Source: Thermoproteota archaeon
GTDB lineage: Archaea; Korarchaeota; JAOZGF01; JAOZFZ01
Assembly (NCBI GenBank): GCA_027492035.1
Contig: JAOZFT010000022.1
Span: 1 to 20,412 of the forward strand
Length of the DNA: 20,412 bases
Reading direction: 5' to 3'
Shown: piece after piece, positions 1-20,412 of the stretch
How the letters are laid out: every line of letters begins with the position of its first letter
Numbering within the stretch: position 1 is the first letter of the stretch
Notes under the pieces: generated by a model
The model's database searches: none
The model's input: only the letters and a program-made list of their open reading frames with translations
What the model was told of the DNA's origin: nothing
Program-made: the position numbers and the translations under genes

Positions 1-1860
1 GAATACGCAAGAATCCCTTTAAGAAAAGGAGTGAACATTATCTGCGGCCCCAACGGTTCCGGAAAAAGCTCTATTCTACTTGCCTTGGCAGTAGCTCTAG
101 GTCAAACCTACACTGAAAGAGGGAGAAAACTAAGTGATCTAATCAGGAGAGGAAAGGATTTAGCCAGGGTTACTGTTGTTTTTGACAATTCCCCAAGAAA
201 AGGGAAAAGGCCAATACCTACGTGGAGAAATGACGACTTCTTACTTACCAGGTATATTAGAAAGGATGGAACTTATTGGCAAGAAATAAACTACAAAAGC
301 GTGACGAAAAACGAGGTAAGAAAGTTCCTTGAAAAGGTTGGAATTAACCCGGAAAACCTGTTGATTATTATGCATCAAAACATGATTGAGGAGTTCAGTT
401 TCCTTTCCCCTCAAGAGAAACTTCTGATGTTTGAGGAAGCAGTAGGTATTAAGGATTACCGTGAAAAAATTATTGAAGGAAGAAATAAACTTTCAGCTGT
501 GTTAAGTGAAGAAGAAGCTGTTAAAACAATGCTTAAAAAAGCACATGAAACCCTTTCTTACTGGGAAAAAGAATACAGGAAATTCCTGGAGAAAAAGGAG
601 CTGTTGAAAAGGAAAAAAGAGCTAGAGAGAGAATTAGCATGGGCCAAAGTAAAGAACCATGAAAGAACCCTTTCAAAACTTCAACAAGCAACGAAAAAAC
701 TTGAAAAAGAAATAACGGAGTTGAAAGCACTGCTTAAAAAAGAGAAACTGGAAATAAATGGGTGCAATTCACAAATCAACAAGTTACGAAAGCAAGTAGC
801 TAATAATTATGGGGAAGTTATTCAGTTAGAGAAGGAAATAACCCAGTTAGAAACAAAAAGGAAGATTTATTTAGAAATAAAGAATTTGTTAGGTGAAGAA
901 GAAAGGGTTACAAGGAAGAAACCCCTTGTCAAGTTCTTAGAAGAAATAACTTTTTCCCAGAAAGAAATAGACGAATTGAAGAAGAAAGTAAGGGAGGGGA
1001 AAAGGAGGATTAGTTCTGTAGAGGAGGAAAGGGATGTTTTCACCGAAAAATTGATTGGGTTAAAAATAAGTGAAGCGCTGCACATGTTCAAGGTAGAGCT
1101 GAAAACTGAAGAATTGGTAGACGTAAATAAGGAGATAAGGAAGGTAAGTAATGAACTGAAAGAACTTAAACTAAATGCTGAATTGAAGGGTGAAAGGGTG
1201 GAGAGTTTCAGGAAAATAAATGAAATAACTGACGAAATAAAGCTTGTGAATTCGAGATTAATGACGTTGAGGAATGTTTCACAAGACACTGAAACCTTTT
1301 ACCTAAATTACAAGGGAATAGTTAAGGATTTAGAGGAAAAAGCTAGAATAGCAGCGGAAAACAGGAAAAGAGCCATTGAAGAACTTGAGTTAAGGATTCG
1401 TAAATGGAGGGAGGTAGTAAGAAGTATTTTAAGGAACGTGAACAAAACCTATGACGAAATACTTAAAAAATTAAATGCTGTAGGTAACGTGAAGTTTGTA
1501 AACAGCCATGACGTTGAAGAAGCAGGCCTTGAGCTTCAAGTAGGTTTCCAGGGGGCTGAACCACAAATTCTTGACTCATACACTCAAAGCGGCGGAGAAA
1601 GGACGGTAGCAGTTATGTCTTTCCTTTTAGCTCTTCAACAGCACATAAAGTCACCTATAAGAGCAGTAGATGAATTCGACGTCCACATGGACCCAAAAAA
1701 TAGGGAAGCGTTACTTAATCAACTCTTCTCTGCAGTGGAGAAACAAAATATCCAGTATATAATCATCACACCTGGGATACTTCCAAATTTAAATGAAGAC
1801 GTGAATGTGATTGTGGTCCAGAATGTGGAGGGAGTTTCAAAAACAAGTTCAGTGGAGTGA
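1..1860 (+). CDS. SMC-family ATPase, short Smc5/6-like (archaeal SMC-related), 5'-truncated by the window edge
   Basis: Frame is open from base 1 (EYARIPLRKGVNIICGPNGSGKSS), so the true start lies upstream of the window and GTG31 is internal. Walker A GPNGSGKS, R-loop GRKLSDLIRRG, Q-loop IMHQN, about 340 aa of heptad-rich coiled coil, signature QSGGER, Walker B/D-loop SPIRAVDEFDVHMD, terminal QYIIITP. Confidence 0.93.
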   Translation, partial: EYARIPLRKGVNIICGPNGSGKSSILLALAVALGQTYTERGRKLSDLIRRGKDLARVTVVFDNSPRKGKRPIPTWRNDDFLLTRYIRKDGTYWQEINYKSVTKNEVRKFLEKVGINPENLLIIMHQNMIEEFSFLSPQEKLLMFEEAVGIKDYREKIIEGRNKLSAVLSEEEAVKTMLKKAHETLSYWEKEYRKFLEKKELLKRKKELERELAWAKVKNHERTLSKLQQATKKLEKEITELKALLKKEKLEINGCNSQINKLRKQVANNYGEVIQLEKEITQLETKRKIYLEIKNLLGEEERVTRKKPLVKFLEEITFSQKEIDELKKKVREGKRRISSVEEERDVFTEKLIGLKISEALHMFKVELKTEELVDVNKEIRKVSNELKELKLNAELKGERVESFRKINEITDEIKLVNSRLMTLRNVSQDTETFYLNYKGIVKDLEEKARIAAENRKRAIEELELRIRKWREVVRSILRNVNKTYDEILKKLNAVGNVKFVNSHDVEEAGLELQVGFQGAEPQILDSYTQSGGERTVAVMSFLLALQQHIKSPIRAVDEFDVHMDPKNREALLNQLFSAVEKQNIQYIIITPGILPNLNEDVNVIVVQNVEGVSKTSSVE

Positions 1861-1863
1861 AGA

Positions 1864-2631
1864 ATGAAAAGGGAAGAAAAGGAATTAATTCAAAGAATTA
1901 TACAGCTTGGGGAAATGTTTGGAAAAGGGAACATAGACCCTTTCCAAATTAACGTAATAAGGTACTTAAACCTTTTAAGGGAAATATTTCCGAAAATGAA
2001 AACTACACAGGAACTGAAAATGGATATTGAAGCATTAAGGCAGTTGATTAACATAGTTTTTCAACAAAAGGAGTTTTTGAAACAGAAATCTTCAAAACTT
2101 TACCTGGACCCCTTACTTGTTGAATGGAAAATAGAAAACTTAAGCAATAAAGAGTTAAGTGAAATACTTATTAATTCGTGGCATCCAATAGTGGAAATAA
2201 ATCAGTTAAACAAAGAAAGGATTAAACAGTCAATAGAGTACTGGAGAGAGATTTTAGGTGGAAAAAGGAAGACGGAGCTTGAGAAACTATGTGAAGCTAC
2301 TCATGGAAAGATAAAACTTGAAGACCTTAAAAAGCATGGTTTTTTAAGTGAGGAAACCTTTATTCAAACCTTAAACAGTTTCTTTAAAGAAGTAACTTCG
2401 AAAATAATTGAAAAAGGACAAATATCTTATTGGGAAGCCGTGAAAAGTGAAAAGTTTCATCAAACAGTGAAGAAAGCTTACCTTCTAAGTTTCCTCTTAA
2501 CTGCAGGCTTATTAGAAATAGAAATAGATCCCATAAGGGAGGAAATCACCTTGAAAATTCCTATGAAAAGGAAGGGTGTTAGGATGGGGGGGTACTCCCT
2601 ACCTATTCCTCTCACACCTGGAAAAGTGTAG
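1864..2631 (+). CDS. Putative kleisin subunit (ScpA-like N-terminus, Nse4-like C-terminal winged helix)
   Basis: ATG 3 nt after the SMC stop. N-terminal IDPFQINVIRYLNLL resembles the ScpA 'DPWDI.I' motif. C-terminal ISYWEAVKSEKFHQTVKKAYLLSFLLTAGLLEIEID resembles the kleisin/Nse4 C-terminal WH. Size (255 aa) is typical of prokaryotic kleisins. Confidence 0.72.
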   Translation: MKREEKELIQRIIQLGEMFGKGNIDPFQINVIRYLNLLREIFPKMKTTQELKMDIEALRQLINIVFQQKEFLKQKSSKLYLDPLLVEWKIENLSNKELSEILINSWHPIVEINQLNKERIKQSIEYWREILGGKRKTELEKLCEATHGKIKLEDLKKHGFLSEETFIQTLNSFFKEVTSKIIEKGQISYWEAVKSEKFHQTVKKAYLLSFLLTAGLLEIEIDPIREEITLKIPMKRKGVRMGGYSLPIPLTPGKV

Positions 2632-2659
2632 GAGTAAATGGGGAAGAGGAAAACAAGAA

Positions 2660-3235
2660 ATGTCTAAAAATGAACAATTGGAAATTAAAAGCAAAGTTGA
2701 GAAAGCAGCAAGGCTTTTATTAATGAAAAGGCAGCGTCAACCCGGAGTAAAGGGTTGGGAGTTAAAGAAAAACTTGGGGCCGAAATATTTAGAGGTTATA
2801 AAGCTCTTAAAGAAACAATTGGAGGATATAGGGTTATCAATTAAAATAATTCCCCAAGAGGAATCTGGAACAAATGGAAAGGAAGCAATGTACAATAAAG
2901 CAAAGTTTTATGTTGTTTTTAAGGAGCATCCCACTTTAAGTGAAGTTAAAACAGCAGGTTGGAGAATAGATGACTTAGCAATGCTTTCAGCAACTCTTTT
3001 ACAAATAATTTCACACCAAGGAAGAGTTGAAAGAAAGGAAGTTGAAGAAATGTTGTACAGCAAATTTTTAAAGTGGAGAGTCGACTACAACCTAAACAGG
3101 TTCATAAAAATGGGTTATTTAAGGGAAGATGAAAAAGGGTTACTTTACATAGATTGGAGGACTAAAGCTGAAATAGACAGCGAAACTTTAATGAGTTTAC
3201 TTTTAGCCAAACCCTCACTTAAGGAAAAAAGCTGA
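2660..3235 (+). CDS. Putative KITE subunit (tandem winged helix, Nse3/MAGE/Nse1-like), about 191 aa
   Basis: Likely start ATG2660 (MSKNEQ) after GAGGA at 2646-2650, not the overlapping start at 2576 in the ORF track. WH-A-like KVEKAARLLLMKRQRQPGVKGWELKK...LKKQLEDIGLSIKII; WH-B-like LAMLSATLLQIISHQGRVERKEVEEML...LNRFIKMGYL...WRTKAEID. Third gene of the SMC-kleisin operon. Confidence 0.68.
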   Translation: MSKNEQLEIKSKVEKAARLLLMKRQRQPGVKGWELKKNLGPKYLEVIKLLKKQLEDIGLSIKIIPQEESGTNGKEAMYNKAKFYVVFKEHPTLSEVKTAGWRIDDLAMLSATLLQIISHQGRVERKEVEEMLYSKFLKWRVDYNLNRFIKMGYLREDEKGLLYIDWRTKAEIDSETLMSLLLAKPSLKEKS

Positions 3236-3265
3236 AAAAATTTTTAAAAAGATTAATCGAGTTGC

Positions 3266-3850
3266 TTAATACTCTTCACATTTAATTTGGAAATAGCTTC
3301 TTGGGTGGCCGCAGGAGGGACATTTTTCAGGAGGCTCTTTCCCGTAATGGACGTATCCACATTCTCTACAAACCCACCAGACCTCTTTCTCTTTACGGAA
3401 CACTGTCCCTGCCTCAACTTGTGAAAGCAACTTCTTAAATCTTTCTTCATGATGTTGCTCCGCTTTAGCAATAGCCCTTAATCTCTCTGCAATTTTATTC
3501 AACCCTTCCTTTTCAGCAACATCTGCGAAAGACGGGTACATTTCAGTGTACTCATAGTTTTCACCAGCAATGGCTGCTTTCAAGTTTTCTTCGGTGCTGC
3601 CGAACACGGTTGAGGCTAAAGCTTCCACTTTAACTTCTTTCAGGTCTTCACCGCCCCCCTTTTTTAGTTCATCAATGAATTTAAACAGTGTATTAGCATG
3701 TTCCTTCTCATTTTCTGCGGTTAAAAGAAAAATTTCAGCTATCTGTTCAAACCCTTCCTTTTTCGCTACTTTTGCGTAAAAACCATAGCGATTCCTGGCT
3801 TGGCTTTCACCAATAAATGCTTTAACTAAGTTTTTAAAGGTTTCTTTCAT
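3266..3850 (-). CDS. rbr: Rubrerythrin
   Basis: Start most likely ATG3850 (MKETFKNLVKAFIGESQARNRY). Diiron motifs ENEKEHA, GENYEYTEMYP and AEQHHEERF; C-terminal rubredoxin-like CRECGY...CPSCGHP. Confidence 0.96.
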   Translation of the reverse strand: MKETFKNLVKAFIGESQARNRYGFYAKVAKKEGFEQIAEIFLLTAENEKEHANTLFKFIDELKKGGGEDLKEVKVEALASTVFGSTEENLKAAIAGENYEYTEMYPSFADVAEKEGLNKIAERLRAIAKAEQHHEERFKKLLSQVEAGTVFRKEKEVWWVCRECGYVHYGKEPPEKCPSCGHPRSYFQIKCEEY

Positions 3851-3866
3851 AATAAACCACTCATAT

Positions 3867-3884
3867 CCTTCAAAAATTTGAAGG
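3867..3884. promoter_or_regulatory. Perfect 8-bp inverted repeat CCTTCAAA-AA-TTTGAAGG, candidate operator upstream of rbr
   Basis: Lies between a TATA-like TTTTTAAC (minus strand, about 3900-3893) and the rbr ATG at 3850. Confidence 0.4.
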
Positions 3885-3979
3885 GTCATCCAGTTAAAAA
3901 GTATTTATTTTTTACGGTTTAAACCCAAACTTAAAAACCAACAAAAAATCTTTTTTAAGCATTTTTAGAAGGTAGTGAG

Positions 3980-6853
3980 TTAAAAGTATTTTGCCTTCTC
4001 AAATTTATTCAGAAGCTCTTCCCTTTCAGCTCTCCAAATTTCTTCAAACAATTTATTAGTGACTTTATCCTCCCTTTCTATTAACTTTTTTGCTTTCTTG
4101 AAGCTTATGTTAGCAGTTAAAACAATAACTGCTAAAATTCCCTTTAAAGAAACAAGTTCAGATGTTTTAACTAGTTTTCTCCAGATTTTATTTTTCTTTT
4201 CAACTCCCTTCTTTCCTTTCAAAGTTTCTATTTCTCTCCTAACTTTTTCAACAGGTTCATTCACTAACCCTACCCTTTTTGACTTGCAGAAGGGGCAAGT
4301 GACCGGGGGCTCCAGCTCAAACACTTTCCTTTCTTCAACATATTTTAAACAGTTTAAGCAAACAAATACACGGGACTCTGAAAGAATTCTTGTTTTGACC
4401 GAGAGAATCCTTAACATCCTGTTTTTTTCAGGTTTAAATGGTTCAAGGTGCTCTTGAAGGAACTTAAACGAGTTTTTAGCTATTTCAGTGGGTTTTTCCT
4501 GCTCCCCTAAAACCTGTATCTCTATTTCTCCCTCCCTTATCTTTTCAAGTACTTTAGTTGTTTTCTCCAGATCTAAATCTTTACTTTTAACTTCTTTCAG
4601 TGCCTCGACATATACTGGAGTGTCTTTTAAACCAGTCAACAATTGTTCAATCAAAGTATTTGTCACCCTAACCTTCTTCTCCAATACACCCATTCTCTGC
4701 GCTACATGTGTTAGTCTCCACTTAAAGAAGCCACTCCTTGAAATGAAAGGCTCCAAGTAGGTTTCAATGTCTCTCTCATGCTCAACCAAAATTTCTTTAA
4801 TTACTGACGGAGTCAATGTTTCAGTGTTAATTATTATCCTGTATGGTCCTTCGTGGATATATATGTTTTCAGCTGTTAAATCCGTTAATTTAGAGGATAA
4901 ATACAGCCCCAAGGTTCTGTTGACTTTTGTGCCAAAATGCATGTGGACAATTATGTGCCCTTTAATTTTTTCAATCAGGACTCTTTTGTTTGTGGGTAAG
5001 GGCAAGCCTTTGGAGGCTTGGATATAGGCATCCTTCAACCCCTTAATTAAAGCTTCTTTACTGAAAGGGTAAACTTTTAAGGTTTCCTCCACTATTTCTG
5101 TAAAATTTCTTCCCTCCTTAACCATTCTCTCAACTATACCCCTTAATTCACCTACTTCTTGAGCTATTTCGAAGGGGACAGGGATGTATTCCCCTACCCA
5201 ACTGGGAATTGAACCTAGATAGTCTTCTTCAGGGGAAACATAAACTTTGTCCTCAAACACCTGAATTATTTTCCAAGGTTTGCCTGAAATAACGAATTTT
5301 GTCCCTGGAGTGCCGTGTTCGGCAACAAAGAAATCGTCAAGTAAACCTACAGGCAAGTTATCTTCCTCATTAATCACCAGGTATTGTTTAACTTCAGGTA
5401 TCATGGAGAGGTTTTGGTAGAAGTAATTGTATAGTCTTGCACGGTTCCTGCCTCGGCCGAATTCTCCATCTTCCCTTGAAAACCAAACAAATTTGTTTGG
5501 CAGGTTTTCCATGAAAAGTAAAAGCTTAACTAATTCTTCTTTTTCAAGGTTTCTGTAAGGATAAGCCTTTTTCACGAGATTAAAAAGCTCCTCTAAACCC
5601 CATTTGCCTTTTACAATTAAGTAACTAGTTATTTCATGCATCAAAACGTCTAAAGGTTTGTCAGGGATGTTTAATGGTTCAAGTTTTTCTTTTGAAGCAT
5701 TTTTAATTATTGCCAGGGATTCTAAAGCGTCGTCTGAGTTCTGAACCACTACAACCCCTTTAGAAACCTCTTCCAGTTTATGCCCACTTCTACCAATTCT
5801 TTGAATAAGTCTTGTAACCTGTCTTGGGGAATTGTACTGGATGCAGAAATCAATAGTTCCAATATCTATTCCTAACTCAAGGGATGAAGTGCAGATTACG
5901 CTTCTATACTCTCCCTCTTTTAACCCTTGCTCTGATTTAAGCCTTGTCGCAGTTGACAGTGAACCATGGTGAATGTTTATAGGTGTCTTCAAATCCAAGA
6001 GTTTAAACCTGCTCGTTAAAAGTTCAGCTGTGGTTCTTGTGTTTGTGAACAAAAGAGTTGTCTTGTTCCTATCTATTATTTCCCTTATCACCCTTAACCT
6101 GGCTGCAACTTCAGGGTGTAGGAAAAATTTCTGGGCTGAAAAGAAGTCCTTCCTAGAGGGGGTTGGAAAAACGACGTCAACCTTAATTTTTTTAGCTACA
6201 GGCACATAAACGATTTTACATTCCCTTCCTACACCACAAAGAAGTTTAGCTGCTTCTTTAGGGCTTCCCACGGTAGCCGACAAACCAATTATTTGAAAAT
6301 CTCTTCCAATAGTCCACCTTAACTTTTCAAGTGAGAGAGTTAACTGCACACCCCTCTTGTTCTCAGCTAATTCATGAACTTCATCCACAATAACCCATTT
6401 AACGGTTTTAAGTGTTTCACGCAGTAATTTACCGTTCAAAATTATTTGTAAAGTTTCAGGAGTTGTAATTAAAACATCAGGAGGAGCAATAACTTGTTTC
6501 CTTCTTTCAAAAGGGAGAGTGTCACCATGTCTCACATTAATTCTCACATCTAATCTTCTACACCACCATTCAAGCCTCTCAAGCAAATCCCTGTTCAAAG
6601 CCCTTAAAGGAGTTATGTAGATTAATTTGACACCGTACTCCCTAGGTGTTGAAAGGATTTTTTGCAGAACAGGTAAAAAAGCAGCTTCTGTTTTACCTGT
6701 TCCAGTTGGAGCAATTACTAAAACATTCTCTCCCTTAAGAATAAAAGGAATTGCTTCAAGCTGAGGGGGAGTAAGTTCAGTAAATCCATGAGCCTTAAAA
6801 AGCTCCTTAACAGGTTTAATTAACAAATTTAAAATTTGAGAGGAATCACTCAA
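3980..6853 (-). CDS. lhr: Lhr-family ATP-dependent SF2 helicase with C-terminal Cys4 motif
   Basis: TTG start preceded by GGTGG. Motifs: Q motif LTPPQ, PTGTGKT, YITPLRALNRD, TTPETL, DEVHE, LSAT, HHGSLS, TSSLELGIDIG, QRIGRSGH; Lhr-specific SMIP and IPSWVGE; C-terminal CLNC...CPFC. Confidence 0.94.
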   Translation of the reverse strand: MSDSSQILNLLIKPVKELFKAHGFTELTPPQLEAIPFILKGENVLVIAPTGTGKTEAAFLPVLQKILSTPREYGVKLIYITPLRALNRDLLERLEWWCRRLDVRINVRHGDTLPFERRKQVIAPPDVLITTPETLQIILNGKLLRETLKTVKWVIVDEVHELAENKRGVQLTLSLEKLRWTIGRDFQIIGLSATVGSPKEAAKLLCGVGRECKIVYVPVAKKIKVDVVFPTPSRKDFFSAQKFFLHPEVAARLRVIREIIDRNKTTLLFTNTRTTAELLTSRFKLLDLKTPINIHHGSLSTATRLKSEQGLKEGEYRSVICTSSLELGIDIGTIDFCIQYNSPRQVTRLIQRIGRSGHKLEEVSKGVVVVQNSDDALESLAIIKNASKEKLEPLNIPDKPLDVLMHEITSYLIVKGKWGLEELFNLVKKAYPYRNLEKEELVKLLLFMENLPNKFVWFSREDGEFGRGRNRARLYNYFYQNLSMIPEVKQYLVINEEDNLPVGLLDDFFVAEHGTPGTKFVISGKPWKIIQVFEDKVYVSPEEDYLGSIPSWVGEYIPVPFEIAQEVGELRGIVERMVKEGRNFTEIVEETLKVYPFSKEALIKGLKDAYIQASKGLPLPTNKRVLIEKIKGHIIVHMHFGTKVNRTLGLYLSSKLTDLTAENIYIHEGPYRIIINTETLTPSVIKEILVEHERDIETYLEPFISRSGFFKWRLTHVAQRMGVLEKKVRVTNTLIEQLLTGLKDTPVYVEALKEVKSKDLDLEKTTKVLEKIREGEIEIQVLGEQEKPTEIAKNSFKFLQEHLEPFKPEKNRMLRILSVKTRILSESRVFVCLNCLKYVEERKVFELEPPVTCPFCKSKRVGLVNEPVEKVRREIETLKGKKGVEKKNKIWRKLVKTSELVSLKGILAVIVLTANISFKKAKKLIEREDKVTNKLFEEIWRAEREELLNKFEKAKYF

Positions 6854-7311
6854 AATAAATCCACCAAAAACCTAAAAGTAAAGAAATTAAAAAATAAGTT
6901 TGCTTTTTCAACTGAAAAGAAACAGGGAACTAAAGTCTCAAAAATACTCCCCCCCCCCAAAAAAAAAGAATAAACCACAATATTGAAGCCACATACAAGT
7001 TACGCATTAACTTACGTATTTAACCCAATTGGCATTCACTTAATTCTTACCGGCGCCTTCCCTTATTTAAACATTTCCACTCTTTCCTCAGTTTTACATA
7101 ACCTATCCCTACTTTTTTGGGGGATTTAGGAGATTTGCCTCTTTATTAAACAATTTTTTAAATGCTCCAGTTTAAATACCTGAAACAGTTAAATGAAAAT
7201 TTTTAAGCACCCTACATTTCCATTCACCCAAAAAATCTCCTTAAAAACCCTTTTTTGAAGAGTTTAATGGTTTATGAAGGTGAACTTATGCATTACATTC
7301 ACAGCATTTAT

Positions 7312-7685
7312 TTTGAAAATTAGATTGCTTGTTATAGAGGCCGAGTAAAGCAGGTTATCGATATTGTCTACGTGGCCTAGTTTACGAAGCTTAAAGCCAA
7401 CTTTACAGCCTTAGGCGAGGGATTGATCCATTCATAAAACCCTAATTCTAAAAGAGATTTCACTGCTACACCTACTTCATCCTCCACATTTAAATTTAGA
7501 CGTTCCTTTCTCCATAACCCTTGTCTATGACTTCAATCTATGAGATTGTTAAACAGTAAAACTTAACTACTCCCTTAAACACGGCCTCCCTAAGCTTAGA
7601 TATTTGTTCATCAGGTAAATCCCTTTACTTCGATGCCGAAGCTTGGCAGGATATATGTTGAACCTAATAAAACTTTAAACATCAT
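7312..7685 (-). pseudogene. vapC: VapC/PIN-domain toxin pseudogene (not in ORF track)
   Basis: Manual minus-strand translation across frameshifts gives MMFKVLL(G)STYILPSFGIEVKG / DLPDEQISKLREAVFKGVVKFYCLTIS*IEVIDK / RLNLNVEDEVGVAVKSLLELGFYEWINPSPKAVKLA / FKLRKLGHVDNIDNLLYSASITSNLIF. This is a PIN pattern with the first catalytic Asp replaced by Gly, an in-frame TAG at 7540-7538 and about three frameshifts. Confidence 0.75.
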
Positions 7686-7967
7686 AAAGTTCTCGTTGCT
7701 CCTTTTCAGAGGGTTCCATCCGGAAAGGAAACATGCAAGAGGGCATGCACATTACCTCTATGTAGCGTTGCTGTGTTTTGTATTTATTTAATAGGTATTC
7801 AATTGTTTTATTGTCTTTAAATACTTCTTTTTTAATACTTTATTAACTGTGACACCACCTGTAGGTATATCGAAGCTTTGAACCATCTTTATAAATCCCT
7901 TTCACCGCTGATATTGGGAGGGATAGTGGTAAAGTTATAAAGAAGAAAGCTGTTTTCTCAGGTCTTT

Positions 7968-8390
7968 TTATAGTTGAGAGATGCTTACTATGTGTTTTCT
8001 ATATTTCTCCCCTAAGGTTTGAGTTAATTTTTGATCTGCAGTGTAGAGCACGGTTTTCAGTTTAAGCGCTAGGGCTAAGTATGATGCGTCATATATAGTT
8101 ACATTTCTTTCTACTCCTATTTCAACAGTTTTTTCAGCCAGATCCCCTATTAAAGGGTAAAATAATATCCCGTAGCTTGAAAGTGACGCGGCGGCTGCTT
8201 TAAGTTCTTCTAAACTAAATAATTTACTATATTTAAGGGCGTTAAGGACTTCAAATGGAAGCAGCTCAGGTGCAACTATGTTTATTTCCCTGTTTACATG
8301 CATATCCCTCAGTTTGTTGGCTTTATCTGAATATTTCTCTTTAATAAACCACTTCGCAATTACACTGGCGTCACTGACCACGTTCTCCAT
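7968..8390 (-). CDS. vapC: VapC PIN-domain toxin (type II TA)
   Basis: VVSDASVIAKWF...E, PELLPFEVLNAL, TIYDASYLALA and LYTADQKL contain the conserved PIN acidic residues. Overlaps the upstream antitoxin gene by 20 nt. Confidence 0.93.
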   Translation of the reverse strand: MENVVSDASVIAKWFIKEKYSDKANKLRDMHVNREINIVAPELLPFEVLNALKYSKLFSLEELKAAAASLSSYGILFYPLIGDLAEKTVEIGVERNVTIYDASYLALALKLKTVLYTADQKLTQTLGEKYRKHIVSISQL

Positions 8391-8616
8391 AGCGACTTTC
8401 CCTCCAGTGTCTTATTAAGTCAGTGCTGTTCCACCCTTTAGGGGCTGTTTTCCTAATTTTTTCGTTGAGTAACACTGCTTTGGCGAGGTTTCTCCCTTTC
8501 TCTTCCTCTATTACCCTTAAAACAGCGCTTCTAATGACCTCGCTCCAATTTATATGTTTAAGTTTCTCCATCTGCCTTTTAACATCTTCCTCTACTCTAA
8601 CACTTATTACAGGCAT
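8371..8616 (-). CDS. vapB: VapB-type ribbon-helix-helix antitoxin
   Basis: MPVISVRVEEDVKRQMEKLKHINWSEVIRSAV is an RHH pattern; C-terminal STDLIRHWRESR is typical of archaeal VapB; directly upstream of and overlapping vapC. Confidence 0.88.
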   Translation of the reverse strand: MPVISVRVEEDVKRQMEKLKHINWSEVIRSAVLRVIEEEKGRNLAKAVLLNEKIRKTAPKGWNSTDLIRHWRESRYGERGQ

Positions 8617-8627
8617 ACATGTTACAC

Positions 8628-8654
8628 ATAAATATATTTATTAAAAATTTTCGC
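8628..8654 (-). promoter_or_regulatory. BRE-TATA promoter of vapBC (probably leaderless) with an overlapping 14-bp palindrome
   Basis: Minus strand reads GCGAAAA-TTTTTAAT, ending 24 nt before the vapB ATG. Perfect palindrome ATAAATATATTTAT at 8628-8641 overlaps the TATA end. Confidence 0.6.
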
Positions 8655-8825
8655 CTTAAAATTTAAAAACATGCCTCTATTCTTAGCCGAGATAACCATT
8701 TAAAGCGGTTACGTTATTAAGTAGATGCTTCAGTAGATTCTTTTAAGCAATCTTTTATTGGTAAGCAAGTAGGTATGTCTTCACTTCACTTTTAAATCAG
8801 TAGTTGTTCTATTATACCTTTAAAG

Positions 8826-9042
8826 GTGGTGTTGTGGAGGAAGATAGCTGATATAGGTGAGTTCATGTATTCCTGCGGGTTAGAAATCCTTCACCTTGGT
8901 GGTTTGGAAAGGGCAGGTAAGATGGTGGGAATGTGGGGTGTGGGGGAAGGTAAACACGTCTTAGATGTTGGAGTGAGGAGGGGGGGTCACAGCTTGTTAT
9001 CTAGCTGAGAAGTATGGATATAAGATGTTTAGAGTAGGCTAG
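8826..9042 (+). pseudogene. Class I SAM-dependent methyltransferase pseudogene (N-terminal remnant)
   Basis: EILHLGGLE...GKHVLDVG continues, after a frameshift in or near the G7 run at 8980-8986, as GVTACYLAEKYGYK. Together this fits the family pattern LHPGG...VLDVGxGxGxTACYLAxxYG. Stop at 9040-9042; the rest of the domain is not recognisable. Confidence 0.72.
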
Positions 9043-9374
9043 AGGGATTTACGGTGAAACCCATTGGTCTATAACTGTTGAAGATCTAATAAATCTGACT
9101 GAATTCTTTTTAACCCCTTTAAACTCCATTAATATTTTTCCAAGTTTTAAAGGGTATAAGTAGCTATGTTGAAAGTTGCCCATGCAAAAACTATTAATCA
9201 AAGGTCTCTACTCCTTAAATTATAGCAACATCTATTTTCTAAGTTTCTCTTCAAACATTTCTAGGTAAAGTATTATTTCCTTTCCTTTTCCGCCTAAAAA
9301 GGCTTGTGCTTTCTTTTTAAGTGTTTTTCCTAAACTTTCTTACTTTAACCTTTTTCAAAAGGTTTTTAATGAAG

Positions 9375-10703
9375 TTAAATGTATTCAAAAATGCTTATTT
9401 CTTTTTCAGAGTCTATTTCCATAATTTTTTTGAAAAGAGTTTTACTTCTTTCTTCACCTATGTTTCCTTCAACTAAACTAATGAACTTTTCCTTTAATTC
9501 ATTGATTGTTAAAGGGTTTTCAGGGTCTCCTTTAGGTTTATCAACAAATTCTTCCAAAACTTCCCCGCTTTCTTTCTCAATTCTTAGAAGTGAGGGCTGT
9601 TTAGGGAGTAGGTTGTTGAATTCTTCCCTAACTTTAACAATTACCTTGTCCCTAAGTTTAAGGACTTCTTTGTCTTTTAAAGAACTCCTTAAATCCTTAA
9701 CTGTAAATGACCCGTTCACAAGCGCCGCAGCTACACAGTGACTTAAACTGAACTTTGCTTCCTCTATTGTTACCGGTTTCCTTAACCCAGCCACTTCCAC
9801 CGCCTCCCTATATGTCTCTACTTCCACCTTCCTTACTTTATTCACTTCCACTTTTTTGTGCATTTTCAAAGCTGCTTCAATGGAGGAGTGGATGTGGCGG
9901 CATGAAGGGTAAGGCTTAATTGAAACATTTAAAATTTCCTTCGCCTCCAAGTTTTCAATTATTTTTTTGGGGGAAGCATTGGGAGCTAAACCAGCCATGA
10001 ATCCTTGGCTACCTTCAAAAATGGTTAATGGGGAAGCTATTCTTTTTAAACTCAACATTGACGCTAATGCCCCAAGCCATGAAGCATGTGCAGGTATTAA
10101 AGGCTTTAAAGATGAACCTGATTTAATGTACTCCCATAAACCTGAAGTTAAAACCCCTGCTATGCCAATGGCTTCAGCTGTTTCCTTTGAGTCGAGTTTT
10201 TGAATTTTTGAAGCTGAAGCAGCTGCTCCAAAAGATCCACAGGTGCCTGTTGTGTGCCATATTTTGTAATGTTCCTGTCCAGCTGCAACTGCAACTCTTA
10301 TGCATACTTCATACCCTGCAACAATTGCTTCTATGAGTTCTTTCCCGGATTTTTTCTGTTCTTCAGCTAAAGCTAAAGCTGCTGAGTTTACGACCGTGCC
10401 TGGATGTATTATTCCGCCCATGTGTACATCATCAAGTTCTGTTGAGTGAGATGAGAAAGAGTTTAGGAATGCTGCAGAAAGAGGGTTTGTTTTATTCCAT
10501 AAACCAATTAAGGTTGATTCTCCTTCTCCGCTAAATTTTTCAGTTAAGAATTTCATGTTTTTGTTTCTGGAACCATAAACTGCACATCCAATCCAGTCAA
10601 GTAAAAGTTCTTTAGTTTTCTTTTTTACTTGTGAAGATAAATTCTTGTAAGTGATGGATTCCACATGTTCCCCCAAAACTTCAGAAATCGTCTTCATTTC
10701 CAT
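9375..10703 (-). CDS. MmgE/PrpD family protein
   Basis: LLLDWIGCAVYG, AAFLNSFSSHSTELDDVH...HPG, AIVAGYEV, WHTTGTCG, KPYPSCRHIHS, EAKFSL and PKGDPENPLT..EL.EKF. Overlaps the citE-like gene end. Confidence 0.92.
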   Translation of the reverse strand: MEMKTISEVLGEHVESITYKNLSSQVKKKTKELLLDWIGCAVYGSRNKNMKFLTEKFSGEGESTLIGLWNKTNPLSAAFLNSFSSHSTELDDVHMGGIIHPGTVVNSAALALAEEQKKSGKELIEAIVAGYEVCIRVAVAAGQEHYKIWHTTGTCGSFGAAASASKIQKLDSKETAEAIGIAGVLTSGLWEYIKSGSSLKPLIPAHASWLGALASMLSLKRIASPLTIFEGSQGFMAGLAPNASPKKIIENLEAKEILNVSIKPYPSCRHIHSSIEAALKMHKKVEVNKVRKVEVETYREAVEVAGLRKPVTIEEAKFSLSHCVAAALVNGSFTVKDLRSSLKDKEVLKLRDKVIVKVREEFNNLLPKQPSLLRIEKESGEVLEEFVDKPKGDPENPLTINELKEKFISLVEGNIGEERSKTLFKKIMEIDSEKEISIFEYI

Positions 10704-11592
10704 TCTTCTCTTTCTCTTTAATTTGTTTCATTAACTCAATTACTTCTTTAGCTTGTTTATAATGTACTTCATCTATCATTCTACCTGCGTAAGTTGTTGC
10801 CCCTAACCCTCTAGACACTGCTTCCTCATAGGCTTTCACTATCCCTTTTGCTTCCTCGATTTCTTGTTTTGTTGGAGTGAAGACTTCATTTATTATTTTT
10901 ACATGCGAAGGGTGAATGGCGAATTTTCCTTTAAACCCTAATTTGGAAGCTATTTCGGATTCTTTCTTAACTCCCTCTTTATCAATTATTAACCCTAGAA
11001 AAGGAGAGTCAATAGCTAATTGGTTGTTGGCTCTTGCAGTGACTGAAATAGTTGATCTGGCATGTAAAAGCTCATATTGGTTACTGGATAACTTCACGTA
11101 ACTTTTTCCCATATCTCTCAAAAAATCAGCCGCTCCGAAAGAAATAGCTGTTACTCTTTCACTTGAGAAAGATATTTCTCTTAAATTAATTATTCCTTTT
11201 GCACTTTCAATTAAAGGGATTAGAAACACTTTCTTGTTTATTCCTCTCTTCTTTTCCAGTTTTTCAAGAACTTTAACTGTTTCTTTAACTTCTTCTTTTG
11301 ACTCTGTTTTAGGCAAAACTATTCCGTTAAGTCCTTTCTGGACAACAAACTCCAAGTCTTTCTGAAGTAAACCTGTTCCTGCACTGTTAACCCTTACAAT
11401 AATGTTTTGTTTCATTTTTTTGTTTTCCACCTCCTCCAAAAAATCTTTAATGAACCACCTAGCTGTTTCTTTTTCATCAATAGGTACTGAATCCTCTAAA
11501 TCAAGAACTACAGCGTCAGCTTCTTCTTTCATTGATTTTTTCATCATTCTCCAACTGTTAGCTGGAACGAAAAGAAGGGATCTGAGAATCAC
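10681..11592 (-). CDS. citE: CitE/HpcH-HpaI family CoA-ester lyase (citryl-/malyl-/citramalyl-CoA lyase-like)
   Basis: LRSLLFVPAN, ADAVVLDLEDSV, VRVN, LPK, LIESAKG, FGAADF, GFKGKFAIHPSH and GRMID. GTGA overlap with the upstream alpha-subunit stop. Exact substrate unknown. Confidence 0.9.
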   Translation of the reverse strand: MILRSLLFVPANSWRMMKKSMKEEADAVVLDLEDSVPIDEKETARWFIKDFLEEVENKKMKQNIIVRVNSAGTGLLQKDLEFVVQKGLNGIVLPKTESKEEVKETVKVLEKLEKKRGINKKVFLIPLIESAKGIINLREISFSSERVTAISFGAADFLRDMGKSYVKLSSNQYELLHARSTISVTARANNQLAIDSPFLGLIIDKEGVKKESEIASKLGFKGKFAIHPSHVKIINEVFTPTKQEIEEAKGIVKAYEEAVSRGLGATTYAGRMIDEVHYKQAKEVIELMKQIKEKEKNGNEDDF

Positions 11593-12491
11593 TTATTTCC
11601 ACCTAATACTTCAAGGAGGGTTGAAGGTATTTCTTTAGGTTTGTTGACAATTCTTACACCTGCCTCCTCCAAAGCCTCTATTTTGCTTTTAGCTGACCCT
11701 TTCCCACGTGTAACAATGGCACTTGCATGTGAAAACCTAACTCCACCAGGTAAAAATTTACCTGCTACATAAGCTACAACAGGTTTTTTGATGCCTTTCT
11801 TCTTAATTATTTCAGCTGCTTCTTCCTCTTGAACCCCACCTATTTCACCGAACAAAGCTACGGCTTTTGTTTCATTGTCTTTTTCAAACATTTCCAGAAG
11901 TTCAGCTTCAACTGTTCCAAGGACAGGTTCTGCACCTACATGTATAGCTGTTGAAACACCAAGTCCTGCTTTGCTTATGCTCCAAGAAATAGTTGTTGTT
12001 TGGCCTCCGCTTCTTGAAATAACCCCTATTTCTCCTGGTTTGAAGGCTTCTCTAGCTAATTCAATGGATCCCCCTATCCATCCAAGAACAGCTTTACATG
12101 GACTTATAACCCCGAATGAACCAGGTCCAATAATTTTCACTCCCATTCTTTTTGCTTTCGCAAGTATGTAGAGAACGTCATGTACGGGAACGTTTTCTGT
12201 CGGGATAAGTAACTCCTTAACTTTGTTCATTATGGCTTCAAGAGCAGCTTCCTTGACGTTTGAAGGAGGGACAAGAGTCACTGCTGCATCAACTTCTCCA
12301 TGTTTCTCAACAACTTCCTCTACACTGTTGTAAACAGGAACCCCCCAAACTTTCATTCCTCCTTTCCCAGGAGTTACGCCTGCAATAACTTTTGAACCAT
12401 ACTCAAGCATGTACCTGGTTGCAAATTCACCTGTTCTACCTGTTATTCCTTGAACAATTATTTTTGTTTCTTCATTTACAAGAATAGCCAC
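11589..12491 (-). CDS. sucD: Succinyl-CoA synthetase alpha-like subunit (divergent ADP-forming acid-CoA ligase)
   Basis: GTG start with AGGAGGAG RBS. IIVQGITGRTG, AGVTPGKGG, IIGPGSFG, SRSGG, GEIGG..EE and phospho-His loop RFSHASAI. Confidence 0.88.
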   Translation of the reverse strand: MAILVNEETKIIVQGITGRTGEFATRYMLEYGSKVIAGVTPGKGGMKVWGVPVYNSVEEVVEKHGEVDAAVTLVPPSNVKEAALEAIMNKVKELLIPTENVPVHDVLYILAKAKRMGVKIIGPGSFGVISPCKAVLGWIGGSIELAREAFKPGEIGVISRSGGQTTTISWSISKAGLGVSTAIHVGAEPVLGTVEAELLEMFEKDNETKAVALFGEIGGVQEEEAAEIIKKKGIKKPVVAYVAGKFLPGGVRFSHASAIVTRGKGSAKSKIEALEEAGVRIVNKPKEIPSTLLEVLGGNK

Positions 12492-12503
12492 TTTTCTCCT
12501 CCT

Positions 12504-12764
12504 TCACAACGGAACATTTATTTTGATTGCTTCTCCACCGCTCCATTTACAATGTATTTCACAGGCTAAACATTCATTGCAGAGTTTACTTGCTTTTTCA
12601 GGAGCAACAGCTAAGGCAGGTTTTGAATTAAATATTTTAAGGACGTTTCTGCCGTAAAGCCTGTCGGCTTTTACACATGCAAATTTACAGTTTGGAGCTA
12701 TGCATTTACTGTAATCAATAATTATTTCACATGTTCTTGTTTTGAAAACTAAAGAATTAGACAA
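12504..12764 (-). CDS. Small ferredoxin-like Fe-S protein
   Basis: TTG start with GAGGAGG RBS, overlapping the beta-subunit stop. IIIDYSKC-x4-C-x3-C-x3-D and CNECLACEIHC motifs. Confidence 0.75.
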   Translation of the reverse strand: MSNSLVFKTRTCEIIIDYSKCIAPNCKFACVKADRLYGRNVLKIFNSKPALAVAPEKASKLCNECLACEIHCKWSGGEAIKINVPL

Positions 12765-14004
12765 ACTTGTTCCTCCTCTCTCTTAAATATTCATCAATCA
12801 TTTTTTTCAATTTGTCCACTATAAAGTCTGTTTCGTAAATGTAATCCCTACCATAAAGTTTAAGTTTGATAGGGAGTTTTTGAAGCCCTTTCCTTATTAT
12901 TTCATGTGTTTCTTTTTCTTTGTTGCCAGCTATCAATATTAAAACAGGAAATCCTGGTTTATTCTTTAATGATTCATTTAACGCCTTCACTATTGCGTGA
13001 GCATGGTGCCATTGTTCTTGGCTTGCAATCACTGAACCTATTAAGGCGTAACCAATTATTCCTGGTTGGGAAAGAATTGTTTTAATAACTCTATAGATTT
13101 TAGATGCCGGAGGGTCTCCGCTTGTATCTGCGTAATTAGCTATTTTTAACCCTTTCTCTAAAAGAGCATCTGTTGCAAGCATCGCTCCTCCTCCACCTAT
13201 TCCGTGGAAGCCGACACATCCCTTTGTGTCCTTTGTTAACTGTATAAAGTACCCTGTCCCTCTTTTATCTATTTGTTCAAACCTCCATATTTTTTTCTCC
13301 AGCTCCGTTAACCCTCTGCCTATTTCTCTTCCAACCCCTATTTCTTTATGTTTAAAAAGGGAGTTGTCATCTATTGTTACTCTACAGTCTGCAGCTATAA
13401 CTTTTCTGTTAACTGTTTGAACTAAAGGGTTAATTTCTACAGTGGTTGCGTCATATTCCTTCGACAACTTGCAAATTTTTTCTGCGTAATCAATTATTTC
13501 CTTAACAGGTAAACCTTTGATTTTTGAAATTTTCCCTTCAAATTCTTCCTTTTTTAATCCATCCACAGGATCTATCACGGTCTTAATTATTCTTGAAGGT
13601 TCTTTCTCAGCTATTTCCTCTATGTCAACCCCTCCTTCGTCGTTGAAAATAAGGACTTGGCTTCTTACTTTAAAGGAGTCGTCAATCGTTACCCCTAAAT
13701 AAAACTCTCTTTTAATTTCAAGTTTCTTTTCAACCAAAATTTTACTTACTTTAAACCCTTTAACAGGGTTGCTGAAAATTTTTTCAGCTTCTTTTTCAAC
13801 TTTTAACTTGTTTTCAGCAAATTTTATGCCTCCAGCTTTAAATCTTCCTGTAACATGAACCTGAGCCTTTAAAACAACAGGAAAACCTATTTTGGAAGCT
13901 GATTCAACAGCTTCTTCAGGAGTTTCAGCCACTAAACCTACAGGAGTTTCTATGCCATATTTTGCAAGTAAATTTTTCCCTTGATATTCGAAAAGTTTAG
14001 CCAA
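12757..14004 (-). CDS. sucC: Succinyl-CoA synthetase beta-like ATP-grasp subunit (divergent, citryl-CoA synthetase/ACL-like C-domain)
   Basis: MAKLFEYQGKNLL, PVVLKAQV..GRFKAGGIK, EFYLG, GGVDIEE, EINPL, AADCRVTIDDNSLF. The substrate domain GIGGGGAML...ANYADTSGDPP is non-canonical. Confidence 0.87.
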   Translation of the reverse strand: MAKLFEYQGKNLLAKYGIETPVGLVAETPEEAVESASKIGFPVVLKAQVHVTGRFKAGGIKFAENKLKVEKEAEKIFSNPVKGFKVSKILVEKKLEIKREFYLGVTIDDSFKVRSQVLIFNDEGGVDIEEIAEKEPSRIIKTVIDPVDGLKKEEFEGKISKIKGLPVKEIIDYAEKICKLSKEYDATTVEINPLVQTVNRKVIAADCRVTIDDNSLFKHKEIGVGREIGRGLTELEKKIWRFEQIDKRGTGYFIQLTKDTKGCVGFHGIGGGGAMLATDALLEKGLKIANYADTSGDPPASKIYRVIKTILSQPGIIGYALIGSVIASQEQWHHAHAIVKALNESLKNKPGFPVLILIAGNKEKETHEIIRKGLQKLPIKLKLYGRDYIYETDFIVDKLKKMIDEYLRERRNKFV

Positions 14005-14031
14005 TTCTTCTTCTCCCCTGTATAAGAATTT

Positions 14032-15612
14032 TTAAGGGTTCTTTTTTAAAGATTCATAAACTAAAGACCCTATATCCTCAACTTTAATTTTCTCCTCAAC
14101 CCCCATAGTTTTCACAGCGTCACTTAACATTATTAAACAAAAGGGACAAGCTGTAGCCACCACGTCAACCCCTAACTTAATTGCTTCCTTTATTCTTTCC
14201 ATGGACGGTCTTTCACCGTGAGGAACAGATTCTTCAGACCAAAGCCTTCCTCCTCCTCCGCCGCAACAGAAACTGTTTTCTCTGTTCCTTTCCATTTCAA
14301 CAAATTCGGCTCCAGGTAAAGACTTAATTATTTTTCTAGGTTCCTCAAACACTTTATTTATTTTACCTAAGTAACATGGGTCATGGTAAGTAACTTTTAA
14401 CTTGTTTTCTTGTTGAGGAATTAACTCTCCTTTATCGATAAGTTCAGCTAAAACTTCAGTGTAATGTTTAACCTTTAACCCTAATCTTTTGTAGGGTTCC
14501 TTTTTCTTTAATGTGTCGTAGCAGTGGGGGGAAATAGTGACAACTTTTCTTAATCCACTGTTCTTTATTAAGTTGAAGTTGTGTTCAGCCAAGTACTCGT
14601 AAAGGCCTTTTTCACCTAGTTTCGAAGCAGAGTCTCCGCAACACCACTCCATGTTTTCGAAAGATGCAAGAGCCAATCCTCCTGCTCTAAGGGATTTAAC
14701 AATTTTTTCAGCTGCTTCTTTACATCTTTGGTCGTAACTTGCTGTGCAGCATGTGAAAAATAAATGGTTTTCTTCAGGGTTTAAAAACATGTCCTTTATA
14801 GGTTTTACACCTAACTCCATCAGGAACTTATTTCTTTCAGTTGAAGAGAAACCCCATGGGTTATAATTATTTCTTAAACTAAGTAACACTTTTATGATTG
14901 ATCTGGGAAGTTTCCCTTCCTCCGTTAAAAGTTTACGTATCTCTACAATTGACTCAGCTATTTCCACTTCTTTTGGGCAAGTTAAGTTGCAGGAACTGCA
15001 CTGTGTGCAAAGCCATGCATTCTCTTGGCAAATCACCAACCTCTCTTTTAAACCTTGATCTCTTGAATCAGCCATGAACCTGTAAAGGGTTGAGAGATGC
15101 GTAGGTCCTAAAAAGTTTTCATCTGGGGATGTAGGACATGCAGCAAAACATATTCCGCATTTAATGCAAAGTGAGTAACTCCAAATTCTTGAATGTTCAT
15201 TTACTGTTTGAGGAATTTCTTTTTCAAAAGTTGCTGGCTTCTTCCTTAACAAGAAAGGTTTCAAATTTTTGTATTTATTCATGAAAAAGGAGAAATCAAC
15301 AACTAAGTCCTTAATAAGTGGAAAGTTTGGTAAGGGTTCAATGATTATCTCTTTCTTCATCACATCTGCAACTTGGGTGCAGCATGCAAGCACTGGTTTA
15401 CCATTTACTTGAACTGCGCAACTTCCACAAATACCCATTCTGCAAGAAAACCTGTAAGAAAGGGTCCCATCCACTTTATCCTTTATGTAATTTAAAGCAT
15501 CTAAAACTGTCATACCCTTTTGAAGAGGAACATAGTAAATTAATTCCTTAAAAGTTTCCTTTTCAGGGTTAAATCTTTTTATTTTAAACCTAACAGTTTC
15601 CCTTTTCCCCAT
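14032..15612 (-). CDS. SdhB/FrdB Fe-S subunit fused to two CCG (HdrD/GlpC-type) domains, TfrB-like architecture
   Basis: Probable start ATG15612 (MGKRETVRFKIKRFNPE). [2Fe-2S] SCRMGICGSC...LAC; CIKCGICFAACP; CTQCSSCNLTCP; CCG domains WCCG, YHDPCYLG, FCCGGGGG and ATACPFC. Confidence 0.9.
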   Translation of the reverse strand: MGKRETVRFKIKRFNPEKETFKELIYYVPLQKGMTVLDALNYIKDKVDGTLSYRFSCRMGICGSCAVQVNGKPVLACCTQVADVMKKEIIIEPLPNFPLIKDLVVDFSFFMNKYKNLKPFLLRKKPATFEKEIPQTVNEHSRIWSYSLCIKCGICFAACPTSPDENFLGPTHLSTLYRFMADSRDQGLKERLVICQENAWLCTQCSSCNLTCPKEVEIAESIVEIRKLLTEEGKLPRSIIKVLLSLRNNYNPWGFSSTERNKFLMELGVKPIKDMFLNPEENHLFFTCCTASYDQRCKEAAEKIVKSLRAGGLALASFENMEWCCGDSASKLGEKGLYEYLAEHNFNLIKNSGLRKVVTISPHCYDTLKKKEPYKRLGLKVKHYTEVLAELIDKGELIPQQENKLKVTYHDPCYLGKINKVFEEPRKIIKSLPGAEFVEMERNRENSFCCGGGGGRLWSEESVPHGERPSMERIKEAIKLGVDVVATACPFCLIMLSDAVKTMGVEEKIKVEDIGSLVYESLKKNP

Positions 15613-15623
15613 TTTAGGTTCCT

Positions 15624-17327
15624 TCAATACTTTCTCGCAACAGGTTTCCATTTAGTGATTGTGACAGGTAAGAAATTGAACTTCAACCCTTCTTTTGAAC
15701 AATAAATTAAAGTGTGTACAAGCCATTCTTTGTCGTTTCTTTCAGGGTAATCTACCCTTACATGAGCCCCTCTGGATTCTTTCCTTAAAAGTGCACTTGT
15801 TAATATAGTTTCAGCTATGTCAAGCATGAAATCAAGCTCTAAGGCAGCTATAAGTCCTGTGTTGAAAATTTTTCCTTTATCTTCCACTGCAACATGTTTA
15901 AACCTTTCCTTTAACTCTCTTATCTTCTTTAACCCTTTCTTTAACCCTTCTTCGTTTCTGAAAAGCCAACAGTTTTCATTCATTGTTTCCCTCATTTCTT
16001 TCCTGATCTCAGGTACCTTTTCAAACCCCTCCTTACCAAGAATTCCGTCGAAAACTCTTTCCTCTTCACTTTTTACCTTGTCCAAAGGAGCTTCGCTGAA
16101 GTCATGTTTTAAAGCGTATTTGGCAGCTTCAACACCTGCAACTTCCCCAAAAACTAAGCATTCAGCTGTGGAGTTTGTTCCCAACCGGTTTGCTCCATGT
16201 AAACTTAAACATGAACATTCACCTGCGGCGTATAAACCTCTTACTTCTGTTTCTGTTTTTACGTTAACATGTATACCTCCCATTGAGTAATGAGCTGTTG
16301 GTTTAACAGGTATTAAGTCGTTTGCAGGGTTTAAACCAGCCAGTTTCCTGCAAATCTCTTTTATGAAAGGAAGTTTTTCCTTTATTTTCTCTTCCCCTAA
16401 ATGTCTGAGGTCAAGAGCTATGTATTTCCCGAAAGAACTGCTAAAGCCTCTTTTCTCCATTATCTCTGTCCATTCAGCTCTTGCTACAACGTCCCTAGGT
16501 GCAAGTTCCATCATTTCCGGTGCATATTTCCCCATAAACCTCTCTCCTTTGTTGTTTAACAGGAAGCCTCCTTCCGACCTCGCACCTTCAGTTATTAATA
16601 CACCGTCAGCTGGGACAAGTCCTGTTGGGTGAAACTGAGTCATTTCCATGTCTTTCAAAGGAACTCCTGCCCGATACGCGATGGCTACTCCGTCGCCTGT
16701 TGCTGTATGTGAATGACTTGTGAAACTGTAAACCCTCATGAACCCGCCAGTAGCTAAAATAACTGCTTTAGCTTTAAACAGATGCATTTCTCCAGTTTTT
16801 ATGTTGATAACAGTTAAACCTTTAATTTTTCCCTCTTCAGTTAAAAGAGAAGTTGCGAACCATTCATTATAGAAAGTAATATTTTCAAGGGCTGAAGCTT
16901 TTCCATATAAAGTGTGCATTTCATGTAAACCTGTGTAGTCAGCTGCGAAACAGCCTCTAGAGAAACTATGTCCACCAAATCTTTTCTGAGCTATTAACCC
17001 CTCCTCATCCCTGCTCCAAGGCATACCTAAACAATCAAGGAAAATAACTTGCTTAGGTGCTTTTTTAACGAAGAACTCAACAACATCCTGATCTGCAAGA
17101 AAGTCAGAACCCTTCACTGTATCCCATGCATGTAAATCAAATGAGTCCCCCCTTCTCAAAACAGCAGCAGTGCCTCCTTGTGCACAAACAGAATGTGAAC
17201 GGACAGGAAAAGTTTTACTTATAACTGCAATGTTTATTTTCTTATTGAAATTTGAAGCTGCAATTGCAGCCCTTAAACCAGCTATGCCTGCGCCTACAAT
17301 AGCGATATCGCAGCTAATTTTCTCCAA
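15624..17327 (-). CDS. sdhA: Succinate dehydrogenase/fumarate reductase flavoprotein subunit
   Basis: TTG start. [16 protein letters not shown] (covalent-FAD His), [50 protein letters not shown] and C-terminal ARKY. Confidence 0.95.
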
Positions 17328-17359
17328 AGTTACGGCACCATCAATCCTTGCCTAAGAAT

Positions 17360-17378
17360 TTAATTAAAAAATTTCCTT
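17360..17378 (-). promoter_or_regulatory. Candidate BRE/TATA for the sdhA-led operon
   Basis: Minus strand AAGGAAATTTTTTAATTAA about 35-50 nt upstream of the sdhA TTG, followed by a GGTG RBS. Confidence 0.35.
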
Positions 17379-17511
17379 TACCACCTTTTCATTTAAATAT
17401 TTCTTTGTTTAAAAGTGAAATCTTGCAAATTTTCCAATTTACCTTTGCTACCCTTCTTCACAAGTGTCAAAAAACTTAAATTGAGTCAATAAACTTCACC
17501 TAAATAAATAA

Positions 17512-17575
17512 GGAAAAGAAGAAAAGGGGATTCTTTTCCGTAAAAACCCTTTTTCTTAACTTGTTTACGGGAAAA
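17512..17575 (-). terminator. Overlapping inverted repeats with a U-rich tract just downstream of pgk; candidate terminator
   Basis: GGAAAAGAA (17512-17520) pairs perfectly with TTCTTTTCC (17531-17539), with two further alternative stems. On the minus strand this is followed by TTATTTATTT. Confidence 0.35.
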
Positions 17576-17590
17576 TGTTTCTCTACCCCG

Positions 17591-18814
17591 CTAAATTTCA
17601 AGGGAGGTTCTTTGTTTAATAATTTCATCCAGTGAAGGGTAGTTAAAACCAGCTAATCTGTGAAGGAAAGCTCCACCACTTAACAACACCTGTCCACCTG
17701 TTGATTGAATCTTATCCAGCAGTCCCTCATTAACCAATTCTTGGGTAGTGTCTCCACCAACGAAAACTAACCCATAGCCAAGAATCCTCTTTGTTAACTT
17801 GATCCCGTTTATAAACCCTTTCTCGAAAACACCTAAGGGACCTGCCCTTATTCTCACTTCTTTACTCGCCAGTTTTTCACTGTACCTGTCAACTGTTTCC
17901 TCCCCTATGTCAACTATTAAACCATTAGATTCACTTAGTTCGTTTAGTTCCACACGTTTCACTTCTCCCTTTTCGTAAAGAATAAAGTCCACAGGGTGCT
18001 CCACGTTCATTTTTAACAGTTCCCCAGCTAATTCAAACTGTTTCTTAGATGCTTCCTTAAGGAGGAATTCTTCGTTTTGAGGGCCTAAATTGTATCCTTT
18101 GGCTTTGACAAGTAACTGACCTGGAATGCCCCCAGTGAAAACCTGCATCTTCTTTGCAATGTTCAGAATGTACTCTGTTTTCCCAAATTTCTTCCCCCCC
18201 ATAACTATTGCCTTATCTTCATCCCTTACGCTGTCTATTTCATGTAAAATCTTCAGTTCAGTTGTGGATCTAACCCCAACATATGTCCTGCTTATCTTAG
18301 GCAGAGCCATAATGCTTGTATGTGCTCTGTGCCAAACTGGAATTGCGTCGTTTATGCATGTGTTAACCAACCCTTTGAAAAAATTTATGTAGAGGCTGTT
18401 TTCAGGGTTGTAGCTTGTTTCCCAGTCAAAGTAACGAATGTTATCCAACAAAATTATTTCTTTCTCCTTCAACGCCTTTATTTTCTTCTTTGTTTCTTCA
18501 GTAAAAATTTCGTTTTTCGGTATGAAACTGAAATCAATATCCAGCGGCAAATGCTTCCTTATAAGTGCAAAGTGTTGGTTTAAGGGAAGAAAGTCTTTTT
18601 CACCTTTTCTTCCCTGATGAGCCACAACTATTAACCCTGTATACTCTGAAAGGAATTCAAGCACGTTTGAGTAAATTTTACATCTTAAACTTTTTTCATT
18701 AAGAACCCCCTCAACCACCGTGGAATTTATATCAACCCTAATGAGGGTAGGGCTCTTTAATTGGGTTGGAAGGTTTATGAGTCTGAAATCCTTTGTTTCT
18801 TCGAAATAATTCAT
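17591..18814 (-). CDS. pgk: Phosphoglycerate kinase family protein (divergent)
   Basis: Likely start ATG18814 (MNYFEE) after a G-rich RBS. RVDINS, AHQGR, LLDNIRY, INDA..WHRAH.S, MGGKK, DIGEET, GPLGVFE, GGDT and SGGAFL. Confidence 0.85.
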   Translation of the reverse strand: MNYFEETKDFRLINLPTQLKSPTLIRVDINSTVVEGVLNEKSLRCKIYSNVLEFLSEYTGLIVVAHQGRKGEKDFLPLNQHFALIRKHLPLDIDFSFIPKNEIFTEETKKKIKALKEKEIILLDNIRYFDWETSYNPENSLYINFFKGLVNTCINDAIPVWHRAHTSIMALPKISRTYVGVRSTTELKILHEIDSVRDEDKAIVMGGKKFGKTEYILNIAKKMQVFTGGIPGQLLVKAKGYNLGPQNEEFLLKEASKKQFELAGELLKMNVEHPVDFILYEKGEVKRVELNELSESNGLIVDIGEETVDRYSEKLASKEVRIRAGPLGVFEKGFINGIKLTKRILGYGLVFVGGDTTQELVNEGLLDKIQSTGGQVLLSGGAFLHRLAGFNYPSLDEIIKQRTSLEI

Positions 18815-19006
18815 CCCTTCTCCCCCTTCTAAATTCTCCACGTAAAAACTTAAGCGATTTCCTAAATTGAAACGTTAAACAAAAAAGATGTTAATTTTTT
18901 AAACGATCCTTGATTGAATCTTTCTTTAAAACCAAAAAGGATAAATACAGTTACATTTTAAATGTGTTTAGGGTTTAAGGGGGAAAAGGAACGTGAGGGG
19001 TTTTAA

Positions 19007-20068
19007 ATGGTTAACAACTTCGCTTCTCTCTTTAAAGAAGTTATTCTCAAAAATAAATGTGTTTTCTGTGGGGCATGTATAGCTTCCTGCCCAGTTGAAG
19101 CCATAGAGGTAGTTAAAAACAAACCTATGCTTAAGGGGGTCTGTTACAACTGTGAAGTATGTTACTACCAATGTGCAAGAACAGGTATTTACGATAAACA
19201 ATTCATTGAAGAGAAGAAATTTGGAAGAAGAAGGGAGAGAGATGAGGTTTTCGGGGTTTACTTAAAGGTTTTCAAAGCCAAAGCTACAGATAAAAACATA
19301 CTTAATGTATGCCAAAATGGTGGAGCAGTGACTTCTTTACTCAAATACATGTTTGATGAAGGTTTAATTGACGCTGCAGTAGGTGTTAAAAGAGACGAAA
19401 ACTGGGAAGCTTACCCCTTTGTCGTACTTAATGAAAAAGATTTATTAGAGGTTGCAGGGTCAAAATACATGGTTGTACCTACATTAACAGCTGTAAGAGA
19501 AGCTGTGGATTACTTGTTCAAGAAATCAATTGCCGTTGTTGGCTTACCTTGCCAAATAGAAGCTGTAACAAACTATAAATACTCTTTGAAGCATCCCTTA
19601 AAATTAGGGAACAAAATAAAGTTAACAATAGGGGTTTTCTGTTTCCATGAATTCAAACATGCAGAAATGCTTAATTTCTTTAAAGAGAAAAACATAGAGT
19701 TGAAGGAAGTAACAAAAATGGATATTGAAAAGGGAAGATTCAAAGTTTATAAAGGAGACGAGTTAATTCTGAACATAAAAATAAGTGAATTAGATCCCTT
19801 CACAAGGGAAGCTTGCAAGATATGTAAAGACTTCACAGCTGAACTTGCAGACATATCTGTTGGAAACGTTGATTCACCTTCAGACTGGTCAACAATAATA
19901 ATTAGAAGTGAATATGGCCTAAAAATATTTGAAGACGCTGTAAATAGGGGATACTTAACAGCTGAACCCCTAGAAAAACTAGAAACAGTTAAATTGTTGT
20001 CGAAAGTTAAAAGAAAGAATGCATTAAAACATTTAAAGGAAACAGCTGAAGTGAAGGCGAGGAAATAA
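19007..20068 (+). CDS. Coenzyme F420 hydrogenase/dehydrogenase beta subunit family (FrhB/FpoF-like) with N-terminal 2x[4Fe-4S] domain
   Basis: CVFCGACIASCP, CYNCEVCYYQC, QNGGAVTSLL, AGSKY, VVGLPCQ, IGVFC and CKICKDFTAELADISVG. Confidence 0.92.
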   Translation: MVNNFASLFKEVILKNKCVFCGACIASCPVEAIEVVKNKPMLKGVCYNCEVCYYQCARTGIYDKQFIEEKKFGRRRERDEVFGVYLKVFKAKATDKNILNVCQNGGAVTSLLKYMFDEGLIDAAVGVKRDENWEAYPFVVLNEKDLLEVAGSKYMVVPTLTAVREAVDYLFKKSIAVVGLPCQIEAVTNYKYSLKHPLKLGNKIKLTIGVFCFHEFKHAEMLNFFKEKNIELKEVTKMDIEKGRFKVYKGDELILNIKISELDPFTREACKICKDFTAELADISVGNVDSPSDWSTIIIRSEYGLKIFEDAVNRGYLTAEPLEKLETVKLLSKVKRKNALKHLKETAEVKARK

Positions 20069-20412
20069 ATGGGTTCCGAAGTTGAAAAGGATCAGGGGCA
20101 ATACTTCAGCATAGAAGTAGCTGAAGTTGAAGATCTAGTCAGAATAGCAGCTTGTTTACCTTCAGGAGGACCTGTAGGGATCCCCATCATCCTTCATTTA
20201 GAGAAAAGAAACAAACATGTCTACTTAGTTATTCCCATCTTCTCTATCTCGGACGAAGAGCACAAAGTTGTTTTTTATTCAGTTTTGGAGGAAACCGTTA
20301 AGAAAAAATTTGCTAAGTACAAGGTTGAAGATGGAAAAGAGGAAATTTCTTTCACAAACGATTTAAAGGATGCAGAGGCTAAGTACTTCCCCATAATAAC
20401 AATTAAAAAACT
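20069..20412 (+). CDS. Hypothetical protein, 3'-truncated (resembles small uncharacterised TACK proteins)
   Basis: ATG immediately follows the frhB-like stop (TAAATG). Frame is open to the window end: MGSEVEKDQGQYFSIEVAEVEDLVRIAACLPSGGPVGIPIILHLEKRNKHVYLV...AKYFPIITIKK. Absent from the ORF track because it has no stop in the window. Confidence 0.75.
   Translation, partial: MGSEVEKDQGQYFSIEVAEVEDLVRIAACLPSGGPVGIPIILHLEKRNKHVYLVIPIFSISDEEHKVVFYSVLEETVKKKFAKYKVEDGKEEISFTNDLKDAEAKYFPIITIKK

What the first reader, a model, noticed from the sequence alone, without database searches (positions are those of the whole stretch)
1..3235. Minimal archaeal Smc5/6-like complex: SMC + Nse4-like kleisin + Nse3/MAGE-like KITE in one operon
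Seen: three co-oriented genes with gaps of 3 and 28 nt. The SMC C-head reads QSGGERTVAVMSFLLALQ..IKSPIRAVDEFDVHMDPKNRE...QYIIITP. Known, recalled from consensus: Smc5 has QSGGER...LxALQ...DEINQGMDP.NER and Smc6 has LSGGERS...SPFR.LDEFDVFMD..NR; both end in Q(Y/F)xxITP instead of the H-loop of canonical Smc (LSGGEK...DEVDA.LD...ITH). This protein mixes Smc5 and Smc6 features, as a pre-duplication homodimer would. Genes 2 and 3 independently resemble the Smc5/6 partners Nse4 and Nse1/Nse3. Inference: a complete three-subunit proto-Smc5/6 complex, possibly acting in chromosome organisation or in restricting extrachromosomal DNA. Archaeal SMC5/6-related proteins have been noted by comparative genomics, but I know of no biochemical characterisation of such a trimeric complex.
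Basis: partly seen in the sequence, partly recalled or inferred. Interest (0 to 1): 0.88.

Follow-up and report, generated by a model that had tools for sequence, protein, structure and literature searches.

The report
Short archaeal Smc5/6-like SMC operon
An uncultured archaeon carries a tight three-gene operon for a half-length relative of the eukaryotic Smc5/6 DNA-maintenance machine (ATPase, bridging subunit and DNA-binding partner); this kind of operon is already catalogued by comparative genomics but has not been studied at the bench.

Summary
Window 1-3235 holds three co-oriented genes with gaps of 3 and 28 nt: an SMC-type ATPase (5' end cut by the window; a 99% identical relative is 644 aa), a 255-aa protein and a 191-aa protein. 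A profile of the ATPase family ranks Smc5 and Smc6 above every other solved SMC. The head shares the ITP motif at the H-loop position and QSGGER with Smc5/6, and groups with fungal and protist Smc5/6 away from canonical SMC. Gene 2 is a kleisin whose family matches Nse4 by sequence profile and by fold. Gene 3 folds as a tandem winged-helix KITE, with Nse3/MAGE and Nse1 as best matches. The trio is adjacent in 10 of 11 related archaeal loci that could be judged. It is not new as a kind: Yoshinaga & Inagaki (2021) defined "SMC5/6-related" archaeal SMCs, and van Hooff et al. (bioRxiv 2024/25) described archaeal operons of SMC, Nse4-like kleisin and Nse1/3-like kite. One point appears in none of the passages I read: the SMC is half-length, with about 145-residue arms, a variable unconserved apex, no hinge domain and no zinc hook. 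Subunit binding could not be tested because the complex tool failed.

The parts
1..1860 (+). SMC5/6-type SMC ATPase, half-length (619 of about 644 codons; the first 25 are cut off by the window edge)
   Evidence: Pfam SMC_N 6.2e-33 spanning residues 4-590. PDB best hit by single sequence is yeast Smc5 at 2.8e-24. With the family profile, the first ten PDB hits are all Smc5/Smc6. Full-length relative P0004 is 644 aa, 615/619 identical.
46..72 (+). Walker A, GPNGSGKSS
   Evidence: The GKSS form occurs in 20/20 family members and 2/2 Smc5; 20/20 canonical SMCs have GKSN/GKTN.
364..381 (+). Q-loop region, IIMHQN
   Evidence: H150 and Q151 (P0004 numbering) are invariant in 20/20.
886..945 (+). Apex of the coiled-coil arms: variable turn, not a hinge domain
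   Evidence: This is the least conserved 20-residue block (0.29 mean identity). All alignment indels of the arm region fall here. It contains Gly/Pro. No CxxC in any of 20 members.
1585..1602 (+). ABC signature motif, QSGGER (Smc5-like)
   Evidence: QSGGER in 20/20 family members and 2/2 Smc5; Smc6 has LSGGEK.
1660..1707 (+). Walker B and D-loop, RAVDEFDVHMDPKNRE (Smc6-like DEFDV.MD..NR)
   Evidence: D582, E583, F584, H587, D589 and P590 are invariant.
1753..1773 (+). QYIIITP: Thr-Pro at the H-loop position, as in Smc5/6
   Evidence: ITP in 20/20 family members and (I/V)TP in 4/4 Smc5/Smc6. In 20/20 canonical SMCs the site reads (S/T)(H/L), never P.
1864..2631 (+). Nse4-related kleisin, 255 aa
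   Evidence: Pfam Nse4_C is weak for this protein alone (E 0.0028) but hits 60 of 90 family members (best 7.2e-9). Profile against PDB: EID3 3.1e-7, yeast Nse4 4.8e-6, ScpA N-terminus 0.012. AF2 model pLDDT 85.3. Best Foldseek hit is Nse4 7qcd_F, then Rad21, Brn1 and the ScpA C-WHD.
1864..2100 (+). Kleisin N-terminal helical domain with long helix (residues 1-79); by analogy the SMC-neck binder
   Evidence: Model helices H3-20, H31-44 and H48-79, pLDDT 93-98. Profile residues 4-74 match the ScpA N-domain 6ivh_A. The binding role is inferred.
2110..2256 (+). Kleisin central helices (residues 83-131); by analogy the KITE-binding region
   Evidence: Model H83-92, H95-105 and H117-131, followed by a low-confidence linker at 137-147. 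The role is inferred from Nse4, ScpA and MukF; it was not tested.
2350..2556 (+). Kleisin C-terminal winged-helix domain (residues 163-231); by analogy the SMC-cap binder
   Evidence: Model H163-184, H189-193, H198-213, E218-222 and E227-231. Superposes on the ScpA C-WHD 4i99_C (TM 0.76 of target, rmsd 2.6) and on Scc1-C. Aligned to the Nse4/EID3 C-terminal domain.
2660..3235 (+). KITE subunit of Nse1/Nse3 (MAGE-like) type, 191 aa, tandem winged helix
   Evidence: No Pfam, NCBIfam or PDB sequence hit for this protein alone. AF2 model pLDDT 84 with two winged-helix domains. Foldseek: MAGE-G1 1e-5, Nse3 7dg2_C 2.5e-5 (TM 0.60), Nse1 5hvq_C (TM 0.64), JetB 3.6e-4, ScpB 1e-3, MukE. Among family members, 4/43 hit Pfam MAGE and 3/43 SMC_Nse1.
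2666..2920 (+). KITE winged-helix domain 1 (residues 3-87)
   Evidence: secondary structure: H3-22, H32-39, H43-55, E59-64, E82-87.
2966..3151 (+). KITE winged-helix domain 2 (residues 103-164)
   Evidence: H103-118, E122-124, H125-135, H141-151, E154-156, E161-164. The invariant G100-W101..D104 lies just before it.

Best explanation
The three genes encode the subunits of a homodimeric SMC-kleisin-KITE complex. It belongs to the archaeal lineage that is the closest prokaryotic relative of eukaryotic Smc5/6-Nse4-Nse1/Nse3. Shown here: the family assignment of each protein, the intact ATPase motifs, and the conserved three-gene arrangement. Inferred from how Smc5/6, Smc-ScpAB and MukBEF work (established structures): two SMC subunits engage their heads around two ATP molecules (Walker A/B of one head, QSGGER signature of the other). 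One kleisin bridges them asymmetrically, with its N-terminal helical domain on the neck of one SMC and its C-terminal winged helix on the cap of the other. A dimer of the KITE protein sits on the central part of the kleisin and helps to clamp DNA on top of the engaged heads. ATP hydrolysis resets the clamp. Because the arms are only about 145 residues each (roughly 20 nm) and end in a variable turn, not a hinge domain, the two SMCs are probably held together by the heads, the kleisin and the KITE dimer, and not by a hinge. I expect a compact ATP-gated DNA clamp or entrapment device working on the chromosome (repair, junction or topology management, as for Smc5/6). I do not expect a long-range loop extruder.
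For: SMC type. With the profile of 20 family members, the first ten PDB sequences are all Smc5 or Smc6 (153-174 bits); the best canonical Smc head scores 127, full-length Smc1-4 <=108 and Rad50 <=41. Among proteins longer than 1127 aa, the best hit is a fungal Smc5 (117 bits; identity confirmed), ahead of all canonical SMCs (<=103 bits). In the head tree (44 rows, 324 columns), the family (20/20, support 100/99) joins Smc5+Smc6 and is separated from archaeal plus bacterial canonical SMC by a 100/100 branch of 1.88 changes per site. Forcing the family together with archaeal canonical SMC costs 106 lnL units, p-AU 6e-62. Shared derived motifs: ITP at the H-loop site, QSGGER, DEFDxHMDPxNR.

ATPase. 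Walker A, Q-loop, signature, Walker B Asp-Glu and D-loop residues are invariant in 20/20.

Kleisin., as listed under parts.

KITE..

Operon. Gaps of 3 and 28 nt here. Kleisin and KITE homologues lie directly downstream of the SMC, abutting or overlapping by a few nt, in 10 of 11 archaeal loci whose downstream DNA is present.

Housekeeping setting. The operon sits next to the RNA polymerase-L30e-NusA cluster in 3 of 8 loci examined. Lhr helicase, NucS, reverse gyrase or topoisomerase genes are nearby in others. No shared nuclease or effector gene was found.

Literature. Yoshinaga & Inagaki 2021 (sections 10 and 14 read) and van Hooff et al. (sections 8 and 14 read) describe SMC5/6-related archaeal SMCs and operons with an Nse4-related kleisin and an Nse1/3-like kite in the same phyla.
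Against: No interaction was tested: the complex prediction was lost and then unavailable.

The absence of a hinge therefore rests on four indirect points: length; low conservation of residues 241-380; indels confined to the apex; and 3.5-residue periodicity over most of residues 169-515, with gaps.

The tree has only three real clusters, so its unrooted topology alone does not prove sisterhood with Smc5/6. It holds 4 eukaryotic rows from 3 species, on long branches, and no Smc1-4, Rad50, ASRP, MukB or JetC rows. The AU group was named after the tree had been seen.

The KITE assignment is mainly structural. The window's own protein has no sequence-family hit, only 4/43 and 3/43 relatives touch MAGE and Nse1 weakly, and the Foldseek E-values for Nse3 (1e-5), JetB (3.6e-4) and ScpB (1e-3) are not far apart.

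The single SMC sequence also scores 197 bits on NCBIfam SMC_prok_A, far below that model's cut-off of 729. No Smc5/6 HMM was available for a like-for-like comparison.

Function in vivo is wholly inferred. I could not confirm by accession number that this family is the published 'SMC5/6-related aSMC' set: the GBE supplement was unreadable and bioRxiv supplements are closed.
Confidence: 0.78

Rival explanations
1. It is a divergent copy of the canonical prokaryotic condensin Smc-ScpA-ScpB, shortened but otherwise the ordinary chromosome-segregation complex.
For: The architecture is the same (SMC, kleisin, tandem winged-helix KITE in one operon). NCBIfam SMC_prok_A gives the highest HMM score for the single sequence (197 bits). 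The ScpA N- and C-domains and Pyrococcus ScpB appear among the weaker profile and fold matches.
Against: The SMC_prok_A score is far below its cut-off of 729. Smc5/Smc6 outrank all canonical SMCs with the family profile. None of 20 canonical SMCs has the ITP or QSGGER states. The tree and AU test separate the family from canonical SMC. The kleisin profile prefers Nse4/EID3 (3e-7 to 1e-5) over ScpA (0.012-0.35), and 60/90 members hit Nse4_C. None of the 120 listed family members carries the SMC hinge Pfam domain PF06470, which most canonical hits carry.
Confidence: 0.05
2. It is an archaea-specific SMC-related protein (ASRP: coalescin ClsN / Sph type) or a Rad50/Arcadin-4-like protein, which are also about 600 aa long, and the two downstream genes are unrelated passengers.
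For: The length fits (about 640 aa). NCBIfam ASRP NF045487 aligns end to end (positions 10-589 of 593, E 9.5e-16), and Rad50 models hit weakly.
Against: The ASRP score is 57.5 bits against a cut-off of 300; Rad50 models give <=51.5 bits against cut-offs of 700 and above; arcadin-4 gives 23.7. [quoted passage not shown] 2022, section 7 read) is absent from 20 of 20 family members. That paper found no conserved gene neighbourhood for ASRPs, whereas here kleisin and KITE follow in 10 of 11 loci. In that paper's tree, SMC5/6-related archaeal SMCs and ASRPs are separate clades.
Confidence: 0.03
3. It is primarily an anti-plasmid or anti-virus defence system of the Wadjet or Lamassu kind, in which an SMC-like complex senses foreign DNA, and not a chromosome-maintenance complex.
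For: In PADLOC the SMC hits mad3 (97 bits) and LmuB (80 bits, positions 5-584 of 611), both short hinge-less SMC-like defence ATPases. JetB is among the KITE's fold matches. Eukaryotic Smc5/6 restricts episomal viral DNA (abstract of PMC9458440, seen in a search listing). A VapBC pair lies 4.7 kb away in the window, and an integrase lies upstream in L009.
Against: The kleisin and the KITE have no PADLOC hit (0 families each); JetA and JetB models do not match. No nuclease or other effector gene (JetD, LmuA type) is conserved next to the operon in the 8 loci examined (48 flanking ORFs). The neighbours are housekeeping genes (RNA polymerase-NusA cluster in 3 of 8 loci; repair and topology genes). 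The family is widespread in several archaeal phyla at about 45-50% identity and showed one copy per locus fetched, which is the pattern of a core gene.
Confidence: 0.1

Closest known systems
Published archaeal 'SMC5/6-related aSMC' and its operon with an Nse4-related kleisin and an Nse1/3-like kite (Yoshinaga & Inagaki 2021, GBE/bioRxiv 10.1101/2021.05.15.444277; van Hooff et al., bioRxiv 10.1101/2024.01.07.573240)
   Same: Same three components, same operon logic and same phyla (Bathyarchaeota, Verstraetearchaeota/Methanomethylicia, Thaumarchaeota, Crenarchaeota, some Euryarchaeota and Asgard). The proposal of a homodimeric SMC complex related to Smc5/6 is also the same (my loci and the named hits come from these groups).
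   Different: Most likely nothing differs in kind: this is another member, at most 52% identical to every listed relative except one near-identical protein. The sections and passages I read do not mention that these SMCs are half-length and lack a hinge.
Eukaryotic Smc5/6 core (Smc5-Smc6, Nse4, Nse1-Nse3)
   Same: Head motifs (ITP at the H-loop site, QSGGER as in Smc5, DEFDV.MD..NR as in Smc6). Kleisin C-domain of Nse4 type. KITE fold closest to Nse3/MAGE and Nse1.
   Different: One SMC gene instead of two and one KITE gene instead of two, so presumably homodimers. The SMC is 644 aa against about 1090-1100 aa for Smc5/6, with arms of about 145 residues and no hinge domain. The KITE has no RING domain. 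No Nse2, Nse5 or Nse6 gene is in the operon. The kleisin is 255 aa, against about 330-400 aa for EID3 and yeast Nse4 chains.
Bacterial/archaeal Smc-ScpA-ScpB
   Same: SMC homodimer, kleisin and KITE dimer encoded together. Kleisin length is about 250 aa, and its N-helical and C-winged-helix domains superpose on ScpA.
   Different: A different SMC clade. The kleisin and KITE match the Nse4 and Nse1/3 types better. It is half the SMC length and has no PF06470 hinge.
Wadjet JetABC / MukBEF
   Same: SMC, kleisin and KITE architecture. JetB and MukE are among the KITE's fold matches.
   Different: JetC reaches only 36 bits in PADLOC, and JetA and JetB models do not hit. There is no JetD-like nuclease gene nearby. 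MukB and JetC are not among the 60 PDB hits shown.
Short hinge-less SMC-like ATPases: Lamassu LmuB, ASRPs (ClsN, Sph), RecN
   Same: Overall size (about 600-650 aa) and head-arm-turn-arm-head layout. LmuB and ASRP models align end to end at low score.
   Different: The scores are far below Smc5/6-level similarity. There is no zinc hook. Those proteins are not known to me to pair with an Nse4-type kleisin plus a KITE (recalled, not tested).

Membership tests
SMC proteins (sensu stricto) | ABC-type head split into N- and C-terminal halves, with Walker A, Q-loop, signature, Walker B and D-loop | tested here: met
   Pfam SMC_N spans residues 4-590. The motif residues are invariant in 20/20 family members.
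SMC proteins (sensu stricto) | Long antiparallel coiled-coil arms (about 300-400 residues per strand) | tested here: not met
   Only about 315 residues lie between the head halves, which gives about 145 per strand. A 3.5-residue periodicity covers most of residues 169-515. No structural model of the SMC was made.
SMC proteins (sensu stricto) | Globular hinge domain that dimerises two SMCs | tested here: not met
   PF06470 is absent from the window protein and from 120 of 120 listed relatives. However, the three eukaryotic Smc5/6 found also lack that Pfam hit, so this point is weak by itself. Stronger points: the central 140 residues are the least conserved part, the only indel-rich stretch is about 20 residues long, and there is too little sequence for both arms and a hinge. 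This is indirect, and a model or structure is needed.
Smc5/6-type SMC clade (eukaryotic Smc5, Smc6 and archaeal 'SMC5/6-related aSMC') | Closer to Smc5/Smc6 than to canonical Smc, Smc1-4 or Rad50 by profile and phylogeny | tested here: met
   the first ten PDB hits are Smc5/6; best long hit is Smc5; tree; AU test. Limits: the tree is unrooted, has 4 eukaryotic rows and has no Smc1-4, Rad50 or ASRP rows.
Smc5/6-type SMC clade | Thr-Pro in place of the H-loop His/Leu; Smc5/6-type signature and D-loop | tested here: met
   ITP in 20/20 family members, (I/V)TP in 4/4 Smc5/6, 0/20 in canonical SMCs. QSGGER is shared with Smc5; DEFDxxMDxxNR is shared with Smc6.
Kleisin (Nse4 / delta-kleisin type) | N-terminal helical domain, flexible middle and C-terminal winged helix | tested here: met
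   AF2 model, pLDDT 85.3. The first eight Foldseek hits are all kleisin chains (Nse4, Rad21, Brn1, ScpA-C).
Kleisin (Nse4 / delta-kleisin type) | Sequence membership of the Nse4 C-terminal domain | tested here: inconclusive
   The window protein alone scores 18.3 bits against Pfam's gathering score of 26. The family signal is clear: 60/90 members match at E<=1 (best 7.2e-9), and the profile hits EID3 and Nse4 at 3e-7 to 1e-5.
Kleisin (Nse4 / delta-kleisin type) | Binds the neck of one SMC and the cap of the other | not tested
   The complex prediction was lost and then unavailable. A bench test is needed.
KITE (Nse1/Nse3-like archetype) | Tandem winged-helix fold | tested here: met
   AF2 model, pLDDT 84, with two winged-helix domains. 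Foldseek matches at E<=1e-3 are Nse3/MAGE, Nse1, JetB, MAGEA4 and ScpB.
KITE (Nse1/Nse3-like archetype) | Sequence membership of MAGE homology domain or Nse1 families | tested here: inconclusive
   The window protein has 0 Pfam hits. Among relatives, 4/43 hit MAGE (best 2.9e-4) and 3/43 hit SMC_Nse1 (best 0.012). The profile finds nothing relevant in PDB sequences.
KITE (Nse1/Nse3-like archetype) | Dimer bound to the central region of the kleisin | not tested
Archaeal SMC5/6-related operon (van Hooff et al.) | SMC, kleisin and kite genes adjacent and co-oriented | tested here: met
   In the window the gaps are 3 and 28 nt. The arrangement holds in 10 of 11 related loci that could be judged.
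ASRP (ClsN/Sph) | Zinc-hook CxxC at the coiled-coil apex; NCBIfam NF045487 above its cut-off | tested here: not met
   0 of 20 members have CxxC. NF045487 scores 57.5 bits against a cut-off of 300.
Wadjet / Lamassu defence systems | Match to system-specific models for all subunits, and an associated effector nuclease gene | tested here: not met
   PADLOC matches only the ATPase (mad3, LmuB, JetC at 36 bits); the kleisin and the KITE match none. No conserved effector was found in the flanks.

The most novel reading that the evidence does not exclude
The archaeal Smc5/6-type complexes, this one included, may be natural 'mini-SMCs': SMC-kleisin-KITE machines whose SMC has arms of about 20 nm that end in a variable, unconserved turn, with no hinge and no zinc hook. 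If so, the two ATPase subunits are joined only at the head end, through ATP, the kleisin and the KITE dimer. An SMC-kleisin-KITE machine could then work as a head-proximal DNA clamp without a hinge-closed ring. It would also mean that the sampled archaeal sisters of Smc5/6 are secondarily reduced, so the direct ancestor of eukaryotic Smc5/6 (long arms and a hinge) is still unsampled or lies in other Asgard paralogues.
Probability: 0.45. Interest if true: 0.7.

Novelty: new member of a known kind. Interest (0 to 1): 0.42.

Why it matters
Smc5/6 is the least understood eukaryotic SMC complex, and its origin bears on how the archaeal ancestor of eukaryotes organised and repaired its chromosome. 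A three-gene, homodimeric version is an attractive reduced system for structure, single-molecule and ATPase work: 644, 255 and 191 aa against well over 3000 aa for the eukaryotic core. If the hinge is truly absent, the system would also test which SMC activities need a hinge-closed ring. The existence of such operons is already in print, however. The window adds one more, fairly divergent, example and the unremarked point about length, not a new class.

Tried and rejected
There is therefore no verdict on binding.
- ESM Atlas: the window's SMC and KITE are not held. A homologue, P0039, gave only its own archaeal SMC_N clusters of 641-681 aa and no structure.
- Sequence search of PDB with the KITE, alone and as a profile, found nothing relevant. 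The kleisin alone also found nothing.
- NCBIfam has no family for genes 2 and 3.
- I tried to match accession numbers of six family members in the supplement of the GBE paper. The zip yielded only 126 characters of text and no hit. bioRxiv supplements are closed, so identity with the published sets rests on taxonomy and features only.
- Literature searches for a bench study of such an archaeal complex found none in the held library. Subscription papers are not covered.
- I considered a conserved link to Lhr helicase. It is adjacent only in the window and in L001 (2 of 9 settings), so I dropped it as a defining feature.
- Rfam and tRNA scans of the window found nothing.

Full report
**What is there.** The left end of the window carries three co-oriented ORFs: 1..1860 (open at the window edge), 1864..2631 and 2576..3235. 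The third gene most likely starts at the in-frame ATG at 2660. The resulting 191-aa protein is present letter for letter in the protein collection (P0124), and its relatives are 175-217 aa long. One search gives their coordinates: Walker A at nt 46-72, signature QSGGER at 1585-1602, Walker B/D-loop at 1660-1707 and QYIIITP at 1753-1773. A relative identical at 615 of 619 aligned residues is 644 aa long (P0004), so the window misses only the first 25 codons.

**The ATPase.**
- Pfam places SMC_N across residues 4-590.
- NCBIfam models for canonical SMC, ASRP, Rad50 and arcadin-4 all match far below their cut-offs: 197 against 729, 57.5 against 300, <=51.5 against >=700, and 23.7 against 860.
- Against PDB sequences the single protein hits yeast Smc5 best (2.8e-24), narrowly ahead of Pyrococcus Smc heads.
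- With a profile of 20 of the 120 listed relatives (A1) the picture sharpens. The first ten hits are all Smc5 or Smc6 chains of yeast and human (153-174 bits). The best canonical Smc head scores 127, full-length Smc2/3/1/4 score 108/88/85/85, and Rad50 scores <=41.
- Among proteins longer than 1127 aa, the best hit is a fungal protein (117 bits) that one search identifies as Smc5. Another hit is an Smc6, and a third is named SMC5 by UniRef. The remaining hits are canonical SMCs, most with the PF06470 hinge domain.

**Head tree and motifs.**
- I built a head-only tree of 44 rows and 324 columns. The rows were 20 family members, 2 Smc5, 2 Smc6 (near-identical, one species), 16 archaeal and 4 bacterial canonical SMCs, picked.
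- The family is monophyletic (100/99). It joins Smc5+Smc6 (96/80) and is separated from all canonical SMCs by a 100/100 branch.
- Holding the family together with the archaeal canonical SMCs costs 106 log-likelihood units (p-AU 6e-62).
- These results have limits. There are only three real clusters, so the unrooted topology says little by itself. The eukaryotic rows are few and on long branches. There are no Smc1-4, Rad50 or ASRP rows. The AU group was named after the tree had been seen.
- The motif table is the more telling evidence. At the H-loop position the family has ITP in 20/20 and Smc5/6 has (I/V)TP in 4/4, while 20/20 canonical SMCs have (S/T)(H/L). QSGGER is shared with Smc5. DEF(D/E)xH(M/L)DPxNR resembles the Smc6 string DEFDVFMDAVNR. 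Walker A is GKSS (family and Smc5) or GKSA (Smc6), against GKSN/GKTN in canonical SMCs.
- All catalytic motif residues are invariant in the 20 aligned members, so an active ATPase is expected.

**The arms.** The 120 listed relatives are 612-678 aa long, and none carries the hinge Pfam domain. The SMC ORFs in the eight related loci I tabulated are 605-676 aa. Between the head halves lie about 315 residues. Conservation drops from 0.7-0.9 in the heads to 0.29-0.52 in residues 241-380 (P0004 numbering), with the minimum at 321-340. All indels of the arm region fall at reference positions 320-349 or so, where members differ by 0 to about 45 residues and usually have Gly or Pro. Alignment-averaged hydrophobicity shows the 3.5-residue period of amphipathic helices over most of residues 169-515, with some breaks. 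No member has a CxxC (0 of 20). I read this as two arms of about 145 residues joined by a variable turn, with no hinge domain and no zinc hook. A nearly invariant patch on the returning arm (V381, A384, E394, E410, L411, L414, A418, G422, R429) remains unexplained.

**Gene 2.** Alone it gives only a sub-threshold Pfam Nse4_C hit (E 0.0028, residues 193-225) and nothing in PDB sequences. A full scan of the 50%-representative library found 192 relatives at E<=1e-3. I aligned the query with 89 of the 149 other listed hits, chosen for near-full length (A3).
- Of these 90 proteins, 60 match Nse4_C (best 7.2e-9). No other family matches more than 3.
- The profile's best PDB hits are EID3, a human NSE4 paralogue (3.1e-7), and yeast Nse4 (4.8e-6; 1.4e-5). 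They are followed by the ScpA N-domain (0.012) and the ScpA C-domains (0.33-0.35).
- The AF2 model (pLDDT 85.3) has an N-terminal helical domain with a long helix (residues 48-79), central helices, a disordered linker (137-147) and a C-terminal winged helix.
- Its best Foldseek hit is Nse4 of the yeast holo-complex (E 1.1e-3, probability 0.99). The next hits are Rad21, Brn1 and ScpA C-domains (TM 0.71-0.77 of the target).

Gene 2 is therefore a kleisin of the Nse4 kind.

**Gene 3.** No Pfam, NCBIfam or PDB-sequence hit was found for the window protein. It has 702 relatives, all unnamed or 'hypothetical' and none with a precomputed Pfam domain among the 120 listed. In an alignment with 42 of those (A2), 4 of 43 touch Pfam MAGE (best 2.9e-4) and 3 of 43 touch SMC_Nse1 (best 0.012). 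The profile finds nothing meaningful in PDB sequences. The AF2 model (pLDDT 84) shows two winged-helix domains. Its best Foldseek hits are:
- MAGE-G1/Nse3 (1e-5);
- Nse3 in the Nse1-Nse3-Nse4 complex (2.5e-5, TM 0.60);
- Nse1 (TM 0.64 and 0.56);
- the yeast holo-complex KITE chains;
- then JetB (3.6e-4), MAGE-A4, Pyrococcus ScpB (1e-3) and MukE.

This is the KITE fold with a preference for the Nse1/Nse3 type. The preference is moderate, not decisive.

**Synteny and setting.**
It also returned 13 bacterial loci that match only the Walker A region.
- Homologues of both gene 2 and gene 3 lie directly downstream of the SMC in 10 loci. Two loci end inside the SMC gene, and one (L010) has unrelated convergent genes instead. 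That makes 10 of 11 loci that could be judged, with abutting or slightly overlapping reading frames.
- Pfam was run on 48 flanking ORFs from 8 loci, chosen as those nearest the operon out of 105 ORFs.
- The RNA polymerase-L30e-NusA cluster lies next to the operon in L003, L007 and L013. Lhr helicases lie on both sides in L001, and one lies at 3980-6853 in the window. NucS is in L005 and L007, reverse gyrase and a topoisomerase in L006, and an integrase in L009.
- No shared nuclease or effector gene appears.
- In PADLOC the ATPase matches mad3 (97 bits) and LmuB (80 bits), while the kleisin and KITE match nothing.
- This is the setting of a chromosomal housekeeping or repair function, not of a defence island.

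**How it probably works.** Shown here: three proteins of the right families, intact ATPase motifs and a conserved operon. Inferred from the solved Smc5/6, Smc-ScpAB and MukBEF/JetABC structures: ATP-driven head engagement of two identical SMCs, asymmetric bridging by one kleisin (N-domain to neck, C-winged helix to cap), and a KITE dimer on the kleisin's middle that helps to hold DNA on the engaged heads. The short arms and missing hinge suggest a compact clamp held together at the head end. I commit to this as the most likely mechanism and to a chromosomal maintenance role, while noting that nothing here tests DNA binding, stoichiometry or function. The one computational interaction test I started (two KITE copies plus the kleisin) was lost by the remote machine, and the tool then became unavailable.

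**What is known.**
- Yoshinaga & Inagaki (2021; I read the abstract, sections 10 and 14, and passages) found 80 'SMC5/6-related' archaeal SMC homologues, 66 of them in TACK archaea. They proposed that these form homodimeric complexes.
- Yoshinaga et al. (2022; abstract, first part of section 7, passages) separate these from the zinc-hook ASRPs.
- van Hooff et al. (bioRxiv, version of May 2025; abstract, sections 8 and 14, passages) report that Nse4 groups with a TACK/Asgard kleisin clade and that an 'Nse1/3-like' kite archetype exists only in archaea. [quoted passage not shown]

My searches of the held library found no bench study of such a complex. None of the passages I read mentions the short length or the missing hinge. 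Their supplements, which I could not see (bioRxiv supplements closed), may do so, and would also be needed to confirm by accession that this family is theirs.

**Verdict.** This is a real, well-supported instance of a known kind. Compared with the eukaryotic complex it has one SMC and one KITE gene, no RING, no Nse2/5/6 and half-length arms without a hinge. Because canonical SMC and Smc5/6 both have hinges, the short form is more likely a reduction than the ancestral state. That tempers the 'proto-Smc5/6' label. Interest is moderate. The most novel reading still open is that these are natural hinge-less mini-SMC-kleisin-KITE machines.

Noticed in passing
window 3980-6853 (-); L001 3987-6818 (-) and 10216-13071 (-): An Lhr-type large helicase (DEAD, Helicase_C, WH_Lhr, DEAD_assoc) lies one gene away from the operon in the window, and two Lhr genes flank the operon in L001. 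It is not seen next to the operon in the other seven loci examined, so this is a possible repair link but not a conserved one.
   Followed up: partly
L003 41-6657; L007 11945-15914; L013 11790-15837: In three Bathyarchaeia loci the operon sits beside the RNA polymerase large-subunit / L30e / NusA-KH cluster, which is a core housekeeping neighbourhood.
   Followed up: partly
L002 3984-6890 (+): In the Thermofilales locus a 968-aa ORF starts 2 nt after the KITE gene on the same strand. It has no Pfam, PADLOC or PDB-sequence hit. It could be a lineage-specific fourth subunit or could be unrelated.
   Followed up: partly
window 1141-1287 (SMC residues 381-429 in P0004 numbering): A nearly invariant patch (V381, A384, E394, E410, L411, L414, A418, G422, R429) lies on the returning coiled-coil strand, in an otherwise poorly conserved arm. 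It could be a partner-binding site or a joint. It remains unexplained.
   Followed up: no
window 6854-7967: About 1.1 kb between the Lhr gene and the PIN gene has no ORF of 60 aa or more, no Rfam family, no tRNA and no notable repeats.
   Followed up: partly
window 7968-8616 (-): A VapC-like PIN-domain gene overlaps a VapB-type antitoxin gene (NCBIfam TA_anti_VapB_Sulfo 3.1e-11). This looks like an ordinary type II toxin-antitoxin pair.
   Followed up: no
window 9375-17327 (-): This is a metabolic cluster. It holds an MmgE/PrpD-family protein, a CitE-like lyase, succinyl-CoA-ligase-like alpha and beta subunits (the beta with an ATP-citrate-lyase citrate-binding domain) and TfrB/TfrA-like fumarate reductase. 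It resembles a citryl-CoA synthetase/lyase route of the reductive TCA cycle.
   Followed up: no
tree, row P0044: The one family member labelled Hodarchaeaceae (Asgard) sits deep inside a group with Hadarchaeota-labelled sequences, not next to the eukaryotic Smc5/6. This could reflect gene transfer or a binning or labelling problem.
   Followed up: no
L005 11234-12037; L007 4923-5732; L006 475-4098 and 12362-14224: Endonuclease NucS genes (two loci), and reverse gyrase plus a type IA topoisomerase (one locus), lie within 7 kb of the operon.
   Followed up: no
window 20069-20410 (+, open at the 3' end): An ORF at the right edge has a weak, sub-threshold match to the Cap15 cyclic-dinucleotide receptor domain (E 0.0015).
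   Followed up: no

What the first reader, a model, noticed from the sequence alone, without database searches (positions are those of the whole stretch)
420..1480. SMC arm too short for a hinge domain and lacking a zinc hook
Seen: only about 340 aa lie between the head halves, almost all heptad-like. The only obvious break is near the midpoint (about 870-960, EIKNLLGEEERVTRKKPLVKFLEE). There is no CxxC and no Gly-rich hinge motif. Known: canonical SMC and Smc5/6 proteins exceed 1000 aa with a globular hinge, and Rad50 uses a CxxC hook. Inference: a hinge-less mini-SMC that still keeps kleisin and KITE partners must dimerise its apex differently or work without a closed ring. It would be a natural test of what loop extrusion minimally needs.
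Basis: partly seen in the sequence, partly recalled or inferred. Interest (0 to 1): 0.7.

Follow-up and report, generated by a model that had tools for sequence, protein, structure and literature searches.

The report
Hinge-less short-arm archaeal Smc5/6-like ATPase
This archaeon's second SMC gene encodes a half-length relative of the eukaryotic Smc5/6 repair ATPase whose arm ends in a plain loop instead of a hinge or zinc hook; this is the normal build of a large, already catalogued archaeal family, not an assembly error.

Summary
Window 1-1860 encodes an SMC-type ATPase. Its first 25 codons lie on another contig, and a 99% identical full-length twin has 644 aa. About 339 aa separate the head halves. 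AlphaFold2 gives one antiparallel coiled coil, about 22 nm long, ending in a 9-residue low-confidence loop. There is no hinge and no CxxC.

It is not a deletion. The 120 nearest homologues are 612-678 aa, and 22 of 41 related genomes carry the gene.

The protein belongs to the published archaeal "SMC5/6-related" SMC family. An Nse4-like kleisin gene and an Nse1/3-like kite gene follow it, and a canonical hinge-bearing Smc-ScpA lies elsewhere in the genome. The papers I could search do not mention the missing hinge. This scan has reported the same build on other DNA many times.

New here:
- The apex is the least conserved and most length-variable part of the protein.
- Hinge-bearing and CxxC-bearing long forms exist in the same family.
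- An Lhr repair helicase gene is a conserved neighbour.

My best reading is an ATP-gated DNA clamp held together by engaged heads and kleisin, without a hinge-closed ring. This is inference: dimer modelling could not be run.

The parts
1..1860 (+). SMC5/6-related mini-SMC ATPase gene. It covers residues 26-644 of a 644-aa protein; the first 25 codons lie on contig C8 of the same assembly. The stop codon is at 1858-1860.
   Evidence: Pfam SMC_N 114.5 bits. Best PDB sequence match is yeast Smc5, E 2.6e-25.
46..72 (+). Walker A / P-loop (GPNGSGKSS, residues 41-49).
   Evidence: Read. G41, P42, N43, G44, G46 and K47 are invariant in 60 sequences.
451..894 (+). N-terminal arm helix (residues 176-323). 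Its head-proximal part (to about residue 240) is conserved; its distal part is variable.
   Evidence: AlphaFold2 DSSP; per-column conservation.
895..921 (+). Apex: a 9-residue loop (residues 324-332) where a hinge or hook would sit.
   Evidence: pLDDT under 50. These are the least conserved and gappiest columns, with up to 60% gaps. No Cys and no CxxC.
922..1188 (+). C-terminal distal arm helix (residues 333-421).
1189..1287 (+). Conserved discontinuity of the C-terminal arm strand (residues 422-454; G422 and R429 nearly invariant). I read it as the SMC 'joint'.
   Evidence: Helix breaks at 422-430 and 448-454. Conservation. The best Foldseek match is the Pyrococcus Smc head + coiled coil + joint crystal structure 5xei, E 4e-24, TM 0.69 on the target.
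1288..1467 (+). Head-proximal C-terminal arm helix (neck, residues 455-514).
1585..1602 (+). ABC signature motif QSGGER (residues 554-559).
   Evidence: S555-R559 are invariant in 60 sequences. It aligns with the same motif of yeast Smc5.
1666..1680 (+). Walker B (VDEFD, residues 581-585).
   Evidence: D582 and E583 are invariant. It aligns with the Smc5 VDE motif.
1864..2631 (+). Nse4-like kleisin gene (255 aa).
   Evidence: Pfam Nse4_C E 0.0028, below the cut-off. Profile of 11 orthologues against the PDB: EID3 4e-4, yeast Nse4 1.1e-3, ScpA 0.18. It follows the SMC gene in 10 of 11 fetched loci with downstream DNA and in 6 of 6 relatives that carry the family's SMC.
2660..3235 (+). Nse1/Nse3-like kite gene (191 aa, tandem winged helix). 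The longer GTG frame starting at 2576 is probably not used.
   Evidence: The identical 191-aa protein P0298 is in the database, with 702 relatives and no Pfam family. AlphaFold2 pLDDT 88.2. Best Foldseek matches: MAGE-G1/NSE1 (5hvq) and Nse3/Nse1 (7dg2), E 1e-5 to 4.5e-4; then JetB, ScpB, MukE.
3980..6853 (-). Lhr-type DNA repair helicase gene, convergent with the operon; a conserved neighbour.
   Evidence: Pfam DEAD, Helicase_C, WH_Lhr, DEAD_assoc. Next to the kite gene in 3 of the 10 other fetched loci that have the operon and in 6 of 6 relatives that carry the family's SMC.

Best explanation
Identity (near certain). This is the ATPase of the archaeal 'SMC5/6-related' SMC-kleisin-kite complex, in the short-arm, hinge-less build that is normal for most of this family.

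Mechanism (inferred). Two copies are joined by three things: ATP-dependent sandwiching of their heads, one Nse4-like kleisin bridging the neck of one head and the cap of the other, and a kite dimer on the kleisin. The conserved parts (heads, neck, joint, kleisin, kites) are the same set that clamps DNA on top of engaged heads in Smc5/6. The distal arm is a variable stub that caps the coiled coil and is not a specific dimerisation module. The complex would therefore act as an ATP-gated DNA clamp with no hinge-closed upper compartment, probably in repair or replication-fork handling together with the neighbouring Lhr helicase. It would not act as a hinge-dependent loop extruder.
For: Shown:
- All ATPase motifs are invariant in 60 sequences. 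The signature motif implies head-to-head ATP sandwich dimers (established ABC/SMC knowledge).
- SMC5/6 affinity. The best PDB sequence matches are Smc5 and Smc6. QSGGER, VDE and a QY..ITP motif are shared with yeast Smc5. In a search of 1.84 billion representatives, the next hits after the family itself that I looked up are two insect SMC5 proteins and a fungal 'DNA repair protein'. The head tree puts the family beside eukaryotic SMC5/6 (SH-aLRT 99) and away from canonical Smc.
- Kleisin and kite are identified and syntenic.
- The model is one coiled coil ending in a loop. Its best structural match is an engineered Pyrococcus head + coiled coil + joint fragment.
- The apex is the least conserved and gappiest region. 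Distal arm length is 135-268 aa in 171 of 177 family members. Hydrophobic density stays at about 4 per 14 residues up to the tip.
- Lhr is next to the operon in the window, in 3 of 10 other loci and in 6 of 6 relatives. Archaeal Lhr is reported to target replication forks (PMC7437997, start of abstract only). DNA-bound Smc5/6 forms a clamp around DNA (PMC9191643, start of abstract only).

Inferred: the stoichiometry, the open top, the clamp function and the link to Lhr.
Against: - No dimer model or experiment exists. A coiled-coil tip can dimerise without conserved sequence, so low conservation does not exclude an apex contact.
- Relatives that carry a hinge (P0215, P0176) or a mid-arm CxxC (P0141, P0150, P0151, P0183, P0188) show that apex dimerisation matters at least in the long-armed members.
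- A conserved hydrophobic-rich stretch on the C-terminal arm strand (residues about 376-397) has no explanation and could be an arm-arm contact.
- The Lhr gene is convergent, not co-transcribed. The loci counted are kin, so the counts overstate independence.
- The kite's sequence-level link to Nse3 is weak. E was 0.069 with 9 sequences and the match was lost with 44 sequences. Only the fold supports it.
Confidence: 0.5

Rival explanations
1. The two arms do dimerise at or near the tip, for example as two helical hairpins packing into a four-helix bundle or a RecN-like tip contact. The complex would then be a small closed SMC-kleisin ring with roughly 20-nm arms, working like other SMC complexes, loop extrusion included.
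For: - All characterised SMC, Rad50 and RecN proteins dimerise away from the heads as well (established knowledge).
- Close relatives carry a hinge or a CxxC at the same place.
- Engineered B. subtilis Smc works with shortened arms of certain lengths and with a Rad50 zinc hook in place of the hinge, so the type of apex module is exchangeable (PMC5344682, passages).
- There is a conserved hydrophobic-rich stretch at residues about 376-397.
Against: - The apex loop and its flanks are the least conserved and gappiest columns.
- Distal arm length varies continuously from 135 to 268 aa.
- There is no extra hydrophobic stripe at the tip.
- The monomer model gives a low-confidence loop and no folded tip.
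Confidence: 0.33
2. The short arm is an artefact: an internal deletion, a misassembly at the contig end, or a decaying pseudogene of a roughly 1100-aa SMC.
For: - The gene runs off the contig start, and its 5' end lies on another contig.
- Long forms of 982-1047 aa exist in the family.
Against: - An independent 99% identical 644-aa protein exists.
- The 120 nearest homologues are 612-678 aa.
- 22 of 41 related genomes have it; the matched frames are mostly 541-741 aa.
- The frame is open and all ATPase motifs are intact.
- The contig break lies in the P-loop region, not in the arm.
Confidence: 0.01
3. It is not a chromosome-maintenance SMC. It would be either an SMC-like defence ATPase (Lamassu LmuB-like or similar) or a member of the archaea-specific SMC-related proteins (ASRP: ClsN/Sph type).
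For: - PADLOC matches mad3 (97 bits) and LmuB (80 bits, nearly full length).
- NCBIfam ASRP matches along the whole length at 57.5 bits.
- The size (about 600-650 aa) is similar.
Against: - The ASRP score is far below its cut-off of 300. ASRPs are reported to carry a zinc hook (PMC9389158, Results section read), and none is present here.
- SMC models score higher: TIGR02169 gives 197 bits on the N-terminal part alone.
- The kleisin and kite have no PADLOC match.
- The neighbours are Nse4-like and Nse1/3-like.
- The gene is widely and syntenically kept among relatives, beside housekeeping genes.
Confidence: 0.04

Closest known systems
Archaeal 'SMC5/6-related' SMC complex. This is the SMC5/6-related aSMC of Yoshinaga & Inagaki 2021 (PMC8665677) and the SMC + Nse4-like kleisin + Nse1/3-like kite operons of van Hooff et al. 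(bioRxiv 10.1101/2024.01.07.573240).
   Same: - Same protein family and same three-gene operon.
- A second SMC set beside a canonical Smc-ScpA in the same genome.
- Phylogenetic affinity to eukaryotic SMC5/6.
   Different: Nothing differs in membership. The parts of those papers that I read describe phylogeny only. They removed the coiled coil before tree building and do not mention arm length or the missing hinge. Their supplements were not seen.
Eukaryotic Smc5/6 with Nse4 and Nse1/Nse3
   Same: - Head motifs, including QSGGER and the ITP motif where other SMCs have the H-loop histidine.
- An Nse4-type kleisin and tandem winged-helix kites.
- A DNA-clamp module of heads, necks, kleisin and kites.
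   Different: - Eukaryotic Smc5 and Smc6 are about 1000-1150 aa with a hinge, and they form a heterodimer.
- Here a single 644-aa gene has no hinge, so it presumably forms a homodimer.
- I did not look for Nse2, Nse5 or Nse6 counterparts.
Canonical prokaryotic Smc-ScpAB (the genome's own copy on contig C9)
   Same: ABC-type head, antiparallel coiled coil with a joint, and a kleisin partner.
   Different: - The canonical copy has a Pfam SMC_hinge (E 1.8e-29) and ScpA.
- The window protein scores 197 bits against the 729-bit cut-off of TIGR02169 and has no hinge.
Rad50/SbcC, and the engineered Smc with a Rad50 zinc hook (PMC5344682)
   Same: Head plus coiled coil without a globular hinge. Long relatives in the same family carry a mid-arm C-x-x-C-G-S motif.
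   Different: The window protein and its 120 nearest homologues have no CxxC. No Mre11-type partner is in the operon; the partners are a kleisin and a kite.
Hinge-less, CxxC-less SMC variants of marine Actinobacteria (PMC12153180)
   Same: A natural SMC-type protein lacking both hinge and zinc hook, seen in predicted structures (passages read).
   Different: That clade is bacterial and lies within canonical Smc. It is not SMC5/6-related, and no kleisin/kite operon was described in the passages I saw.
RecN
   Same: An SMC-like ATPase of about 550 aa with a short coiled coil and no hinge or hook (recalled, not from a call).
   Different: RecN is bacterial, has no kleisin or kite, and is said to dimerise through its coiled-coil tip (recalled). 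No RecN model appeared in the NCBIfam scan at E<=0.01.

Membership tests
Archaeal SMC5/6-related SMC complex | Head domains group with SMC5/SMC6 and not with canonical Smc. | tested here: met
   - PDB sequence search: Smc5 E 2.6e-25, Smc6 3.3e-22.
- Representative search: after the family itself, the hits I looked up are two insect SMC5 proteins and a fungal 'DNA repair protein'.
- Quick IQ-TREE of 60 heads, 406 columns: family plus eukaryotic SMC5/6 at SH-aLRT 99, with the genome's own canonical Smc outside.
Archaeal SMC5/6-related SMC complex | Adjacent Nse4-related kleisin gene. | tested here: met
   - Profile of 11 orthologues against the PDB: EID3 4e-4, Nse4 1.1e-3, ScpA 0.18.
- Pfam Nse4_C E 0.0028, below the cut-off.
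- Synteny in 10 of 11 loci and in 6 of 6 relatives.
Archaeal SMC5/6-related SMC complex | Adjacent Nse1/Nse3-type kite gene. | tested here: met
   By fold only. Foldseek best matches are MAGE-G1/NSE1 and Nse3/Nse1, E 1e-5 to 4.5e-4. Sequence-level support is weak.
Archaeal SMC5/6-related SMC complex | Coexists with a separate canonical Smc-kleisin set. | tested here: met
   Contig C9 carries an Smc with a hinge, followed by ScpA.
Canonical SMC (TIGR02169 / PF06470) | Globular hinge domain between the arm strands. | tested here: not met
   No SMC_hinge match. AlphaFold2 shows a 9-residue loop at the apex.
Canonical SMC (TIGR02169 / PF06470) | Score above the equivalog cut-off. | tested here: not met
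   197.2 bits against a cut-off of 729.4.
Eukaryotic Smc5/6 holocomplex | Heterodimer of two paralogous SMCs of about 1000 aa or more, each with a hinge. | tested here: not met
   One SMC gene in the operon, 644 aa, no hinge.
Rad50/SbcC | CxxC zinc hook at the coiled-coil apex. | tested here: not met
   0 of 123 proteins have a CxxC. Rad50 models score 36-52 bits against cut-offs of 700 and more.
ASRP (ClsN/Sph; NF045487) | Score above the family cut-off, and a zinc hook. | tested here: not met
   57.5 bits against a cut-off of 300. No CxxC. The zinc hook as an ASRP feature comes from PMC9389158.
Lamassu LmuB-type defence ATPase | LmuB-like ATPase together with LmuA/LmuC partners in a defence locus. 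| tested here: not met
   The LmuB profile scores 80 bits, but neither neighbour matches any PADLOC model. The neighbours are a kleisin and a kite.

The most novel reading that the evidence does not exclude
This would be a natural SMC-kleisin-kite machine that works with an open top. It keeps only the DNA-clamp module (heads, neck, joint, kleisin, kites) and has no constitutive apex dimerisation. It acts with the Lhr helicase at stalled forks or other DNA damage. The same head lineage would then have three apex solutions: a globular hinge (Asgard and other basal members), a CxxC hook on re-lengthened arms (some Bathyarchaeia and Hermodarchaeota), and a bare loop (most members). That would make the family a natural series for asking what the hinge-closed compartment is needed for.
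Probability: 0.35. Interest if true: 0.75.

Novelty: new variant of a known kind. Interest (0 to 1): 0.5.

Why it matters
Current models of SMC action (segment capture, hold-and-feed, hinge gating) give the hinge-closed upper compartment a role. Here a widespread natural SMC-kleisin-kite complex lacks it, and close relatives have a hinge or a zinc-hook-like motif at the same spot. This offers a comparative test of which activities need apex closure: DNA clamping, entrapment, translocation or loop extrusion.

It also bears on the ancestry of eukaryotic Smc5/6. The nearest archaeal relatives are mostly hinge-less, so the ancestor of Smc5/6 must be sought among the rarer hinge-bearing members. 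The conserved Lhr neighbour gives a concrete lead on function.

Tried and rejected
- **Dimer modelling.** The job never ran because the queue was full, and once the machine gave no usable answer. There is no result either way.
- **Read support and expression.** No public sequencing run was listed for window 1-3300, and no RNA holder was listed.
- **Hook forms derived from mini forms.** The quick tree nests the three hook forms inside the mini clade (SH-aLRT 96-98). An AU test does not reject mini forms as one clade without them (p-AU 0.367, delta lnL 5.98), so I drop any claim about the order of events there.
- **Sequence link of the kite to Nse3.** E was 0.069 with 9 sequences. The match was lost with 44 sequences. 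Only the fold comparison supports it.
- **Kleisin/kite beside a hook-form gene.** In the one locus obtained (L037), the neighbours are gamma-glutamyltranspeptidase pieces, a small P-loop kinase-like protein, an aminotransferase and an FMN reductase. There is no match to the kleisin or kite profiles.
- **Defence system, ASRP and Rad50 readings.** All rejected.
- **RNA genes.** No tRNA or Rfam family in the window.
- **Literature for 'hinge-less' and related wording.** Nothing on this archaeal family. One paper reports hinge-less actinobacterial SMC variants.
Full report
**What is at the coordinates.** The window is the first 20,412 bases of contig C4 of a 1.87-Mb, 42-contig archaeal assembly that is 93% complete. 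A frame open at its 5' end runs from base 1 to the stop at 1858-1860 and gives 619 residues. Contig C8 ends with 127 bases identical to window 1-127. It supplies 25 more codons back to an ATG, and a further in-frame ATG lies 19 codons upstream. A database protein, P0004, is 99% identical, comes from a different 2.2-kb contig, has 644 residues and starts at the nearer ATG. I use its numbering: window nt = (residue-26)*3+1.

- Pfam finds SMC_N spanning both ends and no hinge.
- An AlphaFold2 model built on 60 family members has mean pLDDT 87.2. It shows the N-terminal head half up to about residue 175. After that come a single helix at 176-323, a 9-residue loop at 324-332 with pLDDT under 50, and a helix at 333-421. 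Two short breaks follow (422-430, 448-454), then a helix at 455-514 and the C-terminal head half.
- So 339 residues lie between the head halves. At about 0.15 nm per residue (general knowledge of helices) they form one antiparallel coiled coil of about 148 residues per strand, roughly 22 nm long.
- The protein has two cysteines, at 40 and 280. None of the 123 proteins examined (three from the window and 120 homologues) has a CxxC anywhere.
- Conserved strongly hydrophobic positions run at about 4 per 14 residues along the whole arm and do not increase at the tip.
- The best structural match in the PDB is an engineered fragment, the Pyrococcus Smc head with coiled coil and joint (5xei, E 4e-24, TM 0.69 on the target). 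Smc6 and other SMC heads follow. On that basis I read the conserved break at 422-454 as the SMC joint.

**Not an artefact.**
- The 120 nearest homologues (44-52% identical, from several public sources) are 612-678 aa.
- A search of 1.84 billion representative proteins gave 123 hits at E<=1e-30. The full-length top ones are mostly 541-685 aa.
- Among 41 genomes (the window's own and 40 relatives), 22 have a match at E<=1e-40. The matched frames are mostly 541-741 aa. In one genus only 4 of 21 genomes have it.
- In 177 family members with both head halves complete, the stretch equivalent to residues 236-454 is 135-268 aa in 171 (218-219 aa in 68 of them) and 410-630 aa in 6.
- The contig break falls in the P-loop region, not in the arm.

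**Which family.**
- The best sequence matches among solved structures are yeast and human Smc5 (E 2.6e-25), then Pyrococcus Smc heads, then Smc6.
- The HMMER alignment to yeast Smc5 shows shared QSGGER, VDE and QY..ITP motifs.
- After the family itself, the representatives I looked up are two insect SMC5 proteins and a fungal 'DNA repair protein'.
- A quick IQ-TREE of the head columns covered 60 rows and 406 columns. The rows were 34 short forms, 3 CxxC forms, 3 hinge forms, 19 long forms and the genome's own Smc. I chose them from the representative list. The tree groups the family with eukaryotic SMC5/6 at SH-aLRT 99, with the genome's own canonical Smc outside.
- NCBIfam gives SMC_prok_A 197 bits (cut-off 729) and ASRP 57.5 bits (cut-off 300).
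- This is the 'SMC5/6-related aSMC' of Yoshinaga and Inagaki (PMC8665677, passages read). It is also the SMC of the 'SMC5/6-related' operons of van Hooff et al. (bioRxiv 10.1101/2024.01.07.573240, section 8 read).

**The partners.**
- The next gene (1864-2631, 255 aa) has a sub-threshold Nse4_C match. A profile of 11 orthologues taken from fetched loci finds the Nse4 paralogue EID3 (E 4e-4), yeast Nse4 (1.1e-3) and ScpA (0.18) in the PDB.
- The third gene is best read from the ATG at 2660 (191 aa). An identical 191-aa protein is on record, with 702 relatives, all unnamed and without a Pfam family.
- Its AlphaFold2 model (44 sequences, pLDDT 88.2) is a tandem winged helix. Its best Foldseek matches are MAGE-G1/NSE1 and Nse3/Nse1 (E 1e-5 to 4.5e-4, TM up to 0.59), followed by JetB, ScpB and MukE.
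- At sequence level the kite link is weak: E 0.069 with 9 sequences, and nothing with 44.
- The order SMC-kleisin-kite holds in 10 of 11 genome-contig loci that have downstream DNA. The exception is L020. It also holds in 6 of 6 relatives carrying a family-level SMC.
- The genome also has a canonical Smc with a hinge, followed by ScpA, on contig C9.

**What the apex looks like across the family.**
- The loop and its flanks (about residues 320-340) are the least conserved and gappiest columns. The commonest residue is under 25% in most of these columns, and gaps reach 60%.
- By contrast the heads, the neck (176-240 and 455-514) and the joint (422-454) are well conserved.
- A hydrophobic-rich stretch on the C-terminal strand (about 376-397) is moderately conserved and unexplained.
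- Rarer long members of the same family exist:
  - P0215 (835 aa, named from Candidatus Freyarchaeum) has a Pfam SMC_hinge (E 4.6e-11).
  - P0176 (982 aa) has a weak, nearly full-length hinge match (E 0.045).
  - P0191 (928 aa) has a non-coiled middle with no hinge match.
- Five representatives carry a C-x-x-C-G-S motif near the middle of the molecule: P0141, P0150, P0151, and the partial P0183 and P0188. They are named from Bathyarchaeota and Hermodarchaeota.
- In P0141 the extra roughly 400 residues sit exactly where the window protein has its loop.
- In the tree the hinge-bearing P0176 is sister to the short forms (SH-aLRT 92), and the CxxC forms nest among Bathyarchaeia-type short forms (96-98). 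An AU test does not reject the short forms as one clade without them (p-AU 0.367), so the order of events is open.
- Head identity of P0141 is 61-63% to its nearest short forms and 56% to the window protein.
- In the one hook-form locus obtained, no kleisin or kite gene is adjacent.

**How it most likely works.**
- Shown:
  - Intact and invariant ATPase motifs.
  - A kleisin with the usual N-terminal helical part and a C-terminal winged helix.
  - A kite.
  - A conserved neck and joint.
  - A variable arm stub with no fold at its tip.
- Inferred:
  - Two SMC subunits are held by ATP-sandwiched heads and by one kleisin bridging neck and cap, with a kite dimer on the kleisin.
  - This is the set of parts that clamps DNA on engaged heads in Smc5/6 (PMC9191643, start of abstract only).
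  - Without a hinge there is no constitutively closed upper compartment. I therefore favour an ATP-gated clamp over a hinge-dependent extruder (about 0.5).
- The main rival is a sequence-unspecific tip or arm-arm dimer giving a small closed ring (about 0.33).

**A functional lead.** An Lhr-type helicase gene lies convergent to the operon.
- In the window it is at 3980-6853, with a rubrerythrin gene in between.
- It is directly beside the kite gene in 3 of the 10 other fetched loci that carry the operon.
- It is beside the kite gene in 6 of 6 relatives.
- Archaeal Lhr is reported to prefer replication-fork structures (PMC7437997, start of abstract only).
- The loci counted are kin, so the counts are not independent.

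**Novelty.**
- The operon type is published.
- In the parts of the two phylogenomic papers that I read, arm length and hinge are not discussed, and the coiled coil was removed before analysis. I did not see their supplements.
- Full-text searches for hinge-less wording and for SMC5 with Asgard, kleisin or archaea found nothing on this family.
- One paper reports natural hinge-less, CxxC-less SMC variants in marine Actinobacteria (PMC12153180, passages), so a hinge-less natural SMC is not new as a concept.
- Engineered Smc with shortened arms or a Rad50 hook is known (PMC5344682, passages). PMC6969161 I saw only as title and start of abstract.
- This scan has reported the same hinge-less archaeal family on other DNA at least twelve times. 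One of those notes is marked 'part of it fell', without saying which part.
  - Conservation and length statistics of the apex.
  - Hinge and CxxC forms inside the same family, with an honest non-result on their order.
  - The wider count for the Lhr neighbour.

**Verdict.** This is a member of a known family whose hinge-less build is an under-described variant. Interest is moderate.

Noticed in passing
G000 contig C9, locus L007:826-3681 (-): The genome's canonical Smc (951-aa frame) carries an intein directly after the P-loop GPNGSGK (Pfam Intein_splicing at 154-201; the N-terminal head profile resumes at residue 200). Its hinge is at 486-591. Without the insert the canonical Smc is only about 790 aa, so it is short-armed too. 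ScpA follows.
   Followed up: partly
window 3980-6853 (-); L040-L045; L011, L012, L021: An Lhr-type helicase gene is a conserved convergent neighbour of the SMC-kleisin-kite operon. This holds in the window, in 3 of the 10 other fetched loci with the operon, and in 6 of 6 relatives.
   Followed up: yes
proteins P0141, P0150, P0151, P0183, P0188; locus L037:2968-6144: Long members of the same family (up to 1047 aa) have about 400 extra residues at the apex and a mid-arm C-x-x-C-G-S motif like a zinc hook. The one locus seen has no kleisin or kite gene beside it.
   Followed up: partly
window 1-127 and G000 contig C8 (L002 1-127, reverse strand): The assembly breaks inside the SMC gene. The two contig ends share 127 identical bases, which looks like an unresolved branch of the assembly graph. 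The cause was not examined.
   Followed up: no
proteins P0205, P0208; G020, G023, G026, G036 (L046, L047): A second group of roughly 630-aa SMC-like proteins, 28-30% identical to the window protein, falls outside the main clade in the tree. It showed no tblastn-detectable kleisin or kite in the two loci fetched. An Lhr-like gene lies within 3 kb in one of them.
   Followed up: partly
window 9375-17327 (-): A run of genes that looks like a reductive or variant TCA module: a PrpD-family protein, an HpcH/citrate-lyase-like aldolase, two CoA-ligase subunits (one with a citrate-binding domain), and a fumarate-reductase-type flavoprotein with an Fe-S/CCG subunit.
   Followed up: no
window 7968-8616 (-): A PIN-domain gene overlaps an 81-aa DUF6290 gene, which looks like a toxin-antitoxin pair.
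   Followed up: no
window 6854-7967 and 8617-9374: Two stretches of about 1.1 kb and 0.76 kb have no ORF of 80 aa or more, no tRNA and no Rfam match.
   Followed up: no

What the first reader, a model, noticed from the sequence alone, without database searches (positions are those of the whole stretch)
9375..17327. Seven-gene operon suggesting an undescribed carboxylic-acid oxidation, CoA-activation and C-C cleavage pathway
Seen: sdhA, sdhB-CCG, ligase beta, ferredoxin, ligase alpha, citE-like and prpD-like genes, all co-oriented with overlaps or gaps under 30 nt. No fumarase, MDH, citrate synthase, aconitase, CitD/CitF or SdhC/D gene is in the cluster. Known: SdhA-family enzymes desaturate succinate-like acids; MmgE/PrpD proteins are (de)hydratases, epimerases or decarboxylases of di/tricarboxylates; SCS-like ligases include malate thiokinase and citryl-CoA synthetase; stand-alone CitE proteins cleave malyl-, citramalyl- or citryl-CoA; bacterial itaconate clusters also pair CitE with an MmgE/PrpD gene. 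Inference: a linear route of desaturation, hydration/epimerisation, CoA ligation and retro-Claisen cleavage. Examples are methylsuccinate to citramalyl-CoA to pyruvate + acetyl-CoA, succinate to malyl-CoA to glyoxylate + acetyl-CoA, or two-step citrate cleavage. Run in reverse it could assimilate acetyl-CoA with substrate-level ATP formation.
Basis: partly seen in the sequence, partly recalled or inferred. Interest (0 to 1): 0.72.

Follow-up and report, generated by a model that had tools for sequence, protein, structure and literature searches.

The report
Ferredoxin-bearing CoA ligase–lyase operon
An archaeal operon joins a fumarate reductase to a widely conserved but undescribed gene module, a succinyl-CoA-synthetase-like enzyme with an extra iron-sulfur subunit plus a CoA-ester lyase, which probably makes or splits malyl-CoA with ATP at stake.

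Summary
The seven co-oriented genes are real and sit at the stated coordinates. They fall into two units.

- **Unit 1:** a TfrAB-type fumarate reductase, SdhA plus SdhB fused to two CCG domains.
- **Unit 2:** a module ligB–fdx–ligA–citE–prpD.

The core of the module is very strongly conserved. Of 57 related loci with enough sequence, 56 carry LigB–Fdx–LigA–CitE in the same order, in both archaea and bacteria. PrpD-like genes lie in 35 of 80 loci and SdhA-like genes in 16 of 80.

The ligase is not the housekeeping SucCD, because a canonical SucCD lies elsewhere in the genome. The 86-aa cysteine-rich protein is predicted to dock on the ligase β subunit, exactly on family-specific motifs (score 0.85, best control 0.00).

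CitE keeps all seven catalytic residues. At three specificity positions it resembles malyl-CoA lyases, not citrate lyase β or CLYBL.

Best reading, about 0.42: malate + ATP + CoA ⇌ malyl-CoA ⇌ glyoxylate + acetyl-CoA, tied to fumarase and TfrAB. The substrates are inferred, not shown. Citrate, C5-acid and isocitryl-CoA versions remain possible. My eight literature searches found no description of the module.

The parts
15624..17327 (-). tfrA/sdhA-like flavoprotein of fumarate reductase / succinate dehydrogenase (567 aa)
   Evidence: Pfam FAD_binding_2 (360 bits) and Succ_DH_flav_C (153 bits). NCBIfam NF004724 scores 862 bits, above its cut-off of 826. The TfrA model NF004900 scores 501 bits, below its cut-off of 718.
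14032..15651 (-). tfrB-like iron-sulfur subunit: SdhB part fused to two CCG (HdrD/GlcF-like) domains (539 aa; the true start may be the Met at residue 14)
   Evidence: Pfam Fer2_3, Fer4_8 and CCG x2. NF004898 (TfrB) scores 329 bits, below its cut-off of 385, but aligns residues 19-533 to positions 3-486 of 488.
12757..14004 (-). ligB: beta (ATP-grasp) subunit of an SCS-family ADP-forming acid-CoA ligase (415 aa)
   Evidence: Pfam ATP-grasp_2 (179 bits) and Citrate_bind (37.6 bits, above 26.8). SucC NF001913 scores 233, below 370; MtkA NF010647 scores 166, below 604. Family motifs are N/D-Y-A-D-T/S-S-G-D/N-P-P-A and Q-E-Q-W-H-H-A-H. 379 relatives were found in species-representative genomes.
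12504..12764 (-). fdx: small Cys-rich ferredoxin-like protein (86 aa), predicted third subunit of the ligase
   Evidence: No Pfam or NCBIfam hit. C21, C30, C68 and C72 are invariant and C65 is at least 90% conserved in 22 sequences. It lies between ligB and ligA in 57 of 57 loci. Predicted complex with LigB scores 0.85 against a best control of 0.00.
11589..12491 (-). ligA: alpha (CoA-binding, phosphohistidine) subunit of the ligase (300 aa)
   Evidence: Pfam CoA_binding, Succ_CoA_lig and Ligase_CoA. TIGR01019 scores 299, below its cut-off of 353. The loop F-S-H255-A-S has His in 65 of 65 family members. The best PDB match is archaeal SCS-alpha 2yv1 at 259 bits, against 193 bits for the CCS small subunit.
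10681..11592 (-). citE-like beta-hydroxyacyl-CoA lyase with an MCL-like pocket (303 aa)
   Evidence: Pfam HpcH_HpaI, 175 bits. The catalytic set D31, E33, D34, R67, E129, D156, D274 is kept (with PMC3832036 sections 9 and 13). Across the family each residue is kept in 60-61 of 61 sequences. A155, P197 and F224 are discussed in the report.
9375..10703 (-). MmgE/PrpD-family protein, nearer to IRG1/IDS-epimerase than to 2-methylcitrate dehydratase (442 aa)
   Evidence: Pfam MmgE_PrpD_N (207 bits) and MmgE_PrpD_C (134 bits). PrpD equivalog models score 49 bits or less against cut-offs of 458-950. PDB matches: B. subtilis IRG1 at 125 bits, IDS-epimerase at 95, CAD at 70. It is the only copy in the genome.
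17328..17590 (.). 263-nt A+T-rich spacer between the PGK gene and tfrA; likely promoter region of the operon (inference only)
   Evidence: Read directly from the sequence. It contains a TTTAAAT-type stretch and a GGTG about 10 nt before the TTG start. Not tested.

Best explanation
The seven genes form one operon made of two units.

**Unit 1 (tfrAB).** This is a soluble TfrAB-type fumarate reductase / succinate dehydrogenase. Its SdhB part is fused to CCG domains, and no membrane anchor is encoded here.

**Unit 2 (ligB-fdx-ligA-citE-prpD).** This is a widespread, undescribed module. LigB, LigA and the 86-aa Cys-rich protein form a three-subunit member of the succinyl-CoA-synthetase superfamily. 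The ATP-grasp beta subunit and the CoA-binding alpha subunit with its phosphohistidine (H255) do the chemistry. The ferredoxin-like subunit sits on the C-terminal, acid-binding domain of beta. CitE is a Mg-dependent Claisen / retro-Claisen lyase for the CoA ester that the ligase makes or consumes.

**Most likely chemistry.** Malate + ATP + CoA <-> (S)-malyl-CoA + ADP + Pi, then malyl-CoA <-> glyoxylate + acetyl-CoA. Propionyl-CoA / beta-methylmalyl-CoA may be a side reaction. In this strict-anaerobe setting the likely direction is glyoxylate + acetyl-CoA -> malate with one ATP gained, an 'ATP-conserving malate synthase'. This matches the malyl-CoA pathway known physiologically from glyoxylate/glycolate fermenters. 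Malate would then go to fumarate (FumAB on contig C33) and to succinate through TfrAB as an electron sink, or to pyruvate through malic enzyme (contig C9).

**What is shown.** Gene order, families, catalytic residues, conservation, a separate canonical SucCD, and the predicted Fdx-LigB contact.

**What is inferred.** The acid substrate, the direction, the Fe-S content and role of Fdx (redox control or structural), the electron partner of TfrB, and the role of the PrpD-like protein. The last may be a (de)hydratase or isomerase of a related substituted malate or tricarboxylate.
For: **Conservation.** Among 57 loci with at least 3.3 kb after LigB, Fdx is present in 57, LigA in 57 and CitE in 56, in the same order and on the same strand. 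The loci are listed and mapped.

**Distinct ligase.**
- It scores below the SucC, SucD and MtkA cut-offs.
- It is only 29-32% identical to annotated SucC/MtkA on plasmids; all 99 matching records are below 60%.
- A canonical SucCD lies elsewhere in the genome.
- H255 is invariant in 65 of 65 LigA sequences.

**Fdx as a subunit.**
- Complex prediction scored 0.85; the best of 3 controls scored 0.00. That mark was reached by 116 of 157 solved complexes and 2 of 215 mismatched pairs.
- The three runs agree in at least 95% of contacts, and the partner pLDDT is 90-91.
- The contacts fall on LigB 238-248, 299-309, 332-340 and 369-373. These include the family-specific PPASKxY helix and the WHHAH motif.
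- I know of no solved complex of this kind (recalled).

**CitE.**
- All seven catalytic and metal residues defined in PMC3832036 (sections 9 and 13 read) are present.
- The residue before the Mg-binding Asp is Ala in the window. Across the family it is G 37, V 16, L 4, A 3, I 1 of 61 and never Glu. MCLs have Ala there; E. coli CitE and CLYBL have Glu.
- 'D-S/T-P-F' has Pro in 53 of 61. MCLs have DGPF; E. coli CitE and CLYBL have D-x-V-Y.
- These comparisons come, with PMC3832036 section 14 (part 1).

**Contexts pointing to malate.**
- Class I fumarase genes sit next to the core in L017, L021, L022, L025, L043, L064, L067 and L090.
- In L103, CitE fragments are followed by FumA, FumB, TfrA and TfrB.
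- A malic enzyme gene follows CitE directly in L021.

**Contexts pointing to glyoxylate.**
- In eight Desulfobacterota loci the core lies with a GlcD-like oxidase, seven of them also with a GntR-FCD regulator. A representative oxidase (L079) scores 523 bits on TIGR00387, just under the cut-off of 568; a CCG protein is also there in five.
- In another set it lies beside an allantoinase/hydantoinase-like amidohydrolase.

**Own genome.** It has FumAB, a malic enzyme and two GlcD+CCG pairs. No malate synthase was found.

**Physiological precedent.** Glyoxylate metabolism via malyl-CoA in S. glycolicus and, via malyl-CoA, in Moorella sp. HUC22-1, whose cited paper is titled 'with ATP synthesis', is described in PMC8092247 (passages read).
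Against: - No substrate was tested, and the specificity argument rests on three alignment positions and few reference enzymes.
- The third MCL marker is not met. MCLs have Trp; the window has F224, and the family has M, L, Q, F, Y or N.
- LigB carries Pfam Citrate_bind and shares the motif G-(N/D)-P-P-A-x-K-x-Y-x3-K-x-I-L-S-x-P-G-I with H. thermophilus citryl-CoA synthetase, not with SCS.
- The highest NCBIfam score of CitE is to citrate lyase beta: 216 bits, against 101 for haloarchaeal malyl-CoA lyase.
- All known substrates of MmgE/PrpD proteins are tri- or tetracarboxylates (recalled), which suits citrate better than malate.
- In 41 relatives the module co-occurs with a citrate-synthase-family gene. 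13 of 14 module-positive genomes carry one, against 1 of 27 module-negative genomes. The malate reading does not explain this.
- No isocitrate lyase was found in any of the 41 genomes, so the glyoxylate source in this organism is only guessed (GlcD-like oxidases).
- The complex prediction is a model's confidence, not a measurement. My own alignments were used, so the calibration counts hold only roughly.
Confidence: 0.42

Rival explanations
1. Citrate version. LigB/Fdx/LigA is a citryl-CoA synthetase and CitE a citryl-CoA lyase. Together they act as a two-step ATP-citrate lyase or, in reverse, as an ATP-yielding citrate synthase. The PrpD-like protein interconverts citrate and cis-aconitate. 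TfrAB belongs to the reductive dicarboxylate branch fed by the oxaloacetate produced.
For: - Pfam Citrate_bind hits LigB, and LigB shares a motif with CCS. With the family profile, CCS is the second-best PDB match at 189 bits.
- The best NCBIfam score of CitE is citrate lyase beta, at 216 bits.
- The module co-occurs with the citrate-synthase family in 13 of 14 positive relatives. Long AcnA genes occur only in module-positive genomes, 7 of 7.
- PrpD-family enzymes act on tricarboxylates (recalled).
Against: - Of the eight CCS citrate-site residues listed in preprint 10.1101/2022.10.25.513756 (passages read), only G297 is kept. R363 falls in an insertion absent from this family.
- The CitE pocket differs from E. 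coli CitE at all three positions compared.
- The route would be redundant. Carriers also hold a citrate synthase or a citryl-CoA-lyase-like gene.
- This genome has no full-length aconitase, and family f4 has no aconitase-family gene at all. Citrate would therefore be a dead end unless it is imported.
- No MDH gene lies between CitE and FumAB in any locus where they are adjacent.
Confidence: 0.18
2. C5-acid version. The module handles citramalate, or itaconate or mesaconate after hydration: (S)-citramalate + ATP + CoA -> citramalyl-CoA -> pyruvate + acetyl-CoA. The PrpD-like protein (and FumAB-like mesaconases) would make citramalate, and the flavoprotein would act on methylsuccinate/mesaconate.
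For: - The best PDB match of CitE is human CLYBL, a citramalyl-CoA lyase, at 136 bits. The RipC model scores 178 bits.
- The PrpD-like protein is nearest to IRG1/CAD-type proteins.
- L017 holds a family III CoA-transferase, an HMGL-like gene, a MaoC-like gene and a B12 mutase next to the core.
Against: - CLYBL and MCL score equally, 136 against 133 bits.
- The window CitE has A155, P197 and F224 where CLYBL has Glu, Val and Gln.
- The flavoprotein passes the SdhA/FrdA subfamily cut-off.
- No itaconyl-/mesaconyl-CoA hydratase gene lies in the window.
- No methylaspartase was found in the genome.
Confidence: 0.1
3. Alpha-substituted ester version. The ligase activates isocitrate or 2-methylisocitrate, both 2-substituted succinates. 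CitE cleaves the ester to succinyl-CoA plus glyoxylate or pyruvate. This would replace isocitrate lyase / PrpB in a CoA-dependent glyoxylate- or methylcitrate-type cycle together with the CS/CCL-like gene, the PrpD-like protein, SucCD and TfrAB.
For: - ICL was found in 0 of 41 relatives, and PEP-mutase/PrpB in 0 of 41 above the cut-off. Module carriers nevertheless have CS-family genes (TIGR01800 '2-methylcitrate synthase/citrate synthase II', 530 bits), PrpD-like genes and, in 7 genomes, AcnA.
- Gly or Ala precedes the Mg-binding Asp in 40 of 61 CitE sequences. This leaves room at the acyl alpha-carbon (logic from PMC3832036 section 14).
- By sequence, LigA and LigB are closer to SCS than to CCS.
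- In L017 a SucCD-like pair directly follows CitE.
Against: - Isocitryl-CoA is not a known metabolite (recalled).
- Family f4 carries the module but no aconitase-family gene.
- Many loci hold the core alone.
- The idea needs several untested assumptions at once.
Confidence: 0.07
4. Ordinary reading. The ligase is just a second succinyl-CoA synthetase working with TfrAB in the reductive branch to 2-oxoglutarate. CitE, the PrpD-like gene and the small Cys protein are unrelated neighbours.
For: The best single PDB matches are SCS subunits. TfrAB plus SucCD is the known reductive branch in methanogens (recalled).
Against: - A canonical SucCD exists elsewhere in the genome.
- The CitE and Fdx linkage holds in 56-57 of 57 loci across two domains.
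- The acid-binding loops of LigB are remodelled and invariant within the family.
Confidence: 0.04

Closest known systems
Malate thiokinase MtkAB + malyl-CoA lyase Mcl (serine cycle of methylotrophs; Mcl also in the 3-hydroxypropionate bi-cycle and ethylmalonyl-CoA pathway)
   Same: An SCS-family two-subunit ligase encoded next to a CitE-superfamily lyase. CitE shares the seven catalytic residues and two of the three MCL pocket markers (Ala before the Mg-binding Asp, and Pro in D-x-P-F).
   Different: LigB is only 29-30% identical to annotated MtkA and scores 166 bits against the MtkA cut-off of 604. There is an extra ferredoxin-like subunit. The MCL Trp is replaced (F224). The hosts are anaerobic archaea and bacteria, and the likely direction is ATP-forming.
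Citryl-CoA synthetase CcsAB + citryl-CoA lyase Ccl (Hydrogenobacter thermophilus, PDB 6HXQ) and ATP-citrate lyase
   Same: A two-step acid activation and cleavage. LigB shares the Pfam Citrate_bind signal and the G-N/D-P-P-A-x-K-x-Y motif of the beta C-terminal domain with CCS.
   Different: The lyase here belongs to the CitE family, not the citrate-synthase family. Only 1 of 8 citrate-site residues is kept. A ferredoxin-like subunit is present. A separate CCL-like gene exists elsewhere in the genome.
Citrate lyase CitDEF
   Same: CitE homology: TIGR01588 scores 216 bits, and the catalytic residues are shared with E. coli CitE.
   Different: The score is below the equivalog cut-off of 443. No CitF was found in the genome and no CitD in the window. 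The pocket residues differ from those of E. coli CitE.
Thiol:fumarate reductase TfrAB of Methanothermobacter (name and biochemistry recalled)
   Same: Same two-gene architecture: an SdhA-like flavoprotein plus an SdhB fused to two CCG domains, with no membrane anchor.
   Different: Both subunits score below the TfrA/TfrB equivalog cut-offs. No McrA was found in this 93% complete genome, so CoM-SH/CoB-SH as the electron donor is doubtful.
Malyl-CoA pathway of glyoxylate/glycolate fermenters (Syntrophobotulus glycolicus, Moorella sp. HUC22-1)
   Same: The proposed chemistry: condensation of glyoxylate with acetyl-CoA to malyl-CoA, ATP formation on release of malate, then malic enzyme (PMC8092247 passages; the enzyme details are recalled).
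   Different: I could not check whether those organisms carry this module.
Itaconate catabolic clusters (Ict/Ich/Ccl-RipC) and IRG1/CAD
   Same: A CitE-family lyase occurs with an MmgE/PrpD-family gene. RipC scores 178 bits, and IRG1 is the best PDB match of the PrpD-like protein.
   Different: There is no CoA-transferase or hydratase gene in the operon. The RipC score is below its cut-off of 375. CAD activity was not tested.

Membership tests
Succinyl-CoA synthetase superfamily (ADP-forming acid-CoA ligases) | ATP-grasp beta N-domain, CoA-binding alpha subunit, catalytic phosphohistidine loop | tested here: met
   PF08442 scores 179 bits and PF02629 scores 84 bits. H255 is present in 65 of 65 family LigA sequences.
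Succinyl-CoA synthetase proper (SucCD) | Scores above the NCBIfam cut-offs for SucC and SucD | tested here: not met
   233 against 370 (NF001913), 213 against 376 (TIGR01016), 299 against 353 (TIGR01019), 293 against 336 (NF004230). The genome's other pair passes: 467 and 422 bits.
Malate-CoA ligase MtkAB | Score above the NF010647 cut-off; close similarity to annotated MtkA | tested here: not met
   166 against 604. Identity to plasmid-borne MtkA is 29-30%. This lowers 'is an Mtk', not 'works like one'.
Citryl-CoA synthetase (CcsA) | The eight citrate-site residues of PDB 6HXQ chain B (F270, G296, G297, A327, N328, N329, T330, R363), as listed in preprint 10.1101/2022.10.25.513756 | tested here: not met
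   The aligned window residues are I269, S295, G296, I326, A327, S328 and Q329, and R363 lies in an insertion. Only G297 is kept.
CitE-like superfamily lyase | Asp/Glu/Asp water-binding triad, catalytic Arg, Mg-binding Glu and Asp, C-terminal lid Asp (MCLR D42, E44, D45, R76, E141, D168, D299) | tested here: met
   The window has D31, E33, D34, R67, E129, D156 and D274 (PMC3832036 sections 9 and 13). Each is kept in 60-61 of 61 family members.
Citrate lyase beta subunit (CitE proper) | TIGR01588 cut-off; CitD and CitF partners | tested here: not met
   216 against 443. CitF was not found in the genome. No CitD or CitF is in the window.
Malyl-CoA lyase (MCL) | Ala before the Mg-binding Asp; conserved Pro and Trp lining the glyoxylate site (PMC3832036 section 14) | tested here: inconclusive
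   A155 is met and P197 is met. Trp is not met: the window has F224, and the family has M 20, L 14, Q 14, F 6, Y 6, N 1 of 61. NF041626 scores 101 against 500.
MmgE/PrpD superfamily | Both Pfam domains above their cut-offs | tested here: met
   207 and 134 bits, each against a cut-off of 32.1.
2-methylcitrate dehydratase PrpD | NCBIfam equivalog cut-offs | tested here: not met
   49 against 950, 31 against 575 and 23 against 458. No PrpD structure matched at E<1e-5.
Thiol:fumarate reductase TfrAB | SdhA-like subunit plus SdhB-CCG fusion; equivalog cut-offs; CoM/CoB-using host | tested here: inconclusive
   The architecture is met. The scores are 501 against 718 and 329 against 385, so not met. 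McrA was not found in the 93% complete genome. The thiol partner cannot be tested here.
2x[4Fe-4S] ferredoxin | Two CxxCxxCxxxC(P) motifs; Pfam Fer4 hit | tested here: inconclusive
   There is no Pfam hit. One canonical motif is present (C62-C72) and one variant whose last ligand is Asp34. Only C21, C30, C68 and C72 are invariant. The Atlas neighbours are Fer4 proteins, but at scores of 0.90 or less. The cluster content needs spectroscopy.

The most novel reading that the evidence does not exclude
The ligase-lyase pair works on alpha-substituted esters. Isocitrate or 2-methylisocitrate, both 2-substituted succinates, is activated to its CoA ester and cleaved to succinyl-CoA plus glyoxylate or pyruvate. 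The same MCL-like lyase and ligase then turn glyoxylate + acetyl-CoA into malate with ATP regained.

Together with the co-occurring citrate-synthase/CCL-like gene, the PrpD-like protein, SucCD, TfrAB and fumarase, this would be an ATP-neutral, CoA-dependent glyoxylate / methylcitrate-type cycle. It would run in anaerobes that lack isocitrate lyase, PrpB and malate synthase. An Fe-S subunit would gate the ligase by redox state.
Probability: 0.07. Interest if true: 0.9.

Novelty: new variant of a known kind. Interest (0 to 1): 0.68.

Why it matters
A ligB–fdx–ligA–citE module is present in at least 379 species-representative genomes. They span Thermoproteota, Asgard, Archaeoglobi, Dehalococcoidia, Desulfobacterota and other anaerobes. 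Sources name the ligase only 'ATP-grasp domain protein', 'acetate--CoA ligase family protein' or 'succinyl-CoA synthetase beta'. Metabolic reconstructions therefore probably misread it as SucCD, 'citrate lyase' or evidence for a reverse TCA cycle.

If the best reading holds, it supplies the missing genes for an ATP-yielding way of assimilating glyoxylate: substrate-level phosphorylation from malyl-CoA in energy-starved anaerobes. It would also add the first SCS-superfamily enzyme with an iron-sulfur subunit.

Even if the substrate turns out to be different, the module is a clean, testable target. It has four small soluble proteins and a short list of candidate acids.

Tried and rejected
- **'PrpD replaces aconitase'.** Rejected. 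Genus g4 genomes carry the PrpD-like gene next to CitE and also a long AcnA.
- **'The module replaces citrate synthase'** (an anticorrelation was expected). Rejected. They co-occur in 13 of 14 module-positive genomes.
- **Glyoxylate from isocitrate lyase.** ICL was found in 0 of 41 relatives, and PEP-mutase/PrpB in 0 of 41 above the cut-off.
- **Glutamate by way of methylaspartate and mesaconate.** No methylaspartase was found in the genome.
- **Plasmid collection.** 99 records matched LigB, all at 31.6% identity or less. All are SucC/MtkA types, none a member of this family.
- **ESM Atlas.** It gave only automatic names and no functional lead.
- **Sigma-70 promoter and terminator scan.** Not applicable to an archaeon. 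It found fewer promoter-like sites than the shuffles did.
- **Sequencing runs.** None was listed, and no RNA holder was listed.
- **Sakai et al. 2008 (PMC2258637).** Not held. Whether Moorella or S. glycolicus carry this module therefore stays open.
- **PMC9723716.** Read as an example of a published reconstruction of non-methanogenic TACK archaea (passages). It lists KOR, SucCD, TfrA, FumAB and MaeA. The words 'citrate' and 'glyoxylate' occur 0 times in it. I do not claim that it is the same lineage.
- **Literature searches.** Searches found no description of the module. Supplements were not opened.
- **Not done.** No tree of LigB against SCS, Mtk, CCS and ACL was built, because I had no tool-given CCS/ACL sequences. 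Placement rests on HMM scores and identities only.

Full report
**What is in the window.**
The 20.4-kb window is a whole contig (C4) of a 1.87-Mb, 42-contig archaeal genome with about 37% G+C. The genome is estimated 93% complete. Seven minus-strand ORFs run from 17327 down to 9375. Their junctions are a 28-nt overlap, a 27-nt gap, an 8-nt overlap, a 12-nt gap, a 4-nt overlap and a 23-nt overlap.

Upstream lies a 263-nt A+T-rich spacer after an archaeal phosphoglycerate kinase gene. Downstream there are about 750 nt without a long ORF on that strand before a VapBC pair.

Pfam and NCBIfam give the following:
- An SdhA/FrdA flavoprotein (NF004724, 862 bits against a cut-off of 826).
- An SdhB fused to two CCG domains. 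It aligns over the full length of TfrB but scores below the cut-off (329 against 385).
- An SCS-type beta subunit whose C-terminal half hits Pfam Citrate_bind instead of Ligase_CoA.
- An 86-aa protein with no family hit.
- An SCS-type alpha subunit.
- A CitE/HpcH-family protein.
- An MmgE/PrpD protein.

The only correction is that 'ferredoxin' rests on Cys motifs rather than on a family hit.

**The ligase is a distinct, widespread family.**
- Both subunits fall below the SucC/SucD cut-offs, and the beta subunit falls far below the malate-CoA ligase cut-off.
- The genome has a canonical SucCD on contig C9, scoring 467 and 422 bits, both above their cut-offs.
- The word-indexed protein search scored 8000 candidates, and 7748 had E ≤ 0.001. 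The best 120 are 50-75% identical, leaving out the window's own protein. Their source names are only 'ATP-grasp domain-containing protein', 'acetate--CoA ligase family protein' or 'succinyl-CoA synthetase beta'. The named sources include Ca. Methanomethylicia, Nezhaarchaeota, Hodarchaeota, Deltaproteobacteria and Dehalococcoidia.
- Two family-specific peptide patterns (QEQWHH[AG]H and [ND]YAD[TS]SG[DN]P) found 379 relatives in one-genome-per-species contigs. I examined the best 80: 27 archaeal and 53 bacterial.
- Against PDB sequences, the family profile is closest to Thermus SCS-beta (267 bits), then H. thermophilus citryl-CoA synthetase (189), other SCS (185-162) and ACL-beta (161). LigA is closest to archaeal SCS-alpha (259), with the CCS small subunit at 193.
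- On plasmids, only SucC/MtkA-type genes match, at 31.6% identity or less.

**Synteny.**
I ran tblastn with the window's proteins on the 80 loci and clustered all 1125 ORFs.
- Of the 57 loci with at least 3.3 kb after LigB, 57 have Fdx, 57 have LigA and 56 have CitE, in the same order and on the same strand. L065 lacks CitE.
- PrpD-like genes lie in 35 of 80 loci, 33 of them close by. They sit before or after the core, sometimes in 2-3 copies.
- SdhA-like genes lie in 16 of 80 loci. Six are at least 50% identical to the window's.

Recurrent settings (Pfam and NCBIfam of representatives):
- The core plus PrpD alone, in Thermoproteota.
- The core, then PrpD, DUF1847, an unknown 290-aa protein and SdhA, with SdhB detected after it in L033 and L039, in Archaeoglobi.
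- FumA-FumB with or without SdhAB/TfrAB next to the core, in eight loci.
- A Desulfobacterota set with an allantoinase/hydantoinase-like amidohydrolase, a GntR-UTRA regulator, two PrpD paralogues, a flavocytochrome-c-type FAD protein and a Liv-type ABC transporter.
- A second Desulfobacterota set of eight loci. Most hold a GntR-FCD regulator of the LldR/PdhR/GlcC type; TRAP transporter genes lie in four. Then come the core, a formyltransferase, a small thiamine-BP-like protein and a methyltransferase. All eight hold a GlcD-like oxidase (the L079 representative scores 523 bits on TIGR00387, against a cut-off of 568, and has a GlcE-like tail); five also hold a CCG protein.
- L021 has a malic enzyme gene directly after CitE.
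- L017 places the core among a glycyl-radical enzyme with its activase, a family III CoA-transferase, an HMGL-like gene, FumAB, a SucCD-like pair, a B12 mutase, two acetyl-CoA hydrolase/transferase genes and a MaoC-like gene.

**The small Cys protein.**
In an alignment of 22 sequences, C21, C30, C68 and C72 are invariant, as are E64 and E69. C65 is at least 90% conserved. One motif is canonical (CxxCxxCxxxC) and the other is variable. In the window its last ligand position is Asp34.

I submitted LigB, LigA and this protein, each as an alignment, to the complex predictor.
- The score was 0.85 (runs 0.84, 0.85, 0.85) and the best of three controls was 0.00.
- That mark was reached by 116 of 157 solved complexes and 2 of 215 mismatched pairs.
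- The runs agree in at least 95% of contacts, and the partner pLDDT is 90-91.
- The calibration holds only roughly, because my own alignments and three chains were used.

All confident contacts are with LigB residues 238-248, 299-309, 332-340 and 369-373. These cover a family-specific insertion, the PPASKxY helix and the WHHAH motif. The partner residues on the small protein are 9-12, 37, 63-70, 74 and 82-86. The sequence features that define this ligase family thus coincide with the predicted docking surface. That explains why the small gene is never lost. I know of no solved SCS/ACL-type complex with such a subunit (recalled), so the pass is unlikely to come from memory. It remains a prediction.

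**Substrate clues from the ligase.**
A preprint (10.1101/2022.10.25.513756, passages read) lists the citrate site of H. thermophilus CCS as F270, G296, G297, A327, N328, N329, T330 and R363. In the profile alignment to 6hxq_B, the window has I269, S295, G296, I326, A327, S328 and Q329. R363 falls in an insertion that the family lacks. Only one of the eight is kept.

The family does share with CCS, and not with SCS, the stretch G-(N/D)-P-P-A-x-K-x-Y-x3-K-x-I-L-S-x-P-G-I. Part of that stretch is the predicted Fdx interface.

The acid-binding loops are nearly invariant within the family. S295 and G296 are each kept in 76 of 77 sequences, A327 in 73, Q329 in 75, E330 in 73 and W332 in 75. The phosphohistidine loop reads F-S-H-A-S, with His in 65 of 65. 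The acid is therefore probably neither succinate nor citrate bound in the known ways.

**Substrate clues from CitE.**
Zarzycki & Kerfeld 2013 (PMC3832036; sections 9, 13 and 14 part 1 read) define the catalytic set for R. sphaeroides MCL as D42, E44, D45, R76, E141, D168 and D299. In the phmmer alignment to 4l9y_A (SEQRES offset 21), the window has D31, E33, D34, R67, E129, D156 and D274. Across 61 family members these are kept in 60-61 of 61. The lid residue is Asp, the lyase type, and not Glu, the thioesterase type.

The same paper names three specificity markers: an Ala before the Mg-binding Asp that leaves room for propionyl-CoA, and a Pro and a Trp that crowd the methyl group of pyruvate. 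I compared these positions using the printed alignments to CLYBL and two MCLs and an alignment with E. coli CitE taken from NC_000913.3.

| Position | Window | MCLs | E. coli CitE | CLYBL |
|---|---|---|---|---|
| Before the Mg-binding Asp | G-A-A-D | A-D | A-E-D | G-E-D |
| Pro site | D-S-P-F | D-G-P-F | D-T-V-Y | D-L-V-Y |
| Trp site | G-K-F-A-I-H-P | G-K-W | G-K-S | G-K-Q |

In the family, the first position is G 37, V 16, L 4, A 3, I 1 of 61 and never Glu. The second is P in 53 and V in 8. The third is M 20, L 14, Q 14, F 6, Y 6, N 1. The pocket is MCL-like at two of the three positions and unlike the two ketone-accepting references at all three.

This is an inference from few references. 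NCBIfam scores point the other way: citrate lyase beta scores 216 bits, RipC 178 and haloarchaeal MCL 101, all below their cut-offs.

**Genome and relatives.**
The genome contents found are:
- One CitE and one PrpD-family gene, both in the window.
- Class I fumarase FumA and FumB on C33.
- A malic enzyme on C9 that is 60% identical to the one beside CitE in L021.
- Two GlcD-like plus CCG pairs.
- Two Iso_dh genes.
- Only a LeuC/HacA-sized aconitase-family gene.
- A 272-aa citryl-CoA-lyase-like gene (NF004869, 262 bits against a cut-off of 212) next to a family III CoA-transferase.

Not found were McrA, malate synthase, CitF and methylaspartase. The genome is 93% complete, so these absences are provisional.

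In 41 genomes (this one plus 40 relatives):
- The CitE query hits 14.
- The citrate-synthase family also hits 14, of which 13 are the same genomes. The other module-negative genome with a hit is 1 of 27.
- In genus g4 the hit is a full-length gene of the '2-methylcitrate synthase/citrate synthase II' subfamily (530 bits against a cut-off of 421). In this genome's family and in family f4 it is a short CCL-like form.
- Long AcnA occurs in 7 genomes, all module-positive.
- PrpD-family genes occur in 13 of the 14 module-positive genomes. In 11 of these they are on the same contig as CitE.
- ICL occurs in 0 of 41, and PEP-mutase/PrpB in 0 of 41 above the cut-off.
- High-scoring SdhA/TfrA-like genes occur in most relatives, including module-negative ones. 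In g4 they lie on other contigs.

These genomes are kin, so the counts reflect at least three lineages rather than 14 independent events.

**Reading.**
The data establish a conserved four-gene core, usually with a PrpD-like gene. It encodes an SCS-superfamily ligase with an extra Cys-rich subunit and a catalytically intact CitE-type lyase. In this lineage it is transcriptionally joined to tfrAB.

The chemistry common to all CitE enzymes is the reversible cleavage of a beta-hydroxyacyl-CoA into a 2-oxoacid and an acyl-CoA. The ligase supplies the ATP-coupled link to the free acid.

I favour malate/malyl-CoA/glyoxylate at 0.42 for four reasons:
- The lyase pocket is MCL-like.
- Fumarase genes, and in one locus a malic enzyme gene, sit next to the core with no MDH between.
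- Two bacterial settings place the core beside enzymes that plausibly make glyoxylate: a glycolate-oxidase-like enzyme and an allantoinase-like enzyme.
- Anaerobes are known to ferment glyoxylate via malyl-CoA, and the cited Moorella paper is titled 'with ATP synthesis' (PMC8092247 passages).

Against this reading stand the CCS-like motif and Citrate_bind signal, the tricarboxylate habit of PrpD-family enzymes (recalled), and the unexplained co-occurrence with citrate-synthase-family genes. I therefore keep three alternatives open:
- Citrate, at 0.18.
- C5 acids, at 0.10.
- A bolder idea at 0.07. The pair would cleave isocitryl- or 2-methylisocitryl-CoA to succinyl-CoA, replacing the ICL/PrpB that all 41 relatives lack.

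The reading of the ligase as an ordinary second SucCD is very unlikely (0.04).

**Comparison and novelty.**
The module works like MtkAB-Mcl or CcsAB-Ccl, an SCS-type ligase plus a lyase. It is not a member of the Mtk, SucCD, CcsA, CitE-proper or PrpD-proper equivalogs, because each cut-off or residue test fails (see the membership table).

What is new is the ferredoxin-like subunit, the separate ligase clade, the pairing of such a ligase with a CitE-family lyase across two domains, and the recurrent PrpD partner. My eight full-text searches found no description of it. Supplements were not opened, and subscription journals are mostly not held.

I rate it a new variant of a known kind, with interest 0.68. 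The main weakness is that no substrate, Fe-S content or expression could be tested here.

Noticed in passing
G000 contig C24, locus L011:4839-6955 (minus strand): A 272-aa citryl-CoA-lyase-like gene (NF004869, 262 bits against a cut-off of 212) lies next to a family III CoA-transferase. The transferase scores 425 bits on the succinate-glutarate model and 329 bits on the mesaconate CoA-transferase model, both below their cut-offs. Short CCL-like genes occur in all four module-positive genomes of families f1 and f4. In f4 they lie beside a DMT-type transporter. Their function and their link to the module are unexplained.
   Followed up: partly
window 7968-8616 (minus strand): A VapB-like antitoxin (NF050799, 44 bits, below the cut-off of 60) overlaps a PIN-domain VapC-like toxin. 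This is an ordinary type II toxin-antitoxin pair just downstream of the operon.
   Followed up: no
window 8617-9374: About 750 nt lie between the PrpD stop and the VapB start without a long ORF on the operon strand. Only a 60-aa plus-strand ORF is present. The stretch was not searched for RNA genes.
   Followed up: no
window 19007-20410 (plus strand): An FrhB/FpoF-like F420-dependent oxidoreductase beta subunit with an N-terminal 2x[4Fe-4S] domain (NF006807, 247 bits against a cut-off of 269). It is followed by an ORF with no family hit that runs off the contig. It could be an electron partner for the neighbouring redox enzymes. Not examined.
   Followed up: no
window 1-3235 (plus strand): An SMC/Rad50-like ATPase, open at the 5' end, is followed by two ORFs of 255 and 219 aa with no Pfam or NCBIfam hit. 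An Lhr-type helicase (3980-6853) and a rubrerythrin (3266-3889) lie on the other strand.
   Followed up: no
L017:236-21254 (MAG labelled Dehalococcoides sp. JdFR-54): The core sits in a dense organic-acid cluster: a glycyl-radical enzyme with its activase, a family III CoA-transferase, an HMGL-like gene, FumAB, a cupin, a SucCD-like pair, a B12-dependent mutase, two acetyl-CoA hydrolase/transferase genes and a MaoC-like dehydratase. It may be an anaerobic C4/C5-dicarboxylate or fumarate-addition pathway.
   Followed up: partly
L028, L033, L039, L055 (Archaeoglobi); also L025, L052, L064: A DUF1847 protein recurs immediately before the SdhA/TfrA-like gene. In Archaeoglobi an unnamed ~290-aa protein (my cluster c29, no Pfam or NCBIfam hit) recurs there too. 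Small cupin genes follow PrpD in L028 and L033 and precede LigB in L017. All are of unknown role.
   Followed up: no
It is followed by FumA, FumB, TfrA (585 bits) and a TfrB that passes its equivalog cut-off (507 against 385). This is another CitE-fumarase-Tfr row in a different archaeal family.
   Followed up: partly
LigB residue C207 (window about 13384-13386): A Cys replaces the Ala of SCS in the A-A-D-C-R motif in 68 of 77 family members. It lies outside the predicted Fdx interface. A possible redox or catalytic role was not examined.
   Followed up: no
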